From contig CAZLLV010000561.1 in assembly GCA_964560325.1 (NCBI GenBank), forward strand, positions 486 through 64,485: DNA of 64,000 nt, written 5' to 3'. The translations under genes were made by a program, and so were the position numbers. The notes under the pieces were generated by a model, which saw nothing but the letters and a program-made list of their open reading frames with translations, searched no databases and was not told the DNA's origin. Source of the stretch: an uncultured Thermoanaerobaculia bacterium (GTDB taxonomy: Bacteria; Acidobacteriota; Thermoanaerobaculia; Multivoradales; DATKCC01). Numbering within the stretch: position 1 is the first letter of the stretch; each line of letters starts with the position of its first letter. Positions 1 through 64,000 of this stretch are shown one piece after another.

Positions 1-1
1 G

Positions 2-613
2 CGGGGCGGTGCCGCCTGGGTCCAGCTCCGCGCCAAGCGGCTCGGCGACGCCGAGCTGCTCCTCCACGCCCGCGCCTGCAAGGACGCCCTCGCCGATCAG
101 GTCCGGCCGGACGGACGGCGTACCGCTCTCTGGATCGACGATCGCGCCGACGTGGCGGCGCTGGTGGGCGCCGACGGCGTGCACGTGGGGCAAGACGATC
201 TGCCGCCGGCTTCCGTGCGGCGGGTGGTTGGGCCGGGCTGCCGGATCGGTCGCTCGACCCATGACCGCGCCCAGATCGAGGAGGCGATCGCCGACCCGGA
301 GGTCGACGTGATCGCCGTCGGCCCGGTCTACGCAACGACGAGCAAGGAGCGGCCCGACCCGGTGGTCGGTCTCGAGCTGCTGCGCTGGGCGCGGGCGCGC
401 ACGGACAAGCCGCTGGTGGCGATCGGCGGCATCGACGAGCGCCGCCTGCCGGAGGTGCTGGCCGCCGGAGCGGACGCCGCCGCCGTCCTCGGCGCCGTCT
501 GCCGGCCGGCCGGAGGCGATTCCGAGGGGGCGGGCGTCGAGGCGATCGAGCAAGCCGTCCGCCGGCTCGTGGGCGCCGCGCCGGCGGACCGACGGGAGAG
601 GAGAACGGGATGA
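2..613 (+). CDS. thiE: thiamine-phosphate synthase (5' partial; gene starts upstream of window)
   Basis: Frame-2 translation from nt 2 reads RGGAAWVQLRAK...ADGVHVGQDDLP...VIAVGPVYATTSK...AIGGI, matching ThiE phosphate/HMP-binding motifs. The stop overlaps the next gene's start as ATGA. Confidence 0.8.
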   Translation, partial: RGGAAWVQLRAKRLGDAELLLHARACKDALADQVRPDGRRTALWIDDRADVAALVGADGVHVGQDDLPPASVRRVVGPGCRIGRSTHDRAQIEEAIADPEVDVIAVGPVYATTSKERPDPVVGLELLRWARARTDKPLVAIGGIDERRLPEVLAAGADAAAVLGAVCRPAGGDSEGAGVEAIEQAVRRLVGAAPADRRERRTG

Positions 614-2124
614 GCACGAGCGAGCAGTTCGGCAGTCGCTGGGGGCTGGTCCTCGCCACGCTGGGCATGGCGGTCGGGACCGGCAACATCTGGCGCTTCC
701 CGCGGATCGCGGCGACCAACGGGGGCGGCGCCTTCCTGGTCGCCTGGGTCGTCTTCCTCCTCCTCTGGTCGGTGCCGCTGATGATGGTCGAGTTCTCGTT
801 CGGCAAGCGCGCGCGCAAGGGGCCGATCGGCGCCTTCGCGTCGCTCACCGGCCGCGGCACGGCCTGGATGGGCGGCTGGGTGGCGGCCTGCGCCATCCTC
901 ATCATGTTCTACTACTCGGTGGTGACCGGCTGGTGCTTCCGCTACCTCTTCGCCGCCGTCACCGGCGAGCTCGGGTTGGGCGAGCCGGGGGAGTTCTGGC
1001 AGGCGTTCACCGGCTCCTACCAACCGATCTTCACGCACCTCCTGGCGCTCGGCGCCGCGGTGAGCGTGGTCTGGTTCGGTGTCCGCGGCATCGAGCGGGT
1101 GGCGAAGTTGCTGATCCCCACCCTCTTCGTCCTGGTGCTGATCCTGGCGGTGCGCGCGGTCACCCTCCCCGGGGCCGAGGCGGGGCTCGAGTTCCTGTTC
1201 TCGCCGAACTGGTCCGACCTCGCGGAGCCGGGGATCTGGATCCAGGCGCTGACCCAGAACGCCTGGGACACGGGCGCCGGCTGGGGCCTGATCGTCGCCT
1301 ACGCGGTCTACATGCGCTCGCGCGAGGACGTGCCGCTCAACGCCTTCCTGATCGGCTTCGGCAACAACAGCGTCTCGCTGCTGGCCGGCATCATGGTGCT
1401 GTGCACGGTGTTCGCCATCAACCCGGCGGCGCAGAGCGAGATCGTCGGCGCGGGCAACGAGGGGCTCACCTTCATCTGGATGCCGCAGCTCTTCGCCTCG
1501 ATGCCGGCCGGCGGGCTGTTCATGATCCTCTTCTTCCTGGCGCTCTCCTGCGCCGCGCTGACCAGCCTGATCTCGATGCTCGAGCTCGGCACCCGCGTGC
1601 TGGTCGACCGCGGCTTCGAGCGCAGGAAGGCGCTCCTCGGCATCGGCGCGGCGGCGCTCGTCTTCGGCACGCCGTCGGCGCTCTCCCTCACCTTCTTCGC
1701 CAACCAGGATTGGGTGTGGGGCGTCGGGCTGATGCTCTCCGGCCTCTTCTTCGCGCTCGGTGCGCGCAAGTTCGGGCTCGAGAAGCTCCGCCGGGAGGCG
1801 ATCAACGCGCCCGGCGCCGACCTCCACGTCGGCCGCTGGTGGACCTTCCTGGTCGGAGTCCTGATCCCGGTCGAGGCGATCGTGCTGATGGTCTGGTGGC
1901 TCTGGGCCGCGCGCGGCTGGGACCCGCAGGGATGGCTGAACCCGTTCGCCGCCACCACCGCCGGCACCGTGCTCGCGCAGTGGGCGGTGCTGCTGGTGGC
2001 GCTCCTGGCCGCCAACCGCTGGCTGGCCCGCTCGGCCGACACCGCCGGTGCCGGTGACGATCCGGTGGCCGCCGGCCGTCGCGTCTCGGCGCCGCCGCAC
2101 ACTGAAGTAGGGGAGGACCGATGA
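610..2124 (+). CDS. neurotransmitter:sodium symporter (NSS/SNF) family transporter
   Basis: 504 aa with the GTGNIWRFP signature near the N-terminus and about 11-12 hydrophobic helices. The start ATG overlaps the thiE stop. Confidence 0.9.
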   Translation: MSTSEQFGSRWGLVLATLGMAVGTGNIWRFPRIAATNGGGAFLVAWVVFLLLWSVPLMMVEFSFGKRARKGPIGAFASLTGRGTAWMGGWVAACAILIMFYYSVVTGWCFRYLFAAVTGELGLGEPGEFWQAFTGSYQPIFTHLLALGAAVSVVWFGVRGIERVAKLLIPTLFVLVLILAVRAVTLPGAEAGLEFLFSPNWSDLAEPGIWIQALTQNAWDTGAGWGLIVAYAVYMRSREDVPLNAFLIGFGNNSVSLLAGIMVLCTVFAINPAAQSEIVGAGNEGLTFIWMPQLFASMPAGGLFMILFFLALSCAALTSLISMLELGTRVLVDRGFERRKALLGIGAAALVFGTPSALSLTFFANQDWVWGVGLMLSGLFFALGARKFGLEKLRREAINAPGADLHVGRWWTFLVGVLIPVEAIVLMVWWLWAARGWDPQGWLNPFAATTAGTVLAQWAVLLVALLAANRWLARSADTAGAGDDPVAAGRRVSAPPHTEVGEDR

Positions 2125-2255
2125 GCGCTTCCGCCCTGGTCGTGATGATCGTGATCTGCTCGCTGATCTGGGGCGGGTTCGCCACGCTCCTGGTGCGCGC
2201 CGTGCGCCGGGAGAGCGGCAAGGCGGCGGAGCATCCACCCCAGCCGTCGCCCTGA
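2121..2255 (+). CDS. 44-aa small membrane protein coupled to the NSS transporter (MetS-like NSS small subunit)
   Basis: ATGA overlap with the transporter stop. It has a single TM helix, MSASALVVMIVICSLIWGGFATLLV, and the position matches known NSS plus small-subunit pairs. It is not in the ORF track because it is below the length cutoff. Confidence 0.5.
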   Translation: MSASALVVMIVICSLIWGGFATLLVRAVRRESGKAAEHPPQPSP

Positions 2256-2289
2256 GGGTCGGAGAGGAGCCGTTGGAGCGACCGGTGTC

Positions 2290-2799
2290 ATGCGCGTGTT
2301 CCTGACCGGCTTCATGGGCTCGGGGAAGACGACCGTGGGGCGGCTCCTGTCGGAGCGGCTGGAGCTGCCGTTCATCGACCTCGACCACGAGATCGAGCGC
2401 TGCGCCGACATGACTGTCACCGAGATCTTCCGGCAAGGAGGCGAGCCGCTCTTCCGGCGGCTGGAGCAGGACGTGCTCGCTTCGTGCGTGGCCGCCGAGC
2501 CCGAGTCGGTGCTCGCCACCGGCGGCGGCACCCTCACCGTCGAGCGCAACCGTCGCCTGCTCGCCGACAGCGGCGTCTCGGTCTGGCTCGACCCGCCCTT
2601 CTCGGTCATCACCGAGCGGATCGGCGGCCTCGGAAAGCTCGACCGGCCGCTCTTCCGGGACGCGTCGCAGGCGCTCGAGCTCTACCGCCGGCGGCTGCCG
2701 ATCTACCGCCGCGCGGACCTGCGGCTGGAGGTCGACCGGGAAGAGGCGCCCGAGGAGGTCGCGGCGCGCCTCGCGCTGCTGCTCGAGGGCCGCTCGTGA
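2290..2799 (+). CDS. aroK: shikimate kinase
   Basis: 169 aa with the GFMGSGKTTVGR P-loop and shikimate kinase core motifs. Confidence 0.9.
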   Translation: MRVFLTGFMGSGKTTVGRLLSERLELPFIDLDHEIERCADMTVTEIFRQGGEPLFRRLEQDVLASCVAAEPESVLATGGGTLTVERNRRLLADSGVSVWLDPPFSVITERIGGLGKLDRPLFRDASQALELYRRRLPIYRRADLRLEVDREEAPEEVAARLALLLEGRS

Positions 2800-3539
2800 A
2801 GTACCTCGTGCTGTCGGACATGCACGGCAACGAGGCCGCGCTCCGGGCGGTGCTGCGCCGGGTGCGGCGCAAGCGCTTCGACGCGACGCTGGTGCTCGGC
2901 GACCTGGTGGGCTACGGCGGCGCTCCGAACCAGGTGGTGGAGCTCGTCCGCGAGTTGCCGGGGAAGGTCTTCGCGGTGCGCGGCAACCACGACAAGGTGG
3001 CGGTGGGGATCGACTCGGGCGAGAGCTTCAACCAGGTCGCGCGTCTCGCGGCCCACTGGACCGCCGAGCGGCTGACGCCGGCGAACGCCCGGTCCGTGCG
3101 CGACCTGCCGCGCGGGCCGATGGAGGTCGCCGACGGCGTCGCCATCTGCCACGGCGCGCCGACCGACGAGGACCGCTACCTCTTCTCCGACCGCGACGCG
3201 GCGGAGGTGTTCGTGCAGTGGAACGTGCCGCTCACCTTCTTCGGCCACACGCACGTGACCTCGGTCTTCACTCTCGAAGGGCGGGCGGTCCGGGTGCGCC
3301 AGCTCGCCGGAGAGAGGGGGGAGCTGGCGATCGACCCGGCGCACCGCTACCTGGTGAACCCGGGCTCGATCGGGCAGCCGCGCGACGGCGATCCGAGGGC
3401 GTCGTACATGACCTACGACAGCGACCGGCGGCTGGTGCGCTGGTACCGGCTCGAGTATCCCGTGGAGCGGGCCCGGAAGCGCATCCTCCGCGCCGGCCTG
3501 CCCGAGGTGCTGGCGAACCGCCTGGTCGTCGGGATGTAG
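2796..3539 (+). CDS. metallophosphoesterase (Metallophos_2 / YfcE-like)
   Basis: GTG start overlapping the aroK stop (GTGA). Motifs LVLSDMHGN, LGDLVGYG, RGNHD and FGHTHV are present. Confidence 0.75.
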   Translation: MKYLVLSDMHGNEAALRAVLRRVRRKRFDATLVLGDLVGYGGAPNQVVELVRELPGKVFAVRGNHDKVAVGIDSGESFNQVARLAAHWTAERLTPANARSVRDLPRGPMEVADGVAICHGAPTDEDRYLFSDRDAAEVFVQWNVPLTFFGHTHVTSVFTLEGRAVRVRQLAGERGELAIDPAHRYLVNPGSIGQPRDGDPRASYMTYDSDRRLVRWYRLEYPVERARKRILRAGLPEVLANRLVVGM

Positions 3540-3547
3540 AACGGCGC

Positions 3548-3688
3548 TCCCCTTGTCATCCCGAGCGAGAGCGAGGGATCTGGGGGCGAGGGGGACGCGA
3601 TTCAGGAGCGAGCTTGCCGAGATCGTGCCGTATACCGCGCCACCCCCCGCCCAGGTCCTTCGCTCTCGCTCAGGATGACAGGGGAGTC
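3548..3688. repeat. imperfect long inverted repeat (about 32-nt arms, about 70-nt spacer) between convergent genes
   Basis: Arm 1, cccttgtcatcccgagcgagagcgagggatctg, is the reverse complement of arm 2, caggtccttcgctctcgctcaggatgacagggg, with about 28 of 32 positions matching. The second arm overlaps the 3' end of ccmF. Confidence 0.5.
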
Positions 3689-5961
3689 TGCGATGGGTCC
3701 GGCGTCGGCCGCATCGCCTGGCGCAGGCGGTTGAAGATCGCGAGCGCGCCGCCGGCCAGCACCACGTAGAGCCCGAGCCAGACGAGCTGGATCAGCGGCT
3801 TCTCGGTCACGTCGATCGACAGCGTCGGCGGCGTGCCCTCGGTCGAGAGCCCCGGCGCGCCCTCGACCGCCAGCCGGACCAGCCCGTCGCGCGGAGAGAG
3901 GCCCGCCACCCGCACCGTGCCCCCGGCCGGCAGAGCCGCGGGCGGAGTCGAAACCATCCCGCGCGCCTGGTCGATCTCGTAGAGCGGCAGCACCGTACCG
4001 TCGCCACCCGCCGGGCCCCGCACGTCGAGCTGCACGCCGAGCGTCACGTTGCCCCCGGCCGCCATCTGGGTGAGCGCGTCACCGCCACCCACGCCGAGGT
4101 CGAAGCCGGCGAAGCGGAGCTGATAGTCGCCCACGTCCATCGACTGCCCCTGCCGCAGCTCGACCAGCTTGCCGGCGTCCGCCGGCTCGCCCGGGTCGTA
4201 CTGGAGCGGCGAGACGTAGAAGTCCGCGAGCGGCGTCGTCCGCACGTGCGGGTTCATCATGAGCTGGCCCGACCGCTCGTTGCGGAAGAAGCGCGGGTAG
4301 GAGCGGAAGGTCTTCCCGTCCGCCTCCTCGACGTCGATCACCAGCGTGTCCTTGTCGCGCGGGGAGGTCTTCTCCAGGAAGCCGACGAAGGTGAGCGTCC
4401 GGTCGCCGACCTGGCGGGGCTGATCGAGGGCGAGCGAAACCTTGGTGCTCTGATCGTAGCCGCCGGAGGCGACGAAGCCGAGGAGCATGACGCCGACGCC
4501 GACGTGCGACAGGTACCCGCCGGCCGCCTGCAGACCCTGCAGCCGCGCCTTGGCGATCACCTTGTGGAGGTTCGCCACCAGCGCCGCAAGCGCCAGGAAG
4601 ACGTAGAGGACGTGGAACGGGTCGCGCACCGCGACGATCGCCGCGGCGCTCGTCAGCACGGCGGCGACGGCGAGCGACGGTGCCAGCTTGCGGAACAGCT
4701 TGCCGAGGCTCTCCTCGCCGCGCCAGGTCAGGTACGGCACGACCGACAGGAGCAGCGCGAGCAGGATCGCGATCGGCAGGTTCACCCGGTTGTAGAACTC
4801 CGGCCCCACCTGCCCCGGGTTCTCCATGAACGCGGTCAGCAGCGGCGCCGAGGTGCCGAAGGTGATGACCAGCGCCGAGGCGAAGACGGTGATCGTCGAC
4901 AGCACCACCGCCGTGCCGCGGGAGAACAGCGGGTCCTCGTTCGGCCGGGTCTCGACGCTCCGGAGCCGGGTGGCGAGCAGCACGACCGAGCCGATGCCGA
5001 AGAACGCCATCATGCCGATCAGCCAGCCCGAGATCCCGAGGTCGACGAAGCTGTGGACCGAGAAGTCGGCCAGCACGCCGGAGCGGGTCAGGAAGGTGCC
5101 GTAGAGAACCGCCACGAAGACCAGCGTGGCGAGCACGTAGTTGACCCGCCGGTACCGGTTGCGGGTTCGCTCGAGGTACAGGCCGTGGATCAGGATGGTG
5201 CCGAAGAGCCACGGGATGAGCGAGGCGTTCTCGACCGGGTCCCAGCCCCAGAAGCCGCCCCAGCCGAGCGTCTTGTAGGCCCAGTAGCCGCCCATCAGGA
5301 TGGCGAGCCCGAGGACCATGAAGCCGCCGAGCGCCCAGGGGAACGCCCGGCGCGCCCAGCCCTCGGAGTCCTTGCGCCAAAGCGCCGCCATGGCGAAGGC
5401 GAACGGCACGGCGGCCGACGCGTAGCCGATGAACATGATCGGCGGGTGGATCACCATCCAGTCGTCCTGGAGGAGCGGGTTCAGGCCCTTGCCGTCGAGC
5501 GGCGTCTCCCCGAGCATCACGAAGGGGCTCTCGCGCACCAGGATGAAGAGCAGGCCGATCGTCGTCAGCAGGTAGACGATCATCACCGTCGGCTCCTGCC
5601 GCCGGCCGGTCGTGCGGTAGAGGAGCACCCCGATCAGCACCGCCCAGAAGAGCCAGATCAGAAAGCTCCCCTTCTGGCCGGCCCAGAAGGCCGCGAACTG
5701 GTAGTGGATGGGCAGATCCAGGCCGGAGTACTGGTAGACGTACTCGATCCGGAAGTCCCGCGTGACGAGGGCGAAGCCGAGGACGACGGCCGCCATCACG
5801 ACCGAGAGGGCGTAGCAGTTGTAGGCGCGCCGCGCGAATCGGACGGCGCCGCCGTCGCCGCGGAGCACCAGCGAGTAGCCCCAGAGCGAGGTGAGAGCGA
5901 AGAGGAGCGCGCACCACATGGCGAGCGCCCCCGGCAGGTAGAGGCTGTTCAGGTACTCCAT
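3670..5961 (-). CDS. ccmF: cytochrome c-type biogenesis protein CcmF (heme lyase subunit)
   Basis: 763 aa polytopic membrane protein with the CcmF/NrfE WGGxWxWDPVEN tryptophan-rich motif (WGGFWGWDPVENASL) and conserved His residues. Confidence 0.9.
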   Translation of the reverse strand: MEYLNSLYLPGALAMWCALLFALTSLWGYSLVLRGDGGAVRFARRAYNCYALSVVMAAVVLGFALVTRDFRIEYVYQYSGLDLPIHYQFAAFWAGQKGSFLIWLFWAVLIGVLLYRTTGRRQEPTVMIVYLLTTIGLLFILVRESPFVMLGETPLDGKGLNPLLQDDWMVIHPPIMFIGYASAAVPFAFAMAALWRKDSEGWARRAFPWALGGFMVLGLAILMGGYWAYKTLGWGGFWGWDPVENASLIPWLFGTILIHGLYLERTRNRYRRVNYVLATLVFVAVLYGTFLTRSGVLADFSVHSFVDLGISGWLIGMMAFFGIGSVVLLATRLRSVETRPNEDPLFSRGTAVVLSTITVFASALVITFGTSAPLLTAFMENPGQVGPEFYNRVNLPIAILLALLLSVVPYLTWRGEESLGKLFRKLAPSLAVAAVLTSAAAIVAVRDPFHVLYVFLALAALVANLHKVIAKARLQGLQAAGGYLSHVGVGVMLLGFVASGGYDQSTKVSLALDQPRQVGDRTLTFVGFLEKTSPRDKDTLVIDVEEADGKTFRSYPRFFRNERSGQLMMNPHVRTTPLADFYVSPLQYDPGEPADAGKLVELRQGQSMDVGDYQLRFAGFDLGVGGGDALTQMAAGGNVTLGVQLDVRGPAGGDGTVLPLYEIDQARGMVSTPPAALPAGGTVRVAGLSPRDGLVRLAVEGAPGLSTEGTPPTLSIDVTEKPLIQLVWLGLYVVLAGGALAIFNRLRQAMRPTPDPSQTPLSS

Positions 5962-5980
5962 CAGGTCGGCGATCCGGCTC

Positions 5981-6391
5981 CTAGCCGTACGACTTCGTTT
6001 CGGTCGCGCCCTCTTCGAGACCCTGGTACTTGCTCGGGCACTTGACCAGCAGCTTCTCGGCCTCGAAGGCGCCCGCGTCGGCTGAGTAGCGGCCGATCGC
6101 CACGATCGAGACGGCGTCCTCGAAGTTGGCCGGCTTCAGGCCCTCGTAGCGCACCGGCAGGGTGTCGCCGCTCTCCTCGTCGACCAGCTCGAAGTGGAGC
6201 GCGTGGCTGGTGTCGTCGTACGATGAGCTGCCCTGGCCGAGCCCGCCCGCGACCTGCACCACGCGCTCGGTCGTGCGCGCCTGCTCGAACGGCACGTACG
6301 GCGTCAAGGACTGCTGGAACGAGGCGAGCGCGAAGCCCGAGAAGGCCAGCACGAGCACGCTGCCCAGGATGTAGAGGTGGCTCTTTTTCAT
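5981..6391 (-). CDS. ccmE: cytochrome c maturation heme chaperone CcmE, variant with CxxxY in place of HxxxY
   Basis: N-terminal TM anchor followed by an OB-fold region. The heme-binding position reads LLVKCPSKY, a CxxxY motif. The ATG overlaps the ccmD stop and is preceded by a GGAG RBS. Confidence 0.85.
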   Translation of the reverse strand: MKKSHLYILGSVLVLAFSGFALASFQQSLTPYVPFEQARTTERVVQVAGGLGQGSSSYDDTSHALHFELVDEESGDTLPVRYEGLKPANFEDAVSIVAIGRYSADAGAFEAEKLLVKCPSKYQGLEEGATETKSYG

Positions 6392-6555
6392 CGGATCTCC
6401 GCCTTTCCGTCGGCACGCGGCTTCCACGCGCCCTCGAGCGTCCGCACCTTGCGGCCGAGCCGCAGGAGGTAGAGGAACAGCCCGGTCCAGATCAGGAAGT
6501 TGACCGCCGCGAAGGCAGCCTTGACCGCGGTCGAGATGGTGTTGGCGTCTTCCAT
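6388..6555 (-). CDS. ccmD: heme exporter protein CcmD (55 aa)
   Basis: Translation MEDANTISTAVKAAFAAVNFLIWTGLFLYLLRLGRKVRTLEGAWKPRADGKAEIR has a single TM helix. It sits between ccmC and ccmE, and its stop overlaps the ccmE start. Confidence 0.55.
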   Translation of the reverse strand: MEDANTISTAVKAAFAAVNFLIWTGLFLYLLRLGRKVRTLEGAWKPRADGKAEIR

Positions 6556-6571
6556 TAGCTTACAGAGCTCC

Positions 6572-7270
6572 TCAACCGGCCCGATCGGCCGCAGGATTCC
6601 TCTCGAGGCGGCCGGCCTCTTCCCGGTCCGCGAGGACGGCCACTCGGGTTGCCAGACTGTGGACCCAGAAGAATAGCACCGTAAACCCGAGCGAGGCGGC
6701 GAGCAGCAGATAGAGGATCTGCGGGTCCATGCCCACGTCCATCTCTTCGTTGATCACCGGCTCCGGGTGCAGCGAGTCGAACATCCGCGGCATCACGAAG
6801 AGCAGGAACGGCGCGACCACCAGGCCGAGGACGGCGTAGGCGCCGGTCACCCGGCCCCGCACCTCCTGGTCGGCGATCTGGTCGCGCAGCGCGAGGTACG
6901 CGGCGTAGTAGACGAGCAGCATGGTGATCGAGATCTGCCGCGGGTCCCAGTTCCAGAAGGCGCCCCACTCGACGCGCGCCCAGATCGAGCCGGAGAGGGT
7001 CGCGAGCAGGCAGAAGACCAGTCCGAGCCCGATCGCCGTGGCGGCCGCCAGGTCGTGCCGGCGATCCCGTCCCTTCAGATAGCGGATGCTCCAGATCCCG
7101 GCGGCGCAGAAGGCGATGAGCGACGTCCACGCCATCGGCACGTGGAAGAAGAGGATGCGGGCCGACTCGCCGCCGCCGACGAACCCCTGCATCCGGGGCG
7201 CGCCCACGTAGGCGAGGACGACGCAGGCTCCGATCCAGAGCCAGAGGAACCATGGAAGAATCTGTCGCAT
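6572..7270 (-). CDS. ccmC: heme exporter protein CcmC
   Basis: Real start is MRQILPWF at 7270. The ORF-track N-terminus is an R/A/G-rich artefact. WGxxWxWD-type motif present (WGAFWNWDPRQ), with six TM helices. Confidence 0.85.
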   Translation of the reverse strand: MRQILPWFLWLWIGACVVLAYVGAPRMQGFVGGGESARILFFHVPMAWTSLIAFCAAGIWSIRYLKGRDRRHDLAAATAIGLGLVFCLLATLSGSIWARVEWGAFWNWDPRQISITMLLVYYAAYLALRDQIADQEVRGRVTGAYAVLGLVVAPFLLFVMPRMFDSLHPEPVINEEMDVGMDPQILYLLLAASLGFTVLFFWVHSLATRVAVLADREEAGRLERNPAADRAG

Positions 7271-7368
7271 CGGGTGTTCTCTCAAGGTGCGTCCCGGGGG
7301 CAGGACGTGACGGTATCGCGTCGGACGGCCGCGTGCACCACCCCACGGGACGGGGCGCCGGCCGAGCC

Positions 7369-8055
7369 TCAAGGGTTCCAGATGACCGGGAAGAGCATCA
7401 GCCCCGCCACGGTCAGGGTGGCATCGTACAGGACCAGAGCCTGCATCTCCTCTCCCGGCGGCTCGCCGGCGACCGCCGCGCGGGTGAGCTGGACGGCGAA
7501 GAAGAGCCCGGGCACCAGCACGGGTAGCAGGAGGACCGCGAAGAGCGCGCTCTTGCTGCGCGCTTGCGCCACCATCGCCGCCACCAGGGTGCTGCCCGCG
7601 GCGAGGCCGTAGCCGCCCGCCGCGAGCGCCGCCACCAGCAGGAGCGGCCGGCGCGCCTCGAGCTGGACCATCGCCAGGAAGAGCGGCGTGATCAGCGCCT
7701 CCAGCAGCAGCACGACGGTCAGCCCGTAGAGGAGCTTGCCGGCGAAGAGCGCCGACGGCGTGGCCGCGAGCCGCAGGGCGGTGGCGGTGTGAGTCTCCTC
7801 CTCGGCCACGAAGATCCGCGGCAGACCCGCGGTGACGGCGAACAGCACGATCAGCCAGAGGACGACGGGCAGCACCGTGACCGCGATCTGCGGCACGGTG
7901 CCGAGCGAGCCGAGCACCAGGCTCACCACCACGAGCGTGGTGAAGGCGAACAGGCCGAGGGTGTTCAAGGCATAGCGGGTGCGGTACTCGCACCGCCAGT
8001 CCTTGACGAAGACCGCCGCGGCCTCAGCCGCCCAGCGCGAGGCGCGACCGGACAT
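7369..8055 (-). CDS. ccmB: heme exporter ABC permease CcmB
   Basis: 228 aa, six TM helices, located between ccmA and ccmC. Starts MSGRASRW at 8055. Confidence 0.8.
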   Translation of the reverse strand: MSGRASRWAAEAAAVFVKDWRCEYRTRYALNTLGLFAFTTLVVVSLVLGSLGTVPQIAVTVLPVVLWLIVLFAVTAGLPRIFVAEEETHTATALRLAATPSALFAGKLLYGLTVVLLLEALITPLFLAMVQLEARRPLLLVAALAAGGYGLAAGSTLVAAMVAQARSKSALFAVLLLPVLVPGLFFAVQLTRAAVAGEPPGEEMQALVLYDATLTVAGLMLFPVIWNP

Positions 8056-8668
8056 TCGGGATCTCCAGTGGACCGGGGTTGGCGACGACGGCGAGACCGC
8101 CGCCTTCGAGGTGGCGCGCGAGCAGCTCGGTCCCCTGGTCGATGCCGGGGCGGTCGAGGTTCTGGAACGGCTCGTCGAGGAGCAGCAGACGGGGCCGCGC
8201 GAGGAGCGCCCAGGTCCACCGCAGGCGCTGGCGCATGCCGGACGAGAGCGCCCCCGCCGGCCGGTCGTGGGGGAGACCGACCAGGTCGAGCAGCTCGCCG
8301 GCGCGCGACTCCGGCACATCGCGGAGGCGGCAGAAGAAGCGAAGGTTCTCGAGCGTCGTCAGCTCCTCGTAGAGAGCGAGGTCGGGCGCCACGAAGCCGA
8401 CCGCTCGCCGGCGCGCCGCGATGTCGAGCGCCACGCCGTCCTCGCGGTACTCCACCGTGCCGCGCTCCGGGGCGAGCAGCCCGGCGAGCACGCGCAGCAG
8501 CGTCGACTTGCCCGAGCCGTTCGAACCGACCACCAAAAGCGCCTCCCCCGGTCCCACTTCGCCCGACACCCCCGTCAGCACGTGAAGCGGCCCGAACCTG
8601 CGGTGCAGGTCGTCGAAGAGCAGGTGAGCGGACGCATCGGCGGAGGGCACGGGCCGGGAGCGTAGCAA
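8024..8668 (-). CDS. ccmA: heme exporter ATP-binding protein CcmA
   Basis: Walker A GSNGSGKST, ABC signature LSSGMRQR and Walker B LLLLDEP. Overlaps the ccmB start. Confidence 0.85.
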   Translation of the reverse strand: MLRSRPVPSADASAHLLFDDLHRRFGPLHVLTGVSGEVGPGEALLVVGSNGSGKSTLLRVLAGLLAPERGTVEYREDGVALDIAARRRAVGFVAPDLALYEELTTLENLRFFCRLRDVPESRAGELLDLVGLPHDRPAGALSSGMRQRLRWTWALLARPRLLLLDEPFQNLDRPGIDQGTELLARHLEGGGLAVVANPGPLEIPNVRSRLALGG

Positions 8669-8690
8669 AGCGGCTCGGCCGGAGGCGTCT

Positions 8691-8978
8691 TCAGGCGGCC
8701 GAGAGAGGGCGCACCTTCAGACTGCCGCGCTTCTTCTCGGCCTGCCAGAGGTCGTACTGGATCTGCTGAGCGAGCCAGCTCTCGGCTGTGGTGTCGAACG
8801 CCACGGAGAGCCGCACCGCCATCTCGGGGCTGATGCCGGCGCGGCCGTTGAGGATCGCGGAGAGGGTCTTGCGGCTCACGTCGAGCGCGCGGGCGGCCTC
8901 GGTCACGGTCAGGCCGAGCGGCTCCAGGCAGAGCTCGCGCAGGACCTCGCCGGGATGCGGTGGATCGTGCATCTGCAT
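8691..8978 (-). CDS. higA: HigA-family antitoxin (XRE-type HTH)
   Basis: 95 aa: [50 protein letters not shown]...YDLW. Lies immediately downstream of the toxin gene. Confidence 0.8.
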
Positions 8979-8989
8979 GCTCTTCACCT

Positions 8990-9271
8990 CTAGTGGTAGT
9001 CCTCGTAATCGACGCGGTCCACGTCGTCGCCATCGAACTCGAAGGTCACCCGCCAGTTGCCGCTCACCACCACCGACCACCGGCCCTTCCCGCTCCCTTT
9101 GAGCGCGTGCAGCCGGAGCCCGGGCAGGTCCATGTCGCGGGGCTCGTTCGCGACGGCGAGACGACCGAGGATCAGGCGTAGTCGCTTCGCATGCTGCGCC
9201 TGGATCTTGGCGGTGCTTCCGCGCGTGAAGAACGCTTCGAGGCCCTTGTGCCGGAAGCCGCGGATCGCCAT
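8990..9271 (-). CDS. higB: HigB-family toxin (RelE/ParE superfamily plasmid maintenance killer)
   Basis: 93 aa: [38 protein letters not shown]...GNWRVTFEF. Toxin-first HigBA gene order. Confidence 0.8.
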
Positions 9272-9353
9272 ACGCCGAGCGTAACGCGATACGTCTCAGG
9301 TTACAAGTACCGGCGTCGCTTGAGGGCCGGGCAGTGGCGGTACAGAATGCCCC

Positions 9354-11474
9354 GTGCCCACCTCCTCGCGCCTCCTCGCCGTCGCTCTCCTCTCCACGCT
9401 CGCCTGCTCCGGCGCGCCGCGCGCCGCCACATCTCCGGCGGCACCGGAGCCGGACGGCGAGGCGATGCGGGCGGTGCTCCTGTCGCTGGTCGACCAGCAG
9501 CTCTACGAGCCGACGATCGTGCGGCGGGGGCTGGTGGGGCCGACGGAGGTCCGGCGGGCGACGGCGGTGGCGGTCGGGCGGATCGGCGACCCGGACGGGC
9601 TGGAGGCGCTCTACGCGCTGCTCGCCGACGACGACGTGGAGGTGCGGCGAGAGGCGGCGTTCGCGATCGGCGAGGTGATGGAGGCGCCCGAGCTCCTGGC
9701 GACCGGGGGCGAGGCGCCGGAGGCCAGGGTGCGCGCCGCGGCCCGACTGCTCGACGCCGTCGGCGATCCGGACCGCGACGTCGGCCGCCTGGCGGTCGAA
9801 GCGCTCGGCAAGGGCGGCGTTTCGATCGCGACGGTGGCCGAGCGGCTGGGCGGGATCGAAGACGCGGCGGAGCGGTGGGCGCGGCTCCTGCCGGGGCTCT
9901 TCCGCTATCCGGAGCCCGCGTCGGTGGCGGTGGCGGCCGACTTCCTCGTCAGCGAGACCGCCGCCGACCCCGAGCTCCACCGCTGGGCCGCCTACGCCCT
10001 CACCCGGGAGCCGCGGCCGGAAGCGGTGCCGCACGTCCGCACCCTCGTCGCCGACGCCGACCCGCGCATCCAAGCCTGGGCAGCGCGGGCGCTCGGCCGG
10101 ATCGGCGACGCCTCCGACCTGCCGCGGCTCTTCCTGCTCCTCGCGTCCGACGACGCCGGTCCGGTCGTCCACGCCCTCCGCTCGGCCCGCGCGCTGGTCG
10201 ACGCGAGCGGCGAGGAGGCGCCGGCCGCGTGGCGCGGACCGCTCGGGCAGCTCGTGGCGGACCCGCGGCCGGGCGTGCGGGTGACGGCGATGGAAGCGTC
10301 GGCCGCCTGGCTGCCGGACGAGACGCTCGGGAGGGCGCTGGCGCGGATCGCCGGGGGCGACGACACGGCCTGGGAGCGGGGCACCGCGCTCGTCGCCCTG
10401 GCCGTGGGCGGTGATCCGCGGGCGAGCGGCCTGGCGGCCGAGCTGGCCGGGTCGGACGACGAGACGCTCCGGGCGTACGCGGCCGAAGCCGCCGGGGTCC
10501 TGGAAGAGGAGGACCTGCTGGCGATCCTCGCCGACGACCGGCGCGCGCGGGTGCGCCAGGCGGTCCTGGCGGCGCGTCTGGCGCTGACCGGCGAGGAGGG
10601 CGCCGAGGGTGCGGCTCGCGAGCTCGCCCGCGCCGCGCTCCGCGACCCCGACGCCGGCGTGCGGACGACGGCGCTCGGCTGGCTGGTCGACCGCCCGGTG
10701 CTGACGGTCCCGGAGGTGGGCGCCGCCTTCGCCCCGGCATCCGCCGCGGCATCCGCCACAGTCCCAGGGGCACCTGTCGAGCGGACGGTCGAGGAGCTGC
10801 TGACCGCGGTCGACGCGCTGGCGGCCCTGGCGGCGGACGCCGCCGCGGAAGCCGACGACCCGAGGTCCGCCCTGGAGACCGACCCCGCCGTCGGCCTCTT
10901 GCTGGCGGTCACCGACACGGCCGAGCTGCCGGTGCGCCGACGCGCGGCCGAAGCGCTCGCCGCGCTCGGTCTGCCGCGGCCCGACCCGGGGCACCACCCG
11001 ACGCGACTCCCACCCGCCGTCTACCGCAGCGTTCTCGAACAGGCCGCCGCGCCGCGCACCGTCGAGATGGTCACCCGGCGCGGCGCGGTGACGATCCGCC
11101 TCGACTGCCCGCGGGCGCCGCTCACCTGCCTGAGCTTCCTCCAGCTCGTCCGCCAGGGGTACTACGACGGCCTCGCCTTCCACCGGGTGGTGCCCGACTT
11201 CGTGGTCCAGACGGGCGACCCGCGCGGCGACGGCTGGGGCGGACCGGGCTACACGATCCGCGACGAGATCGGCCGCCTCCGCTACGGCCGCGGTGTGGTC
11301 GGCATGGCGCTCGCCGGCCCCGACACCGGCGGCAGCCAGCTCTTCGTCACCCTCGCGCCGCACCCCCACCTCGACGGCGGCTACACCGCCTTCGGCGAGG
11401 TGGTCGAGGGGATGGAGGTGCTCGACGAGATCCGCCAGGGGGACCGGATCGTCACGGTCCGCGAGGTGCCGTGA
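9354..11474 (+). CDS. lipoprotein with HEAT-like repeats and a C-terminal cyclophilin-type peptidyl-prolyl isomerase domain
   Basis: Lipobox LSTLACSG, then repeated HEAT/PBS-lyase-like helical units. The C-terminus [25 protein letters not shown]...[21 protein letters not shown] is a cyclophilin PPIase. Confidence 0.75.
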
Positions 11475-12589
11475 CGACCGTCCTGGCGCTCGGGGTCGGG
11501 GCGGTCTTCCTCGCCCTGGCGCTCCGGGTCGACCGGTGGCGGAGGTACGCGCCGCCCCTCGCCCCGGCGGACGGCGCGGCGGAGGAGCAGGGGGCGGTCA
11601 CCGTGCTGCTGCCGGCCCGGGACGAGGAGGGGAACGTCGAAGCGTGCGTCCGCGGGCTGCTGGCGCGAACGGGCGAGCCGCCGGTCCCGGCGCGGGTCGT
11701 GGTGATCGACGACGGCTCCGAGGACCGGACGGCCGAGATCGTCCGGCGGATGGCGGCCGAGGAGCCGCGGGTCGAGCTGGTCGCGGCGCCGCCGCTCCCC
11801 GCCGGCTGGAAGGGGAAGGTCCACGCCCTCGAGACCGGCCTCGGCCTCGTGGAGACGCCCTGGCTCCTCTCGACCGACGCCGACACCCGGCACCACCCCG
11901 ACCTGCTCGCCCGCGCCCTCGCGACCGCCCGCGAGCGGCGGCTCGACTCGCTCTCGGTCACCGGCTTCGAGGAGGCGTGCGGCCCGGGGGAGAACCTGGT
12001 CACGCCGGTCGTCTTCGCTCTTCTCGACGCGCTGCTCGGCGACTGGGGACCGGCGGCGGCCGGCGAGACCGAGATCGCGAACGGGCAGTTCTTCCTGGTG
12101 CGGGCGGCCGCCCTCCGCACCGCCGGCGGCTTCGCCAGCCTGCGCAGCGCCGCCCTCGACGACGTGACCCTCGCCCGGACACTGCGCGCCGCCGACTTCC
12201 GCCACGGCTTCCTGCGCGCGCCGGAGCTGCTGCGCGTGCGCATGTACCGAGGTTTCCGCGCGACCTTCCGCGGCTGGCGCCGCAACCTGGGCGCGATCTT
12301 CGCCGGCCGGCGGCGCGACGCGGCGCTCGTCCTCTCGGCGCTCCTCGCCCCGCCGGCGCTGCTCGCGGCGCTGCTCCTCGGCGGGCACGGCCTCCCGGCG
12401 CTCCTCCTCTGGGCCTGCGGCGCAGCCGCGTCGGCCGTCCTCCGGCGCGGCAGCGGCCACGCGCCGGCCTACGGTCTTCTGTACCCCCTGGACGCCCTCG
12501 TCACCGGCTCCTGCCTCGCCCTCGGCCTGCGCGACGCGGCACGCGGCGCGCTCGCGTCCTGGAAAGGTCGCCCCGTGCGGCTCGAGTAG
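11471..12589 (+). CDS. glycosyltransferase family 2
   Basis: [14 protein letters not shown] and [10 protein letters not shown] motifs (DxD-type GT-A fold) with C-terminal hydrophobic segments. GTG start overlaps the upstream stop. Confidence 0.7.
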
Positions 12590-12696
12590 GAGCGTCACGA
12601 AACTCCAGAATGCCGGCACTTACCGTGTAACCGTCGAACAACCTCCCGATCCCATCGCGGCGGCCCGCCCGGGCCGCGAGGAGCCTCTTCCCTTTC

Positions 12697-13617
12697 ATGA
12701 ACGTCCCGCTCGCGCCCAATCGGCCGAACTTCTTCATCGTCGGTGCCCCCCGGTCCGGAACCGGTTCGCTCTACCTGTACCTGAAGCAGCACCCGGAGGT
12801 CTACGTCTCCCTGCTCAAGGAGCCGCAGTTCTTCGGCGCCGACCTGGCGCGCAACCCGCCGGGCATCCGCGACGAGGACGTCTACCTGGAGCTGTTCGAG
12901 CTGGGGAACGACCGGCCGCTTCGGGGGGAGGCGTCGGTCTGGTACCTGTCGTCGCTCCAGGCCCCGTACGAGATCCGCGCCTTCTCGCCCGAGGCGAAGA
13001 TCGTGATCCTGCTGCGCGAGCCGGCGGAGATGGCCTGGTCGCTCCACGCGCTCCACGTGCAGAACGGCGACGAGAATCTCACGGGCTTCGAGGAGGCGCT
13101 CGCGGCGGAGCCCGCGCGGCGAGGCGGCCGGAGTCTCCCGGCGGGCACGCCCGCCGCGGAGGCGCTGCAGTACGCGGAAGCCGCGCGCTACGCGCCCAAG
13201 GTGGAGCGCTACCTCGACGTGTTCGGCCCGGAGAACGTCTGCTGCGTGCTGTTCGACGACCTGGTGCGCGACTCGGGGATCACCTGTCGCCGGGTGCTCG
13301 AGTTCCTGGGCGCCGACCCGGAGCTCCGCGTCGAGCTGGACGCGGAGCGGGCGCGCGAGCGGGTTCGGATGATGGTCGCGCGGCAGCTCCGGAGCGCTTC
13401 GCCCGAGGTGCGGCGGCGGGTGCGATGGGAGCAGGCGCGGCGACACGAGAGTCCTCCGCGCTCGCCGCTCGACCACCGAGTGGCCGCGCGGCTCCGGGAG
13501 CGGCTGGCCGGGGACACCCTCTGGCTGGGCGAGCTGATCGGCCGCGACCTCTCGCCGTGGTTGCGCGGGGAGCGGGTGGGGGTGGCGCAGGTGGCGGGCT
13601 CCGTGGCCGAGGCGTAG
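12697..13617 (+). CDS. sulfotransferase family protein
   Basis: 5'-PSB motif FIVGAPRSGTGSL and a 3'-PB region, as in PAPS-dependent sulfotransferases. Confidence 0.8.
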   Translation: MNVPLAPNRPNFFIVGAPRSGTGSLYLYLKQHPEVYVSLLKEPQFFGADLARNPPGIRDEDVYLELFELGNDRPLRGEASVWYLSSLQAPYEIRAFSPEAKIVILLREPAEMAWSLHALHVQNGDENLTGFEEALAAEPARRGGRSLPAGTPAAEALQYAEAARYAPKVERYLDVFGPENVCCVLFDDLVRDSGITCRRVLEFLGADPELRVELDAERARERVRMMVARQLRSASPEVRRRVRWEQARRHESPPRSPLDHRVAARLRERLAGDTLWLGELIGRDLSPWLRGERVGVAQVAGSVAEA

Positions 13618-13655
13618 GGGCGTGCGCGCGCCCCACCCCTGCTAGACTCCCATCG

Positions 13656-14204
13656 ATGAAGAGGCCGCTTTCGCGCACGCTCTCCGTCCGGCGGGTCGCC
13701 GGGGCGGTGCTGCTCGCCGCCGTGCCGGTGCTCGCCTGCGCGGCCGAAGAGGAGTCGCCGGCCGCGATCGTCGGCCCGACCACGCGCGAGGCGATCGAGG
13801 CGGCCGATCCGTCGTGGGTCGCGGCCACGGTCGAGGCCGAGATCGACGTGGACGACGCGGCGGCGCTCGCGGCGGTCGATCCGGGCGCCGAGGTGACGGT
13901 CTTCCTCGGCACCTGGTGCGACGACAGCCGCCGCGAGGTGCCGCGCTTCTGGCGCGCGCTCGACCAGGTCGGCGGCCTCGTTCCCTTCGAGATCGAGTAC
14001 GTCGCCGTCGACCGAGACAAGCGAGAGCCGGCCGACCGGGTCGAGCCCGCCGGGGTCCTCTACGTTCCGACCTTCGTCGTCCGCCGTGGCGGCGAGGAGG
14101 TCGGCCGGGTGGTCGAGACCTCCCCGAACGGCATCGAGACCGACCTCCTGGCGCTCCTCACCGGCGAAGCTTCCGGCGTCCTCTCCGACCGCGACGACGT
14201 CTGA
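13656..14204 (+). CDS. thioredoxin-fold lipoprotein with a monothiol WCDDS site
   Basis: Lipobox VLACAAEE. The FLGTWCDDSRREVPRF motif is thioredoxin-like CxxS. Real start is ATG 13656 within a longer track ORF. Confidence 0.6.
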   Translation: MKRPLSRTLSVRRVAGAVLLAAVPVLACAAEEESPAAIVGPTTREAIEAADPSWVAATVEAEIDVDDAAALAAVDPGAEVTVFLGTWCDDSRREVPRFWRALDQVGGLVPFEIEYVAVDRDKREPADRVEPAGVLYVPTFVVRRGGEEVGRVVETSPNGIETDLLALLTGEASGVLSDRDDV

Positions 14205-14264
14205 CCCCGCCGAGACCCCCGCCTGCAACCTTCGCATCCCCCCTCCGTACTGACGACTGACGCC

Positions 14265-14852
14265 ATGGCCCGCGAGGCGGTGCAGCCCACCGACGAGGAG
14301 CTGGTGGAACAGATCCTCGGCGGCGCGCGGGAGCGCTTCGGCGACCTGGTGGAGCGTTACCAGGGCCGCCTGGTGAACTACCTGTACCGGCTGCTCCGCA
14401 ACACCGAGGACGCTCATGAGCTGTCGCAGGAGGTCTTTGTCAAGGTGTACCAGGCGCTCGACCGCTACGACCCGCGGTACCGCTTCTCGACCTGGATCTT
14501 CCGGGTGGCGCAGAACGCCGCGATCGACGAGATCCGCAAGCGGCGCATCCGCCTCGTCTCCTTCGAAGGACGGGAAGACGAGGCCGGGGAGACGCGGGAG
14601 TGGGAGCCGGTCAGCCCGGAGCGCGGGCCGTATCGCGAGCTGCGCAACGTCGAGCGGAGCGGAGCGATCCAGGACGCGATCGAGAAGCTCCCCTGGGAGT
14701 ACCGGGAGCTGATCGTGCTCCGGCACTTCGGCGAGCTGTCGTACGACGAGATCGCACGTCTCAAGACGATGCCGCTGGGCACCGTGAAGAACAAGCTGTT
14801 CCGAGGGCGGCAGATGCTCAAGGAAGAGCTGGCGGATTACTTGCTGGACTGA
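14265..14852 (+). CDS. RNA polymerase ECF-type sigma-70 factor
   Basis: Sigma-70 region 2 (YLYRLLRNTEDAHELSQEVFVKVY) and region 4 (LPWEYRELIVLRHFGELSYDEIA). Confidence 0.9.
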   Translation: MAREAVQPTDEELVEQILGGARERFGDLVERYQGRLVNYLYRLLRNTEDAHELSQEVFVKVYQALDRYDPRYRFSTWIFRVAQNAAIDEIRKRRIRLVSFEGREDEAGETREWEPVSPERGPYRELRNVERSGAIQDAIEKLPWEYRELIVLRHFGELSYDEIARLKTMPLGTVKNKLFRGRQMLKEELADYLLD

Positions 14853-14914
14853 CCCGGATCGGGATGGTCGAGACGACCGGGCGGCGAAGACGCGGAGATA
14901 CGAGGAGCGAAGAG

Positions 14915-15553
14915 ATGAACGACCGAGCGCAAGGGGCCGGGCACGAGCAGCTCCGGGAGTGGATCACTCTCGAGCGGGAGCCGGGGGATCTGCTTTCCCT
15001 GGACGAGCGGCGCCGCCTCGCGGAGCACGTGGCCGGCTGCCGCGAATGCCGAGAGGAGCGCGAGGCCTACGCGCGGCTCGATGCGCTCCTCGCCGAGGAC
15101 GCCGTGCCGGTGCGCGACGGCTTCCGAGACGACGTGATGGCGTCGCTCTCCGCCGCCGGATGGGAGGGGCGGGCACCGCGCGCCTGGCGCCTGCCGGTCG
15201 CGGTGATGGCGGCCCTCGCGATCGCCGCCGGCTGGATCGTGGCGAGCCCGGCGGCCGGCGGCGGCACGGTCGGTGCGCTCGGCGGCGCCCTGGCCGCCCT
15301 GGGCGACATGGCGGCCACCGGCCTGCTCGCCGCGAGCGGCCTGCTCTGGGCCTCGTGGCGGGGCTTCGGCCTCGCCGTCGACGCGTACCTCGCCCCGGGG
15401 GCGGCGATCGCGCTCTTCGTCCTGGTGGTGAGCCTCGACGTCCTCCTGCTGTCGATCCTGGTCCGCCACGGCAAGGCGGCGCCGGAGGAGGCGGGCACCG
15501 AAGGCGGAGGACGGAAGGCCGAGCTCACCTGGCGCCGCGGCAAGCGCTTCTGA
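14915..15553 (+). CDS. anti-sigma factor (zf-HC2 type), membrane-spanning
   Basis: HxxxCxxC motif EHVAGCRECRE immediately after the sigma gene, with central TM segments. ATG at 14915 is preceded by GAGGAG. Confidence 0.7.
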   Translation: MNDRAQGAGHEQLREWITLEREPGDLLSLDERRRLAEHVAGCRECREEREAYARLDALLAEDAVPVRDGFRDDVMASLSAAGWEGRAPRAWRLPVAVMAALAIAAGWIVASPAAGGGTVGALGGALAALGDMAATGLLAASGLLWASWRGFGLAVDAYLAPGAAIALFVLVVSLDVLLLSILVRHGKAAPEEAGTEGGGRKAELTWRRGKRF

Positions 15554-15573
15554 TCCTTCCGCGGGCCGTGACC

Positions 15574-16536
15574 ATGCGACGTATCGCTCTCGCCGCCGCG
15601 ATCCTCGGCCTGGCGGCCACGGCCTCGCCGCCGGTGCTCGGCGCCCCCTCCGGCGAAACGCCCGCCGACGATCCGTCCGAGACCGCGCTGGTGATCCGCG
15701 AAGGGAGCCTCGCACGCCGCCAGGTGGTGGCGGTGGGCCGCGACGTGGTGGTCGCCGGCGAGGCGCTCTCCGACGTGGCGGCGCTCGACGGCTCGGTGCG
15801 GGTGACCGGCTCCGTCTCCGGTGACGTGATCGTCCTGGGCGGCGACGTGGAGCTCGGCCCGTCGTCGCGCGTCGGCGGCGACGTGTTCGCGGTCGGCGGA
15901 CGGATCGACGCGGCCACCGGCGCCACCGTCGAGGGGCGCACCGTCGCCCATCCGACGGCCTCCGCGGTCTGGCTCACCCTCCTCGAAGGGCCGTCGCTCG
16001 GCACGTCGGCGACCACGCCGGTGATCCTGGGCGCGAAGCTCGCCCTGATGGCCGCCTGGATGGCGCTGACTCTTCTCCTCTTCGCCGCCTCCGGCCGGGA
16101 GGTGCTCTCGACCTCGGAGACGGTGCGCCGCGAACCGTTCCGCTGCTTCGTCACCGGGCTGACCGGCGTCCTGGCGCTGGCGCTCACGGCGATCGCCTTC
16201 GGCGCCCTCGCGCCGGCGATCGCCGGCGCTCCGCTCCTGGTCCTGGTGATCCTCTTCGCCCTGCTGCTCAAGCTCTGGGGGATGGTCGCCGTCTTCCACG
16301 CGCTGGGCGAGCGGGCGCTGCGCTTGGCCCGGCGCCCCCGGGCGCTGGCGCTCAACGCCGCGACCGCCGGGCTGCTGCTGCTCGGCGTGATGAAGTTCGT
16401 GCCGATGGTGGGCGCCTGGGTGTGGACGGTCGCGACGCTGATCGGCGTCGGTGCCTCGCTCACCTCGAAGTTCGGGCGTCAGGAGGCGTGGTTCCGGATC
16501 GGCGAGCTCGACGCCCCCGCCGCCCGCCGCGTCTGA
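15574..16536 (+). CDS. membrane protein with an N-terminal bactofilin-like beta-helical repeat domain
   Basis: Signal peptide, then repeats of the form VxGDVxVLGGDVELGPSSRVGGDVFAVGG, then about five TM helices. Third gene of the sigma / anti-sigma operon. Confidence 0.55.
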   Translation: MRRIALAAAILGLAATASPPVLGAPSGETPADDPSETALVIREGSLARRQVVAVGRDVVVAGEALSDVAALDGSVRVTGSVSGDVIVLGGDVELGPSSRVGGDVFAVGGRIDAATGATVEGRTVAHPTASAVWLTLLEGPSLGTSATTPVILGAKLALMAAWMALTLLLFAASGREVLSTSETVRREPFRCFVTGLTGVLALALTAIAFGALAPAIAGAPLLVLVILFALLLKLWGMVAVFHALGERALRLARRPRALALNAATAGLLLLGVMKFVPMVGAWVWTVATLIGVGASLTSKFGRQEAWFRIGELDAPAARRV

Positions 16537-16655
16537 CGCCCTCCCGCCCGTCTCCCTCGATCGCGGGCCGGTCGCCGCCGAAAACCGTGGCGGCGGTCCC
16601 TCCCATGCTGCATACTGCGCTTCCTTCGTGAGCGTGGCCGAGGAGACGCGACGAC

Positions 16656-18431
16656 ATGACCTGGGAGATCGGAATCCTCCTCGCCCTCTTGGGCGTCGCG
16701 GTCGTGCTGTTCGCGACCGAGAAGGTCTCGGTCGACGTGACGGCGCTCCTGCTGGTGCTCGCCCTGTTCGCGGCCGGCATCGTCGACGGCGACGCGATCA
16801 CGCTCGGCTTCGCGAACGACGTGCTGCTCTTCCTGGGCAGCCTGTTCGTCGTCACCGAGGGGCTCGGCCAGACCGGGGCGCTGGCGCGCCTCGAAAACCG
16901 CCTGGTGACCTTCACCTCCGGCCGTCCCTGGCTGCTGATGGCGATGCTCCTGCCCGGGGTCGGCGTGATGTCGGCCTTCCTGAGCAACACGGCGACCGTC
17001 GGGGCGCTCCTGCCGCTCGTCATCGGCCTCGCGCGGCGGGCGAAGATGCCGGCGTCCCGCCTCCTGATGCCGGTCGCCTTCGCCTCGATCCTCGGCGGGA
17101 CCTGCACCCTGATCGGCACCTCGACCAACATCGTCGTCTCGGGGCTGATGCCGCGCTACGGCCAGGAGCGGCTCGGCCTCTTCGAGCTGGCCCCGGTCGG
17201 GCTTCCGATCCTGGTGCTCGGCGTCGTCTACCTGCTCACGATCGGCCGCCGCCTCCTCCCCGAGCGCCGGGACGAGCCGCTCGAGCTCTACGGGATGCGC
17301 TCGTACCTGGGGGAGGTGGTGGTGCCGGCGGGCTCGCCCTGGGTCGGGCGGCCGTTCTCGGAGGTGGCGCGCAAGGAGGACCAGGAGCTCAACGTCCTCG
17401 GGCTGATCGAGGCGGGGGAGGAGGGCGAGGAGCGGGTGCTGCCGGTCGACCCGGCGCGGGTGTTGGCGGCGGGCGACACGCTGCTGGTCAACGCGCCCCA
17501 GGAGGCGCTGCTCCGTCTCAAGGGGCGCAAGGAGCTCGACCTCGCGGTCGACGAGCGCTGGGGCGAGCGCGAAGGGGTTCGGGTGCAGATCCACGAGATC
17601 GTGCTCGCGCCCGGCTCGCGCCTCGCCCGGCGCAGCCTGCGGGCGCTACGGCTGCGCAGCCGCTTCGGCGTCACCGTGCTCGCCATCTACCGCCGCAGCG
17701 GCGTGCGCCGGAGCCGCCTGCGCGACCTGGTGCTGCGTGACGGCGACGTGCTGCTGATCCAGGGCGCGATCGACGGGCTCGGCCCGCTCCTGCGGGACGG
17801 CGACGTGATCCTGCTCGACCAGTCGGAGGTGCGCCCGCCGGGGCCGCACGCGTGGGTGGCGTCGATCCTGTTCGTGGCGATGATCGTGGTCGGCGGCCTC
17901 GGCCTCGCCCCCTTCTTCGTCGTCGCCCTGGCGGCCGCGACCCTCATGGTCGTGACCGGCTGCCTGCGCACCGACCAGGCGTACCAGGCGGTCGAGTGGC
18001 GCCTGCTGATCATGGTCGGCGCGCTGATGACCCTCGCGACCGCGATGGAGACGACCGGCGCCGCGGCCTACCTGGCGAACCTGGTGATGGTGGTGGCGGA
18101 CGGGTGGGGGCCGCACGTGCTCCTCGCCGGCTTCTATCTCCTCACCCTCCTGCTGACGCAGCCGATGTCGAACCAGGCGTCCGCCCTCGTCGTCCTGCCG
18201 CTCGCCATCCGCACCGCCACCGAGCTCGGCCTCGAGCCGCGCGCCTTCGCGGTCACCGTCGCGCTCGCCGCCTCGAGCAGCTTCATCACCCCGCTCGAGC
18301 CGGCGAGCCTCCTGGTCTACGGCCCGGGGAGGTATCGCTTCCGGGACTTCTTCGTCGTCGGCCTGCCCCTCACGCTGATCGTCTTCGTCGTGACGATGCT
18401 CCTCGTCCCCCGCCTCTGGCCGCTGGGGTAG
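16656..18431 (+). CDS. DASS/SLC13-type anion transporter with two central TrkA-C domains
   Basis: 591 aa. Permease halves flank two TrkA_C-like segments (for example LGEVVVPAGSPWVGRPFSEV and IHEIVLAPGSRLARRSL). Confidence 0.8.
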   Translation: MTWEIGILLALLGVAVVLFATEKVSVDVTALLLVLALFAAGIVDGDAITLGFANDVLLFLGSLFVVTEGLGQTGALARLENRLVTFTSGRPWLLMAMLLPGVGVMSAFLSNTATVGALLPLVIGLARRAKMPASRLLMPVAFASILGGTCTLIGTSTNIVVSGLMPRYGQERLGLFELAPVGLPILVLGVVYLLTIGRRLLPERRDEPLELYGMRSYLGEVVVPAGSPWVGRPFSEVARKEDQELNVLGLIEAGEEGEERVLPVDPARVLAAGDTLLVNAPQEALLRLKGRKELDLAVDERWGEREGVRVQIHEIVLAPGSRLARRSLRALRLRSRFGVTVLAIYRRSGVRRSRLRDLVLRDGDVLLIQGAIDGLGPLLRDGDVILLDQSEVRPPGPHAWVASILFVAMIVVGGLGLAPFFVVALAAATLMVVTGCLRTDQAYQAVEWRLLIMVGALMTLATAMETTGAAAYLANLVMVVADGWGPHVLLAGFYLLTLLLTQPMSNQASALVVLPLAIRTATELGLEPRAFAVTVALAASSSFITPLEPASLLVYGPGRYRFRDFFVVGLPLTLIVFVVTMLLVPRLWPLG

Positions 18432-18482
18432 GGGGTCCTCGAGGCGGATCTGCCGGCGGCCTCTCCGCGGTTTTATGGTAAA

Positions 18483-20084
18483 GTGCCATTCATGATGTGC
18501 ACGAACCCGCCCGGACGGACCGTCCGCCGAAAGCCTCTCCGCGATTTCCCCGTTCCCGTCGTATTCGTCCTCGTGGCGCTCCTGGCCGCGGCGCTTCCCG
18601 GCGTCACCGCCCACGCGCAGGAGATCGCGACCGCGCCTCTCGACCCGCAGGCCGACTACCCGGTCGGCGGGGTGCTCGCAGAGGTGCAAGGGGGCGGCTT
18701 CGTGGCCGCCTGGAGCCGGGGCATCCGATTGAGCTTCGGTGTCGACCAGGTGGCGCCGGGGGAGCCGGTGGCGGTCTGGATGTCCCCGGAGGGAGATCCG
18801 CTCTCGACCGTCCGGACCCTCCGCGAGGACGGCGAGCCGCTGACGACGCCCGTGGCGCTCGGCTCGGTGCGGGCCGGGGAGGCACTGGTGGTCCTCACCG
18901 GGGGAACCGCCGGCGATCCGCAGGTCGTCGCCCGGCGGGTCTCCCAGGACGGTTCTCTCGGGCCGGCGTGGACGATCGAGGCCTGCGCACAGGCCCAGAG
19001 CTTCGAGCTCGAGAGCAACGGACCGACCGGCTACTTCCTGCTCTGCGGCGGCCGGGTTCAGCGGCTCGCGAGCGACGGTCAGCCGGCGGGGGCCCCGATC
19101 GTTCTGGCGCCGCCGGAGCTCGGACCTGCCGACGCCCGGGGTGCGACGACGGCGGACGGGGATCTGTGGGTGGTCTGGGCGCAGGACAGCTTCGACGGCC
19201 GTGGTGCGTTCGTCCGCCGGCTCGGTCCGGGCGGCGCTGCCGAAACGCCGGTGAGCCTCGTCGCTCGCCTCGGAGCCGAGACCCTCGGCCCACCGCGGAT
19301 CGACGTGGCGGCGCTTCCCGAAGGCGGTGCCGCCGTCGTCTGGGCCGGCGCGCAGGGTCTGTTGCACTTCCGGCTCGTGAATCGGGAGGGGACGTTCGAC
19401 GTCGCCGAGACGCGCTTCCTCGGCCCGGTGGGGGACGGTCCGGCGAGCGCGCCGCGCGTGGTGGCGAGCCGGAACCAGGGGCTGCTGGCCTTCTCCTGGC
19501 GGGAGCCGGTCGGCGGCGGCTCGCACGCCGCCGCCGGGTACCTGCGCCTCGTGCCGGTCGCGACCAGTAGGCCGGGGAACGCGATCACGATCGATCACGG
19601 ATTCGCCGCCTCACTGCTGTTCGACCCCCGAGACCGCCTGGCGGTCCTGGCTCTCGAGCCCCGGCTCCTCGACTTCAACACCTACCTGAGCCCACGGTTC
19701 GGCCTCACCCCGCTCGCGACGCTGATGCCGCCGCCGGGCGACGGCGTGGTCTCGGACGCCTTCCCCGGCTTCCGCTTCTGGGTCCGGATCGGCGGCGACG
19801 AGCCCGATCCCCGGATCGGCACGCTCGAGCCCCTCTGCCAGCCGGAGACCGCCTGCTTCAGCGGCTCGTTGCCGGGGCGGAGCGAGGTCGAGGTGCGGAT
19901 CGTCGGTCCCAAGCCGAACGGCTACCTGTGGCCGAACGTGGTCCGCTTCACGACCTCCCAGGTGGAGGTCTGGATCGAGCAGATCGCGACCGGCGAGCGG
20001 CGCTACTACCTGCTGGACGGCGTGGACCCCGGATCGAACGAGCTCGACGGTCTGTTCGACCGCTTCGGCTTCCTGCCGCGGTAG
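18483..20084 (+). CDS. secreted beta-propeller-like protein carrying the conserved about-105-aa C-terminal module
   Basis: Signal peptide, then repeated VVWA / WVVWAQ blade-like segments. The C-terminus PGFRFWVRIGG...CQPETACFSGSLPGRSEVEVRIVGPKPNGYLWPNVVRFTTSQVEVWIEQ is shared with CDS 31218 and CDS 55637. Confidence 0.6.
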   Translation: MPFMMCTNPPGRTVRRKPLRDFPVPVVFVLVALLAAALPGVTAHAQEIATAPLDPQADYPVGGVLAEVQGGGFVAAWSRGIRLSFGVDQVAPGEPVAVWMSPEGDPLSTVRTLREDGEPLTTPVALGSVRAGEALVVLTGGTAGDPQVVARRVSQDGSLGPAWTIEACAQAQSFELESNGPTGYFLLCGGRVQRLASDGQPAGAPIVLAPPELGPADARGATTADGDLWVVWAQDSFDGRGAFVRRLGPGGAAETPVSLVARLGAETLGPPRIDVAALPEGGAAVVWAGAQGLLHFRLVNREGTFDVAETRFLGPVGDGPASAPRVVASRNQGLLAFSWREPVGGGSHAAAGYLRLVPVATSRPGNAITIDHGFAASLLFDPRDRLAVLALEPRLLDFNTYLSPRFGLTPLATLMPPPGDGVVSDAFPGFRFWVRIGGDEPDPRIGTLEPLCQPETACFSGSLPGRSEVEVRIVGPKPNGYLWPNVVRFTTSQVEVWIEQIATGERRYYLLDGVDPGSNELDGLFDRFGFLPR

Positions 20085-20093
20085 TCGCCACCG

Positions 20094-20903
20094 CTATCCC
20101 GCGGGCGAGCGTGCCTCCAGCCAGGACTGCCAGATCGCGCCCTCCCGCTCGGCGACGGCGGGGGCGTCGTCGCCGAAAAGGTAGGCCGAAGCGGTCGTGT
20201 AGACGCCTTCACCCCAGGCGAAGGTACCGACGAGGGCGTAGCCGAGAGCGGGCCGGTCGAGCCGGATCAGGATCTCGTGGTGGTTCGGCTCGGCGCCCAG
20301 GTGCTCGACGGCGCCGACGAGCGCCGGCGCGCCGCCCGTCGTGGCGACCGAGTCGCCGGCCGCGACTCCCTCCAGACCGAGCGCGGCCACGAGGTCGCTC
20401 CAGGCGCGGCTCTCCGGTGCTTCGCCGCGGCCGGTGGCCCGGAAGGAGGAGCAGCGCCGGCCGGCGAAGTGGGCGAGGTAGAGCCGGAGGAGCCGGAAGA
20501 ACGGCGGCCAGCCGCGCTCGAAGCTCTCGAGCTGATCGTCCCAGTCGTCGCCCTCGGCGAACAGGCTGTGGACCATGCGCACGACGCAGGTTCCGCCGCC
20601 GCGCGCCTCGACCACGATCTCGGTCGCGACCGGCGGCGCTCCCGGCATCCAGTCGCGCTCCTCGTAGGCGAACCGGCGCGGCGGCTCCCAACCGGTGACC
20701 ACGCCCTTCGACGTGCCCATCTCGGGGCCCAGGTCGAACGTCACCTCTCCGCCCTCGCGCTCGTCGATCTCGGTGGGCACGAACCACGCGCTGGTCCCCG
20801 GCCCGGTCGCGACCGCCTGCCAGACCTGTTCGGGAGTGCCGGGGACCTCCACCTCCATGGTGACCTTCCGCGTTCCGGCGGCTTCGTCCTTCTCGACGCT
20901 CAT
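20094..20903 (-). CDS. SRPBCC superfamily protein (AHSA1 / activator of Hsp90 ATPase-like)
   Basis: Real start is MSVEKDEAAG at 20903, with AAGGAG seven nucleotides upstream. Contains an SRPBCC-type beta-grip domain. Confidence 0.65.
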   Translation of the reverse strand: MSVEKDEAAGTRKVTMEVEVPGTPEQVWQAVATGPGTSAWFVPTEIDEREGGEVTFDLGPEMGTSKGVVTGWEPPRRFAYEERDWMPGAPPVATEIVVEARGGGTCVVRMVHSLFAEGDDWDDQLESFERGWPPFFRLLRLYLAHFAGRRCSSFRATGRGEAPESRAWSDLVAALGLEGVAAGDSVATTGGAPALVGAVEHLGAEPNHHEILIRLDRPALGYALVGTFAWGEGVYTTASAYLFGDDAPAVAEREGAIWQSWLEARSPAG

Positions 20904-20970
20904 GAGGGCTCCTTCGACGTTCGGTTTCGGGGGTGTCGATGATCTCGGCGACGCGCAGAGGATCGTGCCA

Positions 20971-20990
20971 TTGACAAGGTATGTTGTCAA
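20971..20990. promoter_or_regulatory. AT-rich perfect palindrome TTGACAA-N6-TTGTCAA in a divergent intergenic region
   Basis: Sequence ttgacaaggtatgttgtcaa, between the SRPBCC gene (minus strand) and the ADOP gene (plus strand). It is conspicuous against the 72% GC background and contains an ATGT core. Confidence 0.4.
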
Positions 20991-21051
20991 TGCTTCTGCG
21001 CCGGTCGCGGCCGGTTGTAACCTCGCCCGTCCGACCGCCGTAGTACGAGCC

Positions 21052-23511
21052 ATGGACCTCGCCAGGAATCTCCGCTACGTGCTCCGCGGCCTGCGCCGCA
21101 CCCCTTCGTTCACCGCCACCGCCGTAGTCACGTTGGCCGTCGGGATCGGTGCCGCGGCGGCGGTCTTCAGCGTCGTCCACGGTGTGCTGCTCCAGCCTCT
21201 GTCGTTCGACGAGCCGGACCGGCTGGTGGGGCTCTGGCACGAGGCGCCGGGGCTCGAGTTCGACCTGCTCAACCAGTCACCCGCGCTCCACTTCACCTAT
21301 CTGGAGGAGAACCGGAGCTTCGACGGCGTCGGGATGTGGGACAACGATCGGGTGACGGTGACCGGGACCGCCGAGCCGGAAGTGGTGCCGGCGATGCGGG
21401 TGACCGACGGCACGCTGCCGCTCCTGGGGGTGCAGCCGGTGCTGGGGCGGCTCTTCACCGCCGAGGACGACTCGCCCGGCACCGGCCGGACGGTGATCCT
21501 GTCGAACGCCTTCTGGCGCGCCCGCTTCGGTGGAGACCGGGACGTCGTCGGCCGCAGCCTGACGGTCGACGGCGAGCCGCACGACGTGATCGGCGTCCTG
21601 CCTGCCGGCTTGCAGTTCCTCGACCACGACCCCGACCTCTACCTGCCGTTCCGCTTCGACCGGGCCGAGGTCTTCTTCGGGAACTTCAGCTTTCAGGGGG
21701 TGGCGCGGCTCCGCGACGGGGTCACGATCGAGCAGGCGGACGCCGACGTGGCGCGCATGATCCCGCTCTCGCTGGAGCACTTTCCCCTGCCCGGCGGCTT
21801 CACCCGGGAGATGTTCGAGTCGGCCCGCATCGGCCCGAACCTTCGGCCGCTCGAGAAAGACGTGATCGGCGACGTCGGGCGCGTGCTCTGGGTGCTCTTC
21901 GGGACCGTCGGCATCGTGCTGATCGTCGCCTGCGCCAACGTCGCGAACCTGCTCCTGGTCCGCGCCGAGGGGCGCTACCAGCAGATCGCGGTCCGCTCCG
22001 CGCTGGGCGCCGACCGGAAGCGCCTCGCCTCCGAGATGCTGCTCGAAAGCCTGGTGCTCGGCATCGCGGGCGGTGCCGGCGGGCTGCTGCTCGCCGCCGG
22101 CGGCCTGCACCTCCTGCGCACGCTCGAGCCGGAGGGCCTGCCGCGGCTCGACGAGATCTCCCTCGACCCGGTCGTCCTGCTGTTCACGCTGGCGATCTCG
22201 GTGGTGGCGCCGATGCTCTTCGGTCTGCTGCCCGTGGCGCGGTTGAAGGTGGCGGACCTGATCACGGGCTTGAAGGAGGAGTCGCGGGGCGGAACGGTCG
22301 GCACCCGGGGCCGGCAGGCCCGGGACGTCCTGGTCGCGGCCCAGGTCGCCCTGGCGCTCGTCCTGATGGTCGGCTCCGGGCTCATGGTGCGGAGCTTTCT
22401 CGCCCTGCGGAGCGTCGAGCCCGGATTCACCGACCCCGCCCACGTGCAGACGCTGCGCGCGCCGGTGCCGACCGCCGAGGTCGAGGACCCGGCCGAGGTC
22501 GCCCGGCTCCACGAGCGCATCCTGGCCGAGCTCGCCCGCCTGCCCGGGGTCGAGTCGGCGAGCCTCGCCTCGTCGGCCACCATGGACGGCTGGGACTCGA
22601 ACGATCCGGTCTTCGTCGAAGACTTCCCGCAGGCGGATGACACGCTGCCGCCGATCCGCCGCTTCAAGTGGATCGCGCCCGGCTACTTCCGGACCATGGG
22701 CAACCCGATCCTGGCCGGTCGCGATCTGACCTGGGACGACGTGCGCGAGCGCCGCGAGGTGGCGCTCGTCACCCGCGACCTCGCCGCCGAGTACTGGGGC
22801 GATCCGGAGGCGGCGGTCGGCCGGCGCATCCGCAACCAGCCGGGGACGGCCTGGAAGGAGATCGTCGGCGTGGTCGGTCAGATCCACGACGACGGGGTCG
22901 ACCAGGCGGCGACGCCGACGGTCTACTGGCCGCTCGCCCAGGAGGACTTCTGGGAGGAGGGGGTGTTCGTGCCGCGCTCGGTCGCCTACGTGCTGCGCAC
23001 CTCGAGGGCCGGTACCACCAGCCTGCTCGACGAGGCGCGGGCGGCGGTCTGGTCGGTCAACCCGCGGCTGCCGCTGTCGGAGGTGTGGACCCTGGACGAG
23101 ATCCTCGGCCGCTCGATGGCCCGCACCTCGTTCACCCTCGTGATGCTTGCGATCGCCGCGATGACGGCACTGCTCCTGGGCGGCGTCGGGATCTACGGCG
23201 TGACCTCGTACGTGGTGGCGCAGCGCAGCCGCGAGATCGGCGTGCGCATGGCACTCGGCGCGCAGCGGGGCGACGTCTCGCGGCTGGTGCTCGGGCACGG
23301 GCTGCGGCTGGCGGTGGTGGGCACCGGGATCGGCCTGGTGGCGGCCTTCCTGCTCACCCGGCTGATGGCGGCGCTCCTGTTCGGCGTCGAGGCGCTCGAT
23401 CCCGCGACCTACGGCGCGGCGGGCGTCGGCGCGGCCGTCCTGGCGCTCACCGCCAGCTGGTTACCGGCCCGGCGCGCGGCCCGGGTCGATCCGATCGAGA
23501 CCCTCCACTGA
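21052..23511 (+). CDS. ADOP-family (acidobacterial duplicated orphan permease) MacB/FtsX-like ABC transporter permease
   Basis: N-terminus MDLARNLRYVLRGLRRTPSFTATAVVTLAVGIGAAAAVFSVV is the ADOP signature. Duplicated FtsX permease halves each follow a large periplasmic domain. Confidence 0.85.
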   Translation: MDLARNLRYVLRGLRRTPSFTATAVVTLAVGIGAAAAVFSVVHGVLLQPLSFDEPDRLVGLWHEAPGLEFDLLNQSPALHFTYLEENRSFDGVGMWDNDRVTVTGTAEPEVVPAMRVTDGTLPLLGVQPVLGRLFTAEDDSPGTGRTVILSNAFWRARFGGDRDVVGRSLTVDGEPHDVIGVLPAGLQFLDHDPDLYLPFRFDRAEVFFGNFSFQGVARLRDGVTIEQADADVARMIPLSLEHFPLPGGFTREMFESARIGPNLRPLEKDVIGDVGRVLWVLFGTVGIVLIVACANVANLLLVRAEGRYQQIAVRSALGADRKRLASEMLLESLVLGIAGGAGGLLLAAGGLHLLRTLEPEGLPRLDEISLDPVVLLFTLAISVVAPMLFGLLPVARLKVADLITGLKEESRGGTVGTRGRQARDVLVAAQVALALVLMVGSGLMVRSFLALRSVEPGFTDPAHVQTLRAPVPTAEVEDPAEVARLHERILAELARLPGVESASLASSATMDGWDSNDPVFVEDFPQADDTLPPIRRFKWIAPGYFRTMGNPILAGRDLTWDDVRERREVALVTRDLAAEYWGDPEAAVGRRIRNQPGTAWKEIVGVVGQIHDDGVDQAATPTVYWPLAQEDFWEEGVFVPRSVAYVLRTSRAGTTSLLDEARAAVWSVNPRLPLSEVWTLDEILGRSMARTSFTLVMLAIAAMTALLLGGVGIYGVTSYVVAQRSREIGVRMALGAQRGDVSRLVLGHGLRLAVVGTGIGLVAAFLLTRLMAALLFGVEALDPATYGAAGVGAAVLALTASWLPARRAARVDPIETLH

Positions 23512-23605
23512 CGGCGGCCCGTCCCATTTCCGGCGTCCATTCGCACCAGCGCATCGAGTCGACCCCTTCTCTTCGCACCGGAGCAGTCGACCTGAGGTCG
23601 CTACC

Positions 23606-24850
23606 ATGACGCCATCGCCGTCCGCGGGTTCTCGCGGGGTCGAGCCCCGAGAGCCCCCGGTCCGCCTCGCCGGCCCCATGGCGTCGGTGGAGCAGTCGAC
23701 CTTGCGGGAGATCCTGGAGGCGGCGATGGCGCCGGGGATCCTCTCCTTCGCCGTCGGCATGCCCGGCACCGACCTCTTCCCGTCCGAGGACATGGCCTGG
23801 GCGTCCGCCGAGGTCCTGCGCCGCGACGTCCGCGCCCTCCAGTACGGCGTGCCCTGCCCGGCGCTCGCGAAGCACGTCGTCGAGCTGATGCGTCTCCGCG
23901 GGGTCGAGACCCGGGAGGAGCGGATCTTCCTCACCGCCGGCTCGCAGCAAGCGATGGACCTTCTGACCCGTTTGCTCCTGGAGCCCGGCGGCTCGGTGGT
24001 GGTCGAGGACACGATCTACGACGGCATTCAGATGGTGATCCGGCCGCTCGCGCCCCGGGTCCTGACGGTGCCCACCCGGCCCGAGAGCGGGATTGACCTC
24101 GACGCCCTCGAAACCCTGCTCGCCGACGGCGCCCGCCCGGCCTTCCTGTACGTCATCCCCGAGGGCCACAACCCGATGGGGGTGAGCCTGGCCCACGATC
24201 GCCGGGTGCGGCTGCTGGAGATCTGCCGCCGCTACGAGCTGCCGGTCCTGGAGGACGACGCCTACGGCCTGCTGCGCCTCGACGGCGAGGCGCAGCCGCC
24301 TTTGCGTGCCCTGGACGGCGAGCGGGTCTTCTACCTCGGCTCGTTCTCGAAGATCCTGGCGCCGGCGCTCCGGGTCGGCTGGATCGTGCTGCCCGACGAG
24401 CAGCCGTTCCCACTCTCGGCCCTCAAGCACGGCACCGACCTGGACACCGCCACCTTCGCCCAGCGCGCGCTGTCCGCCTACCTGGATTCGGGGCGCCTAC
24501 CGGTCCACCTGGAGGGTGTCAGGGCCGAGTACCGCCGCCGCCGAGACGCCATGCTCGGCGCCCTGGAGCGCCACATGCCGGACGGTGTCTCCTGGCAACG
24601 GCCGTCGGCGGGGATCTTCGTCTGGCTCGAGCTGCCCACGGGGAGCGACGCCACCGAGCTCCTGCGGGAGGCGATCCACGACGCAAAGGTCGCCTTCTGC
24701 CCCGGCCGCGTCTTCGCCCCACGCGGCGGCCACCACCTCGACCCATGCTTGCGCCTCTCCTTCGCCGACGCCACTCCGGAGCAGATCGAGGACGGCATCG
24801 AGCGCCTGGCGCGGATGATGCGCTCGTCACGCCGGGTGGCTACCGTCTGA
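23606..24850 (+). CDS. PLP-dependent aminotransferase class I/II (MocR-like aminotransferase domain, no HTH)
   Basis: Fold-type I aminotransferase with the SFSKILAPALRVGW lysine motif. Confidence 0.8.
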   Translation: MTPSPSAGSRGVEPREPPVRLAGPMASVEQSTLREILEAAMAPGILSFAVGMPGTDLFPSEDMAWASAEVLRRDVRALQYGVPCPALAKHVVELMRLRGVETREERIFLTAGSQQAMDLLTRLLLEPGGSVVVEDTIYDGIQMVIRPLAPRVLTVPTRPESGIDLDALETLLADGARPAFLYVIPEGHNPMGVSLAHDRRVRLLEICRRYELPVLEDDAYGLLRLDGEAQPPLRALDGERVFYLGSFSKILAPALRVGWIVLPDEQPFPLSALKHGTDLDTATFAQRALSAYLDSGRLPVHLEGVRAEYRRRRDAMLGALERHMPDGVSWQRPSAGIFVWLELPTGSDATELLREAIHDAKVAFCPGRVFAPRGGHHLDPCLRLSFADATPEQIEDGIERLARMMRSSRRVATV

Positions 24851-24857
24851 GGCGAGC

Positions 24858-24945
24858 CGGGCCCGACGTTTCGCGGCTGGTGCTCGGGCACGGGCTGCGG
24901 CTGGCGGTAGTGGGGGCGGGCGGCCCAGCGATCCGATCGAGCCTC
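24858..24945 (+). pseudogene. decayed fragment of an ADOP permease 3' end
   Basis: Nucleotides 24865-24914 are about 96% identical to ADOP 23272-23321 (encoding DVSRLVLGHGLRLAVVG). Nucleotides 24921-24944 match the ADOP terminal cgatccgatcgag. The intervening roughly 150 nt of ADOP is missing. Confidence 0.5.
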
Positions 24946-24969
24946 GCCGATTTCGGGTACGCTCGTGGA

Positions 24970-26073
24970 ATGAACCCGATCCGTCTCCTGCTCCTGTCCG
25001 GTCTGCTCGCCGTGTCGACCACGTCGTCCTCGCCTCCGGGTGAGGCGATCTGGACCCACGACACCGGTGGCTGAGTCTTCGTCAACCCCGCGGTCGCGGG
25101 GAATCGGCTCTACCTCGGCTCGTGCGCGGGAACGTTCCTCGCTATCGACACCGAGGGCGGAGAGGTCGTCTGGTCGCACGACAACCGGCCGGACGGCCGC
25201 CAGCCGGGGCAGTACCACGGTGCGTACCTGGTCACGGAGCGCTCGGTGCTCGCGGGATCGGACGCCTGGAGCACCGGTCACCTCTACGCATTCGATCGCG
25301 CGAGCGGAGAGGTGCGCTGGAAGGTCGGGTTTCCGAAGGGAGTCGCGGCGGACCTGGCGCGTCACGGCGAGACCGTTCTGATGGTTTCGGAGGTCGGGGA
25401 CGTGGCCGCCGTCGGGATCGACGACGGGACCTTCCGGTGGCGCGTCGAGCCGGATCGGTCGAGGCCGGTAGGCCGGCCCCTCGACGCGGTGCTCGACGAG
25501 GACCGGTGGATCGTGGCCTGGAAGTCGGGCGTCGTCGATGCCTACGCCGCGGCTGACGGCCGGCTCCTCTGGCGGCGGGACCTCGGAGCGAGCCTGGGCG
25601 CCGCGCCGGTCGCGGTCGGCGGCGAAGTCTTCGTGGGAGCGTACGGGGGACGGCTCTTTCGCCTGAGGGCGAGCGATGGCGAGATGGTGGGGGAGCTCCG
25701 GGTCGGCGGCGCTCTCTATGGCGAGATCGTGGCGGCGCCGGGCTGTCTTCTCGTCCTCTCGGCGCGGGGCGGCGCCGATCCCGAGACGGGGCCACTCGGT
25801 CCGCACGCCATGGTCTGCGTCGATCCGGAGCTCCAAGGGGTGCAGTGGAGCTACGAGACCGCCGGACTGTGGACGACCTTCCAGCCGATCGTGGTCGACG
25901 GCGTGGTGGTGGCCGGAACCGAGGGTCGCCTCCTCGCGCTCGACCTCGAGCGTGGCGATGTTTCGTGGCAGCGCGCGGTCGCCGGATCGCCCCGCGGCCT
26001 CCTTGCGGTCGGCGGCCGGCTCTTCCTGGGCACGAAGGAAGGGTCGATCTCCGCCCTGCCCTGGCGGCGGTGA
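24970..26073 (+). pseudogene. PQQ-repeat (BamB-like) beta-propeller protein interrupted by an in-frame TGA at 25072-25074
   Basis: Signal peptide MNPIRLLLLSGLLAVSTTSS and the first repeat WTHDTGG are followed by TGA. The same frame then continues VFVNPAVAGNRLYLGS... through PQQ blades to 26073. No start codon lies between the TGA and ATG 25246. Confidence 0.55.
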
Positions 26074-26097
26074 TCTTCCGGCCGGGTCAGGGCGAAA

Positions 26098-26125
26098 GGC
26101 GGGAGGCGGATCGACGCCTCCCGCC
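26098..26125. terminator. GC-rich hairpin between convergent genes
   Basis: Stem ggcgggaggc, loop ggatcgac, stem gcctcccgcc. On the minus strand it is followed by TTTCGCCC, downstream of the Cys-rich gene. Confidence 0.4.
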
Positions 26126-26135
26126 CCCCTTCGAG

Positions 26136-26582
26136 TCACTCGGCCTCGGCGGTCTCCGTGGCCCCGGCCTCCTCGGACGGCGTCTCCACGCTCTCCGGCC
26201 GGTCGCCGCTCGGTGAGCAAGAGCCGGCGGTGGCACCGCCGCCGCACGAATCGGTGGGGGTCGCGGCCCAGTACGCCGGATCGTCCGCCGACGGCACCAC
26301 CTCGGCGCTGAAGCCACCGCCACAGCCCCAGGCCGGGGAGCAGTAGTAGCACTGACAGCAGCAGCACTTGGCGCAGCGGATCTGGTCCCGTCGGCACTGC
26401 CGCGCACAGTCATCGTACGCGGGGTCGGTCTCCGGCGGGCAGGAGGACAGGCAGTCGGCGTAGTCGAGGTAGCAGAAGCAGTCGTCGCCGCTGCACTGGG
26501 CCGCGGCGGGAGGTGGCCCGGCGAGCATCGCCAGAGCCCCGACGACCATCACGGAGAACACCAACGACGTCTTGGAAAGCAT
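26136..26582 (-). CDS. small secreted cysteine-rich protein (17 Cys, includes a CCCC run)
   Basis: Real start is MLSKTSLVFSVMVVGALAMLAGPPPAAAQ (signal peptide) at 26582, with AAAGGAGAGGAG upstream. The mature region reads CSGDDCFCYLDYADCLSSCPP...CAKCCCCQCYYCSPAWGCGGG. The tail is acidic. Confidence 0.55.
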   Translation of the reverse strand: MLSKTSLVFSVMVVGALAMLAGPPPAAAQCSGDDCFCYLDYADCLSSCPPETDPAYDDCARQCRRDQIRCAKCCCCQCYYCSPAWGCGGGFSAEVVPSADDPAYWAATPTDSCGGGATAGSCSPSGDRPESVETPSEEAGATETAEAE

Positions 26583-26860
26583 GCGCTCCTCTCCTTTCGT
26601 CAGATCCTGACGGCGGCCGCCTCGAGCGGCCGGCGATCGCGGGAGAGAAGTCCGCCGCGCTCTCGGCACGACTCGAGCGAATCATCGATCTTCACGACCT
26701 CCGCCCTGATCGAGTGATTCACTGTGGCCGGACATACCATTTGACGGCCCCGACCGCGGAGCAACCAGTTGTCACTTCACCGTGCGTTCCGCCGGCCGCC
26801 GCATTCGCCCGCCGTCTGCGGTAAGGTCCGGCGCGCACCGAAAGGGAGGAGCACGACGCG

Positions 26861-27712
<852 letters not shown>

Positions 27713-27990
27713 CGCGGTTGTGGTGAGCCGGGGGTTCTGAGAGACTAGGAAACGCAGAGGAGACGAGCATCGAGCTCATCGGCGGCAAAGTTTTCTGTCA
27801 GGCGTGTGGCGCGCCCAACCCGGACGAGCAGGAGTACTGCGCCCGCTGCCACCAGAAGCTGCTCGTCCTCTCCGGCGCGCTCGGCGGCGAGGAGCCGGAG
27901 GAGGAGAACCTCGAGGAGCAGTTCTCGTTCGACGAGCACCTGCTCGAGCGGATCTCGATCCTGGAGGAGGCGGTCAAGCGCACTGCCGAG

Positions 27991-29643
27991 ATGATGCGCC
28001 AGGTCCTGGACGCGTTGCGGCGCCAGGAGCGCAACATCCTGATCAACCAGACCGGCCTCGGCAGCCTCCAGGAGCTGCTCTCCCAGAAGCGGGTCGTCAC
28101 CCGCGAGGAGTGGGGCGACGTCTGGCAGGAGCGGATGGAGGAGGAGCTCGGCGCGCTCGAGCGGCGCGACCGCTTCGTCGCCGTGCGCGACCGGATCGTC
28201 GCTCTCTACCAGGGCGACAAGCGCGAGTTCTTCTCGCAGCTCCTGGAGGAGGCGGAGTACGCCTTCTACGCCCTCGACCCGGCGCGCGCCCTCGCCTCGC
28301 TCGAAGCCGCCCACAAGCTCGACCGCGACAACCTGGAGCTGACCTGGTTCCTGGGTGAGACCTTCTTCAACGAGGGAGCGGCCGAACGGGCGCTGCCTTT
28401 CTTCACGCGCCTCCTGGAGGCCGACCCGGACCACTACGAAGGCCTGGTCTACAGCGGCGTCATCCAGCACGAGCGCGGCGAGCCGCGCGCGGCGCAGCGG
28501 CTGCTCGAGCGAGCGGTCGAGCGCTACCCCGACTCCTTCCTGCCGCGCTTCACCCTCGGCGGCATCCACGCCGATCGGGGCGACAAGGCGCGCGCCATCG
28601 AGCACCTGGAGCGGGCGGTCGCGATCGACCCGGTGCCGCAGGCGCTCTACCTCCTCGGGAGCGTGCTCTACGAGAGCGGCAAGCCGACGGCGTCGATCCG
28701 CCGGCTGCGCGAGGCGGTCCGGCGCGACCCCGGTCTCGAGGAGGCGCACCACCTGCTCGGGCTCGCCTACCTCCAGCGCCGCTGGAACAAGAAGGCGCTC
28801 GAAGCCTTCCGCCAAGCGCAACGGTTGAACCCGCGCAAGATGCGCTACAACGACGTGGTGCGCTACCTCTCGGGCAACGGCGCGGCGCCGCTCCCCGAGG
28901 TGCCGGGCGAGGCCGGGAAGCTCTTCGCCCAGGGCGAGGACCGGCTGCGGGCGCAGGACCGGCGCGGCGCGCTCCGGCTCTACCGGCGCGCGCTCGAGCT
29001 CGAGCCGGAGAACCCGACGCTCCTGATGTCCTATGCGCTCCTCTGCCTGGAGCTCGACCGGGCGCAGGAGATCGAAGCGGTGAGCCGGCGGGTGCTCGAC
29101 CTGGCACCCGGCGAGATGCTGCGGGCGACCGCCTGCGCGGCCCTGATGGAGGCGCTGCGCAGCGAGGGCCGGATCGCGGAGGGGAACCGTGTCGGCCTGG
29201 GGCTGCTCGAGGACGGCGGCTCGGCTTTCACCAAGACGATCGCCTACTACGAGATGGCCTGTAACTACGCCGAGCTCGAGGAGCACGCGGCGGACGAGCC
29301 CGACCACCTGGAGCAGGCGCTCGACTACGCCCGGCGCGCGCTCGACCACGCGCCCGACGAGCTGATGCAGTTTCCGCTCGCCGCCCTCGGCTGGATCCAC
29401 TACAAGCGGCAGGAGTACGACAAGGCGGTCGACTTCCTGTCGCGCTCGAGCGAGCTCGGACCGAGCGCCGCGACCCTCACCCATCTCGGCATGGCGCTCC
29501 TCGCCTCCGGACACGAGGACCGCGCGCGCGACGTGCTCGCCCACGCCCGCACCCTCTCCGGCCGCGGCGAGGAGCTGGGCGCCAAGATGATGGAGTTCAT
29601 GAAGGACTCCGCCCGCCTCCTGCGCCGCGTCCGCACCGGCTGA
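27991..29643 (+). CDS. TPR-repeat protein (coordinates from the first ATG; coding probably extends upstream to about 27769)
   Basis: Multiple TPR units. The same frame upstream encodes a zinc-ribbon-like CQACG...CARCH with about 93% GC3, but no ATG, GTG or TTG is available there. Confidence 0.7.
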   Translation: MMRQVLDALRRQERNILINQTGLGSLQELLSQKRVVTREEWGDVWQERMEEELGALERRDRFVAVRDRIVALYQGDKREFFSQLLEEAEYAFYALDPARALASLEAAHKLDRDNLELTWFLGETFFNEGAAERALPFFTRLLEADPDHYEGLVYSGVIQHERGEPRAAQRLLERAVERYPDSFLPRFTLGGIHADRGDKARAIEHLERAVAIDPVPQALYLLGSVLYESGKPTASIRRLREAVRRDPGLEEAHHLLGLAYLQRRWNKKALEAFRQAQRLNPRKMRYNDVVRYLSGNGAAPLPEVPGEAGKLFAQGEDRLRAQDRRGALRLYRRALELEPENPTLLMSYALLCLELDRAQEIEAVSRRVLDLAPGEMLRATACAALMEALRSEGRIAEGNRVGLGLLEDGGSAFTKTIAYYEMACNYAELEEHAADEPDHLEQALDYARRALDHAPDELMQFPLAALGWIHYKRQEYDKAVDFLSRSSELGPSAATLTHLGMALLASGHEDRARDVLAHARTLSGRGEELGAKMMEFMKDSARLLRRVRTG

Positions 29644-29665
29644 GCGGGGACGACCGAAGAGCCCC

Positions 29666-31060
29666 TCAGTCGCCGGTGCCGCTGCGGAGCTCGGCCGGCT
29701 CCGGCCGCTCGACCGTGACCTCGAGCGTGCGGATGCGGTTGCGCTGGACCTCGCGGACCTCGAGCAGGAGGGGGCCGAGCTGCACGCGGTCGCCGGCGAC
29801 CGGGCGGCGGCCGAGGTCGGAGAGCACCACGCCGCCGATCGTGTCCTCGTCGCGGTCGGAGAACTCGACGCCGAGGGCCTCCTCGACCTCCTCCACCAGC
29901 ATCGCGCCGGAGACGTGGTAGCGGCCGTCGGCGACCTCGGAGAGCTCCGGCTTCTCGACGTCGAACTCGTCCTGGATCTGGCCGACGATCTCCTCGATCA
30001 CGTTCTCGAGCGTCACGATGCCGGAGACGCCGCCGTACTCGTCGAGCACCGCCGCCATGTGGACCTTCTCGCCCAGCATCCGGTTGAGCAGGCGGTCGAG
30101 GGCGAGCGTCTCGGGCACGAAGGCCATCTCCCGCGCCACCTCCTCGATCGATTCGAGCGGCCGGGCGGTGCGGAAGAGATCCTTGATGTGGACCAGGCCG
30201 ACCACGCGGTCGAGCGAGCCCTCGCAGAGCGGGAAGCGGGTGTGGCCGCTGCGGCGCGCCAGGGCGAGGTTCTTCTCCAGCGGCTTCGAGGTGTCGAGGT
30301 AGGCCACGTCGGCGCGCGGCACCATGATCTGGCGCGCCATCCGGTGCGACAGCGCGAAGATGTTGTCGAGCAGCTCGCGCTTGTGGTCGGAGAGCTGGCT
30401 CGCGTGCCCCGACGACAGGAGGAGCCGCAGCTCCTCCTCCTCGGGCGCCAGCTCCGACTCGCTCACCGGGGCGATCCCCACCATCTTCAGGATGGCGTTG
30501 GCGGCGTGGTTGAGGAGCCAGATCGCCGGGTAGGTCGTCTTGTAGAAGGCGTAGAGGGGCAGGGCGACCCACAGGGCGGTGCCCTCCGACTTGCGGATCG
30601 CGACCGACTTCGGCGCCAGCTCGCCCAGGACGATGTGGAGGATCGTGATCACGAAGAAGGCGACGGTGAGGGTGACCGAGTGGACGAGGGCGTCGCTCGC
30701 GCTCGGGATCAGCCGGAGGAGGAGCGGCTCCACGACCCAGGCGAACGCCGGCTCGCCGATCCAGCCGAGGGCGAGGCTCGCCAGGGTGATGCCGAGCTGG
30801 GTGGCCGAGAGGTAGGCGTCGAGGTGGCGCACCATGTGGCGCGCCGTCTTGCCCCGGCGCGAGCCGCTCGACACGTGGGGGTCGAGCTGCGTCGGCCGCA
30901 CCTTGACCAGGGCGAACTCGGCGGCCACGAAGAAGCCGTTCAAGAAGACCAGGAAGACCGCGAGCGCGAGCCCGAGCCACGGCTCGAGGCCGGGAGTCGC
31001 CACCGGCGGCCCGACCGCCAGGGTGGTGAACGGGAGGGAGAGCGCGGGGCTCACGGGCAC
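29666..31060 (-). CDS. CNNM/TlyC-family transporter (DUF21 + tandem CBS + CorC_HlyC domains)
   Basis: N-terminal DUF21 four-TM region, a CBS pair, and a C-terminal transporter-associated domain. Confidence 0.85.
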   Translation of the reverse strand: MPVSPALSLPFTTLAVGPPVATPGLEPWLGLALAVFLVFLNGFFVAAEFALVKVRPTQLDPHVSSGSRRGKTARHMVRHLDAYLSATQLGITLASLALGWIGEPAFAWVVEPLLLRLIPSASDALVHSVTLTVAFFVITILHIVLGELAPKSVAIRKSEGTALWVALPLYAFYKTTYPAIWLLNHAANAILKMVGIAPVSESELAPEEEELRLLLSSGHASQLSDHKRELLDNIFALSHRMARQIMVPRADVAYLDTSKPLEKNLALARRSGHTRFPLCEGSLDRVVGLVHIKDLFRTARPLESIEEVAREMAFVPETLALDRLLNRMLGEKVHMAAVLDEYGGVSGIVTLENVIEEIVGQIQDEFDVEKPELSEVADGRYHVSGAMLVEEVEEALGVEFSDRDEDTIGGVVLSDLGRRPVAGDRVQLGPLLLEVREVQRNRIRTLEVTVERPEPAELRSGTGD

Positions 31061-31191
31061 ACGCCGGCCAGGCCGCCGAGGCGGTCGGTCAGCTCCGGAG
31101 TCGTTCGGGGAGTATCAGATAGAGGAGGGTCGGTGCTCACGAGCGGTCCGATCCTACCACGCACGATCCTGGTCCCCGAGGGTTGCGGCTC

Positions 31192-31217
31192 GAATCATGT
31201 TGAAATAACATCGATTC
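31192..31217. promoter_or_regulatory. AT-rich imperfect palindrome GAATCATGTT-N5-AACATCGATTC abutting the start codon
   Basis: Core ATGT-N7-ACAT resembles PadR-type operator geometry. It lies directly 5' of ATG 31218. Confidence 0.3.
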
Positions 31218-33194
31218 ATGAAGTATGTGACATCTCTCCGATGGTCCTCTGCCGTTCGCGGCTCCCTCCTCACGGTCCTCCTCTCCACGACGCTCCCGGT
31301 CCCCGTGGCCGCCGACGTGGCCGACGCCTTCGGGGATCCGGTCCTCCTGCGCGACCTCCAGCCCGGAACCTCCGGCTCCCGGCCGTTCGGCTACGTCTCC
31401 CTCGGCGACCGGGCGCTCTTCCTCACCTCCCACGAGGTGGCGGGCCGGGGAGTGGAGGGGGAGAACCGCCTCTGGGGTACCGACGGCACCAACGGCGGGA
31501 CCGTTCCGCTGCCGCCGGACGCCGACATCCCCTTTCCGATCCACGCGGTGTCGCCGGACGGCTCGTCCGCCTTCTACAACGCGGTCGACCGACAGGGCGG
31601 CGACGCTCCCGGCTCGCTCTGGGTCACGGACGGTACGGTGGCCGGCACCATGGAGCTCGCCGACGGCGTCGTCCTCGAGGACTTCGACGAGGCCCTCCCC
31701 CACTTCGGTCCGGACGGGCACCTCTACTTCGTGGGCCGGACGGGCGACCCGGAGACCCACGATCTGGAGCCCTGGGTGAGCGACGGCACGCCGGAGGGGA
31801 CCTTCCGGCTCGCCGACACGATTCCCGGACCCGATCAGGCCCGCATCGGCGAGATCGTCTCCTTTCGGGGAGAGGTCTACTTCACGTCCTTCGATCCGGA
31901 CAGCGGACGTCCGGCGCTCTGGAAGAGCGACGGGACGACGGTGGGGACCGTCGTGGCGGCCGTCCTGATGGACGGTGCCGCCGATTTCGGAGTGCTGGAG
32001 GCCGCGGGCTCGTCGCTCTACCTCGCCGGCACTGACCGCCAGGGATTCAGCGCCGTATGGCGGAGCGACGGGACGCCCGACGGCACCGTGAAGCTGGCCC
32101 GGTTGGGTGATGCGGGATACGGGGGCGGGCCGTTCAGGGCCTATTTCGTGGCCGATCTGTCGGACGCTTCCGGCGACCGGACCGTCTGGCGGGCGCTCGA
32201 GCTCGGATCGCCCGGGGTGCTCTGGCGTTTGGATGGCACGCCGGGCGGCGCCGAGCGGATCGGCGAGACCACCCCCGGCTCGATCGGTGACGCGGTGGTG
32301 CTGGACGGGGTCGCCTACTTCCGGGCGGATACCGTGGAGACCGGCACCGAGCTCTTCCGTACCGACGGCACGGCGGCGGGGACCGGGCCGGTAGTCGACT
32401 GGTGTCCGGGTCCCTGCTCGGGGATCGGCGACGGCCCGGTGGTGTTCGCCGGCCGGCTGTTGCTCAGCTCCCAGCAGGGGACCGGGACCGGTTCGGAGCC
32501 CCTGGTGTCGGACGGGACGGCGGCCGGTACCCGCCTGCTCGCCGACCTCTGCGCCGGCCCGAGTAGCTCCGGCGCGGGGATACGGTCCGGGTCCGATCTC
32601 GGCTACGGCTACGCCTTCGTGGCGGCCGGTGCCGGGACCGCTCGGCAGGTCTGGGTCACCGATCTCACGCCGGAAGGGACCGTGCGGCTCACGGGCTTCC
32701 CGGGCGGTGTCGCCTCCTCCGACGTTCGGCGCGCCGGTGACCGGCTGGTCTTCTCCGTCAGCGACGCGGCGACCGGCGTCGAGCCGTGGACGCTGCCCTT
32801 CTTCGGCCTCGGCGGTGATCCGCCGCTCCCGCCAGGTCCCTGGCATACCGGTCCCGGTTTGCCCGGGTTCGAGGTCAAGGCGCGCATCCGGGCCGGCGGC
32901 GAGACGATCGCGACCGCCGTCGAGCCGGAGTGCATCCCGGAAACCCTCTGCCTCTCCGGCGCGCTGCCGGGCCGCTCGGAGCTCTTCGTGCGCATCGTCG
33001 GTCCCAAGCCGAACGGCTTCCTCTGGCCGACCCTGGTGAAGTTCTCGACCTCCGAGATCGAGGTCTGGATCCGGCAGACGGCGCCCGGGCCGACCCAGGG
33101 CGAGGTGCGCTACTACCGGCTGGAGGGTGCAAGCCCAGGGTTCGACGAGCTGCCGGGCCTGTTCGACCGGGACGGCTTTCGGCCGCTCTCGTAG
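31218..33194 (+). CDS. secreted ELWxxDGT-repeat protein carrying the conserved C-terminal module
   Basis: Signal peptide, then repeats such as SLWVTDGTVAGT, EPWVSDGTPEGT, ALWKSDGTTVGT and ELFRTDGTAAGT. The C-terminus PGFEVKARI...ECIPETLCLSGALPGRSELFVRIVGPKPNGFLWP...EVWIRQ is homologous to the C-termini of CDS 18483 and CDS 55637. Confidence 0.65.
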   Translation: MKYVTSLRWSSAVRGSLLTVLLSTTLPVPVAADVADAFGDPVLLRDLQPGTSGSRPFGYVSLGDRALFLTSHEVAGRGVEGENRLWGTDGTNGGTVPLPPDADIPFPIHAVSPDGSSAFYNAVDRQGGDAPGSLWVTDGTVAGTMELADGVVLEDFDEALPHFGPDGHLYFVGRTGDPETHDLEPWVSDGTPEGTFRLADTIPGPDQARIGEIVSFRGEVYFTSFDPDSGRPALWKSDGTTVGTVVAAVLMDGAADFGVLEAAGSSLYLAGTDRQGFSAVWRSDGTPDGTVKLARLGDAGYGGGPFRAYFVADLSDASGDRTVWRALELGSPGVLWRLDGTPGGAERIGETTPGSIGDAVVLDGVAYFRADTVETGTELFRTDGTAAGTGPVVDWCPGPCSGIGDGPVVFAGRLLLSSQQGTGTGSEPLVSDGTAAGTRLLADLCAGPSSSGAGIRSGSDLGYGYAFVAAGAGTARQVWVTDLTPEGTVRLTGFPGGVASSDVRRAGDRLVFSVSDAATGVEPWTLPFFGLGGDPPLPPGPWHTGPGLPGFEVKARIRAGGETIATAVEPECIPETLCLSGALPGRSELFVRIVGPKPNGFLWPTLVKFSTSEIEVWIRQTAPGPTQGEVRYYRLEGASPGFDELPGLFDRDGFRPLS

Positions 33195-33291
33195 CGCCGG
33201 ATCGACGGCGGGCGCGCGGCGCGCGTAGACGGAGATGGCGGAATCGCGTGCCGCGGTCCGCCGTTGTCTACGGAGCACGAGGAACTCTTCG

Positions 33292-34407
33292 ATGACCTTC
33301 CGAACCCACCGCACCCACCGCGCCAGCGTCCCCGCCGTCACCCTCCTGGCGGTGCTCGGCTTCGCGCTCGCCGCCGCAGTCGCCGCGCCGGCGGCGTGGG
33401 CCGCGCCCGAGAACCCGGCCGCCAAGGACCCCTTCCAGTGGCGCAAGGGCAACCTCGGCTGGCTCGAGCCGATGCTGGTCGAGGCGATCGAGGGCGAGCC
33501 GCTCGCGGTCGGGCCCGGTTTCTTCGACGAGGATCTGCGCCGGCGCGCCAAGATGACCCCCAACCACGAGGCGCTCTGGCGGTCGCTGCGCTACACGGCG
33601 GCGGTCCGGGGGGACGCGGGGGATCTCGAGCGGGAGCGCGAGCAGATCGGAGCGTGGTTCGAGCGCCAGCGGCGCGACGGCCTGCAGCTCGACGAGCCGG
33701 GCGGCTACGTCCAGGTCTGGTCGGCGGCCTCGGCGCTCGCCGCGCTCGCCGCCTGGGAGGATCTGTCGGCTCACCCGGACGATGCCGGCGCCGAGCACGT
33801 GACGCGCACGGTCCTCGGCTGGTGGCGCGACTTCGGCGCCTACTACGGCCGCCTGCGAACCGACAGCGGGCTCCTGCTCCGCGTCGGTGCACGACAGAAC
33901 CACCGGCCGCGCGACGCCGCCTTCGACGAGGTGCTGGTCGACCTGCTCCTCGGCCCGGCCGAGAGCGGCCCCCACGCCAACGCCCGCTGGATGGCGGGCA
34001 AGCCGGAGCACGCCTGGATGCGCCGCGGCCTGGGCGCCTGGAGCGCCCGCGAGGTGATGGAGCTCGGCGTGCCGCTCGACGAGATGGCACGCGAGGGGCT
34101 CGACGGGCCGCTGCCGCGGATCGCCAACCGGGTGACCCTGGAACCCGGCGAATGGGCCTGGATGCCGGTGATCTCCGGGCTGGGGCCGATGCGCTGGGCG
34201 AGCTGGTCGGAGGACGGAGAGATCGGCTTCACCGGCCACGCCAGGAACCGTCGCGCGCGCCGAGAGCTCGCCACCGCCCCGGAGGCGCCGCGCTTCCGGC
34301 TCCACGGAGGGATGACGACCGGCCCGGACGCGCAGCTCGCGCCGCTGCCGGATCTGCCGGAACGCCCCGCGGGCCGTGACGGCGAACGCCCCGTCGAGCG
34401 CCGGTGA
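33292..34407 (+). CDS. secreted hypothetical protein
   Basis: Signal peptide MTFRTHRTHRASVPAVTLLAVLGFALAAAVAAPAAWA. First gene of an operon translationally coupled to the TPR and CRTAC1 genes. Confidence 0.5.
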   Translation: MTFRTHRTHRASVPAVTLLAVLGFALAAAVAAPAAWAAPENPAAKDPFQWRKGNLGWLEPMLVEAIEGEPLAVGPGFFDEDLRRRAKMTPNHEALWRSLRYTAAVRGDAGDLEREREQIGAWFERQRRDGLQLDEPGGYVQVWSAASALAALAAWEDLSAHPDDAGAEHVTRTVLGWWRDFGAYYGRLRTDSGLLLRVGARQNHRPRDAAFDEVLVDLLLGPAESGPHANARWMAGKPEHAWMRRGLGAWSAREVMELGVPLDEMAREGLDGPLPRIANRVTLEPGEWAWMPVISGLGPMRWASWSEDGEIGFTGHARNRRARRELATAPEAPRFRLHGGMTTGPDAQLAPLPDLPERPAGRDGERPVERR

Positions 34408-35278
34408 CGCCACTCTCGGGTCCAACCGCGCTCGCGGTCCTCGCCCTCTTCGCGATCCCGGCGGCGCTTCCCGCCCAGGAGATCCCGGCCGCCGAGCAGG
34501 CCCTTTCCGACGGCCGCGCCGACGACGCGATCGAGCTCTATCGCGCGCAGGCCGCCGAGCGCCCGGAGGACGCCGGAGCCCACGCGATCCTCGGCCGCAC
34601 CCTCGCTCTCGCCGACCGCTACGGAGAGGCCGCGACGGCGCTCGAGCGGGCGGTCGCGCTGGGCGCGGACGACGTGCGGACCCTCCTCTACCTCGGCTCG
34701 GCGCTCTGGGAGAGCGGCCGGCCCGAGGCGGCCGATCCGGTGCTGGCGCGTGCCGCCCTCACTGCGGAAGCGGCGGCGGCCGGTACCGGAGCCGAGCTCC
34801 TCGCCCACCACCAGCTCGGTCGGCTGCGCCTCTGGGCCGGCCGGCCCGCCGAGGCGATCCCGTCGCTCGAGCGGGCGCTGGCGCTGCGGCCGTCGGCGGG
34901 GGACATCGCGCTCGACCTCGCCCGCGCTCTCGACCGCGCCGGCCGCACGGACGACGCGATCGCCGCCTTCCGGCGGGTGATCGAAGCTTCGCCGGACAGC
35001 CACCACGCCCGCTGGGGTCTCGCCCAGGTGCTCGCCCGCGCCGGCCGCCGCGACGAGGCGGCCGAGCAGCTCCGCGTCTACCGCGAGCTCTACGACGCCG
35101 ACCAGGACCGCACCCGCCGCATCCGCCGCGTCGAGTCGCTGGTCGACCTCGCGCACGTCCGCGCCCTCGACGGCGACCACGCCGCCGCCGTCCGGGCGCT
35201 CGAAGAGGCGGTCGGCCTCGACCCGGACGACCCGAACCTCCGCCGCCTCCTCGCGCGCGAGCGCCTAGCGGCGGGCGG

Positions 35279-35282
<4 letters not shown>
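34404..35282 (+). CDS. secreted TPR-repeat protein
   Basis: GTG start overlapping the upstream stop, a signal peptide, and TPR-like helical repeats. Confidence 0.65.
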
Positions 35283-37018
<1,736 letters not shown>

Positions 37019-37099
37019 GGCGCGCCTGCTAGGATGCCGCAGAGCGGCATGGCCGTGGCCGAGCCGCCGACCCTCTCACCCCGACCGGAGCTTTTCCCC

Positions 37100-38200
37100 A
37101 TGGCGACCCTCTTCTTCACCGGCTTCCCCGGCTTCCTCGGCTCCGAGCTCCTGCCCCGCGTGCTGCGCCGCTCGCCGGACGCCGAGGCGCTCTGCCTGGT
37201 GCAACCGAAGTTCGTTGACCTGGCCCGGGCGCGCGCCGACGAGATCGAGGCGTCCGACGAGGCGTTCACCGGCCGCATCCGGCTGGTCGAGGGGGACGTC
37301 ACCGCGCCCGGCCTCGGCCTGGGACCGGAGGGCCGATTCCCGGCCGGGCTCCGGAGCGGCGTCTCCGAGATCTTCCACCTGGCGGCGATCTACGACCTGG
37401 CGGTGCCCCGCGACCTCGCGATGCGCGTCAACGTCGACGGCACCCGGAACCTCCTGCGCTTCGCGGCCGGGTGCGACGCGCTCGAACGCTTCCAGTACGT
37501 CTCGACCTGCTACGTCTCCGGCCGCTACGCGGGCGCTTTCGCCGAGACCGACCTGGTCAAGGGGCAAAACTTCAACAACTTCTACGAGGAGACGAAGTTC
37601 CTCGCCGAGGTGCAGGTGCAGGAGTGGATGGAGAAGGGACTGCCGGCGACCGTCTACCGGCCGTCGATCGTGGTCGGCGACAGCCGCACCGGCGCGACCG
37701 GCAAGTACGACGGCCCGTACTACGTGATCCGCTGGCTCCTCAAGCAGCCGGGCGTGGCGCTGATGCCGGTGGTGGGCGACCCGAAGCGCACGCGCCTCAA
37801 CGTCGTCCCTTCCGATTTCGTGATCTCCGCCATCGACCACCTCTCCGGCGCCCCCGCGTCGCGCGGCGTGGTCTACCAGCTCGCCGATCCCGATCCGCCG
37901 ACGATCGCGGAGATGCTCGACCTGATCGTACGCGCCGTCGACAAGCCGGTGGTCAAGCTCCCGACGCTGCGTTCGGTCGCCAAGGGCGCGCTCGGGCACG
38001 TGCCGTTCCTGGAGCGGGTGATGGGCATCCCACCGGCGGCGATCGACTACTTCGTGCACCCGACCTTCTACCTGACCGACAACACCCGCCGCGACCTCGC
38101 CGGCACCGGCATCGAGGTGCCGCCGTTCGCGAGCTACGTCGACCGGCTGGTCGAGTTCGTCCGCCGGCACCCCGAAGTGCGCTCCAAAGCGATGGCTTAG
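37100..38200 (+). CDS. SDR-family NAD(P)-binding protein, thioester-reductase / fatty acyl-CoA reductase-like (NAD_binding_4)
   Basis: FTGFPGFLGSELLPRVL dinucleotide motif and a YxxxK-type active-site region. Confidence 0.75.
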   Translation: MATLFFTGFPGFLGSELLPRVLRRSPDAEALCLVQPKFVDLARARADEIEASDEAFTGRIRLVEGDVTAPGLGLGPEGRFPAGLRSGVSEIFHLAAIYDLAVPRDLAMRVNVDGTRNLLRFAAGCDALERFQYVSTCYVSGRYAGAFAETDLVKGQNFNNFYEETKFLAEVQVQEWMEKGLPATVYRPSIVVGDSRTGATGKYDGPYYVIRWLLKQPGVALMPVVGDPKRTRLNVVPSDFVISAIDHLSGAPASRGVVYQLADPDPPTIAEMLDLIVRAVDKPVVKLPTLRSVAKGALGHVPFLERVMGIPPAAIDYFVHPTFYLTDNTRRDLAGTGIEVPPFASYVDRLVEFVRRHPEVRSKAMA

Positions 38201-39597
38201 ATCGCCCCTCCCAGGCTCGCGGGGCCGCGGCGCCGGATCCAGAGCGCGAGGAGGATCGCGACGGTCGCGAGGCCGGCGGCGAGCCCCCACCAGATCCCGA
38301 CCAGTCCGGCGCCGACCCGGAAGCCGAGCCACCAGGCGAGCGGCAGCGCGATGCCGTAGAAGCCGATCAGCATGATGAGGGCCGCGGGCACCGTCCGGCC
38401 CATCCCGCGTAGCACGCCGGAGCCCACCACCTGGGCGCCGTCGGCGACCTGGAAGGCGGCGACGATCGGCAGGATCGCGGCGCACAGCGCCACCACCGCA
38501 GGGTCGTCGGTGAAGAGCTCGGAGAGCGGCCGCCGTCCGAGCGTGAGCCCGACCGCGGCGACCGCCATCACCCCGCAGCCGAGGGCGAGCGACACCCACG
38601 CCGCCCGCTGCGCGCCCGGGAAATCCCGCGCGCCGAGGAGGTTGCCGACCCGCGTCACCGCGGCGAACGAGATGCCGAGCGGGATCATGAAGGTCCAGGA
38701 CGAGATCGCGACCACGATCGAGTGAGCGGCGAGCGGCCCGGGACCGAGCCAGCCGGCCCAGATCATCGACAGGCTGAACGCCCAGTACTCGAGGCCCATC
38801 TGCAATCCGACCGGCGCCCCCAGGCCGAGCAGGCGGCCGATCGAGGGGAGGTGGAACGACTCCCGGCTCCACCCTCTCCAGACGCTCTCCTCGCCCAGAA
38901 GGCGCGCGGCGAGCGCGAGGAAGGCGAACATGTAGACCATCGAGATCGAGGTGGCGAGCCCGGCGCCCACGACCCCGAGCGGCGGCGAGCCGAGGTGGCC
39001 GAAGATGAAGACCCAGTTGGCGGCCACGTTGATGGCGTTGGCGGAGAGCGTCGCCCACATCACCGGCTTCATCCGGCCCTGCGCCTGGAGCCAGTGGCGC
39101 AGCACCACGTAGCCGAAGAAGGCGGGCAGCCCGACGATCTGGACCAGGGCGTAGCGGTGCGCCTCGGCCGAGAGGTGCGGGTCCTGACCCAGGCTCACGA
39201 GACCGGGGCCGGTGGAGACCACGATCAGGCAGAGGAGCGGTGTCACGAGCGCCGCCGACACCAGCCCCCGCTGACCGGAGAGGACGAGCCCGCGGCGGTC
39301 GCCGGCGCCGTACGCCTGCGCCGCCACCGGGTCGAGGCCGAGGAGAAGGCCCATCACCACGATCGAGGTGCCGATCAGCCAGAGCCGGCCGAGGGAGGCG
39401 GCGTCGAGCGCCTCGACGCTCACCTGGCCGAGCATGAGCATGTCGACCACCCACAGCGTCATGGCCCCGACCTGCGCCGTCACCAGGGGCGCGGCGAGCC
39501 GGGTCAGCCGACGGACCTCGAACGAGACCGGTTTCACGGGAGATCGGGGAGGAGCCGGAGCGAAGGAGCCTGCCTGCAAGAGCTGCCACGGTAGCAC
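38197..39597 (-). CDS. MATE family efflux transporter (start uncertain; alternative GTG at 39537)
   Basis: Twelve TM helices with MATE duplications. Confidence 0.8.
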   Translation of the reverse strand: MLPWQLLQAGSFAPAPPRSPVKPVSFEVRRLTRLAAPLVTAQVGAMTLWVVDMLMLGQVSVEALDAASLGRLWLIGTSIVVMGLLLGLDPVAAQAYGAGDRRGLVLSGQRGLVSAALVTPLLCLIVVSTGPGLVSLGQDPHLSAEAHRYALVQIVGLPAFFGYVVLRHWLQAQGRMKPVMWATLSANAINVAANWVFIFGHLGSPPLGVVGAGLATSISMVYMFAFLALAARLLGEESVWRGWSRESFHLPSIGRLLGLGAPVGLQMGLEYWAFSLSMIWAGWLGPGPLAAHSIVVAISSWTFMIPLGISFAAVTRVGNLLGARDFPGAQRAAWVSLALGCGVMAVAAVGLTLGRRPLSELFTDDPAVVALCAAILPIVAAFQVADGAQVVGSGVLRGMGRTVPAALIMLIGFYGIALPLAWWLGFRVGAGLVGIWWGLAAGLATVAILLALWIRRRGPASLGGAI

Positions 39598-39608
39598 GAT
39601 CGAGCGCG

Positions 39609-41228
39609 GTGGCGCCGGCCGTCGCGCCGTGCGGTAGCCTTCCCACTCGCATGACCTCGTCCGACCCTCCCTCGCCCGCCCCCGGGAAGCCTTCGGCCCG
39701 CCGGTGGCGGCGCTTGCCGGCGGTACTCGCCTGGTTGGCCCTGCTGGCAGGACTCGCCGCGGTCGACGGCTTCTGGATCGAGCCCCGCCTCCTCCTCGGC
39801 CGTGAGCGGTTCGAGGTCGACCTGGTGCCGGGGCGCTACCGGGTCGTCCACCTCTCCGATCTCCACGTCCTGCCGCAGCGGCGTCTCTACGACCGGTTGC
39901 TCCGCCGCGTCGCCGCCGAGGAGCCCGACCTGATCCTGGTGAGCGGCGACCTGGTGGCGGACGCCCCCAGTGCCGAGCTCCTCCAGGAACGGGCGCGTGA
40001 CGCCGCGCGCTGGATCTCGCGCCTGCGGCCGGTCGCCCCCGTGCTCGCCGTCCAGGGGCACTCCGAGTACCTGGGCGAGGTGATCTCGATCCTGGCGGAC
40101 GCGGGAGTCGAGTGGGTTTCGAACGAGGGACGGTCGATCGGTCCCGGCGGGGAGGGGATCCTCCTCCTCGGGCTCAACCAGCAGGTCGGCCTCGACGCCG
40201 ACCGGGTGGCGCCGCCGGTCTTCTCCCTCGGCTCGCTCGAGGCGGGCGGCGAGACGCTCCTCCTCGCCCGCTCCGAGCTCCGCAGGAACCGCTACCTGAG
40301 CTACGACCCGAAGCCGCGCCGGGCGGGCGACCTGGCGCGGGAAGGCGGCCCCTTCGCCTGGAGCGGCTACGACGCGTCCGTGTCACTGCGGGTCGAGGAC
40401 GCTACGAGCGGCGCCGGGCTCGCCGTCCACAGCCGCTACGCGGTGGGCGAGAACCGCGCGATTCGGCTGGCGCGGGCGAAGGGGTGGCCGGGCGACACCG
40501 GTCATTTCGCCCTCACCTTCGACGGCAGCGCGCCCGAGACGGAAGAGGGAGAGGGCCGGCTCAACCGACTGGACACGGGCGTTTCGCCGGAGCCCGGGCG
40601 CTGGTACCGGTTGCGCCTGGTGACCGAGGTCCTTCCCGACCGGCTCGAAGTCCGCGGGCGCGTCTGGCCGGAAGGGGAGGAGGAGCCGGACGAGTGGCAG
40701 GCTTGGGCGGTCGACCGTTCGGTGCGCCGGGTCGAGCGGGGAACGGTGGCGCTCTGGACCTGGGGCGAAGGGACCACGGCCTACCGGGATCTGCGAGTGG
40801 TCGAGGACGGCCGGACGCTCCTCGACGCACCGCTCGGCGGGACGACGACCGCCGGCGGGTCGGAGCTGCCCGCCGGCTTCCTCGACGGCGCGCGGGCCAC
40901 CCGCCTCGCCCTGGCGCTCGCGCGCAGCCCGGAGGTGCCGCCGGGAACGCCGCGGGTGGTCTTGACCCACACGCCCGGGCCGGTGGTCGAGGCGGCCGAG
41001 CGGGATGTGCGGCTGGTCCTCGCCGGCCACACCCACGGCGGCCAGGTCCGCCTGCCCTTCTTCGGTGCGCTCGTCACCCGCTCGGAGATCGGCCGCCGCT
41101 ACGACCGGGGGCTCTTCGACTGGCCGGACGGCGCGGACACTCTGCTCTACGTCAACGCCGGGGTCGGCACCTCGATCCTGCCGGTGCGCTTCTTCGACCC
41201 GCCGGTCTACGCCGTCTTCGACTTCTGA
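39609..41228 (+). CDS. membrane-anchored metallophosphoesterase with an inserted domain of about 230 aa (start possibly 39651)
   Basis: Motifs RVVHLSDLH, LVSGDLVAD, QGHSE and LAGHTHGGQVRLP. A large non-homologous insertion lies between motifs III and IV. Confidence 0.7.
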   Translation: MAPAVAPCGSLPTRMTSSDPPSPAPGKPSARRWRRLPAVLAWLALLAGLAAVDGFWIEPRLLLGRERFEVDLVPGRYRVVHLSDLHVLPQRRLYDRLLRRVAAEEPDLILVSGDLVADAPSAELLQERARDAARWISRLRPVAPVLAVQGHSEYLGEVISILADAGVEWVSNEGRSIGPGGEGILLLGLNQQVGLDADRVAPPVFSLGSLEAGGETLLLARSELRRNRYLSYDPKPRRAGDLAREGGPFAWSGYDASVSLRVEDATSGAGLAVHSRYAVGENRAIRLARAKGWPGDTGHFALTFDGSAPETEEGEGRLNRLDTGVSPEPGRWYRLRLVTEVLPDRLEVRGRVWPEGEEEPDEWQAWAVDRSVRRVERGTVALWTWGEGTTAYRDLRVVEDGRTLLDAPLGGTTTAGGSELPAGFLDGARATRLALALARSPEVPPGTPRVVLTHTPGPVVEAAERDVRLVLAGHTHGGQVRLPFFGALVTRSEIGRRYDRGLFDWPDGADTLLYVNAGVGTSILPVRFFDPPVYAVFDF

Positions 41229-41238
41229 AGCGGCCCGG

Positions 41239-41790
41239 TCAGGGCCAGAGCCAGCCGAAGACGGCGCCGGTGGCGAGGGCGTAGAGCAGGCCGTCCAGGA
41301 GCTGCTTCGCCACGTACGACCAGGGCCGGCCGAACCAGATGCCCTCCTGCACGTACGCCCACGAGTAGCCGAGCCAGGCGACGGTGCCGCCGATCTGGAA
41401 CGGGAGCACGAAGCCGTAGCCGGAAGGCACGGTGTTCGACAGCACGTAGGCGACCGTGACGCTCACCACCAGCGCCCAGACGAACCACTGCGCGAGCGAG
41501 CGGCTCATCGACGGATCGCCGTTCGGCAGCATCACGACGAAGGCGACCGGCCCCTCCTGCATCTTCTTCCGGTGGTCGGCGCTCTGCATCGCCGCCCGGT
41601 CGGCGGCGTGCGGGACGGTGTAGAGGCCCGGTGCGGCGCCGCGGAGCGCCGAGCGTGCGGCGCCTTCGTCCGGCAGGCCGTGAAAGTCCTTCCGGTGCCA
41701 GGGAAAGACCATCCAAACGAGCGAGCTCAGGATGAACACGGCGACCGCGGAGAGCACCACGGGAAGCCACAGAGCGGTCAGAGAGACCAT
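41239..41790 (-). CDS. hypothetical membrane protein
   Basis: Real start is MVSLTALWLPVVL at 41790, with an AAGGAGGAAG RBS. Four hydrophobic helices. Confidence 0.5.
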   Translation of the reverse strand: MVSLTALWLPVVLSAVAVFILSSLVWMVFPWHRKDFHGLPDEGAARSALRGAAPGLYTVPHAADRAAMQSADHRKKMQEGPVAFVVMLPNGDPSMSRSLAQWFVWALVVSVTVAYVLSNTVPSGYGFVLPFQIGGTVAWLGYSWAYVQEGIWFGRPWSYVAKQLLDGLLYALATGAVFGWLWP

Positions 41791-41913
41791 CGTCTTCCTC
41801 CTTGTCGGGGAACGGCTTGCGGGCGGATCGGCCTCGATGATAGCCGAACCGGAGGCCGTCCGGCCGCTGCTGCGCACGAGTCTTGCGAAGGATCACGGAC
41901 GGAGGGCATGAGA

Positions 41914-42546
41914 ATGAAGGTACTCGTCATCGGAGCGAACGGAAACACCGGCATGCGGGTGGTGCACCTGCTCAAGCAGCGGGACCACGAGCCGCGGGCG
42001 ATGATCCGGCACACCGACCAGAAGCCGAAGTTCGACGCCATGGACACCGAGACCGTCCGGGCGGACCTCGAGAAGGAGATCCGCCACGCTTTCGACGGCT
42101 GCGGCGCGGTGGTCTTCGCCGCCGGCTCCGGCTCGCGGACGGGGCCGGAGAAGACCGAGGCGGTCGACCGCGACGGCGCGATCCGAGCGATCGAAGCGGC
42201 CGCCGAGGCCGGCGCGCGGCGCTTCGTCATGCTGAGCTCGATGGGCGCCGACCCGGAGAGCGAGGGGCACGAGATCTCGCACTACTTGCGAGCCAAGGGG
42301 GTAGCGGACGAGCACCTGCGCGCGAGCGGGCTCGACTACACGATCGTACGCCCGGGCCGGCTCAACAACCGGCCGGCGGCCACCTATATCGACGCCGCCG
42401 AGCGCCTCGGGCGCCACGGCGAGATCTCGCGCGACGACCTCTCCGAGGTGCTGGTCGCCTGCCTCGACCTCCCGAACACCCGGGGCAAGACCTTCGAGGT
42501 GCTCGCCGGAGAGCGGCCGGTGCAGAAGGCGCTCGAGGCGCTCTGA
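41914..42546 (+). CDS. NAD(P)H-binding SDR / NmrA-like oxidoreductase
   Basis: MKVLVIGANGNTGMRVV Rossmann motif, about 210 aa. GGAGG nine nucleotides upstream of ATG 41914. Confidence 0.75.
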   Translation: MKVLVIGANGNTGMRVVHLLKQRDHEPRAMIRHTDQKPKFDAMDTETVRADLEKEIRHAFDGCGAVVFAAGSGSRTGPEKTEAVDRDGAIRAIEAAAEAGARRFVMLSSMGADPESEGHEISHYLRAKGVADEHLRASGLDYTIVRPGRLNNRPAATYIDAAERLGRHGEISRDDLSEVLVACLDLPNTRGKTFEVLAGERPVQKALEAL

Positions 42547-42605
42547 AGGCCGGGGCGCCGTCCGGGATCTCCCGGCGGGGCCTCGCTTCGGGAGAGAATC
42601 GGGGT

Positions 42606-43079
42606 GTGCAGATCCATCGAATCGAGCGCGAGACGTTCCTCGCCCGGCCCCGGCCGGAGGTCTTCGAGTTCTTCTCCGACGCGGGCAACCTGGAGGAGCT
42701 GACGCCCGATTTCCTGCGCTTCGAGATCGTGACGCCCTCACCTTCGAAGGGGCCGATCGAGATGGCCGCCGGGCGCCTCATCGACTACCGATTGCGCGTG
42801 AGAGGCGTGCCGATCCGCTGGCGTAGCGTGATCCGGGTCTGGGAGCCGCCCGTCCGGTTCGTCGACGAGCAGGTGCGGGGCCCCTACCGAAGGTGGCACC
42901 ACGAGCACCTCTTCGAGGAGCGGGACGGGGGGACGGCGGTCATCGACCGGGTCGACTACGCGGTCCCCGGCGGCCCGGGCCTCGAGCGGCTGGTGCACCG
43001 CCTCCTCGTCGGTCCCGACGTCCGGAAGATCTTCGACCACCGCCAGCAGCGGCTGGAGGAGATCTTCGGCGAGGTGTAA
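42606..43079 (+). CDS. SRPBCC-family protein (polyketide cyclase/dehydrase-like)
   Basis: GTG start, about 157 aa, beta-grip fold pattern. Confidence 0.6.
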   Translation: MQIHRIERETFLARPRPEVFEFFSDAGNLEELTPDFLRFEIVTPSPSKGPIEMAAGRLIDYRLRVRGVPIRWRSVIRVWEPPVRFVDEQVRGPYRRWHHEHLFEERDGGTAVIDRVDYAVPGGPGLERLVHRLLVGPDVRKIFDHRQQRLEEIFGEV

Positions 43080-43234
43080 ATCCGTGGCGTGGGCCGCCCG
43101 TCCCGGCAGGGGTCGGGGGCTTCCGCCCGGCGTCGGCTCGGAACCCCCGTCCCCTGCCTCCCGCCCGGGATCGCCTGCCGACGGGGTAGAATTCAGCGTG
43201 TGATGGGTGGAAGGAGAGCTGGCCCGGAGGTTCT

Positions 43235-43471
43235 GTGCCGACCGTCTTGAGGGTTGGGCCGTACCGGGCCTTCTTCTTCGCCGGGGATCGCGGCGAGCCG
43301 ATCCACGTTCATGTCGAGCGTGATCAAGGAATGGCCAAATTCTGGCTACAGCCGGTCCGGCTGGCGAAAAGCCGCGGATTCGGCAGTGCCGAGCTCAACA
43401 GAATCAGCAAGATCGTGGAGGAGAACCAGGAGCGATTCCGGGAGGCATGGAATGACTATTTTGAAAGCTGA
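43235..43471 (+). CDS. DUF4160 domain protein
   Basis: 78 aa: MPTVLRVGPYRAFFFAGDRGEPIHVHVERDQGMAKFWL matches the DUF4160 signature. Local GC is about 57%, against about 72% in the flanks. Confidence 0.7.
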   Translation: MPTVLRVGPYRAFFFAGDRGEPIHVHVERDQGMAKFWLQPVRLAKSRGFGSAELNRISKIVEENQERFREAWNDYFES

Positions 43472-43748
43472 GCCTCGCTTGGCGGATGTGGTGACGGTGA
43501 CCGTAACGGATGACGATCTGGTCGCGGATCTGAGCGATGGCCGGAAGATTTCCGTGCCGCTTTCCTGGTATCCACGGCTCGCCGACGCGACCGCTGAGGA
43601 GCGCGGCAACTGGCGATTGATAGGTCACGGAGAAGGAGTTCACTGGCCGGACCTGGACGAGGACATCAGCGCCGCAAACCTTGTTTTCGGGCAGCCCTCG
43701 GGAGAGAGCCAAGCGTCACTTGACCGCTGGCGCAGGAGCCGTGGGTAG
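43452..43748 (+). CDS. DUF2442 domain protein
   Basis: MTILKAEPRLADVVTVTVTDDDLVADLSDGRKISVPLSWYPRL. Overlaps the end of the DUF4160 gene, the canonical paired arrangement. Confidence 0.7.
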   Translation: MTILKAEPRLADVVTVTVTDDDLVADLSDGRKISVPLSWYPRLADATAEERGNWRLIGHGEGVHWPDLDEDISAANLVFGQPSGESQASLDRWRRSRG

Positions 43749-43850
43749 AAGAGAACACCCATTACTTTCGGCCATTTTTTCTGAGTCGTCTGCTTCGCGG
43801 TAAGACTGAATGTTTACAATTGTGCACCCCTGATCGACAGATCAAGAATT

Positions 43851-44099
43851 ATGGCTCTGGACCAGAAGCTGGCACAGACGCTCCGCGCCAAGAACGGCGC
43901 GGAGCGGATGCAGATCGCCTTCGGCATGTTCCGGGCTGTTCGCCGGATGATCGAGAGCCGGCTCCGGGAGGAGCACCCGGAGTGGGACGACGAGGCGCTC
44001 CGGGGAGCCGTGGCCCGGTGCATCGCGGAGTATCCCGACGAGCGGAAGTGGGCCGTGTGGGTGACGCCTCGGAGCTCGGGCTCGGCCGGGACTCTTTGA
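43851..44099 (+). CDS. hypothetical small protein (82 aa)
   Basis: ORF with host-like GC3, preceded by an AT-rich promoter-like stretch containing TTTACA. No recognizable domain. Confidence 0.35.
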   Translation: MALDQKLAQTLRAKNGAERMQIAFGMFRAVRRMIESRLREEHPEWDDEALRGAVARCIAEYPDERKWAVWVTPRSSGSAGTL

Positions 44100-44117
44100 G
44101 CCCGAGCTCCTTTCCCC

Positions 44118-46133
44118 CTACCCCAGCTCCTTCAGGATAGCGTCCGCGGCCTTGAGCGCCAGCGCCGCCAGAGTCAGGGTGGGATTCGCCGTCGTGATCG
44201 TCGGGTAGTTGCCGCTGCCGACCATGAACAGGTTGGGGTGGTCCCAGGAGCGTTGGTCGGCGTCGAGCACGCTGTCCGAGGCGCTGGTGCCCATGACCGT
44301 CGTGCCCACGACGTGGCCGGAGCCGAAGTACTGGAAGCCTTTCGGCACCCCGTTCGCCGACTGGGGCAGGTTGGTGACCTCCGGGGTCTTGAGCTCCGGC
44401 GGCAGGTCTTCGAAGATCTTGCGCCACTCCGGCTTCAGCGGGAACCACTTCGGGTTCGCGACCAGCTCGCCGTCCGCCCCTTGCACCTCGGCGACGTTCT
44501 GGACGTAGCTCCGCACACCCATCCGCTGGTAGACCTGGCGGGCGAAGATCTCGGCGTAGACGAAGCCGAGCTTGGTGTAGTCCGACAGGTCGTAGTGGAT
44601 CACCGGACGGGGCAGGCCCAGCCCGTCGGTGAGGCTCCCGCCGCCTTCGAGGTCGGTCGAGAGGGTGACCCGGTTCGACCGTTCGGCCGACTGCTCCACC
44701 AGGAAGCCCATCCGCCACTGGCGGGTGAAGGCGTCGTTGAGCTTCGCCACCAGCGCGTCGCCGAAGAGCTGCTGCCCGTTCGGGTTGAGCTGGCTCGCGT
44801 TCGTGCCGTTCACGAAGTCGCCGACGGTGGTCCACGGATCGCCGATCGAGAAGTTCCAGCCCTCGTTGCCGATCTCGACCCGCCACGCCGCCCGTTCGGA
44901 GCGGAACGGCCCGTCGCGCAGCGTCTCGATGCCGCTGGTCGAGAGCGGGCCGCGGAAGCCCCAGGCCGGCTGAGGGAAGAGCGACCAGGTGAGGTAGAGC
45001 GGGTGATCCATCAGGTTCCGGCCGACCATGTCGGAGGAGTTGGCGACGCCGTTCTCGAGGCCGGCCTGATCGCCCCGCCGGGACATGAGGAGGAGCTTCG
45101 GGGTCTCGATGGCGTGGGCCGCGAGGACGTAGAGGGTGCCGGTGGCGGTCGCCTCGGTCTTGGTGATCGTGCCGCCGTCCTGCTGCCACTTCAGGTACTC
45201 GATCCCGGTCACGGCGCCGTTCTCGCCCACCACCACACGGGTCGCGACCGCCTGCGGGATCACCGTGGCGCCCGCCTGCTTCGCCTCCGACAGGGTGACG
45301 GTACCGTCGTACTTGGCCTGGATCGGGCAGATCGGGATGCAGTTGGTGTTGCCGGCGCAGGTGCGGCGGCTGTCGAAGGGCTGGCTGTTGCGCCCCTGGG
45401 GCGTCGGTGTGACCTTCGATGCCTGGTCCGGGGGGAACCCGACGTAGCCGGTCACGCCGTCGACGCTCGCCGCCACCGCGTCGTCGACCAGCGTGAGCGG
45501 GATCTCCTGCATCGGGTACTGGTAGTCCTTCGGCTCGTACTCGAGACCGATCGAGCCGAGGTCCTGCTCCTGGACCCGCGCATCCGCCGCCACGCCGATC
45601 GACTCCTCGGCCCGGTCGTAGTAGGGCAGCAGCGCGTCGACCCCGAACGGCCAGTCCCGCTCCACGCCGTAGACGCTCTCCATCTCGAAGTCGTGCTCGA
45701 GGAAGCGGAGGCTGGTGCCGAGCCAGTGCCAGGTGGTGCCGCCGGCCACCCTCTCGTAGGTGCTGGCGAAGGGGTGCGGACCCTTCTGGAGGAGGTAGCT
45801 CTTCGTCGGGTCGTAGATGAAGGCGGTCGGGTCGGTCTTCACCTTCTCCGGCCAGCCGGGCTCGACGTTCGAGCCGAAGGTGGCGAAGATGGTGGCGCGC
45901 GGCGTCGCCTCCTCGAACGGGTTCGAGCCTTCGAGGGGCGGGTAGGGGCTCTCCGGCGTCTTCGCCGAGGCGAGGAAGAAGTTCTCCAGGTAGGCCTCGC
46001 GGTTCGTGGGGGGCGTCTCCGGCCCGGCTTCGAGGATCAACACGCTCTTGCCCGCCTTGGCGAGCTCGCGCGCGACCAGGGTGCCGCCGATGCCGGCGCC
46101 GACGATGACGACGTCGTAGTGCGTGCCGCTCAC
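44118..46133 (-). CDS. GMC-family FAD-dependent oxidoreductase
   Basis: N-terminal DVVIVGAGIGGTLVARELAKAG FAD motif and GMC C-terminal domain. The GTG start overlaps the upstream gene's stop (GTGA). Confidence 0.9.
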   Translation of the reverse strand: MSGTHYDVVIVGAGIGGTLVARELAKAGKSVLILEAGPETPPTNREAYLENFFLASAKTPESPYPPLEGSNPFEEATPRATIFATFGSNVEPGWPEKVKTDPTAFIYDPTKSYLLQKGPHPFASTYERVAGGTTWHWLGTSLRFLEHDFEMESVYGVERDWPFGVDALLPYYDRAEESIGVAADARVQEQDLGSIGLEYEPKDYQYPMQEIPLTLVDDAVAASVDGVTGYVGFPPDQASKVTPTPQGRNSQPFDSRRTCAGNTNCIPICPIQAKYDGTVTLSEAKQAGATVIPQAVATRVVVGENGAVTGIEYLKWQQDGGTITKTEATATGTLYVLAAHAIETPKLLLMSRRGDQAGLENGVANSSDMVGRNLMDHPLYLTWSLFPQPAWGFRGPLSTSGIETLRDGPFRSERAAWRVEIGNEGWNFSIGDPWTTVGDFVNGTNASQLNPNGQQLFGDALVAKLNDAFTRQWRMGFLVEQSAERSNRVTLSTDLEGGGSLTDGLGLPRPVIHYDLSDYTKLGFVYAEIFARQVYQRMGVRSYVQNVAEVQGADGELVANPKWFPLKPEWRKIFEDLPPELKTPEVTNLPQSANGVPKGFQYFGSGHVVGTTVMGTSASDSVLDADQRSWDHPNLFMVGSGNYPTITTANPTLTLAALALKAADAILKELG

Positions 46134-46828
46134 GACCGGCCCCCTTCTTCGGTAGCCGCGGTCTCCGGGGCGGCGGCGAAGTCGGACGGGCTCCGTCCCC
46201 CCTTGCCCTGCCCCAGCACAGAGAGGGCCGGCCGTAGCGGCGCGGCGTCGATCGTCTCGGCCGCGGCGGCGGTTCGCAGCGACGGTGGCGACTGTGGCGA
46301 GGGCGGCGGGTTGCCGGTGAAGTCGGAGAGCGGCGGCGGCTCCTTCGTCCAGTAGCCGTAGGTCCAGGGGCTGTAGCCCATGGCGTGGCTCTGCATCACC
46401 TGCCAGGCGAGCCCGCGGATGTACGCCTGGTCGCTGACGACCGACTCGAAGGCGCCCGGCTCGATCGGGTACCAGTACCCCAAGTACCAGAGCCGCATCA
46501 CCGAGCGCGCGGCGGCGGCCCGCGCCTCGCTCCCTGAGGAGCTGCCGGGGTCGAGGAGCTGCTCGCCGATCGTCCGGCGCTCCTCGGCGCTCATCTCGGA
46601 GACCGGCTTGCCGCCGGCGATCTCCTGGGCGAGCTTCGCGTACAGGGCGAGGAGGTCGTCGAAGGCCGCGCCCGCGCCCTGCTGCGCGGCGTCGAACAGC
46701 GTCTGCTTCAGGTTCACCGGGTCGAGGCTGGGGGCGATGGTGCCGGCGGCGAAGCCGGTGAGGAGCGCCGACATCTGCACGAAGTCGTCCATCGCCGACG
46801 AGCCGCCGGTCGGGGTGGGATCGCTCAT
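46130..46828 (-). CDS. hypothetical protein, possible small partner subunit of the GMC oxidoreductase
   Basis: 232 aa, aromatic-rich (WYLGYWY, SPWTYGYW). Translationally coupled on both sides. Weak resemblance in size and position to gluconate 2-dehydrogenase subunit 3-family proteins, but it has no Tat signal. Confidence 0.45.
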   Translation of the reverse strand: MSDPTPTGGSSAMDDFVQMSALLTGFAAGTIAPSLDPVNLKQTLFDAAQQGAGAAFDDLLALYAKLAQEIAGGKPVSEMSAEERRTIGEQLLDPGSSSGSEARAAAARSVMRLWYLGYWYPIEPGAFESVVSDQAYIRGLAWQVMQSHAMGYSPWTYGYWTKEPPPLSDFTGNPPPSPQSPPSLRTAAAAETIDAAPLRPALSVLGQGKGGRSPSDFAAAPETAATEEGGRS

Positions 46829-48315
46829 CACTGGGCCCTTTCGAGGAGGTAGGTGAAGTCGGAGAAGCTCTCCTGCCCCTCGGCCATGGTGGCGTTCAGG
46901 TGGCAGTGCGTGCAGCTCGACGAGGCTTGGGGCACGGTGCCCTGGATGTAGGTCTCGAGCGTGGTGTTGCCCAGGAACGCGGGCGCCGGCCTGCCGGTTT
47001 CGTCCACCGGGTTCAGCGGCTTGCACCAGTTGTTGGCCGCCGACGGCGCGGTCGGGTCGGAGCCGCTCGCGTCGGTCGGCCACTGGGTCGAGATCAGCTC
47101 GTAGTGCTGCCAGACGGTGCCGCCGAGGAGGCCCTGGACCTTCGCGTTCAGATCCTTCGTGGCGGCGGTGATCGGGATCTGCCGCACCACCTGGCTCTTG
47201 CCGGCGTTCGAGGTCACCGGCTGGAGGTGCGGGTCCCAGGGCTGGGGCGGCGGCTCGTTGACGGCGTTGCAGTCGTCGCAGCCGACCTGGTAGAAGCTGT
47301 AGCTCCCCGGCTCGGTCTCGTGCCCCCGGGTGGGCACGTTGTCGACCTGCTCGAAGGTCGCCCAGAGCCACTGCGGGTCGTTCTGGGTCTTGGTCACCAG
47401 GTGGAGGCCGACCAGCCCGAGGAGTCGCCGGTCGCAGGTCGTCGGGCCTTCGCCGGTGGCGGGGGTCAGCACCAGGGCGTCGGTCTTGTGGAAGCGGGAG
47501 GGATCGTCCCCGGCGGCGGGGTCGAGCACCTTCCAGGCGCTCTTGACCATGATCGCGCCCTGCTGGCCGTCCTCGGGGCAGGTCTCGCCGTTCGGGTCGC
47601 CGTCGCAGCCGCAAGGGAACTCGACCCTTTTGCCGGCGGCCGCGAAGGCCGCCTGGCCGGCGCGGCTGTAGAGATCGTTGTCCCGGATGTACTGGTACAT
47701 CGGCCGGTTGACGGTGATCCCGAAGCGGGCGTAGTGGCCGTTCACGTCGATCAGCGGGCCCGACTCGAACGGCTCGAGCGCGGCCTCGAAGACGATCGGC
47801 TGCTTGCCCACCTGGACGAAGACCCGCTCGCCCGCCTCGCCCTGGCCTTCGCAGGCGGGCGGGAGCGGGGCGTGGGGCGGCGGCTGGCCAGCGGGCCAGT
47901 CGGGAGGCTCGGCGCCGCCCGCGAGGAACAGGTCCCCCTCGTTCGGCCAGCTCTCCCAGAGGGTCACGTTGTCGCCGTCCCGGTCGCCGAAGCCGCCGGA
48001 GGGGCTGTGGGAGAGGGCGAGGAAGCTGTTCCAGGAGAAGACGTCGAAGTCGCACTGGAGACTGTCGAGCGTGATCGTCTGCTGGAACGTCGGGGTCTTG
48101 GGGAGATCGGTCCCCACGGTCACCGGCTGGGGCGTTCCGCCGCAGACGACGTCGACGGAGGAGGATGGGGTGCCGCTCAGCTCCGCCATCGGCTCCTCCG
48201 GCCGGACTCCGGGGTCCGCGGGGCCGGCGGTCCGGCCACAGCTCACCGCGAGCACCAGCAGCGCGGCGAGCACCGCGGTACCGGTCGAGCCCGCACGCCG
48301 AAACGGCTCTCTCAT
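46828..48315 (-). CDS. Cys-rich lipoprotein with a single C-terminal CXXCH heme c-binding motif
   Basis: Lipobox LAVSCG and about 15 Cys. The only heme motif is SSCTHCH, 20 residues from the C-terminus. First gene of the GMC operon. Confidence 0.55.
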   Translation of the reverse strand: MREPFRRAGSTGTAVLAALLVLAVSCGRTAGPADPGVRPEEPMAELSGTPSSSVDVVCGGTPQPVTVGTDLPKTPTFQQTITLDSLQCDFDVFSWNSFLALSHSPSGGFGDRDGDNVTLWESWPNEGDLFLAGGAEPPDWPAGQPPPHAPLPPACEGQGEAGERVFVQVGKQPIVFEAALEPFESGPLIDVNGHYARFGITVNRPMYQYIRDNDLYSRAGQAAFAAAGKRVEFPCGCDGDPNGETCPEDGQQGAIMVKSAWKVLDPAAGDDPSRFHKTDALVLTPATGEGPTTCDRRLLGLVGLHLVTKTQNDPQWLWATFEQVDNVPTRGHETEPGSYSFYQVGCDDCNAVNEPPPQPWDPHLQPVTSNAGKSQVVRQIPITAATKDLNAKVQGLLGGTVWQHYELISTQWPTDASGSDPTAPSAANNWCKPLNPVDETGRPAPAFLGNTTLETYIQGTVPQASSSCTHCHLNATMAEGQESFSDFTYLLERAQ

Positions 48316-48383
48316 GGCTCCTCCTCGTCTTCGTTCGCTTTCCTCCGACTATACACGGAAAGCGAAAGTGCGAGGATGCGCCG

Positions 48384-50348
<1,965 letters not shown>

Positions 50349-50572
50349 CGGGGATCTCTCTAGGGTGCGTCGGAGGTGCGTAGCGGTGGAGACGAGGGAA
50401 CGGGCCCGGGGCCATGACTCCAACCGGCCGCCGGGGGCGCTGTATTTCGGCCCGGAGCCAGTGAGCCGTCCAGAGGCCGGATCACTGGAGTCGATCTTGC
50501 ACGAAGTGGGGGCCGATCGAGCCGCTCACGACTCGACCGCGTGCCGAGGCGTCGTTTCGTCCTCGCTCCCCG

Positions 50573-53080
50573 ATGGTCCGCAAAGCGCCCACGCCCAGAC
50601 AGCCCTCCCTCCCGCGGCGCGCCCTCCACCGGGCTCTCGCCGCCTGGCGCCATCCGCGCACACGGCGGCGCCTGTTGCTCGCCGGCGGGGCGGTCGTTCT
50701 CGTCGTCGGCGCGCTCCTCGCGTGGGGGCTCTGGCCGTACTGGCAGCTCTCCGGCCAGTTCGACGACGTGCCGGCACGGCAGCCGTCGCGCCTCTACGGC
50801 CGGGCGCCGGTCGTCGAGACGGGCGAGCTGATCGACCTGGAGCGCATCCTCGGGCTGCTCGCGGACGAGGGGTACCGTCCGCTGGAGGAAGGGGCACGCG
50901 CCGCGCCCGGCCGTTACGAGCGCGCAAACGGCACCCTCACGATCTACCAGCGCGTCTTTCCGACGCCCGAGGGGACGGCCGGCGGTCTGCCGCTGACGAT
51001 CCGCCTGAACGGCCAGCGGGTGAGCGCGCTCGAGATCGGCGGCGAGCCGGTCGAGCGCGCCTGGCTCGATCCGCCGCTCATCGCCTCCTACTACGGCTCC
51101 GACCTGAAGGAGCGCAAGCCGGTGCGGGTCGACGACCTGCCGGAGGATCTGGTGGCGGCGATCCTGGCGGCCGAGGACGATGCGTTCTTCCGCCACGCAG
51201 GCCTCTCGCCCTCCGGCATCCTGCGGGCGGTCTGGGTCAACGTGCGCGGCGGCGAGGTGAGCCAGGGGGGCAGCACCCTCACGCAGCAGCTCGTCAAGAA
51301 CCTCTACCTCTCTCACGAGCGCACGTTCTCGCGCAAGACGCGCGAGGCGATCCTGGCGGTCTTCCTGGAGCTGCGCTACTCGAAGCGGTCGATCCTCCAG
51401 GCGTACCTGAACGAGATCTACCTGGGAGGCGCGGGCGGGGTGAACCTGATGGGCGTGGGTGCCGCTTCGCGCGCGTTTTTCGGCAAGGACCCGGCGCAGC
51501 TCGACCTCGCCGAGGCGGCGCTCCTCGCCGGCGTCATCCGGTCGCCCGCGAACTACTCGCCGATCCACCACCCGGAGCGGGCGAAGGGGCGGCGCGACTG
51601 GGTGCTCGAGCGGATGGTGGAGACCGGGGCGATCGAGCCGGAACGGGCCGAGCGGGCGCAGGCGGAGCCGGTGCGCACCAACCCGGAGCCGGTGGTCCGC
51701 CGGCGGGCGCCGTACTTCGCCGACCTGGTGGTGGAGGAGGCGGCGCGCCGTTACGGCATCGAGCACCTCGAAGACGGCGGCTACCTCCTCCTCTCGACGC
51801 TCGACTGGCCGGGGCAGGAGCAGGCCGCCGAGGCGGTCGGCTGGGGCCTGGAGGCGCTCGAGAACGGCTGGGAGAAGGGCAATCAGCGCTCGGAGGGACC
51901 CCTCCAGGCGGCGCTCGTCTCGATCGACCCGCGCGACGGCGACATCCTCGCCTACGTCGGCGGGCGCGACTACTCGGCGAGCCAGTTCGACCGCGCGAGC
52001 CAGGCCCGGCGCCAGGCCGGCAGCGCCTTCAAGCCGGTCGTCTTCGCCGCCGCCTTCGAGCGCGGCCAGGCGTCGCCCGCGACACTGATCGAGGACTCGC
52101 CGCTGACCGTCCGGCTGCCCAACCAGACCTGGTCGCCGGAGAACTACGACCGGCAGTTCCACGGCTGGGTGCGCGCGCGCACCGCGCTCGAGCAGAGCTA
52201 CAACGTGGCGACCGCGCGACTCGCCCTCCAGACCGGCCTCGAGAACGTGGTCGAGACCGCCCGCCAGATGGGGATCGACGCGCCCCTCGACCCGGTGCCC
52301 GCCCTCGCCCTCGGCGCCTTCGAGGTCACGCCGCTCGAGCTCTCCGAGGTCTACGCCACGCTCGCGACCGGCGGTCTGCGCCCGGAGATCCACGGCCTGG
52401 AGGCGGTCTACGATCGGGAGGGCCGGCGGATCGACGGCCTTGCGCTGCCCGCGCCCGAGCAGGCGATCACGCCGGAGACCTCCTACCTCGTGACCGCGCT
52501 CCTGATGGGAGTGCTCGACCACGGGACCGCCGCCGGCGCCCGGACGCAGGGGCTTCGCGGGCCGCTCGCGGGCAAGACCGGAACCACCAACGGGCGGCGC
52601 GACAACTGGTTCGGCGGCTACTCGCCGGAGCGGAGCACCGTCGTCTGGGTCGGCTACGACGACAACGCCCAGACCCGTATGTCCGGCTCGCGGGCGGCGG
52701 TGCCGATCTGGACCCGCTTCACCATCGCCGTCCGGCCCCCGGGCGGCTACTCCCGCTTCGAAGCGCCGCCGAACGTGACCACCGCGCTCATCGATCCCGA
52801 GACCGGGCAGCTCGCCACCGACGACTGCCCCTCGACGCTGGTCGAGGTCTTCCGGCACGGCCAGGTGCCGGACCAGATCTGCGAGCGCCACAGCTACGAG
52901 CGCTGGTGGGAGGGGGACGGCGACGAGTACGGGGAGGACGAGGACTGGCGCGAGCGGCGTGAGCGCGACCGCGGCAAGGTCCGCCGCTGGCTCGACCGGG
53001 TCTTCGGCGGCAAGGAGGAACCGGAGGAAGAAGAGTACGAGCCGCCGCCGGGCGACGCACCGCTCGAAGACGCGGCCTGA
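50573..53080 (+). CDS. class A penicillin-binding protein (bifunctional glycosyltransferase/transpeptidase)
   Basis: GT51 motifs EDDAFFRHAGL and GGSTLTQQLVKN. Transpeptidase SAFKP, SYN and KTGTT motifs. Confidence 0.85.
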   Translation: MVRKAPTPRQPSLPRRALHRALAAWRHPRTRRRLLLAGGAVVLVVGALLAWGLWPYWQLSGQFDDVPARQPSRLYGRAPVVETGELIDLERILGLLADEGYRPLEEGARAAPGRYERANGTLTIYQRVFPTPEGTAGGLPLTIRLNGQRVSALEIGGEPVERAWLDPPLIASYYGSDLKERKPVRVDDLPEDLVAAILAAEDDAFFRHAGLSPSGILRAVWVNVRGGEVSQGGSTLTQQLVKNLYLSHERTFSRKTREAILAVFLELRYSKRSILQAYLNEIYLGGAGGVNLMGVGAASRAFFGKDPAQLDLAEAALLAGVIRSPANYSPIHHPERAKGRRDWVLERMVETGAIEPERAERAQAEPVRTNPEPVVRRRAPYFADLVVEEAARRYGIEHLEDGGYLLLSTLDWPGQEQAAEAVGWGLEALENGWEKGNQRSEGPLQAALVSIDPRDGDILAYVGGRDYSASQFDRASQARRQAGSAFKPVVFAAAFERGQASPATLIEDSPLTVRLPNQTWSPENYDRQFHGWVRARTALEQSYNVATARLALQTGLENVVETARQMGIDAPLDPVPALALGAFEVTPLELSEVYATLATGGLRPEIHGLEAVYDREGRRIDGLALPAPEQAITPETSYLVTALLMGVLDHGTAAGARTQGLRGPLAGKTGTTNGRRDNWFGGYSPERSTVVWVGYDDNAQTRMSGSRAAVPIWTRFTIAVRPPGGYSRFEAPPNVTTALIDPETGQLATDDCPSTLVEVFRHGQVPDQICERHSYERWWEGDGDEYGEDEDWRERRERDRGKVRRWLDRVFGGKEEPEEEEYEPPPGDAPLEDAA

Positions 53081-53192
53081 CGACGTTCGCGGGGAACCTT
53101 TCGGAAGCGCTCTGCGTGTCGGGGGCGGGGGCGACGCGACCCCTCGCCCCGCACCCATCGAACCGACACCTTCCGAAAGGATTTCTCGCGAT

Positions 53193-54689
53193 ATGCCCGA
53201 TCGACCCCGCACCCTCCGCCGTCTGCCGATCCTCCTGACCGTCGCCCTCCTCGCCGTCGGCTCTGCCTCGGCGAGCGCCGACCCACGGACCGCCGGTGTG
53301 CCCTCCGCGGCGCGCGCCGGCCTGGTGATCGACGACGTCCACGTGATCGACGTCAAGAGCGGCCGGGTCTCTCGGGACCGGGCGGTCGTCGTCCGGGACG
53401 GCCGGATCGAGCGGATCGTCGCCGCGGGGACCGCGGTCGAGGCGGATCGGGTGGCGGACGCCGAGGGCGGGTACCTGATCCCCGGTCTCTGGGACACGCA
53501 CGCGCACCTGCGCGCCGACGGCCTGCCCGACTGGATCACCACCGACTGGATGATGCCGCTCCTGCTCGCCCACGGCGTCACCGGCGTGCGCGACATGAAG
53601 TCGGGCTGCGACGGTCCGGAGGAGGTCGATCCCTGCCTGGCGAAGATGCGGCAGTGGCGGGACGCGGTCGAAGCCGGCGCGCTCGCCGGGCCTCGCATCC
53701 TCGCTCTCTCGAGCGCGTTCGTGAACCCGCCCTGGGAGTACGAGGTCACCGAGGAGCAGGCGCGCGGGATGACGCGCAAGCTCGCGGCCGACGGCCTCGA
53801 CCTGATCAAGATCTACACCCGCCTCTCCCCGGAGGCGCTGGGCTGGTTCGGTGACGAGGCGAAGAAGGTGGGCATCGCGATCGGCGGCCACGTGCCGCTC
53901 CGCGTCACCTCGATCGAGGCCTCGAACGCCGGCTTCCGGAGCATCGAGCACGCCCGAGCTTTCCTCTTCGACTGCTTCCCGGGCTCCGAGGCGTTCCGCG
54001 CCAGCGCCACGAGTCACGATCCGCCGGTCGAGACGATGCGGGCGATGGTGGACGAGCACGACCCGGCGCTGTGCCGGGAGGTCTTCGAGGCCCTAGTGGA
54101 GAACGGCACCGCCTACGTGCCGACCCACGTCACCCGCCGCATGGAGGCCTTCGCCGACGATCCGGCCTTCCGCGACGACCCGCGGAAGCGCTACCTGCCG
54201 CCGGCCCTCTGGGGCTCGTGGCAGTCGGACGCCGACCGGACGGTCGCGCTCGACCCGTCGCCGGAGGGCCGGCAGGCGATGCGCGGCTTCTACGAGACGG
54301 GCCTGGAGATCACCGGCGCGGCGCACCGGGCCGGCGTGACGGTGCTGGTCGGCACCGACGGCGGCGATACCTACGCCTTCCCGGGCTCCGGCGTCCACGA
54401 CGAGCTGGGTGAGCTGGTGAAGGCGGGCCTGACGCCGGCCGAGGCGCTCCGCGCCGCCACCTCCGAGGCCGCGCGTTTCCTGGGACGGTCGGAGGATCAC
54501 GGGAGCGTCGAGGTGGGCAAGGTCGCCGACCTGGTGCTCCTCACCGACAACCCGCTCGAATCGATCGACCACGTGCGACAGATCCGCGCTGTCGTCTTCG
54601 GCGGCGACTACCTCGACCGCGAAAGGCTCGACGCGATGCTCGCGGGCGTCGAGGAGGCGGCGGAGCGGCCGCTCCAGGGCGGAAGCTGA
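53193..54689 (+). CDS. amidohydrolase-family metal-dependent hydrolase
   Basis: Signal peptide, HxH motif GLWDTHAHL, and a C-terminal VGKVADLVLL motif typical of amidohydrolase_1. Confidence 0.8.
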   Translation: MPDRPRTLRRLPILLTVALLAVGSASASADPRTAGVPSAARAGLVIDDVHVIDVKSGRVSRDRAVVVRDGRIERIVAAGTAVEADRVADAEGGYLIPGLWDTHAHLRADGLPDWITTDWMMPLLLAHGVTGVRDMKSGCDGPEEVDPCLAKMRQWRDAVEAGALAGPRILALSSAFVNPPWEYEVTEEQARGMTRKLAADGLDLIKIYTRLSPEALGWFGDEAKKVGIAIGGHVPLRVTSIEASNAGFRSIEHARAFLFDCFPGSEAFRASATSHDPPVETMRAMVDEHDPALCREVFEALVENGTAYVPTHVTRRMEAFADDPAFRDDPRKRYLPPALWGSWQSDADRTVALDPSPEGRQAMRGFYETGLEITGAAHRAGVTVLVGTDGGDTYAFPGSGVHDELGELVKAGLTPAEALRAATSEAARFLGRSEDHGSVEVGKVADLVLLTDNPLESIDHVRQIRAVVFGGDYLDRERLDAMLAGVEEAAERPLQGGS

Positions 54690-54754
54690 GCGCCCCGGCC
54701 CGCCGAGGGGCGGGGGGCGGTTAGACTCGGGCGGACCTTCGGGAGGTACTCGAG

Positions 54755-55594
54755 ATGCTCCGATTTTCGCTCCGCTCGCCCTCGGCGGCCGGCACCGCCG
54801 CGCTCGTCGCGCTCTGCCTCGCGGCGGGCACCGGCTGCGCCACCGCGCCGCAGCCGCCCCGGCCCGCGATCGACCTCGCCGGCTACGAGCTGGTAGACCT
54901 GACCTACTCGTTCGACGAGGAGACCGTCTACTGGCCGACCTCGCCCTCCGGCTTCGAGCTCGAAGAGCTCGCGCACGGGCACACGGAGGGTGGCTGGTTC
55001 TACTCCTCCTACCGGCTCAGGACGCCGGAGCACGGCGGAACCCACCTCGATGCACCGATCCACTTCGCCGAAGGGCGCGACACCACCGACCGGGTGCCGC
55101 TCTCCCGCCTGATCGGACCGGCGGTGGTGATCGACGTGTCGGAGCAGGCGGCGGCCGATCCGGACTACCTGCTCGCCCCGGCCGACGTGGCGGCGTTCGA
55201 GGCCGAGCACGGCGAGGTGCCGGCGGGGTCGATCGTGCTGCTCCGCACCGGCTGGGGCGCGCGCTGGGGCGATCCGCTCCGCTACCTGGGCGACGACACG
55301 CCCGGCGACGCCTCGAACCTCCACTTCCCGTCGTACGGCGAGGAGGCGGCCCGGCTGCTGGTCGAGGAGCGGGGCGTGGCGGCGATCGGGGTCGACACCG
55401 CGAGCATCGACCGCGGCGCGTCGACCGACTTCCGGGTCCACCAGGTAGCCGCCGCCGCCAACGTTCCGGGCCTCGAGAACGTCGCGCACCTCGACCGCCT
55501 GCCGCCGACCGGCGCCTGGGTGATCGCCCTGCCGATGAAGATCGGCGGCGGCTCCGGCGGCCCGGTGCGGATCGCCGCGCTCGTGCCGCGGTAG
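54755..55594 (+). CDS. cyclase-family protein (kynurenine formamidase-like) lipoprotein
   Basis: Lipobox LAAGTGC and an HGGTHLDAPIHF metal-binding motif. Confidence 0.75.
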   Translation: MLRFSLRSPSAAGTAALVALCLAAGTGCATAPQPPRPAIDLAGYELVDLTYSFDEETVYWPTSPSGFELEELAHGHTEGGWFYSSYRLRTPEHGGTHLDAPIHFAEGRDTTDRVPLSRLIGPAVVIDVSEQAAADPDYLLAPADVAAFEAEHGEVPAGSIVLLRTGWGARWGDPLRYLGDDTPGDASNLHFPSYGEEAARLLVEERGVAAIGVDTASIDRGASTDFRVHQVAAAANVPGLENVAHLDRLPPTGAWVIALPMKIGGGSGGPVRIAALVPR

Positions 55595-55636
55595 CGGACG
55601 ATCGGAGGCGTAGGGCCGGTCGATCGACGTTTGCCG

Positions 55637-57211
55637 TCACTCGAGGAACGCCTGCCGGTCCTGCAGGCCGGAAACGTCGGCTTCGGTCGGTCCGACCGGG
55701 TCGAGGACGTAGTGACGGACCGTGCCGGTGGCCGTGCGCCGTATCCAGACCTCCGCCCGCGATGGAGTGAAGCGGCTGACCTGGACCCAGAGGTAACCGT
55801 TGGGTCGCGGCCCGATCACCTTGACGAACAGCTCGGGCCGATCGGCGAGGGCGCCGGAGACGCAGAGCGTCTCGGCGATGCAGCCCGGAACCGCCTCTCC
55901 GAGTCGCTCGGCCGCGTCGCCGAAGCGGACCTTCACCTCGAAGCCGGGCAGATCGTCCGACACGAGCCAGCCTCCGTTCGGTGGATCGGCCGGCGGCTCG
56001 ACCGCACCGAGCTGAGTCGCCACCACCTGGAGCTCTCCCTCGCCGCGCGCCCGCCATACGCGGATCGACCATGGCCCCGGTTCCGGGTCCTCGACCTGGC
56101 AGAATTCGAGGCTCTCGGGAGAGGTCGCGGCGCAGGCCGCAGCCCACTCAGGATCGGGGAGCGAGCCGGGACCGACGAAGAGGTCGAAGTCGTTGCTCGC
56201 CGGCCGCACCACGCCCTCGCCGTTGAGCGCGAGCCGTAGGACGCGGGTAGTCGGGAGCACGTCGAAGGTGAAGAGGGCCTCGGGCTCTTCGGGGGAGAGC
56301 CGGCCGCTCGCCCCGTCGGCTCGGGCCGCAGGGTGGCGGGGGAGCTGAGGGAGATCACCGCACCAGCGGGTACCGAAGTCGAGGCCGGCGGCCTCCTCGA
56401 TCCATCGTCGTTCCCGGAATACGTCGGTGCTCGAGCTGAGGTTCGGCGGTCCGCAGGTCCCGTTCGAGATCGATTGGGCGACACCGATCACGCCCAGCTC
56501 TCCCCCCATATCGGCGAACAGAGGGCCGCCCGAGTCGTTGAAGCACAGCCCGGCCTCCTCGCCTGGAGGGGCCAGGGGAGCGTCGATCCGCCAACAGACG
56601 AGATGATCGGGGCACTCGCCCACGGTCGTGGCGCGACCGGTGCGCTTGATCGACTGATCCTCCACGTCGCGCGAGGTCCTCCCGAAGCCGACGAGCGTCG
56701 CCTGGGTGCCGTCGGACGGACTCGAACGCCGATTGATGGCCACCGGCAGCACGCCCTCCACCGGCCGGTCCAGCCGTAGGATCGCGAGGTCGTGCCCGGG
56801 CTCACCGGGCTCGCCCCAGAGCGGATGGAGGACGATCTCCTCGAGCTCGTAGAAGCCGGCGTGCTGGAAGAACACTCGTTTGCCCGCGGGATCGAGAAGG
56901 TCCGGTCGGTTCCGGCAGGCGTCCCCGATCAACAGCCGGCCCTGGCTCGAGCTGAAGTCGAAGCAGGCGCAGTGGGCGGCCGTGAGGACCGTGCTGCACC
57001 CGATCAGGGTGACGGTGCATTCGACCTCCGGATAGGTGAGGAGCCCGACGGCGGGGAAGCCCGTGGTCGGTACTCCGTTGAAGACCGGGGCCGTCAGGCT
57101 GTCCGGGGGCTCGACGCCCTGGGCCGGAGGACAGGCCACGAGCCAGCCGGTCGTCCCGACGACCAGGGAGACGGCGACCGCGAGGCCCGGAACGCTATGG
57201 CGATTTCCCAT
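55637..57211 (-). CDS. secreted S1 (trypsin-like) serine peptidase with a PPC domain and the conserved C-terminal module
   Basis: TAAHC (His), DLAILRLD (Asp) and DSGGPLF (Ser). A pre-peptidase C-terminal-like segment, NDFDLFVGPGSL. The C-terminus PGFEVKVRF...CIAETLCVSGALADRPELFVKVIGPRPNGYLW...EVWIRR is homologous to the C-termini of CDS 18483 and CDS 31218. Confidence 0.8.
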   Translation of the reverse strand: MGNRHSVPGLAVAVSLVVGTTGWLVACPPAQGVEPPDSLTAPVFNGVPTTGFPAVGLLTYPEVECTVTLIGCSTVLTAAHCACFDFSSSQGRLLIGDACRNRPDLLDPAGKRVFFQHAGFYELEEIVLHPLWGEPGEPGHDLAILRLDRPVEGVLPVAINRRSSPSDGTQATLVGFGRTSRDVEDQSIKRTGRATTVGECPDHLVCWRIDAPLAPPGEEAGLCFNDSGGPLFADMGGELGVIGVAQSISNGTCGPPNLSSSTDVFRERRWIEEAAGLDFGTRWCGDLPQLPRHPAARADGASGRLSPEEPEALFTFDVLPTTRVLRLALNGEGVVRPASNDFDLFVGPGSLPDPEWAAACAATSPESLEFCQVEDPEPGPWSIRVWRARGEGELQVVATQLGAVEPPADPPNGGWLVSDDLPGFEVKVRFGDAAERLGEAVPGCIAETLCVSGALADRPELFVKVIGPRPNGYLWVQVSRFTPSRAEVWIRRTATGTVRHYVLDPVGPTEADVSGLQDRQAFLE

Positions 57212-57263
57212 GAGTCGAGCTTACCTCGGTCCCGCCCCCGGCCGGTCGCCGGTCGTTCCCTCA

Positions 57264-58004
57264 TCAGCGCAGCCAGGGCAGGGCGATGCCGCCGCCGACC
57301 AGGGCCCGCTTCTTCGCGTCCGGCTCGATGCCGCGGCCGAGGTAGCCGCCGCCGCTGGCGATCACGTTGCTCGCCGTCACCGCGCAGATCGCCGCGTCGC
57401 GCAGGTCCTTGGTGAGCTGGCGCTTGCGCGGGCTGGAGAGGTCCAGGCCTTCGAGGATCGAGTCGCGCAACGCCACCCGGGAGAACGGCTGGTCGACCGC
57501 GGTGCCGGTCGCCGCCGCCAGCGTCGCCCACGAGATCCGCGGGTTGACCTCGACCAGGATCTTGGTGCCGAGGGTACGGGCCTGACCGACCCAGACGGTC
57601 CAGTCGTGCTCGGTGACCAGCCGGTAGGCGACCTCGGTCCAGAGGCGGGCGAGCTTCAAGAAGGTCTTCGACGCGCCGCTCGGCCACTCGCCGAACGACT
57701 CCGGTGTCTTGAACGGCGCCTGTACCAGGCTCTCGAAGGGGCGGCCGCGGCCGCCCGAGCCGGGGTCGGCGAGGCTCAGCGGGCTGTCGAGCCCCAGCGG
57801 GTGGAGCCCGCGCTCGTCGAGCTCGCGGGCGACCGCCGTCGCGAGCTCGCTCCACTCGGCCGCCTTCGATTTCGCGTCGAGCTCGACACCGCCCGCGAGC
57901 GACTCCAGGGCTCCCTCGTAGAGCAGTCTCCGGCCCTGGATCTTGAGCGCCTCGTTGCCCCCGCCGCCGCTCGAGACGGTCGTGTGGATGCCGTATCCGT
58001 ACAT
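57264..58004 (-). CDS. hypothetical protein (246 aa) upstream of, and co-oriented with, the S1 peptidase gene
   Basis: Start is MYGYGIHTTVSSGGGGNEALKIQG at 58004 with a GGAGAGGAG RBS. Glycine-rich N-terminus. I cannot assign a family. Confidence 0.4.
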   Translation of the reverse strand: MYGYGIHTTVSSGGGGNEALKIQGRRLLYEGALESLAGGVELDAKSKAAEWSELATAVARELDERGLHPLGLDSPLSLADPGSGGRGRPFESLVQAPFKTPESFGEWPSGASKTFLKLARLWTEVAYRLVTEHDWTVWVGQARTLGTKILVEVNPRISWATLAAATGTAVDQPFSRVALRDSILEGLDLSSPRKRQLTKDLRDAAICAVTASNVIASGGGYLGRGIEPDAKKRALVGGGIALPWLR

Positions 58005-58139
58005 GTTTCTCCTCTCCCGATTGCTCCCGAATCTCCGATGGGACGGATCGATCTTCCCCCCGAGGATATCGCTTTCGCCTCCGAGCGCCCGGCCGGCGCC
58101 CCGAGGGGCACCCCGGGCGCGATATCGTAGCCGCCGACC

Positions 58140-58808
58140 ATGCGCACCCTCGCACACCTCTTCGAAGCCAACCGCTCCTGGGCCGACCGCATGCGCGAGC
58201 GCGACCCGGAGACGTTCTCCCGCCTCGCCGAGCAGCAGAGCCCACGCTACCTCTGGATCGGCTGCTCCGACAGCCGCGTGCCGGCGAACGAGATCGTCGA
58301 CCTGCCGCCGGGCGAGATGTTCGTGCACCGGAACGTCGCGAACCTCGTCGTCCACACCGACCTCAACTGCCTCTCGGTCCTCCAGTACGCGGTCGAAGTG
58401 CTGAAGGTGGAGCACGTGATCGTCTGCGGCCACTACGGCTGCGGCGGCGTCCAGGCGGCGGCCTCCGGCGCGTCGCTCGGGCTGATCGAGAACTGGCTCC
58501 GCCACGTGCAGGACGTGATCGCCCGGCACGAGGGACCGCTCGCAGGGATCTCCGACGAGGCCGAGCGGCTCGACCGGATCTGCGAGCTCAACGTGATCGA
58601 GCAAGTGACCGGCGTCTCCCGCACGACCATCGTGCAGGATGCCTGGAAGCGCGGCCAGAACCTCTCCGTCCACGGCTGGATCTACGACATCGCCGACGGG
58701 CTGCTGCGCGACCTCTCGGTCACGGTGACGACGGCCGACGAGGTGGCGCCGTCGGTCGCCGCGGCGGTCGCGCACCGGTTCGCGCAAGGGCGCCCGGGCA
58801 TCACGTGA
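58140..58808 (+). CDS. beta-class carbonic anhydrase
   Basis: CSDSRV, HYGCGG and zinc-ligand spacing diagnostic of beta-CA. Confidence 0.9.
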
Positions 58809-59365
58809 AGGTCCCCGCGCAGCGGCACCTCGACGACCTGGAAGCCCGGCTGGAGGCCGTGGGCGAGCAGGTACGCACCCTCGCCACCGACCTGCGCGCC
58901 GACCAGCTCCTCTGGCGGTCCGCGCCGGACCGCTGGGGCGTCGCCGACTGCTTCGAGCACCTGGTGACGACCGATTCCCTGTACTTCCCCCGGCTGCGGG
59001 CGGCGATCGACCGCGCGGCGCCGGCGGCGGAGGGAGAGCGGGTCTACGCCCCCGGCCTCTTCGCCCGCTGGTTCGTCCGCAGCGTCGGCCCCGAAGGCAG
59101 GATGAAGCTGCCGGCTCCGAAGCGCTTCCGGCCGCCGCCGGCCGGTCTGGGCGCGCCGGAGCGCCTTCTGGCCGGCCAGCGGAAGGTCGCGGGCTTTCTC
59201 GAGGAGGCGCGGGGGATCGACCTCCAGAGCGCTCGTTTCGCCTCGCCCGTCTCGCCCCTCGTCCGGTTCACGATCGGCGAGGCTCTGGCGCTGATCGTGG
59301 CCCACCAGGAGCGCCACCTGAAGCAGGCGCTGGCGGTCCGCGGGGAGCCCGGCTTCCCGACCTGA
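58805..59365 (+). CDS. DinB-family (DinB_2) protein
   Basis: GTG start overlapping the CA stop. His-containing four-helix-bundle pattern (CFEHL, AHQERH). Confidence 0.7.
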
Positions 59366-59467
59366 CCGTCCTTCCGGCTCCGGCGTATCGCCCCTCCGGC
59401 ACGTGCCTTGCGTCGCCGTTCTCTCCGGCGTGCGAACCGGAGAATCGACGCAGGGAGACGGAGGACG

Positions 59468-60310
59468 ATGAGTGACAGCGTGACGACGAAAGAGGTCCAA
59501 GGCGTCGACGTGCCCGCCCTGGGGTTCGGGACGTGGGAGCTTCGGGGCGAGGAGTGCGTGGAGGCGGTGGTCGACGCCCTCGAGCTCGGCTACCGGCACA
59601 TCGACACGGCGCAGGTGTACGAGAACGAAGCCGAGGTCGGCCGCGGCCTCGCCCGCTCGGGTGTTCCGCGGGACGAGATCTGGCTGACGACCAAGATCTG
59701 GATGGACGACGCCGGCCACGACGGCGTGCTGCGGACGACCGACCTGAGCCTGGAGCGGCTGGGCGTCGACCGCGTGGACCTGCTCCTCCTCCACTGGCCG
59801 AACCCGCAGGTGCCGCTGTCGGAAACGCTGTCGGCGATGCACTACCTCCAGGAGGAGGGCAAGGCACGCCACCTCGGGGTCAGCAACTTCCCTCCCGACC
59901 TCCTCGACGAGGCGCTCGACGAAGCCGAGATCTTCTGCAACCAGGTCGAGTACCACCCGTTCCTCGCCCAGGACGACGTGCTCGGGCTCTGCCACGAGTG
60001 GGACCTGCTGCTCACCGCCTACTCGCCGCTCGCCCGCGGGCGGGTGATGGAGGACGAGACCCTCCGCGCCATCGCCCAAGACCACGACAAGAGCCCGGCC
60101 CAGGTGGCCCTGCGCTGGCTCGTCCAGCAGGAGCAGGTGGCGGCCATCCCGAAGGCGGCGAGCGCCGATCATCGTCGCTCGAACCGCGAGATCTTCGATT
60201 TCGAGCTGTCGGACGACGAGATGGAACGGATCTACGCGCTCGCCCGCGGCGAGCGCATCGTCGATCCCGACTTCGCTCCCGAGTGGGAGAGTGCCGGGGG
60301 CCGGTTTTGA
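59468..60310 (+). CDS. aldo/keto reductase
   Basis: LGFGTWEL, ALELGYRHIDTAQVYENE, IWLTTK and LLLHWP motifs. Real start is MSDSVTTK at 59468. Confidence 0.85.
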   Translation: MSDSVTTKEVQGVDVPALGFGTWELRGEECVEAVVDALELGYRHIDTAQVYENEAEVGRGLARSGVPRDEIWLTTKIWMDDAGHDGVLRTTDLSLERLGVDRVDLLLLHWPNPQVPLSETLSAMHYLQEEGKARHLGVSNFPPDLLDEALDEAEIFCNQVEYHPFLAQDDVLGLCHEWDLLLTAYSPLARGRVMEDETLRAIAQDHDKSPAQVALRWLVQQEQVAAIPKAASADHRRSNREIFDFELSDDEMERIYALARGERIVDPDFAPEWESAGGRF

Positions 60311-60813
60311 GCGCCGCGGGGAGCGGGCGCGACGAGGGCGAGACGATCGAGCTGGGCCTGATCTCCGACACCCACGGGCTCATCCGCCCCGAAGCGCTCG
60401 ACGCGCTCGCCGGGGTCGACCGGATCGTCCACGCCGGCGACGTCGGCGGCGACGGCATCCTCGACCGGCTGCTGGAGATCGCGCCGGTGGTCGCCGTGCG
60501 CGGCAACGTCGACCGCGGGAACTGGGCGCGAGAGCTGCCCGACACCGCCGTCCTGGAGGTGGCCGGTGCCAAGATCCTCGTCCTCCACATCCGCGACGAG
60601 CTCGCCCGCCGCCTTCCCGGCGGCCCGGACGAGGCCGGCTTCGACGCCGTCGTCTACGGTCACTCCCATCGACCGGCGATCCAAGAGGAGGAGGGGGTCC
60701 TCTTCCTCAACCCCGGCAGCGCCGGCCCCCGCCGCTTCGATTTCCCGGTGACCTTGATGCGAGCGACGGTCCGGGACGGCCGGATCGAAGCTCGGTTGAT
60801 CGAGCTGGTCTGA
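60307..60813 (+). CDS. metallophosphoesterase (YfcE-like); TTG start overlapping the AKR stop
   Basis: LGLISDTHG, HAGDVGG, RGNVD and YGHSH motifs. No ATG or GTG is available, so TTG 60307 is inferred. Confidence 0.65.
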   Translation: MSAAGSGRDEGETIELGLISDTHGLIRPEALDALAGVDRIVHAGDVGGDGILDRLLEIAPVVAVRGNVDRGNWARELPDTAVLEVAGAKILVLHIRDELARRLPGGPDEAGFDAVVYGHSHRPAIQEEEGVLFLNPGSAGPRRFDFPVTLMRATVRDGRIEARLIELV

Positions 60814-61656
60814 CTACCGCTCGATCGGCACGCCGATCAGGTTGCCGTACTCGGTCCAGCTCCCGTCGTAGTTCTTCACGTCCTCGATGCCGAGGAGGTA
60901 CTTGAGGGCGAACCAGGTGTGGCTGGAGCGCTCGCCGATGCGGCAGTAGGCGATGGTCGGCTTCGTCCGATCGACGCCCTGGCCGTTCAGGTAGATCGCT
61001 TCCAGCTCGTCCGCGCTCTTGAACGTGCCGTCGGGCGCGACCGCGGTCGACCAGGGGACGTTCTTGGCGCCCGGGATGTGGCCGGCACGCTGGGCGGTCT
61101 CCTGCATGCCGGGTGGGGCGATCACCTTGCCGGTGAACTCGTCCGGGCTGCGCACGTCGACCAGGTTCACGTCGTCGTTCACTGCCTTCAGCACCTCGCC
61201 GACCTTGGCGCGCAGCCGCTCGTCCGGCTCCTTCGCGCGGTACTCGGTCGGCGTGACCTCCGGCCGGTCGGCGGTCAGCTCCTTGTCGTCCTCGTTCAGC
61301 CACTTCACGCGGCCGCCGTTCATCAGGCGCACGTCCTCGTGGCCGTAGAGCTTCATCAGCCAGAAGCCGTAGGCGGCGAACCAGTTGTTGTTGTCGCCGT
61401 AGACCACCACGGTGTCCTCGGGCGCGATGCCGGACTCGCTCATCAGGCGCTCGAACTCCTCCTTCGAAACGATGTCGCGGCGGACCTGGTCCTGGAGCTG
61501 CGTGGTCCAGTCGAGGCCGACCGCGCCCGGTAGGTGGCCGGCGCCGTAGGCCTGCGTGTCGACGTCGATCTCGACCAGCTTGACCTTCGGGTCGTCCAGG
61601 TGCTGCTTGACCCAGTCGGTCGACACCAGGACTTCGGGGTGGGCGTACTCGCTCAT
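60814..61656 (-). CDS. rhodanese-domain sulfurtransferase (tandem rhodanese, SseA/TST-like)
   Basis: Two rhodanese domains. The active-site loop is CRIGERS. The start overlaps the cysK-like stop (ATGA), with a GGAGGAAC RBS. Confidence 0.85.
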   Translation of the reverse strand: MSEYAHPEVLVSTDWVKQHLDDPKVKLVEIDVDTQAYGAGHLPGAVGLDWTTQLQDQVRRDIVSKEEFERLMSESGIAPEDTVVVYGDNNNWFAAYGFWLMKLYGHEDVRLMNGGRVKWLNEDDKELTADRPEVTPTEYRAKEPDERLRAKVGEVLKAVNDDVNLVDVRSPDEFTGKVIAPPGMQETAQRAGHIPGAKNVPWSTAVAPDGTFKSADELEAIYLNGQGVDRTKPTIAYCRIGERSSHTWFALKYLLGIEDVKNYDGSWTEYGNLIGVPIER

Positions 61657-62675
61657 CAGGTTCCTCCAGTCTTGTTCGGTGGGGTGACGCCCTCGGCGAG
61701 CGCCGGGACGTGGCGGATCAGGTTGGACGTGTACTTGAAGACGCTGTCCGGGAACATCATCACGCCGAAGCCGGTGCCTCCGCCCTCGACGGTTCTCTCC
61801 ACGATCCGGCGGGTTCCTTCGTAGATCAGCCCGGCGCTCGGCCCGGCGAGGAGCCCTTCGGTCCGGCAGAGCTCGAGGGCGCGGGTGTAGGCGAGCTCGA
61901 AGTCGATCTCCAGGATGTCGTCGATCAGCGACGGGTCGAAGAGCTTCGAGACGTCGAGCTGCCGGACGTTGCGCAGGCCCGGCACGTCGTGCCCCTCGGT
62001 CGGCTGGACGGCGACGATCTTCACGCCGGGCTTCCTCTCCCTGAGGTACCGGGCGACACCGGTCACCGTGCCGCAGGTGCCGAGCGACAGGAAGACGTGG
62101 GTCACCTCGCCGCCGGTCTGGCGCCAGATCTCCGGCCCGGTCGTCTCCACGTGGGCCTGCACGTTCGCCTCGTTCTCGTACTGGTTCGGCATGGAGTAGC
62201 GATCGCTCTGCGCCTTGGCGTACGACTTCGCCAGGTTGATCGAGCCGTCGCCCATCCCGGGGGAGGGGCAGAGCTCGTCGTTGACGACCTCGAGCTCGGC
62301 GCCCGCGATCTTGAGCAGCACCTTCTTCTCGAGCGGCACCTTGTTCGGCACCACCGCGAGCATCGGGTAGCCGCGCGCGCTCGCCATCGCGGCAAGGCTG
62401 ATGCCGGTGTTGCCCGAGGTCGGCTCCACGATGCCGCGGCGGGTCGCCTCGCCTTGCCCGTTCGACACGCGCCCCTGGGCCTCCAGGCTGCGGAGCAGGT
62501 ACCAGGCGGCGCGGTCCTTCACCGAGCCGAACGGGTTCATCCACTCGAGCTTGGCGAACAGGGGGAAGGCCTCCGGGGCCGGGCTCATCCGGCCGAGCCG
62601 GACCATCGGCGAGGGGTTCTCCTCGCTCGGCAGCATCTCGAAGACGCTGTCGTAGACACGGGCGCTGTGATCCAT
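61656..62675 (-). CDS. cysteine synthase-family PLP-dependent enzyme (CysK/CysM-like)
   Basis: PLP-lysine region SVKDRAAWYLL, TSGNTGISLA, and a glycine loop GTCGTVTG. Confidence 0.85.
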   Translation of the reverse strand: MDHSARVYDSVFEMLPSEENPSPMVRLGRMSPAPEAFPLFAKLEWMNPFGSVKDRAAWYLLRSLEAQGRVSNGQGEATRRGIVEPTSGNTGISLAAMASARGYPMLAVVPNKVPLEKKVLLKIAGAELEVVNDELCPSPGMGDGSINLAKSYAKAQSDRYSMPNQYENEANVQAHVETTGPEIWRQTGGEVTHVFLSLGTCGTVTGVARYLRERKPGVKIVAVQPTEGHDVPGLRNVRQLDVSKLFDPSLIDDILEIDFELAYTRALELCRTEGLLAGPSAGLIYEGTRRIVERTVEGGGTGFGVMMFPDSVFKYTSNLIRHVPALAEGVTPPNKTGGT

Positions 62676-63135
62676 CCACTCTCCTTCTCGGGTCGACGGT
62701 CCTTCCGGCGGGAACGGCGTTCCCGACCGGCCGGCGCGGCCTGCGGAGCGGGGATGGGTACGGCTGGGGAGCTTCGTTCCCGCTCGGCAGGGCGCCGGCG
62801 CGGGATTCGCGGAAGGTCAGAGGCTCGACGCTTCCGCCACCGCTTCCCGCACGGCGGCCTGGTGACTGCGACAGGTACAGGCGCAGACCTCGGGGGCCGG
62901 GCGGGCGGCGTAGCCGTGGGTGGCGTCGAACATCGTGCGTCAACGTATAGAAAGTCGACGATCCGTGTCAAGCGCCTGAACGACGTGTCCTGCCTGCACC
63001 TCGAAGCTGAACATCGGCCGTGCGAGCCTGTTGACAGCGTGCATCGGGCGAGCGCAAGATTCGCGCGTTCCCGAGCAGGCCCCGGCGATGGACGCCGGTG
63101 TCGTTCTGGCCTCGAGCGAGGCCGGAGGCACGTCG

Positions 63136-63786
63136 ATGAACCCTTCCTGCCAGCGGGGGCTCGCCGCTCTCGTCTGCCTGACCGCCCTGTCGCTCGCCGG
63201 TTGCGCGGCTCCCGGCCTCGAGCGCGGCGAGGCGACTCCCGACACCGCCGCCGCGACGGCTCCGCACGCCGCCGCGACCCTCTCCCACGACGCCCGGATC
63301 GAACGTGGCCGCTACCTCGTGACGATCGGCGGCTGCAATGACTGCCACACGCCGTTCCGGATGGGCGAGCGAGGGCCCGAGCCCGACATGACGCGCATGC
63401 TCTCCGGCCACCCGGAGGACTTCGTGATCACGCAGGCGCCGCAGGTCTCCGACCCGCAGTGGCCGTGGGCAGGAACCGCCACCAACACCGCCTTCGCCGG
63501 TCCGTGGGGCGTCTCTTTCGCCTTCAACTTGACGCCGGACGAGAACACCGGCATCGGCGTCTGGACCGAGGAGATCTTCGTCCAGTCGATGCGGACCGGC
63601 AAGCACTGGGGGCAGTCGCGCCCGATCCTGCCGCCGATGCCCTGGCAGGCGGTGGCGGCGATGACCGACGAGGACCTGTCCGCCGTCTTCGCCTACCTGC
63701 AGTCGATCCCGCCGATCCCGAACCGGGTGCCGGAGCCGCTGCCGCCGGCAGGGGCCCCGGCCGCGGTTCCCGCGGCGGGCGGCTGA
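63136..63786 (+). CDS. mono-heme c-type cytochrome lipoprotein
   Basis: Lipobox LSLAGC, CXXCH site GGCNDCHTP, and a downstream Met-rich region. GGAGG seven nucleotides upstream. Confidence 0.7.
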   Translation: MNPSCQRGLAALVCLTALSLAGCAAPGLERGEATPDTAAATAPHAAATLSHDARIERGRYLVTIGGCNDCHTPFRMGERGPEPDMTRMLSGHPEDFVITQAPQVSDPQWPWAGTATNTAFAGPWGVSFAFNLTPDENTGIGVWTEEIFVQSMRTGKHWGQSRPILPPMPWQAVAAMTDEDLSAVFAYLQSIPPIPNRVPEPLPPAGAPAAVPAAGG

Positions 63787-63794
63787 CGCTTCGC

Positions 63795-64000
63795 TCACTT
63801 CGCCGCGCCGGAGCCCTCCAGCTCCCGCTCGATCCACCAGTCGACGTGCTCGTCGAGGACGTCGAGCGGCATCGCGCCGTGGGCCAGGATCGCGTGGTGG
63901 AAGCGCCGCACGTCGAAGCGCTCGCCCAGCGCCTCCTCGGCACGCCGCCGCAGCTCCTCGATCGCCATCGCGCCGGTCTTGTAGGCGAGCGCCTGGCCCG
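63795..64000 (-). CDS. DUF885-family protein (3' end only; gene continues beyond the window)
   Basis: C-terminal translation ...LAYKTGAMAIEELRRRAEEALGERFDVRRFHHAILAHGAMPLDVLDEHVDWWIERELE matches the DUF885 C-terminus. Confidence 0.55.
   Translation of the reverse strand, partial: GQALAYKTGAMAIEELRRRAEEALGERFDVRRFHHAILAHGAMPLDVLDEHVDWWIERELEGSGAAK

Follow-up and report, generated by a model that had tools for sequence, protein, structure and literature searches.

A probable System I* cytochrome c maturation operon with a cysteine-type CcmE in a Thermoanaerobaculia-like acidobacterium

In a 64,000-nucleotide stretch of DNA (the window), six contiguous genes, ccmABCDEF, probably form a functional System I* operon of a Thermoanaerobaculia-like acidobacterium, a reading that we put at about 85% from the sequence. 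System I* is the name given to the Cys-type Ccm system by Stevens et al. 2011 (PMC3601427), and it is a published variant (Allen 2006; Goddard 2010). The earlier note had likened the cluster to the variant Ccm systems of Desulfovibrio and archaea, and this likeness holds: CcmE carries Cys in place of His, and the cluster lacks ccmG and ccmH. The cluster is therefore of a type already described, real but ordinary, and an extra beta-domain in CcmF is its sole mildly unusual feature.

Six ccm genes on the minus strand

Profile matches to Pfam and NCBIfam families identified all six genes at 3670-8668 on the minus strand, which bears out the contiguous ccmA-ccmF cluster proposed earlier from the letters alone.

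8024-8668, minus strand: ccmA, 214 aa, ABC-type ATPase of the complex that releases the heme chaperone (TIGR01189 and PF00005)
7369-8055, minus strand: ccmB, 228 aa, membrane subunit (PF03379, E 6e-17)
6572-7270, minus strand: ccmC, 232 aa, heme-handling WWD protein (PF01578, TIGR01191)
6388-6555, minus strand: ccmD, 55 aa, 'CcmD_alt'-type small protein with a single helix, between ccmC and ccmE
5981-6391, minus strand: ccmE, 136 aa, Cys-type heme chaperone with a membrane anchor and an OB fold (PF03100, E 3e-18)
3670-5961, minus strand: ccmF, 763 aa, heme lyase / holocytochrome c synthetase (PF01578 and PF16327)

The CcmAB ABC module expected of a System I is present, with the Walker A, signature and Walker B motifs of CcmA at residues 48, 141 and 161, respectively, and the CcmB permease. 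CcmA scored marginally above the cutoff of TIGR01189 (132.5 versus 131.6 bits), and CcmB reached 62 bits against PF03379 (cutoff 24.9). CcmC contains His43 and His168, with the WWD motif WGAFWNWD starting between them at residue 102; the alignment to E. coli CcmC (7F02_C) preserves the WGxxWxWD pattern along with the two His residues, where we take the counterparts to be His60, the WWD motif and His184. The small protein encoded between ccmC and ccmE matched the System I family TIGR04391 (CcmD_alt) with 26.6 bits (cutoff 24), and its score of 18.9 bits against Pfam PF20077 was under the cutoff. Most NCBIfam scores for CcmB, CcmC, CcmE and CcmF fell under the equivalog or subfamily cutoffs because these proteins have diverged from the proteobacterial models.

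The genes had been described as joined by overlapping stops and starts. This is correct for two of the five junctions, ccmA/ccmB (32 nt, as in the related locus L001) and ccmD/ccmE (4 nt), but the other three are gaps of 98, 16 and 19 nt. The gene order ccmABC(D)EF is kept in relatives, the layout of the operon being strictly conserved across the clade; for very distant Cys-type CcmE proteins, the contigs were too short to inform on gene context.

The region downstream of ccmF and the search for partner genes

Two features lie at the 3' end of ccmF.

2796-3539, plus strand: metallophosphoesterase gene, convergent with ccmF
3545-3690, no strand: inverted repeat that forms a long hairpin (about 146 nt) where the 3' ends of ccmF and the phosphoesterase gene converge

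The convergent gene and the hairpin thus stand where ccmG, ccmH and ccmI might have followed ccmF, and the three genes are absent there, in accordance with the earlier note. The inverted repeat pairs an arm at 3555-3578 with one at 3656-3679, leaving 2 mismatches, where 0.01 such matches are expected by chance, and the minimum free energy of its RNA is -104.5 kcal/mol (z = -8.3). It had been placed beyond ccmF; it does exist beside the convergent gene, but it reaches into ccmF and takes in the stop codon and the codons just before it. The repeat is probably a bidirectional terminator or stabiliser, or else a small palindromic repeat element; in this region, scans for Rfam families, terminators and promoters returned no matches.

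For CcmH and CcmG, the absence reported here applies to the cluster, to the whole 64 kb and to the 10 kb on either side of ccmE in 82 relatives. A motif scan found no ccmG-, ccmH-, ccmI- or ccsBA-like gene in the window, nor in the surroundings of ccmE in those relatives, and neither the LRCxxC motif of CcmH nor the WCxxC motif of thioredoxins occurred in coding-like frames of the window and the 82 related loci. The window encodes two WWD proteins, CcmC and CcmF, and hence no CcsA; a System II CcsA/CcsB pair was not found in the 64 kb, the matches to TIGR03144 being far under the cutoff. We also looked for ccmH, ccmI or ccmG just 3' of the cluster in farther relatives, where ten downstream ORFs proved to belong to unrelated Pfam families (alanine dehydrogenase, metallo-beta-lactamase, M13 peptidase, MFS, mechanosensitive channel) or to no family.

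These results have to be weighed against the alternative that only the clustering is non-canonical, and that CcmH, a TlpA/ResA/CcmG-like thioredoxin and CcdA/DsbD are encoded elsewhere and work with CcmF. About one third of the bacterial genomes with a Cys-type CcmE still encode CcmH (PMC3601427), and the absence of CcmH is therefore not characteristic of the variant. The CcmG and CcdA homologs of Methanosarcina acetivorans sit outside its ccm loci (PMC9084895), and our search covered 64 kb of this genome. What speaks against partners encoded elsewhere, besides their absence from all the regions scanned, is that the Desulfovibrio and Methanosarcina systems function without CcmH (PMC3601427, PMC9084895): the Desulfovibrio System I* introduced into E. 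coli matured cytochromes c without CcmH or CcmG (PMC3601427), and CcmABCEF suffices for maturation in M. acetivorans (Gupta et al. 2022, PMC9084895). On balance, we regard elsewhere-encoded partners as quite possible, if short of likely.

CcmF and its extra periplasmic domain

The lyase residues of CcmF are P-His1 at 172, the WWD motif from 234, TM-His1 at 259, P-His2 at 303 and TM-His2 at 486. As expected of a System I protein, the alignment to T. thermophilus CcmF (6ZMQ, E 2e-60) preserves each of the four His residues as well as the WWD motif. The E. coli counterparts, presumably His173, His261, His303 and His491, have nearly equal numbering. The protein also contains a domain that is absent from T. 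thermophilus CcmF.

3796-4194, minus strand: extra all-beta periplasmic domain of CcmF, approximately aa 590-722, about 130 residues

The predicted structure of this domain is confident (pLDDT about 90), and the domain is kept in 61 of 79 relatives. It contains no cysteine, and no fold match to CcmH or thioredoxin was found for it. The CcmF frames of farther Cys-type relatives are longer still (stop-to-stop ORFs of 840-875 codons), and a system with 38% identity has a called CcmF of 761 aa. The conservation of the domain, the longer frames and the confident model would be consistent with the enlarged periplasmic domain having taken over apocytochrome handling from CcmH and CcmI, and if this were true, the clade would therefore need no CcmH. 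We consider such a takeover unlikely, and give slightly less credence still to the proposal that the beta-domain is an adaptation letting CcmF bind and position apocytochromes without CcmH or CcmI in the large Cys-CcmE clade of Acidobacteriota and allies; CcmF with its beta-domain would then be a System I synthetase that is self-sufficient as a single subunit.

Two NrfE models, TIGR03145 and NF007691, match CcmF as well, as might be expected if the cluster were not a general maturation system but an NrfE-like lyase system specialised on a non-standard heme motif. However, the scores are far under the cutoffs (293 versus 927 bits for TIGR03145 and 239 versus 394 bits for NF007691), nrfF, nrfG and nrfA are absent nearby, the operon has ccmABCDE and with it the complete module for heme delivery, and the two candidate cytochromes of the window carry standard CXXCH motifs. 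A specialised lyase is accordingly very improbable, and general maturation by System I* is the reading that we retain.

A cysteine at the heme-attachment position of CcmE

The assignment to System I* depends on one codon of ccmE.

6038-6040, minus strand: TGC codon of CcmE Cys118, which corresponds to E. coli His130 at the site of heme attachment

Cys118 is the sole cysteine of the protein and lies in the motif LLVKCPSKYQG. In phmmer alignments it falls on His130 in the K-H-D-E-N-Y segment of the Shewanella (1J6Q) and E. coli (8CE8_E) proteins and on the heme-binding Cys of Desulfovibrio vulgaris CcmE (2KCT), while Tyr122 corresponds to the conserved Tyr134. The column is occupied in the same way in the alignment to 1SR3, and the protein is thus not a His-type CcmE. 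The best-scoring solved relative is D. vulgaris 2KCT, at low identity (E 8e-4). These alignments to HxxxY and CxxxY proteins confirm the earlier claim that the canonical His is replaced by Cys.

Two observations had been named in advance as fatal to this claim, a misaligned Cys and an error at its codon, and neither was made. We rejected the possibility that the true heme ligand is a His close by, since Cys118 lies exactly on His130 and the motif aligned to the heme-binding loop contains no His. The CxxxY motif of System I* is invariant in the clade, with KCPSKY present in all of the 120 closest database homologs and in 82 of 82 related loci; Cys118 is therefore not a sequencing error. The notion that the cysteine is a sequencing or assembly error, or that the operon is decaying, has practically no probability left, being already refuted by this invariance, and all ccm reading frames are intact, with GC3 values of 0.91-0.97 and the catalytic residues kept. 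CPSKY is the majority motif of System I* CcmE (PMC3601427). A CcmE identical to that of the window is not on record in public assemblies, the nearest being 93% identical.

Distribution among Acidobacteriota

Close relatives of the LVKCPSKY type were found in at least 490 species-level genomes, mainly of Thermoanaerobaculia and Holophagae (Acidobacteriota), and at least 133 of the best 150 representatives of 50%-identity clusters are of the Cys type. The description of the variant as rare is not borne out by these counts. The guess of an acidobacterial host was right, the best genome matches being Thermoanaerobaculia MAGs. The suggestion that the finding extends the distribution of the variant is valid only with respect to the published lists consulted, which comprise delta-proteobacteria, Chloroflexi, Firmicutes and archaea, and public annotation already labels these acidobacterial proteins as CcmE. 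Literature searches for Acidobacteria or Acidobacteriota with CcmE or CcmF yielded nothing relevant.

By these counts, Acidobacteriota of the Thermoanaerobaculia and Holophagae type normally mature cytochrome c through the Cys-type System I*, which is far commoner than the early literature implied; this corrects the impression of rarity. The practical consequence is small and no new mechanism is revealed; the hundreds of natural sequences could serve for studying how the presumed Cys-heme thioether of CcmE is broken and how CcmF would act without CcmH.

Proposed maturation pathway and candidate substrates

Two proteins in the window are candidate substrates.

63136-63786, plus strand: mono-heme cytochrome c with the lipoprotein signal LSLAGC and one CNDCH motif
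46828-48315, minus strand: lipoprotein-like protein of 495 aa that carries a CTHCH motif in its C-terminal part

The former matches PF00034 with 26.6 bits (cutoff 21.3); the latter has no Pfam match, and its adjoining gene matches GMC oxidoreductase families.

By homology with the Desulfovibrio and Methanosarcina systems, we infer the following steps. CcmC would hold heme b between His43 and His168, on its WWD loop in the periplasm, and present it to the membrane-anchored CcmE, where Cys118 would capture a heme vinyl group, presumably as a thioether as opposed to the His-N bond of E. coli, with Tyr122 as the likely axial ligand. The covalent character of this step is not certain, because in vitro the Cys of D. 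vulgaris CcmE reportedly bound ferric heme non-covalently (PMC3884852). The Cys of the CXXXY motif is required in M. acetivorans (Gupta et al. 2022, PMC9084895). Holo-CcmE would then be released by CcmAB and the small CcmD-like protein, driven by ATP hydrolysis, and dock on CcmF, whose WWD loop (His172, His303) would take the heme and whose transmembrane b-heme (His259, His486) would reduce it. The E. coli CcmE variant H130C binds heme but does not pass it on (PMC9084895), and the downstream chemistry of a Cys-type system must therefore differ. Finally, Sec-exported apocytochromes, possibly including the lipoprotein cytochrome c at 63136-63786, would have the heme ligated to their CXXCH motif, presumably with no operon-encoded CcmH, CcmI or CcmG taking part.

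Comparison with known systems

The cluster shares with the canonical System I of E. coli and Rhodobacter the homologous proteins CcmA-F and the WWD motifs and His ligands of CcmC and CcmF, and differs from it by Cys118 in place of His130 in CcmE and by an operon without ccmG and ccmH. Like the System I* of D. desulfuricans and D. vulgaris, it has CcmABCD and CcmF in an operon lacking ccmH and ccmG. Unlike that system, it resides in a Thermoanaerobaculia-like member of Acidobacteriota and not in Desulfobacterota, its CcmD is of the 'CcmD_alt' type and its CcmF is enlarged by the beta-domain of about 130 aa in the periplasm. No CcmI-like gene was seen nearby here, whereas the Desulfovibrio System I* is enhanced by CcmI (PMC3601427). 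With the Ccm system of M. acetivorans the cluster has in common a CXXXY-type CcmE and, as far as the window extends, the absence of CcmH and CcmI. M. acetivorans has no CcmD, a ccmF split into ccmF1 and ccmF2, and dispersed genes; in contrast, the acidobacterial system has a ccmD and a single ccmF, and unites all six genes in one operon.

Organization of the ccm operon

Six co-directional genes with a high third-position GC of 0.91-0.97 occupy positions 3670-8668 of the minus strand. Their identities, assigned by Pfam and NCBIfam, bear out the ccmA-ccmF cluster proposed in the earlier note.

Features of the ccm operon and its downstream neighbour
8024-8668, minus strand: ccmA (TIGR01189, 132.5 bits, above cutoff)
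7369-8055, minus strand: ccmB (PF03379)
6572-7270, minus strand: ccmC (PF01578, TIGR01191)
6388-6555, minus strand: ccmD of the 'CcmD_alt' type, 55 aa (TIGR04391, above cutoff)
5981-6391, minus strand: ccmE, 136 aa, start MKKSH (PF03100)
3670-5961, minus strand: ccmF, 763 aa (PF01578 and PF16327)
3796-4194, minus strand: extra all-beta periplasmic domain predicted in CcmF, residues ~590-722, compared with Thermus CcmF
2796-3539, convergent: metallophosphoesterase gene, downstream of ccmF

The genes are densely packed, but the overlapping stops and starts that had been described are found at only two of the five junctions, ccmA/ccmB (32 nt) and ccmD/ccmE (4 nt), the other three being gaps of 98, 16 and 19 nt. 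The convergent gene and inverted repeat noticed beyond ccmF are both present: at the point where ccmF and the metallophosphoesterase gene converge lies a near-perfect hairpin of ~146 nt (3545-3690), whose arms include GTCATCCCGAGCGAGAGCGAGGGA at 3555-3578 and its inverted copy at 3656-3679, and whose right arm codes for the final codons and stop of ccmF. The hairpin RNA has an MFE of -104.5 kcal/mol (z = -8.3), has no Rfam match and occurs as a single copy pair within the window; a palindromic repeat element and a bidirectional terminator are both possible readings.

The order ccmABC(D)EF is kept throughout the related loci fetched around ccmE homologs. A Tara Oceans contig with a 65% identical CcmE shares much flanking gene content with the window, namely HEAT-cyclophilin upstream and metallophosphoesterase, shikimate kinase and SNF transporter downstream. 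In the window, the gene adjoining ccmA (9354-11474, plus strand) encodes a predicted lipoprotein of 706 aa in which HEAT repeats are combined with a cyclophilin-type PPIase domain at the C-terminus, and it adjoins ccmA in 28 related loci as well. Since shikimate kinase and phosphoesterase, unrelated genes on the downstream side, show equal synteny, the arrangement probably reflects shared gene order and not a functional connection. On the ccmA side of this gene, directly upstream of ccmA and on the same strand, is a toxin/antitoxin pair (8691-9271, minus strand) made up of a gene for a HigB-like toxin (8990-9271, PF05015) and one for an HTH antitoxin (8691-8975, PF01381). The pair is missing at the equivalent place in two relatives, L001 and L003, and therefore looks like a recent insertion, which may now lie in the ccm promoter region.

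The heme-binding cysteine of CcmE

Three lines of evidence from sequence comparison indicate that the only cysteine of CcmE, Cys118 within LLVKCPSKYQG, sits at the heme-binding position. In phmmer alignments with solved structures, K-C-P-S-K-Y falls on K-H-D-E-N-Y of the Shewanella (1J6Q) and E. coli (8CE8_E) proteins, which equates Cys118 with His130 and Tyr122 with Tyr134. Among solved relatives the top score goes to the Cys-type CcmE of Desulfovibrio vulgaris (2KCT), whose Cys pairs with Cys118. Every one of the 120 closest homologs in the database (60-93% identical) carries KCPSKY, as do 82 of 82 related loci and, of the 150 representatives of 50%-identity clusters that are most similar, at least 133. 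The replacement of the canonical His by Cys is thus borne out, the alignments ruling out a misplaced Cys and the conservation ruling out a sequencing error at its codon.

Absence of ccmG, ccmH and ccmI

The reported lack of ccmG, ccmH and ccmI from the cluster also held, motif scans finding none in the operon, the window or up to 10 kb either side of ccmE in 82 relatives. A six-frame CxxC/CxxCH scan of coding-like frames in the 64-kb window gave no thioredoxin-type WCxxC and no LRCxxC, and scans for CxxC-, WCxxC- and LRCxxC-type motifs gave nothing credible in the 82 loci. Ten ORFs 3' of ccmF in more distant relatives belonged to unrelated families or to no family, with no ccmG, ccmH or ccmI among them. 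That the operon and its surroundings lack these genes is hence a property of the clade. No WWD proteins besides CcmC and CcmF occur within the window, which is therefore without CcsA. Ten further ORFs of the window that encode multi-pass membrane proteins were scanned, and those matched by Pfam are transporters, not CcdA or DsbD (two of the ten were unmatched).

The extra domain of CcmF

The CcmF protein is ~100-115 residues longer than that of Thermus (660 aa) or E. coli. Its alignment with T. thermophilus CcmF (6ZMQ) stops at residue 589, leaving 174 residues as against ~50 in Thermus. Across the Cys-CcmE clade the extra domain is conserved, being present in 61 of 79 relatives. The CcmF reading frames of more distant Cys-type systems span 840-875 codons from stop to stop, and the called CcmF of one of these systems has 761 aa. 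As the domain contains no cysteine at all, a fused redox module of the CcmH or CcmG kind is ruled out. That the domain makes up for the missing CcmH or CcmI is pure speculation and very improbable.

In L083, a distant Cys-type locus whose CcmE is 38% identical, three genes come after ccmF in the direction of ccmF (10675-13405): one resembling sirohaem synthase, one for glutamyl-tRNA reductase (hemA) and another member of the Cytochrom_C_asm family (263 aa). This arrangement links Ccm to heme biosynthesis genes; nothing like it occurs in the window.

Candidate substrates

Two genes in the window encode candidate substrates.

63136-63786, plus strand: mono-heme cytochrome c with a lipoprotein signal and CNDCH (PF00034, above cutoff)
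46828-48315, minus strand: 495-aa lipoprotein-like protein with 13 Cys and a C-terminal CTHCH (by motif; no Pfam match)

Directly downstream of the second is a GMC-family oxidoreductase gene (44118-46133, minus strand), and together the two products may make up a dehydrogenase that has a novel cytochrome subunit. A third CxxCH motif in the window scan, at 27838, lies within a run of plain Cys pairs. A putative ORF at 26136-26669 (minus strand), in ~790 nt without another assigned gene, would encode a small protein that begins with a hydrophobic segment, signal-peptide-like by eye, and continues into a strongly cysteine-rich region (…CAKCCCCQCYYCSPAWGC…).

Distribution and relation to known systems

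The operon belongs to the known System I*, and its identification as a Cys-type variant was correct. Allen et al. (2006) described the variant, and Goddard et al. (2010) demonstrated its function for the D. desulfuricans system; the name comes from Stevens et al. 2011 (PMC3601427), who list it for delta-proteobacteria, Chloroflexi and Firmicutes, with CPSKY as the majority motif (25 of 36 bacterial genomes). About a third of Cys-CcmE genomes retain CcmH (PMC3601427), so a missing CcmH is not diagnostic.

Calling the variant rare was an overstatement. Scanning one genome per GTDB species gave at least 599 pattern matches, at least 490 of them confirmed as relatives, a word-index search for CcmE homologs 2837 matches and an exhaustive search 1264 cluster representatives (E<=0.001), which makes the variant common. 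Among the best 80 of the at least 490, nearly all are MAGs of Acidobacteriota (Thermoanaerobaculia, Holophagae/Holophagales, Sulfomarinibacteraceae and others), alongside one example each from Terriglobia, KSB1 and Zixibacteria; the closest among the GTDB-species matches listed is a Thermoanaerobaculia MAG (69% identity). Source annotations (JGI, NCBI) already label these proteins CcmE. We found no paper discussing Ccm in Acidobacteria in the searchable literature collection, and the phylum accordingly adds to the published lists; the distribution is extended to this degree, but not by a new kind of system.

In its motifs, the machinery besides CcmE is intact. CcmC retains His43, WGAFWNWD and His168 (alignment to E. 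coli CcmC), CcmF retains P-His1 172, WWD from 234, TM-His1 259, P-His2 303 and TM-His2 486 (alignment to 6ZMQ, E 2e-60), and CcmA has its Walker A, signature and Walker B motifs. By analogy with System I* and archaeal CcmABCEF systems, CcmC would present heme, CcmE would take it via Cys118 with Tyr122 as ligand, CcmAB(D) would release holo-CcmE at the expense of ATP, and CcmF would reduce the heme and join it to apocytochromes at CXXCH. It is uncertain whether the bond between Cys and heme is covalent in vivo, since heme binding by D. vulgaris CcmE was non-covalent in vitro (PMC3884852). The models for this mechanism are D. desulfuricans System I* and archaeal CcmABCEF, which is sufficient for maturation and requires the CXXXY Cys (Gupta et al. 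2022, PMC9084895), and the one departure of the operon from the textbook system is the extra domain of CcmF.

Follow-up and report, generated by a model that had tools for sequence, protein, structure and literature searches.

The closest described systems are the C-terminal domains (CTDs) of T9SS, the beta-sandwich modules of the CBM, PPC and collagen-binding-domain class, the SLH, LysM and dockerin modules, and the short PEP-CTERM, MYXO-CTERM, GlyGly-CTERM and LPXTG tags. T9SS CTDs are beta-rich domains of approximately 80-120 aa, found at the very C-terminal end of numerous otherwise unrelated Sec-exported proteins (with FN3, PPC, LamG or protease cargo) whose genes are dispersed around the genome. 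To our knowledge, T9SS is confined to the Bacteroidota/FCB group and none is known in Acidobacteriota. Modules of the CBM class are non-catalytic, independent beta units, attached by a flexible linker at a protein terminus and often duplicated. SLH, LysM and dockerin modules, which are alpha, alpha/beta or EF-hand folds, are common to many exoproteins of one genome. They occur at either terminus, gain avidity by being repeated and keep their cargo on the cell surface or a scaffold; they have a receptor polymer or a cohesin-like partner. Exosortase, rhombosortase and sortase tags are C-terminal on many secreted paralogues and combine, within approximately 25-35 aa, a signature motif, a TM helix and a basic tail. 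PEP-CTERM is common in Acidobacteriota. Here, we describe a module of Thermoanaerobaculia, which are widespread, almost entirely uncultured Acidobacteriota of soil and sediment, that shares features with several of these systems; it looks more like a binding or tethering unit than a secretion tag.

Three exported proteins of the window end in homologous tails

We analyzed a window of 64,000 nucleotides, in which the genes and module copies are the following:

18483..20084, + strand: gene A, 533 aa (530 aa from the ATG at 18492), Sec-type exported protein with the module at its end
19728..20078, + strand: module copy A (HMM envelope 433-549 of the stop-to-stop ORF), major sequence type, ending ...GLFDRFGFLPR-stop
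31218..33194, + strand: gene B, 658 aa, ELWxxDGT-repeat exported protein with the module at its end
32820..33185, + strand: module copy B (HMM envelope 538-659), major sequence type, ending ...GLFDRDGFRPLS-stop
55637..57211, - strand: gene C, 524 aa, trypsin-like serine protease with the module at its end
55643..55987, - strand: module copy C (HMM envelope 412-526), minor sequence type

The original prediction proposed three homologous tails on unrelated N-terminal parts, and our results agree. The last ~115 residues share 49-58% aa identity with 41 invariant alignment columns, and the N-terminal parts showed no mutual relation by BLASTP (all E > 1). Each tail, searched against the window by tblastn, retrieved exactly the other two copies with E-values from 2e-29 to 1e-35 (1e-35 for copy A against B, about 2e-30 for copy C against A and B). 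Since the next-best match had an E-value of 0.025, the similarity of the three tails lies well outside what chance could give, and the window contains no fourth copy. The minor type of copy C is marked by VKVIGPRPNG..., SRFTPS and ...GLQDRQAFLE-stop.

The N-terminal 410 aa of gene A (GC3 0.90) matched no family in Pfam or NCBIfam, which leaves its description as beta-propeller-like tentative. Gene B is indeed the announced ELWxxDGT-repeat protein (NCBIfam TIGR04534, E 1.5e-55, 9 repeats), and its product is identical to database protein P0265. For gene C, described as an S1 protease with a PPC domain, the trypsin domain was found in Pfam (PF00089, E 9e-15), but the PPC-like match in its middle part is weak and sub-threshold (PF04151, E 0.017, residues 312-385, upstream of the module). 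Signal peptides, predicted on all three proteins, were recovered by a hydrophobicity/charge heuristic only; that of gene C has a lipobox-like LVAC. The neighbours of the module genes in the window are unrelated housekeeping genes.

A nearly identical DNA core in two copies had also been reported, with recent shuffling as one explanation. Copies A and B do share an exact match of 21-25 nt (21-mer at 19902-19922 and 32997-33017), but over their full length the tails reach only 56-65% DNA identity, about equal to their aa identity, with differences mostly at third codon positions and a tail GC3 of 0.86-0.97. This argues for old protein-level conservation and not for recent shuffling, which the codon analysis refutes; the 21-mer is explained by the invariant VGPKPNG that it encodes under strong codon bias. 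A DNA repeat as the source of the tail similarity was ruled out by the same codon-position analysis. One could still propose that a repeated element or a recent local duplication is merely translated at gene ends, as the exact match and a database entry in which ribosomal protein S9 is 'fused' to the module (P0119, on a 607-bp contig) might hint. The coding-type GC3, the confident fold prediction and the hundreds of diverged members in 36 genomes (see below) refute this reading, whose probability we consider negligible.

The module is a predicted all-beta domain with no match among described families

The module consensus is PxPPxGxWLTSxxxPGFRFKVRI...CIxETLCVSGAxPGRSEVFxRVVGPKPNGxLWPTLVKFTTSxVEVWIEQxxTG..RYYxL...GLFDRxGFxP. 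The C-x5-C pair, claimed as fixed from three tails, was observed in 418/421 unique domain instances (both Cys present in 416-418/421). Residues E42, T43, R53, E55, R59, N66, W70, Y96, D113, R114 and F117 are near-invariant, and the conserved aromatic residues are W70, W84, Y96 and F117. The median module pI is 5.4 and the module is not consistently basic; a simple electrostatic attraction to anionic polymers of the envelope is therefore not indicated and was rejected.

The AlphaFold2 model of copy A (19743-20081) has eight strands, with a pLDDT of 93.8 and a pTM of 0.86. According to this model, the module is an autonomous, independently folding all-beta unit of ~115 residues. A disulfide between the two cysteines of C-x5-C probably closes a hairpin and would stabilise the unit. 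Of the suggested beta-sandwich with a disulfide, the model returned the all-beta character. The predicted fold has no close solved relative, and a PDB sequence search with the module was empty.

We compared the module with the profile libraries Pfam (2025) and NCBIfam (June 2026). The three tails had no match at E <= 1, and the module region of 32 family members had none even at E <= 10, including the T9SS C-terminal domain HMMs (PF18962, TIGR04183 and TIGR04131), PPC (PF04151, no match falling on the module), the Pfam CBM families, dockerin (PF00404), SLH (PF00395), LysM (PF01476) and the NCBIfam sorting signals for PEP-CTERM, MYXO-CTERM, GlyGly-CTERM and LPXTG. The statement that the tails resemble neither the T9SS CTD nor PEP-CTERM, MYXO-CTERM or LPXTG was thus upheld, as was their novelty with regard to described families in these libraries. 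In contrast to the short tags, the module forms a globular domain of 115 aa with GLFDRxGFxP at its end; the absence of a TM helix was confirmed, with no hydrophobic stretch at the C-terminal end. A 'MYXO-CTERM' label carried by P0023 (JGI) is contradicted by the sequence of P0023 itself. A literature search on the module found nothing relevant. No Pfam or NCBIfam domain is currently annotated on the module tails, and the name of most carriers is simply 'hypothetical protein'.

The module family is restricted to Thermoanaerobaculia and mostly C-terminal

An HMM search matched 544 cluster representatives, 509 of them at E <= 1e-10 and 452 at E <= 1e-30, and the module is carried by 36 genome assemblies, which exceeds mere local paralogy of three genes. 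Such a sharply bounded family argues for one conserved function. The hosts are Thermoanaerobaculia only, a single class of Acidobacteriota, and genomes have numerous dispersed copies (one has at least 14). Several small 'module-only' proteins from a first database search, which listed proteins up to 216 aa only and thus looks biased, proved to be frameshift artefacts of nanopore MAGs, and P0040 is actually the end of a signal-peptide/PPC-like/FN3/module gene.

At the genome loci, all 89 ORFs stop 0-11 residues past the module, and 138/144 top representatives (~96%) have it at the extreme C-terminus. The stop usually comes directly after the last conserved Pro, with 0 residues beyond it in 248/421 instances. 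The expectation that the module is always terminal held, but not that it is always C-terminal: four of the 144 top representatives (P0159, P0203, P0210 and P0211) have an N-terminal pair right after the signal peptide, followed by 150-750 aa of cargo, and the MAG protein L071 has a copy at both ends. These N-terminal architectures are mostly metagenome representatives without genomic context. Stand-alone genes encoding a signal peptide and the module, with no cargo, also exist (P0034). C-terminal tandem pairs were observed in 15 of 88 distinct genome ORFs (~17%) and in 99/144 top representatives; a 16th two-copy genome ORF has one copy at each end.

In the model of a tandem pair, both domains had a pLDDT of ~93, linker residues 113-123 were below 50 and the pTM was 0.55. 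The pair is thus modelled as two independent domains joined by a disordered linker, like beads on a string, and an obligate pseudo-dimer is not supported. The first and second domains (D1 and D2) are 59% identical within a protein versus 51-52% between proteins, which does not support specialised subtypes.

Nearly all carriers have a Sec-type signal peptide, by the hydrophobicity/charge heuristic only. Among 84 N-terminal parts, the cargo families included PPC (14), fn3 (13), Laminin_G_3 (10), BNR/Sortilin (5-6), PD40 (4), Metallophos (3), Trypsin_2 (3) and Endonuclease_1 (1). No glycoside-hydrolase (GH), lyase (PL) or esterase (CE) family was present among the 25 commonest cargo families. For the ELWxxDGT cargo, 114/120 close homologues have no tail, and these homologues mostly lack any tail rather than carrying an alternative sorting tag. 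This mildly suggests that the module is an add-on to this cargo; with tailless homologues so common, it is not a general export requirement for the ELWxxDGT class.

Candidate functions of the module

We favour, with a probability of about 0.5, the reading that the module is a non-catalytic binding module tethering exported cargo at the cell surface, where ligand binding is deduced from architecture. Thermoanaerobaculia would append it to one end, usually the extreme C-terminus, of unrelated Sec-exported proteins, often doubled. Through near-invariant polar and aromatic residues, it would recognise a single conserved ligand, whose identity and location we infer: most likely a glycan or a surface protein that belongs to the envelope or matrix of the producing cell. 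After export, the module would keep cargo such as proteases, a nuclease, phosphoesterases and lectin-like or repeat proteins at the cell surface, and tandem or two-ended copies would raise avidity. Beads-on-a-string pairs without D1/D2 specialisation are the pattern expected for avidity. Tandem pairs, placement at either end and stand-alone genes are in line with a binding or anchoring module of the CBM, SLH, LysM or dockerin kind. As with SLH, LysM and dockerin, one module is common to many exoproteins of a genome, at either terminus and in multiple copies; unlike them, it is predicted to be all-beta without EF-hand or helical repeats, no receptor polymer or cohesin-like partner was identified for it, and its hosts are presumably diderm Acidobacteriota. 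Against the binding reading, the C-terminal bias exceeds that of most CBM and SLH families, as a sorting domain would show.

By analogy with the T9SS CTD, the tail could instead be a sorting or secretion signal, a folded element recognised after Sec export by an outer-membrane translocation or attachment machinery, and may then be cleaved or serve covalent anchoring. The nearly constant C-terminal position with a stop usually right after GFxP is in favour of this possible, although rather unlikely, explanation, as are the numerous copies scattered over each genome on unrelated Sec-exported cargo (with FN3, PPC, LamG and proteases in both cases), which are typical for sorting-tag families, and the size and beta-rich fold. 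The strong conservation between paralogues (~50-60% identity) would suit recognition by one machine, but T9SS CTDs are far less conserved and have no fixed Cys pair, and they were not among the best structural matches of the module. Tandem pairs, N-terminal copies and stand-alone genes are hard to reconcile with a sorting signal that is read at the C-terminus and cleaved: the inner copy of a pair has no free C-terminus, the N-terminal pairs and two-ended proteins depart from an obligatory single C-terminal copy, and the stand-alone module proteins carry no cargo. In addition, flanking-ORF clustering over 79 loci revealed no conserved neighbour or linked machinery gene, and no T9SS machinery (SprA/Sov, PorV, PorU, PorK-N) was found in the 64 kb of the window or at any of the 79 loci (up to ~20 kb each). 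A Thermoanaerobaculia-specific, undescribed pathway, in which a dedicated outer-membrane machine or an enzyme encoded elsewhere would recognise the folded, disulfide-locked domain and export or covalently anchor the cargo, is likewise rather unlikely. From the original proposal of a sorting or attachment domain, the attachment half is thus the better supported, the sorting half being weakened by the tandem, N-terminal and stand-alone copies.

The same architecture could be read as targeting to a substrate in the manner of a CBM, the module binding a polymer of the environment (eDNA, or a polysaccharide from plants, fungi or microbes) and concentrating enzymes there and not on the cell. Terminal placement at either end, tandem copies and flexible linkers are classic CBM behaviour and the conserved aromatic residues would be in agreement, but the cargo is mostly not carbohydrate-active and consists mainly of FN3, PPC, LamG, BNR and repeat proteins, proteases and phosphoesterases, no Pfam CBM matches, and a CBM for a common polymer would not usually be restricted to one class; with its stronger C-terminal bias, we find this option improbable. 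It is quite improbable that the module serves protein-protein assembly, dockerin-like or by self-association, plugging exoproteins into a surface scaffold protein or an oligomer. The strong conservation between paralogues, which extends to charged residues, would be in keeping with one protein partner, and a mostly C-terminal, occasionally N-terminal or doubled module is known for dockerins; yet no candidate partner with repeated receptor domains was seen near any locus, a dockerin or EF-hand signature and a Pfam match are absent, and the tandem pair without confident inter-domain packing (pTM 0.55) does not indicate self-association.

Implications and gene neighbourhood

Present on a dozen or more exoproteins per genome, the module marks a protein set that probably shares a location or a partner, and its profile HMM would let annotators flag the surface and secreted proteome of Thermoanaerobaculia in metagenomes. 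The confident model, without a close solved relative, makes it attractive for structural work. Should it bind a defined envelope ligand, it could serve as a compact tag for affinity or display. In the case of a sorting signal, a new pathway for secretion or attachment would be indicated, a T9SS CTD counterpart in a phylum without a known system of this kind, to which the fold would add novelty.

One of the clusters flanking the 79 loci was that of the acidobacterial MacB/FtsX duplicated permeases (17/79 loci, at variable distance and orientation); these permeases are abundant in general. The other flanking clusters reflected a gene order (sigma-54 activator ... hemE) that is conserved around one orthologous member, and antisense ghost ORFs.

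Three homologous tails on unrelated secreted proteins

The original prediction described a conserved C-terminal module ending three secreted proteins of the window, and all three ORFs were present as described:

18483-20084, plus strand, gene A, 533 aa
31218-33194, plus strand, gene B, 658 aa
55637-57211, minus strand, gene C, 524 aa

The tails of these proteins (copies A, B and C) are homologous over about 115 terminal residues; 41 columns of their alignment are invariant, and copies B and C share 50-58% of residues with copy A. When each tail was compared with the whole 64-kb window by tblastn, we recovered only the other two copies (E 2e-29 to 1e-35). Since the next-best match had an E of 0.025, the window contains exactly three copies, similar far beyond chance. 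As proposed, the N-terminal parts are unrelated (BLASTP E > 1 throughout) and protein B is an ELWxxDGT-repeat protein (TIGR04534, 1.5e-55). Protein C, described as an S1 protease with a PPC domain, belongs to the trypsin family (PF00089, 9e-15), but its PPC match was sub-threshold. Family searches including Pfam and NCBIfam gave no match for the N-terminal part of protein A, for which the original description as beta-propeller-like is therefore tentative. The signal peptide of protein C (57211-57130, minus strand) ends in a lipobox-like LVAC, and this protein may therefore already be lipid-anchored.

The module had been attributed either to shared constraint or to recent shuffling, given a nearly identical DNA core in two copies. 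We confirmed an exact 21-mer shared by copies A and B (19902-19922 and 32997-33017; exact over 25 nt in a second comparison), which encodes the invariant VGPKPNG with strong codon bias, in a window of 71.7% G+C. In codon alignment, DNA identity of the tails (56-65%) was not above amino-acid identity (50-57%). The differences were mostly at third positions (46-68 of about 119 codons), despite a GC3 of 0.86-0.97, and 22-29 of the 59-68 identical residues used different codons. These differences led us to reject recently shuffled DNA and indicate old paralogues under purifying selection at the protein level, the 21-mer reflecting invariant residues and codon bias.

A sharply bounded family without known relatives

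With a profile built from the three tails we obtained 183 proteins, a list restricted to proteins of 216 aa or less, apparently through a word-index search bias; every one with an organism name came from Thermoanaerobaculia MAGs. A 32-sequence profile, A2, was then run against 1.84 billion cluster representatives. At E ≤ 1e-3 it matched 544 proteins, of which 509 also passed E ≤ 1e-10 and 452 passed E ≤ 1e-30; the family is sharply bounded and lacks a twilight tail. When one genome for each GTDB species was scanned with a pattern, 152 stretches were confirmed. All 78 loci that were kept belong to Acidobacteriota MAGs; most of these carry the label Thermoanaerobaculia, and a few "Holophagales" or "gp7". 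The loci come from at least 36 assemblies, one of which has 14 or more ORFs bearing the module, and all these counts are lower bounds. The module is thus not confined to the three window genes.

No match to the module was found in Pfam (2025) or NCBIfam (June 2026), either in the window proteins (E ≤ 1) or in any of the 32 members (E ≤ 10), nor among PDB sequences (E ≤ 10). Foldseek gave no close match of the module model in the PDB (best E 0.41, TM ≤ 0.33) and a best E of 0.064 against viral models. The module thus represents a true domain family that neither Pfam nor NCBIfam matches, in line with the undescribed domain originally proposed. It functionally resembles terminal modules of the CBM, SLH and dockerin type, and shares positional bias and cargo with the T9SS C-terminal domain, but matches none of their HMMs and lacks the single obligatory C-terminal position of the latter. 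We therefore class it as a new family of an already known kind. It is well suited to a new Pfam/InterPro entry and to structure determination, but would be of high interest only with a dedicated pathway or an unusual ligand.

Module anatomy and predicted fold

Among 421 unique complete instances, the proposed C-x5-C spacing was found in 418 and exactly two Cys in 416. Near-invariant positions include P16, F18, C39, E42, T43, C45, G48, A49, R53, E55, R59, G62, P63, P65, N66, G67, L69, W70, Y96, L98, G110, D113, R114, F117 and P119. Charge is not consistent (median pI 5.4). About 11-19% of instances form a minor sequence type (Q112, P78, A116; VKVIGPRPNG, SRFTPS, GLQDRxAF), which includes window copy C (55643-55987, minus strand) and could correspond to a different specificity for ligand or partner. 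Both types coexist in the same genomes, this window among them.

AlphaFold2 predicted eight beta strands for copy A with alignment A2 (pLDDT 93.8, pTM 0.86), with one Cys in the loop that follows strand 2 and the other in strand 3. As the carrier is exported, a disulfide between them is plausible. For a tandem pair, two well-folded domains were predicted (pLDDT about 93) with a disordered linker (residues 113-123, pLDDT below 50) and, at a pTM of 0.55 for the pair, no confident packing between the first and second domains. First and second domains are 59% identical within a protein and 51-52% between proteins, and we rejected them as distinct subtypes.

Carriers and cargo

A heuristic based on hydrophobicity and charge assigned Sec-type signal peptides to nearly all carriers, in agreement with the original prediction for the three window proteins. 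Their cargo is diverse:

Cargo families in 84 N-terminal parts (Pfam)
Pur_ac_phosph_N: 16/84
PPC: 14/84
fn3: 13/84
Laminin_G_3: 10/84
BNR / Sortilin: 5-6/84
PD40: 4/84
Metallophos: 3/84
TPR: 3/84
Trypsin_2: 3/84
Kelch: 2/84
Endonuclease_1: 1/84

The module had been described as always terminal. In all 89 stop-to-stop ORFs of the loci and window, only 0-11 residues, usually 0, separate the end of the last module from the stop, and 15 of them carry a C-terminal tandem pair. The module was also C-terminal in 138 of the best 144 of the 544 representatives (99 pairs, 39 single), a score ranking that favours pairs. Four representatives (P0159, P0203, P0210, P0211) depart from this rule: their signal peptide is followed by a tandem pair and this by 150-750 further residues, among which are an HExxH-containing and an alpha/beta-hydrolase-like region. 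So does a 763-aa ELW-repeat-like protein (L071:5712-8003, plus strand; 55-kb contig of "Holophagales" MAG SOY_29_metabat_132), in which one module adjoins the signal peptide and another forms the C-terminus. A tandem pair lies at the end of the gene that follows it (about 8000-10345).

A genuine gene for a signal peptide plus module is P0034, on a 421-kb contig. The 123-aa P0040 was rejected as a module-only protein: it is a nanopore frameshift artefact, the end of a longer gene (L001:8611-10380, the same as L013; contig_7017 of long-read MAG MFD01721.bin.1.239) encoding a signal peptide, a PPC-like region, FN3 and the module. Several other small matches from nanopore assemblies are likely the same artefact. 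P0119 (126 aa, 607-bp ENA contig) joins a ribosomal protein S9 N-terminus (PF00380) directly to the part of the module that starts shortly ahead of the Cys pair and ends at GFLP-stop; it probably stems from chimeric assembly. P0023 (175 aa, signal peptide plus module) is named "MYXO-CTERM domain-containing protein" by JGI, a label that looks spurious since its end, GLFDRTGFLPQ, lacks a MYXO-CTERM-like hydrophobic tail.

Tethering or sorting as possible roles

Many dispersed copies per genome, diverse Sec-exported cargo and strong paralogue conservation are explained equally by binding and by sorting. The strongest point for a sorting or secretion signal is the extreme C-terminal bias, with a stop codon right after the last conserved Pro. 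We nevertheless consider such a signal unlikely, because inner copies of flexible pairs have no free C-terminus, pairs directly follow signal peptides, one protein has copies at both ends, stand-alone forms carry no cargo, and the invariant polar and aromatic residues favour binding. These features misfit a signal read and removed at the C-terminus; of the sorting or attachment role originally proposed, attachment is thus the part that we retain. We favour, with a probability of about 0.5, a binding or tethering module, which would hold its cargo to some conserved constituent of the surface or matrix of the producing cell itself, multiple copies providing avidity. Since the cargo is mostly not carbohydrate-active, a self-surface ligand is favoured over environmental polysaccharide, and CBM-like substrate targeting appears less likely still than sorting; a protein-protein assembly module seems the least probable of these functions. 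As 114 of 120 close ELWxxDGT homologues have no tail, the tail adds a property and is not required for export of this cargo class.

Genomic context

The three window genes lie 11-22 kb apart among unrelated neighbours (CitMHS transporter, AHSA1-like protein, MacB/FtsX permease, CNNM, TPR protein, amidohydrolase, cyclase, carbonic anhydrase, PBP1). Clustering the flanking ORFs of 79 loci revealed no universal neighbour; the commonest were duplicated MacB/FtsX permeases, the synteny of one ortholog and antisense ORFs. In 17 of 79 loci, a module gene has MacB_PCD/FtsX permeases less than about 10 kb away; this is probably background, since their distance and orientation are variable and Acidobacteriota have many paralogues of this family. 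One adjoins gene A (20668-23511, plus strand). The antisense ORFs (100-190 aa), clustering as a "family" in 13 loci (L002, L015, L024, L030, L037 and others), were rejected as genes; they are ghost ORFs from the conserved high-GC coding sequence of the module.

Directly downstream of gene B, a 390-aa ORF (33235-34407, plus strand) with a signal-peptide-like N-terminus matched no Pfam family; its end is overlapped by a 300-aa TPR protein (34380-35282, plus strand). In other genomes, TPR regions are themselves cargo of the module (L006, L007, L010). The ortholog in conserved synteny is a module protein of about 386 aa found in at least 10 genomes (L046, L047, L063, L065, L066, L070, L073, L075, L076, L078; around 7000-11500), with a divergently transcribed FHA/sigma-54 activator upstream and a uroporphyrinogen-decarboxylase-like gene downstream.

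Follow-up and report, generated by a model that had tools for sequence, protein, structure and literature searches.

The locus under study raises the question of which redox enzyme is encoded by three tightly coupled genes of an uncultured Thermoanaerobaculia bacterium, and to which partner its electrons would be delivered. The window analysed here, the whole stretch of 64,000 nucleotides (GCA_964560325.1 CAZLLV010000561.1:486-64485), holds the three open reading frames, here called A, B and C, on its minus strand as a sequence-only reading had placed them, and their translations were checked. Third-position GC values of 0.94 (A), 0.95 (B) and 0.86 (C) mark the three frames as coding. The same reading described ATGA or GTGA overlaps at each junction, which is accurate for the GTGA of B and C but not for an ATGA between A and B. 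At the latter junction, CAGTGATGAGC, the ATG of B shares 1 nt with the TGA of A (TGATG), and only a start at the in-frame GTG one codon upstream would yield a GTGA overlap.

Table 1 Features of the three-gene operon and of the Ccm genes in the window.
Feature	Position	Strand	Description
Gene A	46828-48315	(-)	495 aa putative haem-c lipoprotein; large family without Pfam model; core predicted to be cytochrome P460/c'-beta-like
Gene B	46130-46828	(-)	232 aa from ATG; gamma-like small subunit without Tat signal
Gene C	44118-46133	(-)	671 aa GMC-fold catalytic (alpha) subunit, predicted
A/B junction, GTGATG	46826..46831	(-)	Stop of A overlaps start of B
B/C junction, GTGA	46130..46133	(-)	4-nt overlap, shared by most related loci
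A, signal peptide	48238..48315	(-)	Lipobox-like end LAVS|C26; translation MREPFRRAGSTGTAVLAALLVLAVSC
A, CTHCH (C468, C471, H472)	46900..46914	(-)	Putative haem-c attachment motif; translation checked
C, DVVIVGAGIGG	46083..46115	(-)	FAD-binding Rossmann motif; N-terminal
C, His136 (GGTTWHW)	45726..45728	(-)	Equivalent to covalent-FAD His105 of BcGDH by alignment; invariant in 72
C, CAGNTNCIPIC	45327..45359	(-)	Predicted 3Fe-4S ligands C259, C265 and C269, aligned to BcGDH C212, C218 and C222; invariant in 72
C, His607 (GSGHVVGT)	44313..44315	(-)	Conserved GMC active-site His, aligned to BcGDH NNHITGST; invariant in 72
CcmF	3670-6135		
CcmB	7369-8358		
CcmA	8024-8716		

Judged by its sequence, protein C is an alpha-type catalytic subunit that keeps two histidines, those predicted for covalent FAD and for the active site, along with the surface 3Fe-4S cysteine triad. 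It contains the Pfam domains GMC_oxred_N and GMC_oxred_C, and aligns over its whole length to the alpha subunit of Burkholderia cepacia FAD-GDH (BcGDH; 6a2u_B, E 1e-98) as well as to Gluconobacter fructose dehydrogenase (7w2j_A, E 6e-73). In conjunction with the PF12318 relationship of B described below, these alignments place on homology the likeness to FAD sugar or alcohol dehydrogenase complexes that had previously been noted from the gene layout. In BcGDH, His105 binds FAD covalently and Cys212, Cys218 and Cys222 ligate the 3Fe-4S cluster (PMC6719666). The inter-subunit disulfide of that enzyme, Cys213/Cys152, is excluded here, as position 260 of C is an alanine in 70 of 72 homologues, the window protein included, and B is devoid of cysteine. 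Since the protein begins directly at the Rossmann motif, C is without a signal peptide.

In the known complexes, gamma-alpha reaches the periplasm by means of a Tat signal borne by the small subunit, and the gamma subunit of BcGDH packs over the 3Fe-4S cluster and stabilises alpha. Profile comparisons indicate that protein B is a remote homologue of this gamma "hitchhiker" subunit (PF12318). The family is matched by 19 of 31 B homologues (best 3e-6), the window protein alone staying below threshold (E 0.79), and a weak but colinear match with colinear motifs is found to 6a2u_A. Using hhalign, residues 11-165 of B align to residues 59-215 of the PF12318-annotated small subunits of a Tat-bearing sister clade (probability 99.85, E 9e-31). 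Aromatic residues make up 8.6% of B, 14 of them lying within residues 100-170, and residues ~175-232 form a Pro/Ala/Ser-rich tail specific to the subclade. A Tat signal, reported as missing from this single protein by the sequence-only reading, is absent from B across 80 related loci and 52 database homologues, and the 80 loci leave no upstream coding room for any signal. In the sister clade, which has the same operon, 114 of 120 small-subunit sequences carry a canonical Tat signal with an invariant S-R-R, compared to 0 of 52 in the clade of the window, hence the signal has been lost in the latter.

Protein A occupies the place of the electron acceptor. Its features support export and, for most family members, a lipid anchor, together with a single putative c-type haem site that is invariant. 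Its signal is alone among the three proteins in exceeding a hydropathy of 1.6, and no membrane helix beyond it was detected by hydropathy in any of the three proteins; A has neither a membrane-spanning nor a quinone-site region. A simple pattern search, as opposed to a trained predictor, finds a lipobox in at least 71 of 118 A homologues, the remainder having ordinary Sec signals, and a Tat-like motif in 1 of 118. The CTHCH motif spans residues 468-472 of 495, so that the single site near the C-terminus stands as described earlier, with 23 rather than 20 residues following the histidine. The sequence-only reading had further proposed a Cys-rich lipoprotein with about 15 cysteines; the lipobox-like signal agrees with this, but the count is 13, and only C155, C294, C468 and C471 are kept family-wide. 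The Cys-rich character is limited to this subclade. Having one haem motif in place of those of a tri-haem cytochrome is a property of the whole family (118 homologues), whose superfamily comprises ~4,100 clusters at 50% identity.

We consider A a probable haem protein because of the invariant CxxCH, the Sec or lipoprotein signals, weak PF16694 matches on the CxxCH segment and Ccm genes in the organism. Ccm system I genes do exist in the window, but ~38 kb from the operon and unlinked to it, rather than nearby as first thought, and no test supports their description as a variant system; they indicate that the organism is able to make c-type haem, and nothing more. A non-haem accessory role, with CxxCH serving as a metal-binding or redox-disulfide motif, would be in line with the Pfam search, where no cytochrome domain passes threshold in A, and with an AlphaFold confidence that is lowest at residues ~450-490 (pLDDT 62-78). 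We regard it as highly improbable, as both cysteines and the histidine are invariant in 118 sequences, all family members are exported, and the lone variant is CxxxCH, a known haem-c variant spacing. In a broader set of 148 A-family representatives, 137 keep the motif, the others being fragments, frameshifts or the one CxxxCH. Conservation of the motif in orthologues, named beforehand as a check on the reading, is thereby borne out. The location of the motif, C-terminal in a predicted beta-sheet domain precisely as it is in the P460/c'-beta proteins, likewise speaks against a non-haem function.

This placement also bears on the fold. Protein A is not a class-I cytochrome, and according to predictions comes closest to the beta-sheet fold of cytochromes P460/c'-beta (PDB 2JE3, 6AMG, 6HIU, 7S5O, 8BRK; PF16694). 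It has in common with these a single CxxCH at the C-terminal end and export, and may share their beta-sheet core. The window protein itself has no PF16694 match, and those of 5 of 24 homologues are below threshold (best 15.5 bits, E 0.024, against a gathering score of 27 bits); the weak alignments place profile positions ~101-125 of 125 on the CxxCH segment of A. Invariant residues (K258, W261, H305, K309, W316, W318, E322, Y405, Q411 and W412) are dense on the predicted sheet, K258, K309 and H305 being candidates for P460-type cross-link or coordination. Established P460/c'-beta proteins are stand-alone, mostly dimeric and 135-160 residues long, whereas A, at about 450 residues, has insertions and a large additional half on its N-terminal side, and is encoded as a subunit in a dehydrogenase operon.

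Do the three proteins work together? The order A-B-C is kept in 80 of 80 related loci from at least eight phyla, with representatives in Acidobacteriota, Gamma- and Alphaproteobacteria, Planctomycetota, Verrucomicrobiota, Bacteroidota/Rhodothermales and Cyanobacteria, so that co-conservation, the second check named in advance, holds as well. Reciprocal look-ups starting from B return the same triad, and no further conserved flanking gene was found around these loci. A strict order with translational coupling across phyla is typical of the subunits of one complex, and a joint function of A, B and C is supported by this order, the reciprocal triad and the recurring 4-nt B/C overlap. Genes of the A, B and C types are currently labelled 'cytochrome C', 'sorbitol dehydrogenase', 'GMC family oxidoreductase' or 'hypothetical' in genomes.

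We propose, as a somewhat probable model, that A, B and C form a respiratory-type dehydrogenase of three subunits, akin to FAD-GDH, fructose-DH or sorbitol-DH but with the electron-acceptor subunit exchanged. C would oxidise a hydroxyl group on a sugar, a polyol or a glycoside-like compound, and the electrons would then move from FAD through the 3Fe-4S cluster to A's haem. A may in turn deliver them to a soluble periplasmic carrier, a terminal oxidase or a small haem-bound oxidant, an acceptor of this type being suggested by the lack of a membrane-spanning or quinone-site region in A. A role of A-type proteins as redox partners is supported by comparative data, namely the sister-clade set of Tat-bearing gamma, alpha and A-like protein, which in combination would all be periplasmic, and two natural fusions under a single Sec signal, of an A-like domain with class-I cytochrome c (P0416) and with tyrosinase (P0380).

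The encoded topology counts against this model, as B and C are signal-less and A is of Sec type, which as encoded would put them on opposite sides of the membrane. If the mechanism holds, loss of the Tat signal means that some route invisible in the operon must bring B-C to A. Alternatively, Tat-less B-C may remain cytoplasmic, perhaps along the inner membrane face, with the 3Fe-4S cluster passing electrons to a quinone or cytoplasmic acceptor, while A has a function of its own outside the cytoplasm, directed at a related small molecule. It could, for example, be a peroxidase, bind ligands like the c'-beta haem proteins, or act on what precedes or follows the B-C substrate as its precursor or its product. 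In that case a common pathway, and not direct electron transfer, would connect the genes. The missing signals in the 80 loci and 52 homologues, the Sec or lipoprotein signal of A, and the lack of a membrane-spanning component and of a conserved extra gene all fit such a split. So do distant A-like genes whose neighbours encode redox enzymes lacking a signal, in P. denitrificans a tyrosinase and in Methylobacterium a fused xanthine-dehydrogenase-type enzyme, though each context is a single example. We nevertheless deem this arrangement unlikely, as the invariant 3Fe-4S ligands have hand-over to a cytochrome subunit as their known role, the sister clade exports gamma-alpha into the compartment of the A-like protein, the fusions put an A-like domain and its partner in one chain, and the order and coupling of the genes are strict across phyla.

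A further point against electron relay through A comes from the fold, as known P460/c'-beta proteins are mono-His haem proteins that bind ligands instead of carrying electrons, the N. europaea c'-beta protein having peroxidase-like activity (PMC11928373). This agrees with the split topology, and also with a self-contained oxidoreductase in which A is the terminal catalytic site, its five-coordinate P460-type haem using electrons from C to reduce a small oxidant such as O2, H2O2 or NO, so that a periplasmic trimer would bypass the respiratory chain. Fold matches limited to such ligand-binding proteins, the single CxxCH with no second relay haem in A, the lack of a quinone site or membrane region, and the dense invariant residues on the predicted sheet, suggestive of a structured pocket, are all compatible with this proposal. 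On the other hand, the invariant His305 or another residue could provide a sixth ligand and thus a low-spin electron-transfer haem, the P0416 fusion to ordinary cytochrome c domains fits a relay better, and the export problem is the same as in the dehydrogenase model; we find a terminal site in A distinctly improbable.

FAD-dependent dehydrogenase complexes underlie direct-electron-transfer glucose and fructose biosensors and serve as a textbook example of Tat hitchhiking. A variant that is widespread in nature and uses another acceptor, with a single haem, would constitute a new electron-transfer module for study and engineering, and the Tat-bearing sister clade and the Tat-less main clade, whose three genes otherwise correspond, form a natural experiment on how, or whether, a cofactor-loaded enzyme leaves the cytoplasm. 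A ~450-residue P460/c'-beta relative in dehydrogenase and tyrosinase systems would widen the known uses of the fold, which a 2025 review confines to its two small families (PMC11928373). Going further, in a speculation that we consider unlikely, A-type proteins could make up a third branch of the fold, large and so far unrecognised, dedicated as haem partners to different exported oxidoreductases (among them GMC/3Fe-4S dehydrogenases and tyrosinases), with Tat-less, folded FAD/3Fe-4S gamma-alpha reaching its partner in the clade of the window and thereby implying a new export or coupling route.

Compared to characterized systems, the operon appears to be a known kind of dehydrogenase with a swapped acceptor, in an apparently undescribed variant. 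With BcGDH (gamma-alpha-beta; PDB 6A2U, 8HDD, 8GRJ) it has in common three adjacent genes, a gamma homologue and a homologous alpha subunit with the same covalent-FAD histidine, 3Fe-4S triad and active-site histidine. It differs in the missing Tat signal of its gamma-like subunit, in an alpha subunit ~125 residues longer and in the gene order acceptor-small-large. The beta subunit of BcGDH is membrane-bound with three haems c, whereas its place is here taken by the unrelated lipoprotein A with one putative haem; a three-haem cytochrome c subunit is absent from A (one CxxCH, no cytochrome c Pfam domain), and no such gene is conserved nearby. Gluconobacter FdhSCL (PDB 7W2J) and SldSLC (PF12318 small subunit) are similar in the large subunit, in PF12318 at the family level and in the flavin, 3Fe-4S and haem logic, but use Tat-signal small subunits and a ubiquinone-reducing tri-haem cytochrome c, neither of which is encoded in the window operon. 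A further counterpart is the uncharacterised sister operon of Bradyrhizobium/Xanthobacteraceae (e.g. plasmid pBq66S1MBa, HU230_RS41585-41595), where the order A-like, small subunit and GMC protein is the same, the A-like protein is 38% identical with CxxCH and Sec signal, and the C protein is 42% identical with the same cysteine triad.

Three genes on the minus strand of the window, where G+C is about 72%, are packed into an operon: gene A encodes a lipoprotein with a haem c motif, gene B a gamma-like small subunit and gene C a GMC flavoprotein. Re-reading of the open reading frames bore out the earlier sequence-only description of these genes except in details. The lipoprotein holds 13 cysteines instead of about 15, and of the ATGA or GTGA overlaps proposed for each junction, GTGA is present at B/C and ATGA at none. 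The A/B junction reads GTGATG, i.e. an overlap of 1 nt with the ATG start or 4 nt with the GTG start. Apart from the signal of A, no hydrophobic stretch of membrane-helix strength was found in A, B or C. A 641-aa frame lying over gene A (window 46130-48055, minus strand) is a shadow of the frame of B, and P0019, a database protein related to A and a candidate A-B fusion, was discarded as a frameshifted sequence that passes from A into B's frame.

Features of the A-B-C operon and of the cytochrome c maturation genes in the window
Feature	Position	Strand	Remarks
Gene A	46828-48315	-	495 aa; third-position GC 0.94
A signal peptide	N-terminus of A	-	MREPFRRAGSTGTAVLAALLVLAVS then predicted cleavage at a lipobox-like site, before C
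CTHCH of A	residues 468-472, 23 residues from C-terminal end	-	from translation
Gene B	46130-46828	-	232 aa; third-position GC 0.95
Gene C	44118-46133	-	671 aa; third-position GC 0.86
CcmF	3670-6135	-	cytochrome c maturation system I
CcmB	7369-8358	-	cytochrome c maturation system I
CcmA ABC ATPase	8024-8716	-	cytochrome c maturation system I

A pattern scan with one genome per species located relatives of A at 317 loci, of which the best 80 were fetched. In all 80, homologues of B and C lie directly downstream of A in the same order and orientation, most with the 4-nt B/C overlap, so that the search for homologous operons suggested earlier establishes co-conservation of the triad; it came back as well when B homologues or a close A relative served as the starting point. 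The hosts include Thermoanaerobaculia, other Acidobacteriota, Pseudomonas, Lysobacter, Tahibacter, Gilvimarinus, Cellvibrio, Pseudoalteromonas, Azospirillum, Skermanella, Acidisphaera, Planctomycetales, Opitutaceae, Akkermansia-like Verrucomicrobia, Rhodothermales and the cyanobacterium Symploca. Pseudomonas salmasensis SWRI126, P. lactis DSM 29167, Lysobacter enzymogenes ATCC 29487 and Gilvimarinus japonicus are among the carriers that can be cultured. No conserved fourth gene for a membrane anchor, transporter or regulator was detected, the best other cluster reaching about 10-20 of the 80 loci with shadow frames included. The conserved unit, as encoded in these genomes, is the three genes A-B-C. 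Thermoanaerobaculia MAGs come closest to the window (A 72-74%, C 77% identity), and their flanks are syntenic with it.

Other neighbours differ from locus to locus; one related locus, for instance, adjoins LacI, alpha-amylase and HAD-phosphatase genes. In the window, A is preceded on its own strand, at a distance of 68 nt, by an ABC-F type ATPase gene (48384-50423, minus strand), a placement repeated in an 81%-identical relative (locus L095, 5971-7908) and not conserved in the wider family. Immediately downstream of C and convergent with it are genes for a DUF2442 protein (43254-43748, plus strand) and an Rv0078B-related antitoxin (43851-44099, plus strand), which by appearance form a small pair of toxin-antitoxin type; in L095 the operon has a PSK/PIN pair nearby instead.

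C contains the GMC N and C domains in Pfam and begins straight at the FAD-binding motif. In a residue-level alignment with the FAD-glucose dehydrogenase of Burkholderia cepacia (BcGDH), its GGTTWHW aligns with the segment holding His105, the site of covalent FAD attachment, and RRTCAGNTNCIPICPIQAKYDG aligns with RPTCCGNNNCMPICPIGAMYNG, where Cys212, Cys218 and Cys222 of BcGDH ligate a 3Fe-4S cluster at the surface, from which the cytochrome subunit receives electrons, and Cys213 is joined to gamma Cys152 by a disulfide (PMC6719666). Among 72 C homologues, H136, C259, C265, C269 and the active-site H607 are invariant, and position 260 is Ala in 70. Judged by these residues, C is an alpha subunit of the FAD-GDH enzyme class that lacks the inter-subunit disulfide. 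Homologues in Pseudomonas are longer, at about 740-752 aa (L016 7705-9963, L031, L035, L059, L063, L090 6495-8717), because about 120-130 conserved residues (…VQANQAWQGTGVQV…GELQLCINDD…) extend the C-terminus; this extension has no Pfam match, and the idea that it might be a PA-IL/LecA lectin domain was dropped, as Pfam gave no confirmation.

The window B alone has no significant Pfam match. Of 31 B homologues from related loci, 19 match PF12318, the FAD-sorbitol dehydrogenase small subunit (best E 3e-6), and the sole PDB match to the B-homologue profile is the BcGDH gamma subunit, weak but colinear (LDTFMTLSESLTG, ILEAWYLGI, PGFWADKP). Judging by these matches, B is a divergent gamma subunit. 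It contains no cysteine, and its aromatic residues are concentrated at positions 100-170. The tail (residues ~175-232; window 46130-46310, minus strand) is rich in Pro, Ala and Ser (…LGQGKGGRSPSDF…) and is confined to the Thermoanaerobaculia-like subclade of the window, where B measures 215-249 aa; elsewhere it is about 165 aa.

As had been noted from the sequence, the small protein of the window carries no Tat signal; the same is true of all 80 related loci. In the 168-residue precursor of BcGDH gamma the first of the motifs directly follows the Tat signal, at residue ~53, and in the window and all 80 related loci B starts only 5-25 residues ahead of that motif. A read-through from A or a longer B with an upstream start was rejected, since at many loci the frame of B opens only past the stop of A, leaving no hidden upstream signal. 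That A might carry the Tat signal for the complex was rejected too, with RR in only 27 of 118 N-termini and a Tat-like motif in one.

The signal is found in a sister clade. A plasmid of Bradyrhizobium quebecense carries an A-like gene (tblastn identity 33%) with a Sec signal and SSCIACH; next come the genes for a 230-aa protein above the PF12318 threshold and for a GMC protein with RRACAGNTSCIPICP. The small protein starts ...GSFSRRAMLAGTAATTAAVAVAPISGSAYA before AGPD, a textbook Tat signal. A database search with it gave 731 relatives, mainly from Bradyrhizobium and Xanthobacteraceae; all 14 aligned sister small proteins share S-R-R, and two further sister loci hold the same triad (A-like 38%, C 42% identity with their counterparts in the window). 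Profile-profile alignment joins the B proteins of the two clades with a probability of 99.85 (E 9e-31) and places window residues 11-165 on sister residues 59-215, so exactly the signal peptide is missing from the window's clade. A simple Tat pattern occurs in 114 of 120 sister sequences versus none of 52 from the main clade, i.e. that of the window. Because canonical gamma subunits carry the signal, its loss in the main clade is the parsimonious reading.

N-termini of A homologues are of Sec type; among 118 of them, at least 71 show a lipobox and only one a Tat-like motif. A has no match in Pfam, NCBIfam or, searched with the A profile, the PDB; its relatives form more than 800 clusters at 90% identity, and an exhaustive profile search of 50%-identity representatives gave 4,094 at E up to 1e-3 and 1,187 at E up to 1e-30. 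C468, C471 and H472 are invariant in 118 homologues, as is C294, with C155 nearly so and the remaining cysteines restricted to subclades. The CxxCH also occurs in 137 of the 148 best representatives, the other eleven being fragments, frameshifts or one CxxxCH. Conservation of the motif, a check proposed earlier, thus came out in its favour, as did the replacement of a tri-haem cytochrome by a lipoprotein with a single CxxCH; that the CxxCH is a non-haem motif we regard as very improbable.

A first AlphaFold model of A (24 sequences) was poor (pLDDT 63.5); a second (118 sequences) reached pLDDT 84.8 and pTM 0.85, with a five-stranded sheet (255-263, 277-284, 293-308, 317-323, 405-413) and a short helix near the C-terminus bearing the CxxCH. 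Foldseek found no significant PDB match for either model. Independently of the model, the Pfam family matched most often below threshold is PF16694 (Cytochrome_P460; 5 of 24 homologues), its final ~20 profile positions falling on the CxxCH segment. Hence A, which by sequence is not a PF16694 member, is likely to contain a P460/c'-beta-like haem domain inside a much larger protein. According to a recent review (PMC11928373), the fold has been met only in the P460 and c'-beta families, both small and made up of ligand-binding, mono-His proteins that are mostly dimers.

Distant A-like proteins (28-30% identity) keep CxxCH and H-x3-K-T...W-x-T-F-E and are encoded beside other redox enzymes, with one example of each context: on Paracoccus denitrificans PD1222 plasmid 1 (NC_008688.1 122096-135004), a 502-aa protein with Sec signal and CTACH preceded by a signal-less tyrosinase-family protein and a 577-aa protein without Pfam match; on Methylobacterium indicum pVL1_1 (199-6083), a neighbouring 1419-aa fused 2Fe-2S/FAD/molybdopterin enzyme; and on Bradyrhizobium barranii pBb323S2c (4845-11102), LodA_N and ferritin-like/BNR proteins. 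Genes for metallophosphoesterase, phospholipase-D-like and CHAT proteins recur in the rhizobial plasmid regions with A-like genes; a metallophosphoesterase is also encoded in the window, at 39438-41228. More informative than these neighbourhoods are two metagenomic proteins that are natural fusions. P0416 (740 aa) joins a signal and an A-like part to class-I cytochrome c domain(s) and has two additional CxxCH sites, one falling within such a domain at residues 617-704 (Pfam Cytochrome_CBB3/Cytochrom_C), and P0380 combines Sec signal, A-like part and tyrosinase in a single chain. These fusions indicate that the A-like domain shares a compartment with a redox partner, probably in contact with it, and that it can be wired to an ordinary cytochrome c.

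The Ccm genes of the window show that the organism can make c-type haem. Of the maturation system reported near the operon, the genes do exist, at 3.7-8.7 kb, about 38 kb away and unlinked, and they were rejected as part of the A-B-C system.

Taken together, the data support an alpha subunit with ligands for FAD and 3Fe-4S, a gamma-like partner, an exported protein whose haem c motif is invariant, and strict three-gene linkage. We propose that electrons would pass in C, whose relatives are glucose, fructose and sorbitol dehydrogenases, from the substrate to FAD and the 3Fe-4S cluster, and from there to the haem of A and onward. The tri-haem beta subunit of the known enzymes reduces ubiquinone. 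No second haem, membrane helix or quinone-site region was detected in A, which is therefore not capable of this reaction; the next acceptor would probably be a soluble periplasmic carrier or an oxidase. Alternatively, a small oxidant could be reduced at the haem of A itself if this is five-coordinate as in P460/c'-beta, a catalytic role that we consider rather unlikely.

B-C require cytoplasmic insertion of FAD and Fe-S. As encoded, A is predicted to lie outside the cytoplasm but B-C have no export signal; they might ride on a Tat substrate encoded elsewhere, be exported by another, unknown route, or stay inside with an indirect link to A. The sister clade and the fusions P0416 and P0380 favour a physical partnership, and a split topology appears doubtful. 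That B has lost its Tat signal so cleanly, and throughout the clade, argues that something else has changed. An electron-transfer complex of A, B and C as direct partners is somewhat favoured.

Public annotations of the three genes are generic, and no description of the triad was found in the literature under PF12318, P460 with GMC, or the three annotation names together. The system would work like FAD-GDH and the Gluconobacter fructose and FAD-sorbitol dehydrogenases (FDH, SLDH), C and B corresponding to their alpha and gamma subunits; however, B has no Tat signal and there is no tri-haem membrane cytochrome, both of which are defining in those enzymes. Since both are missing, A-B-C is best called a new variant of the FAD-GDH/FDH/SLDH kind and not a strict member.
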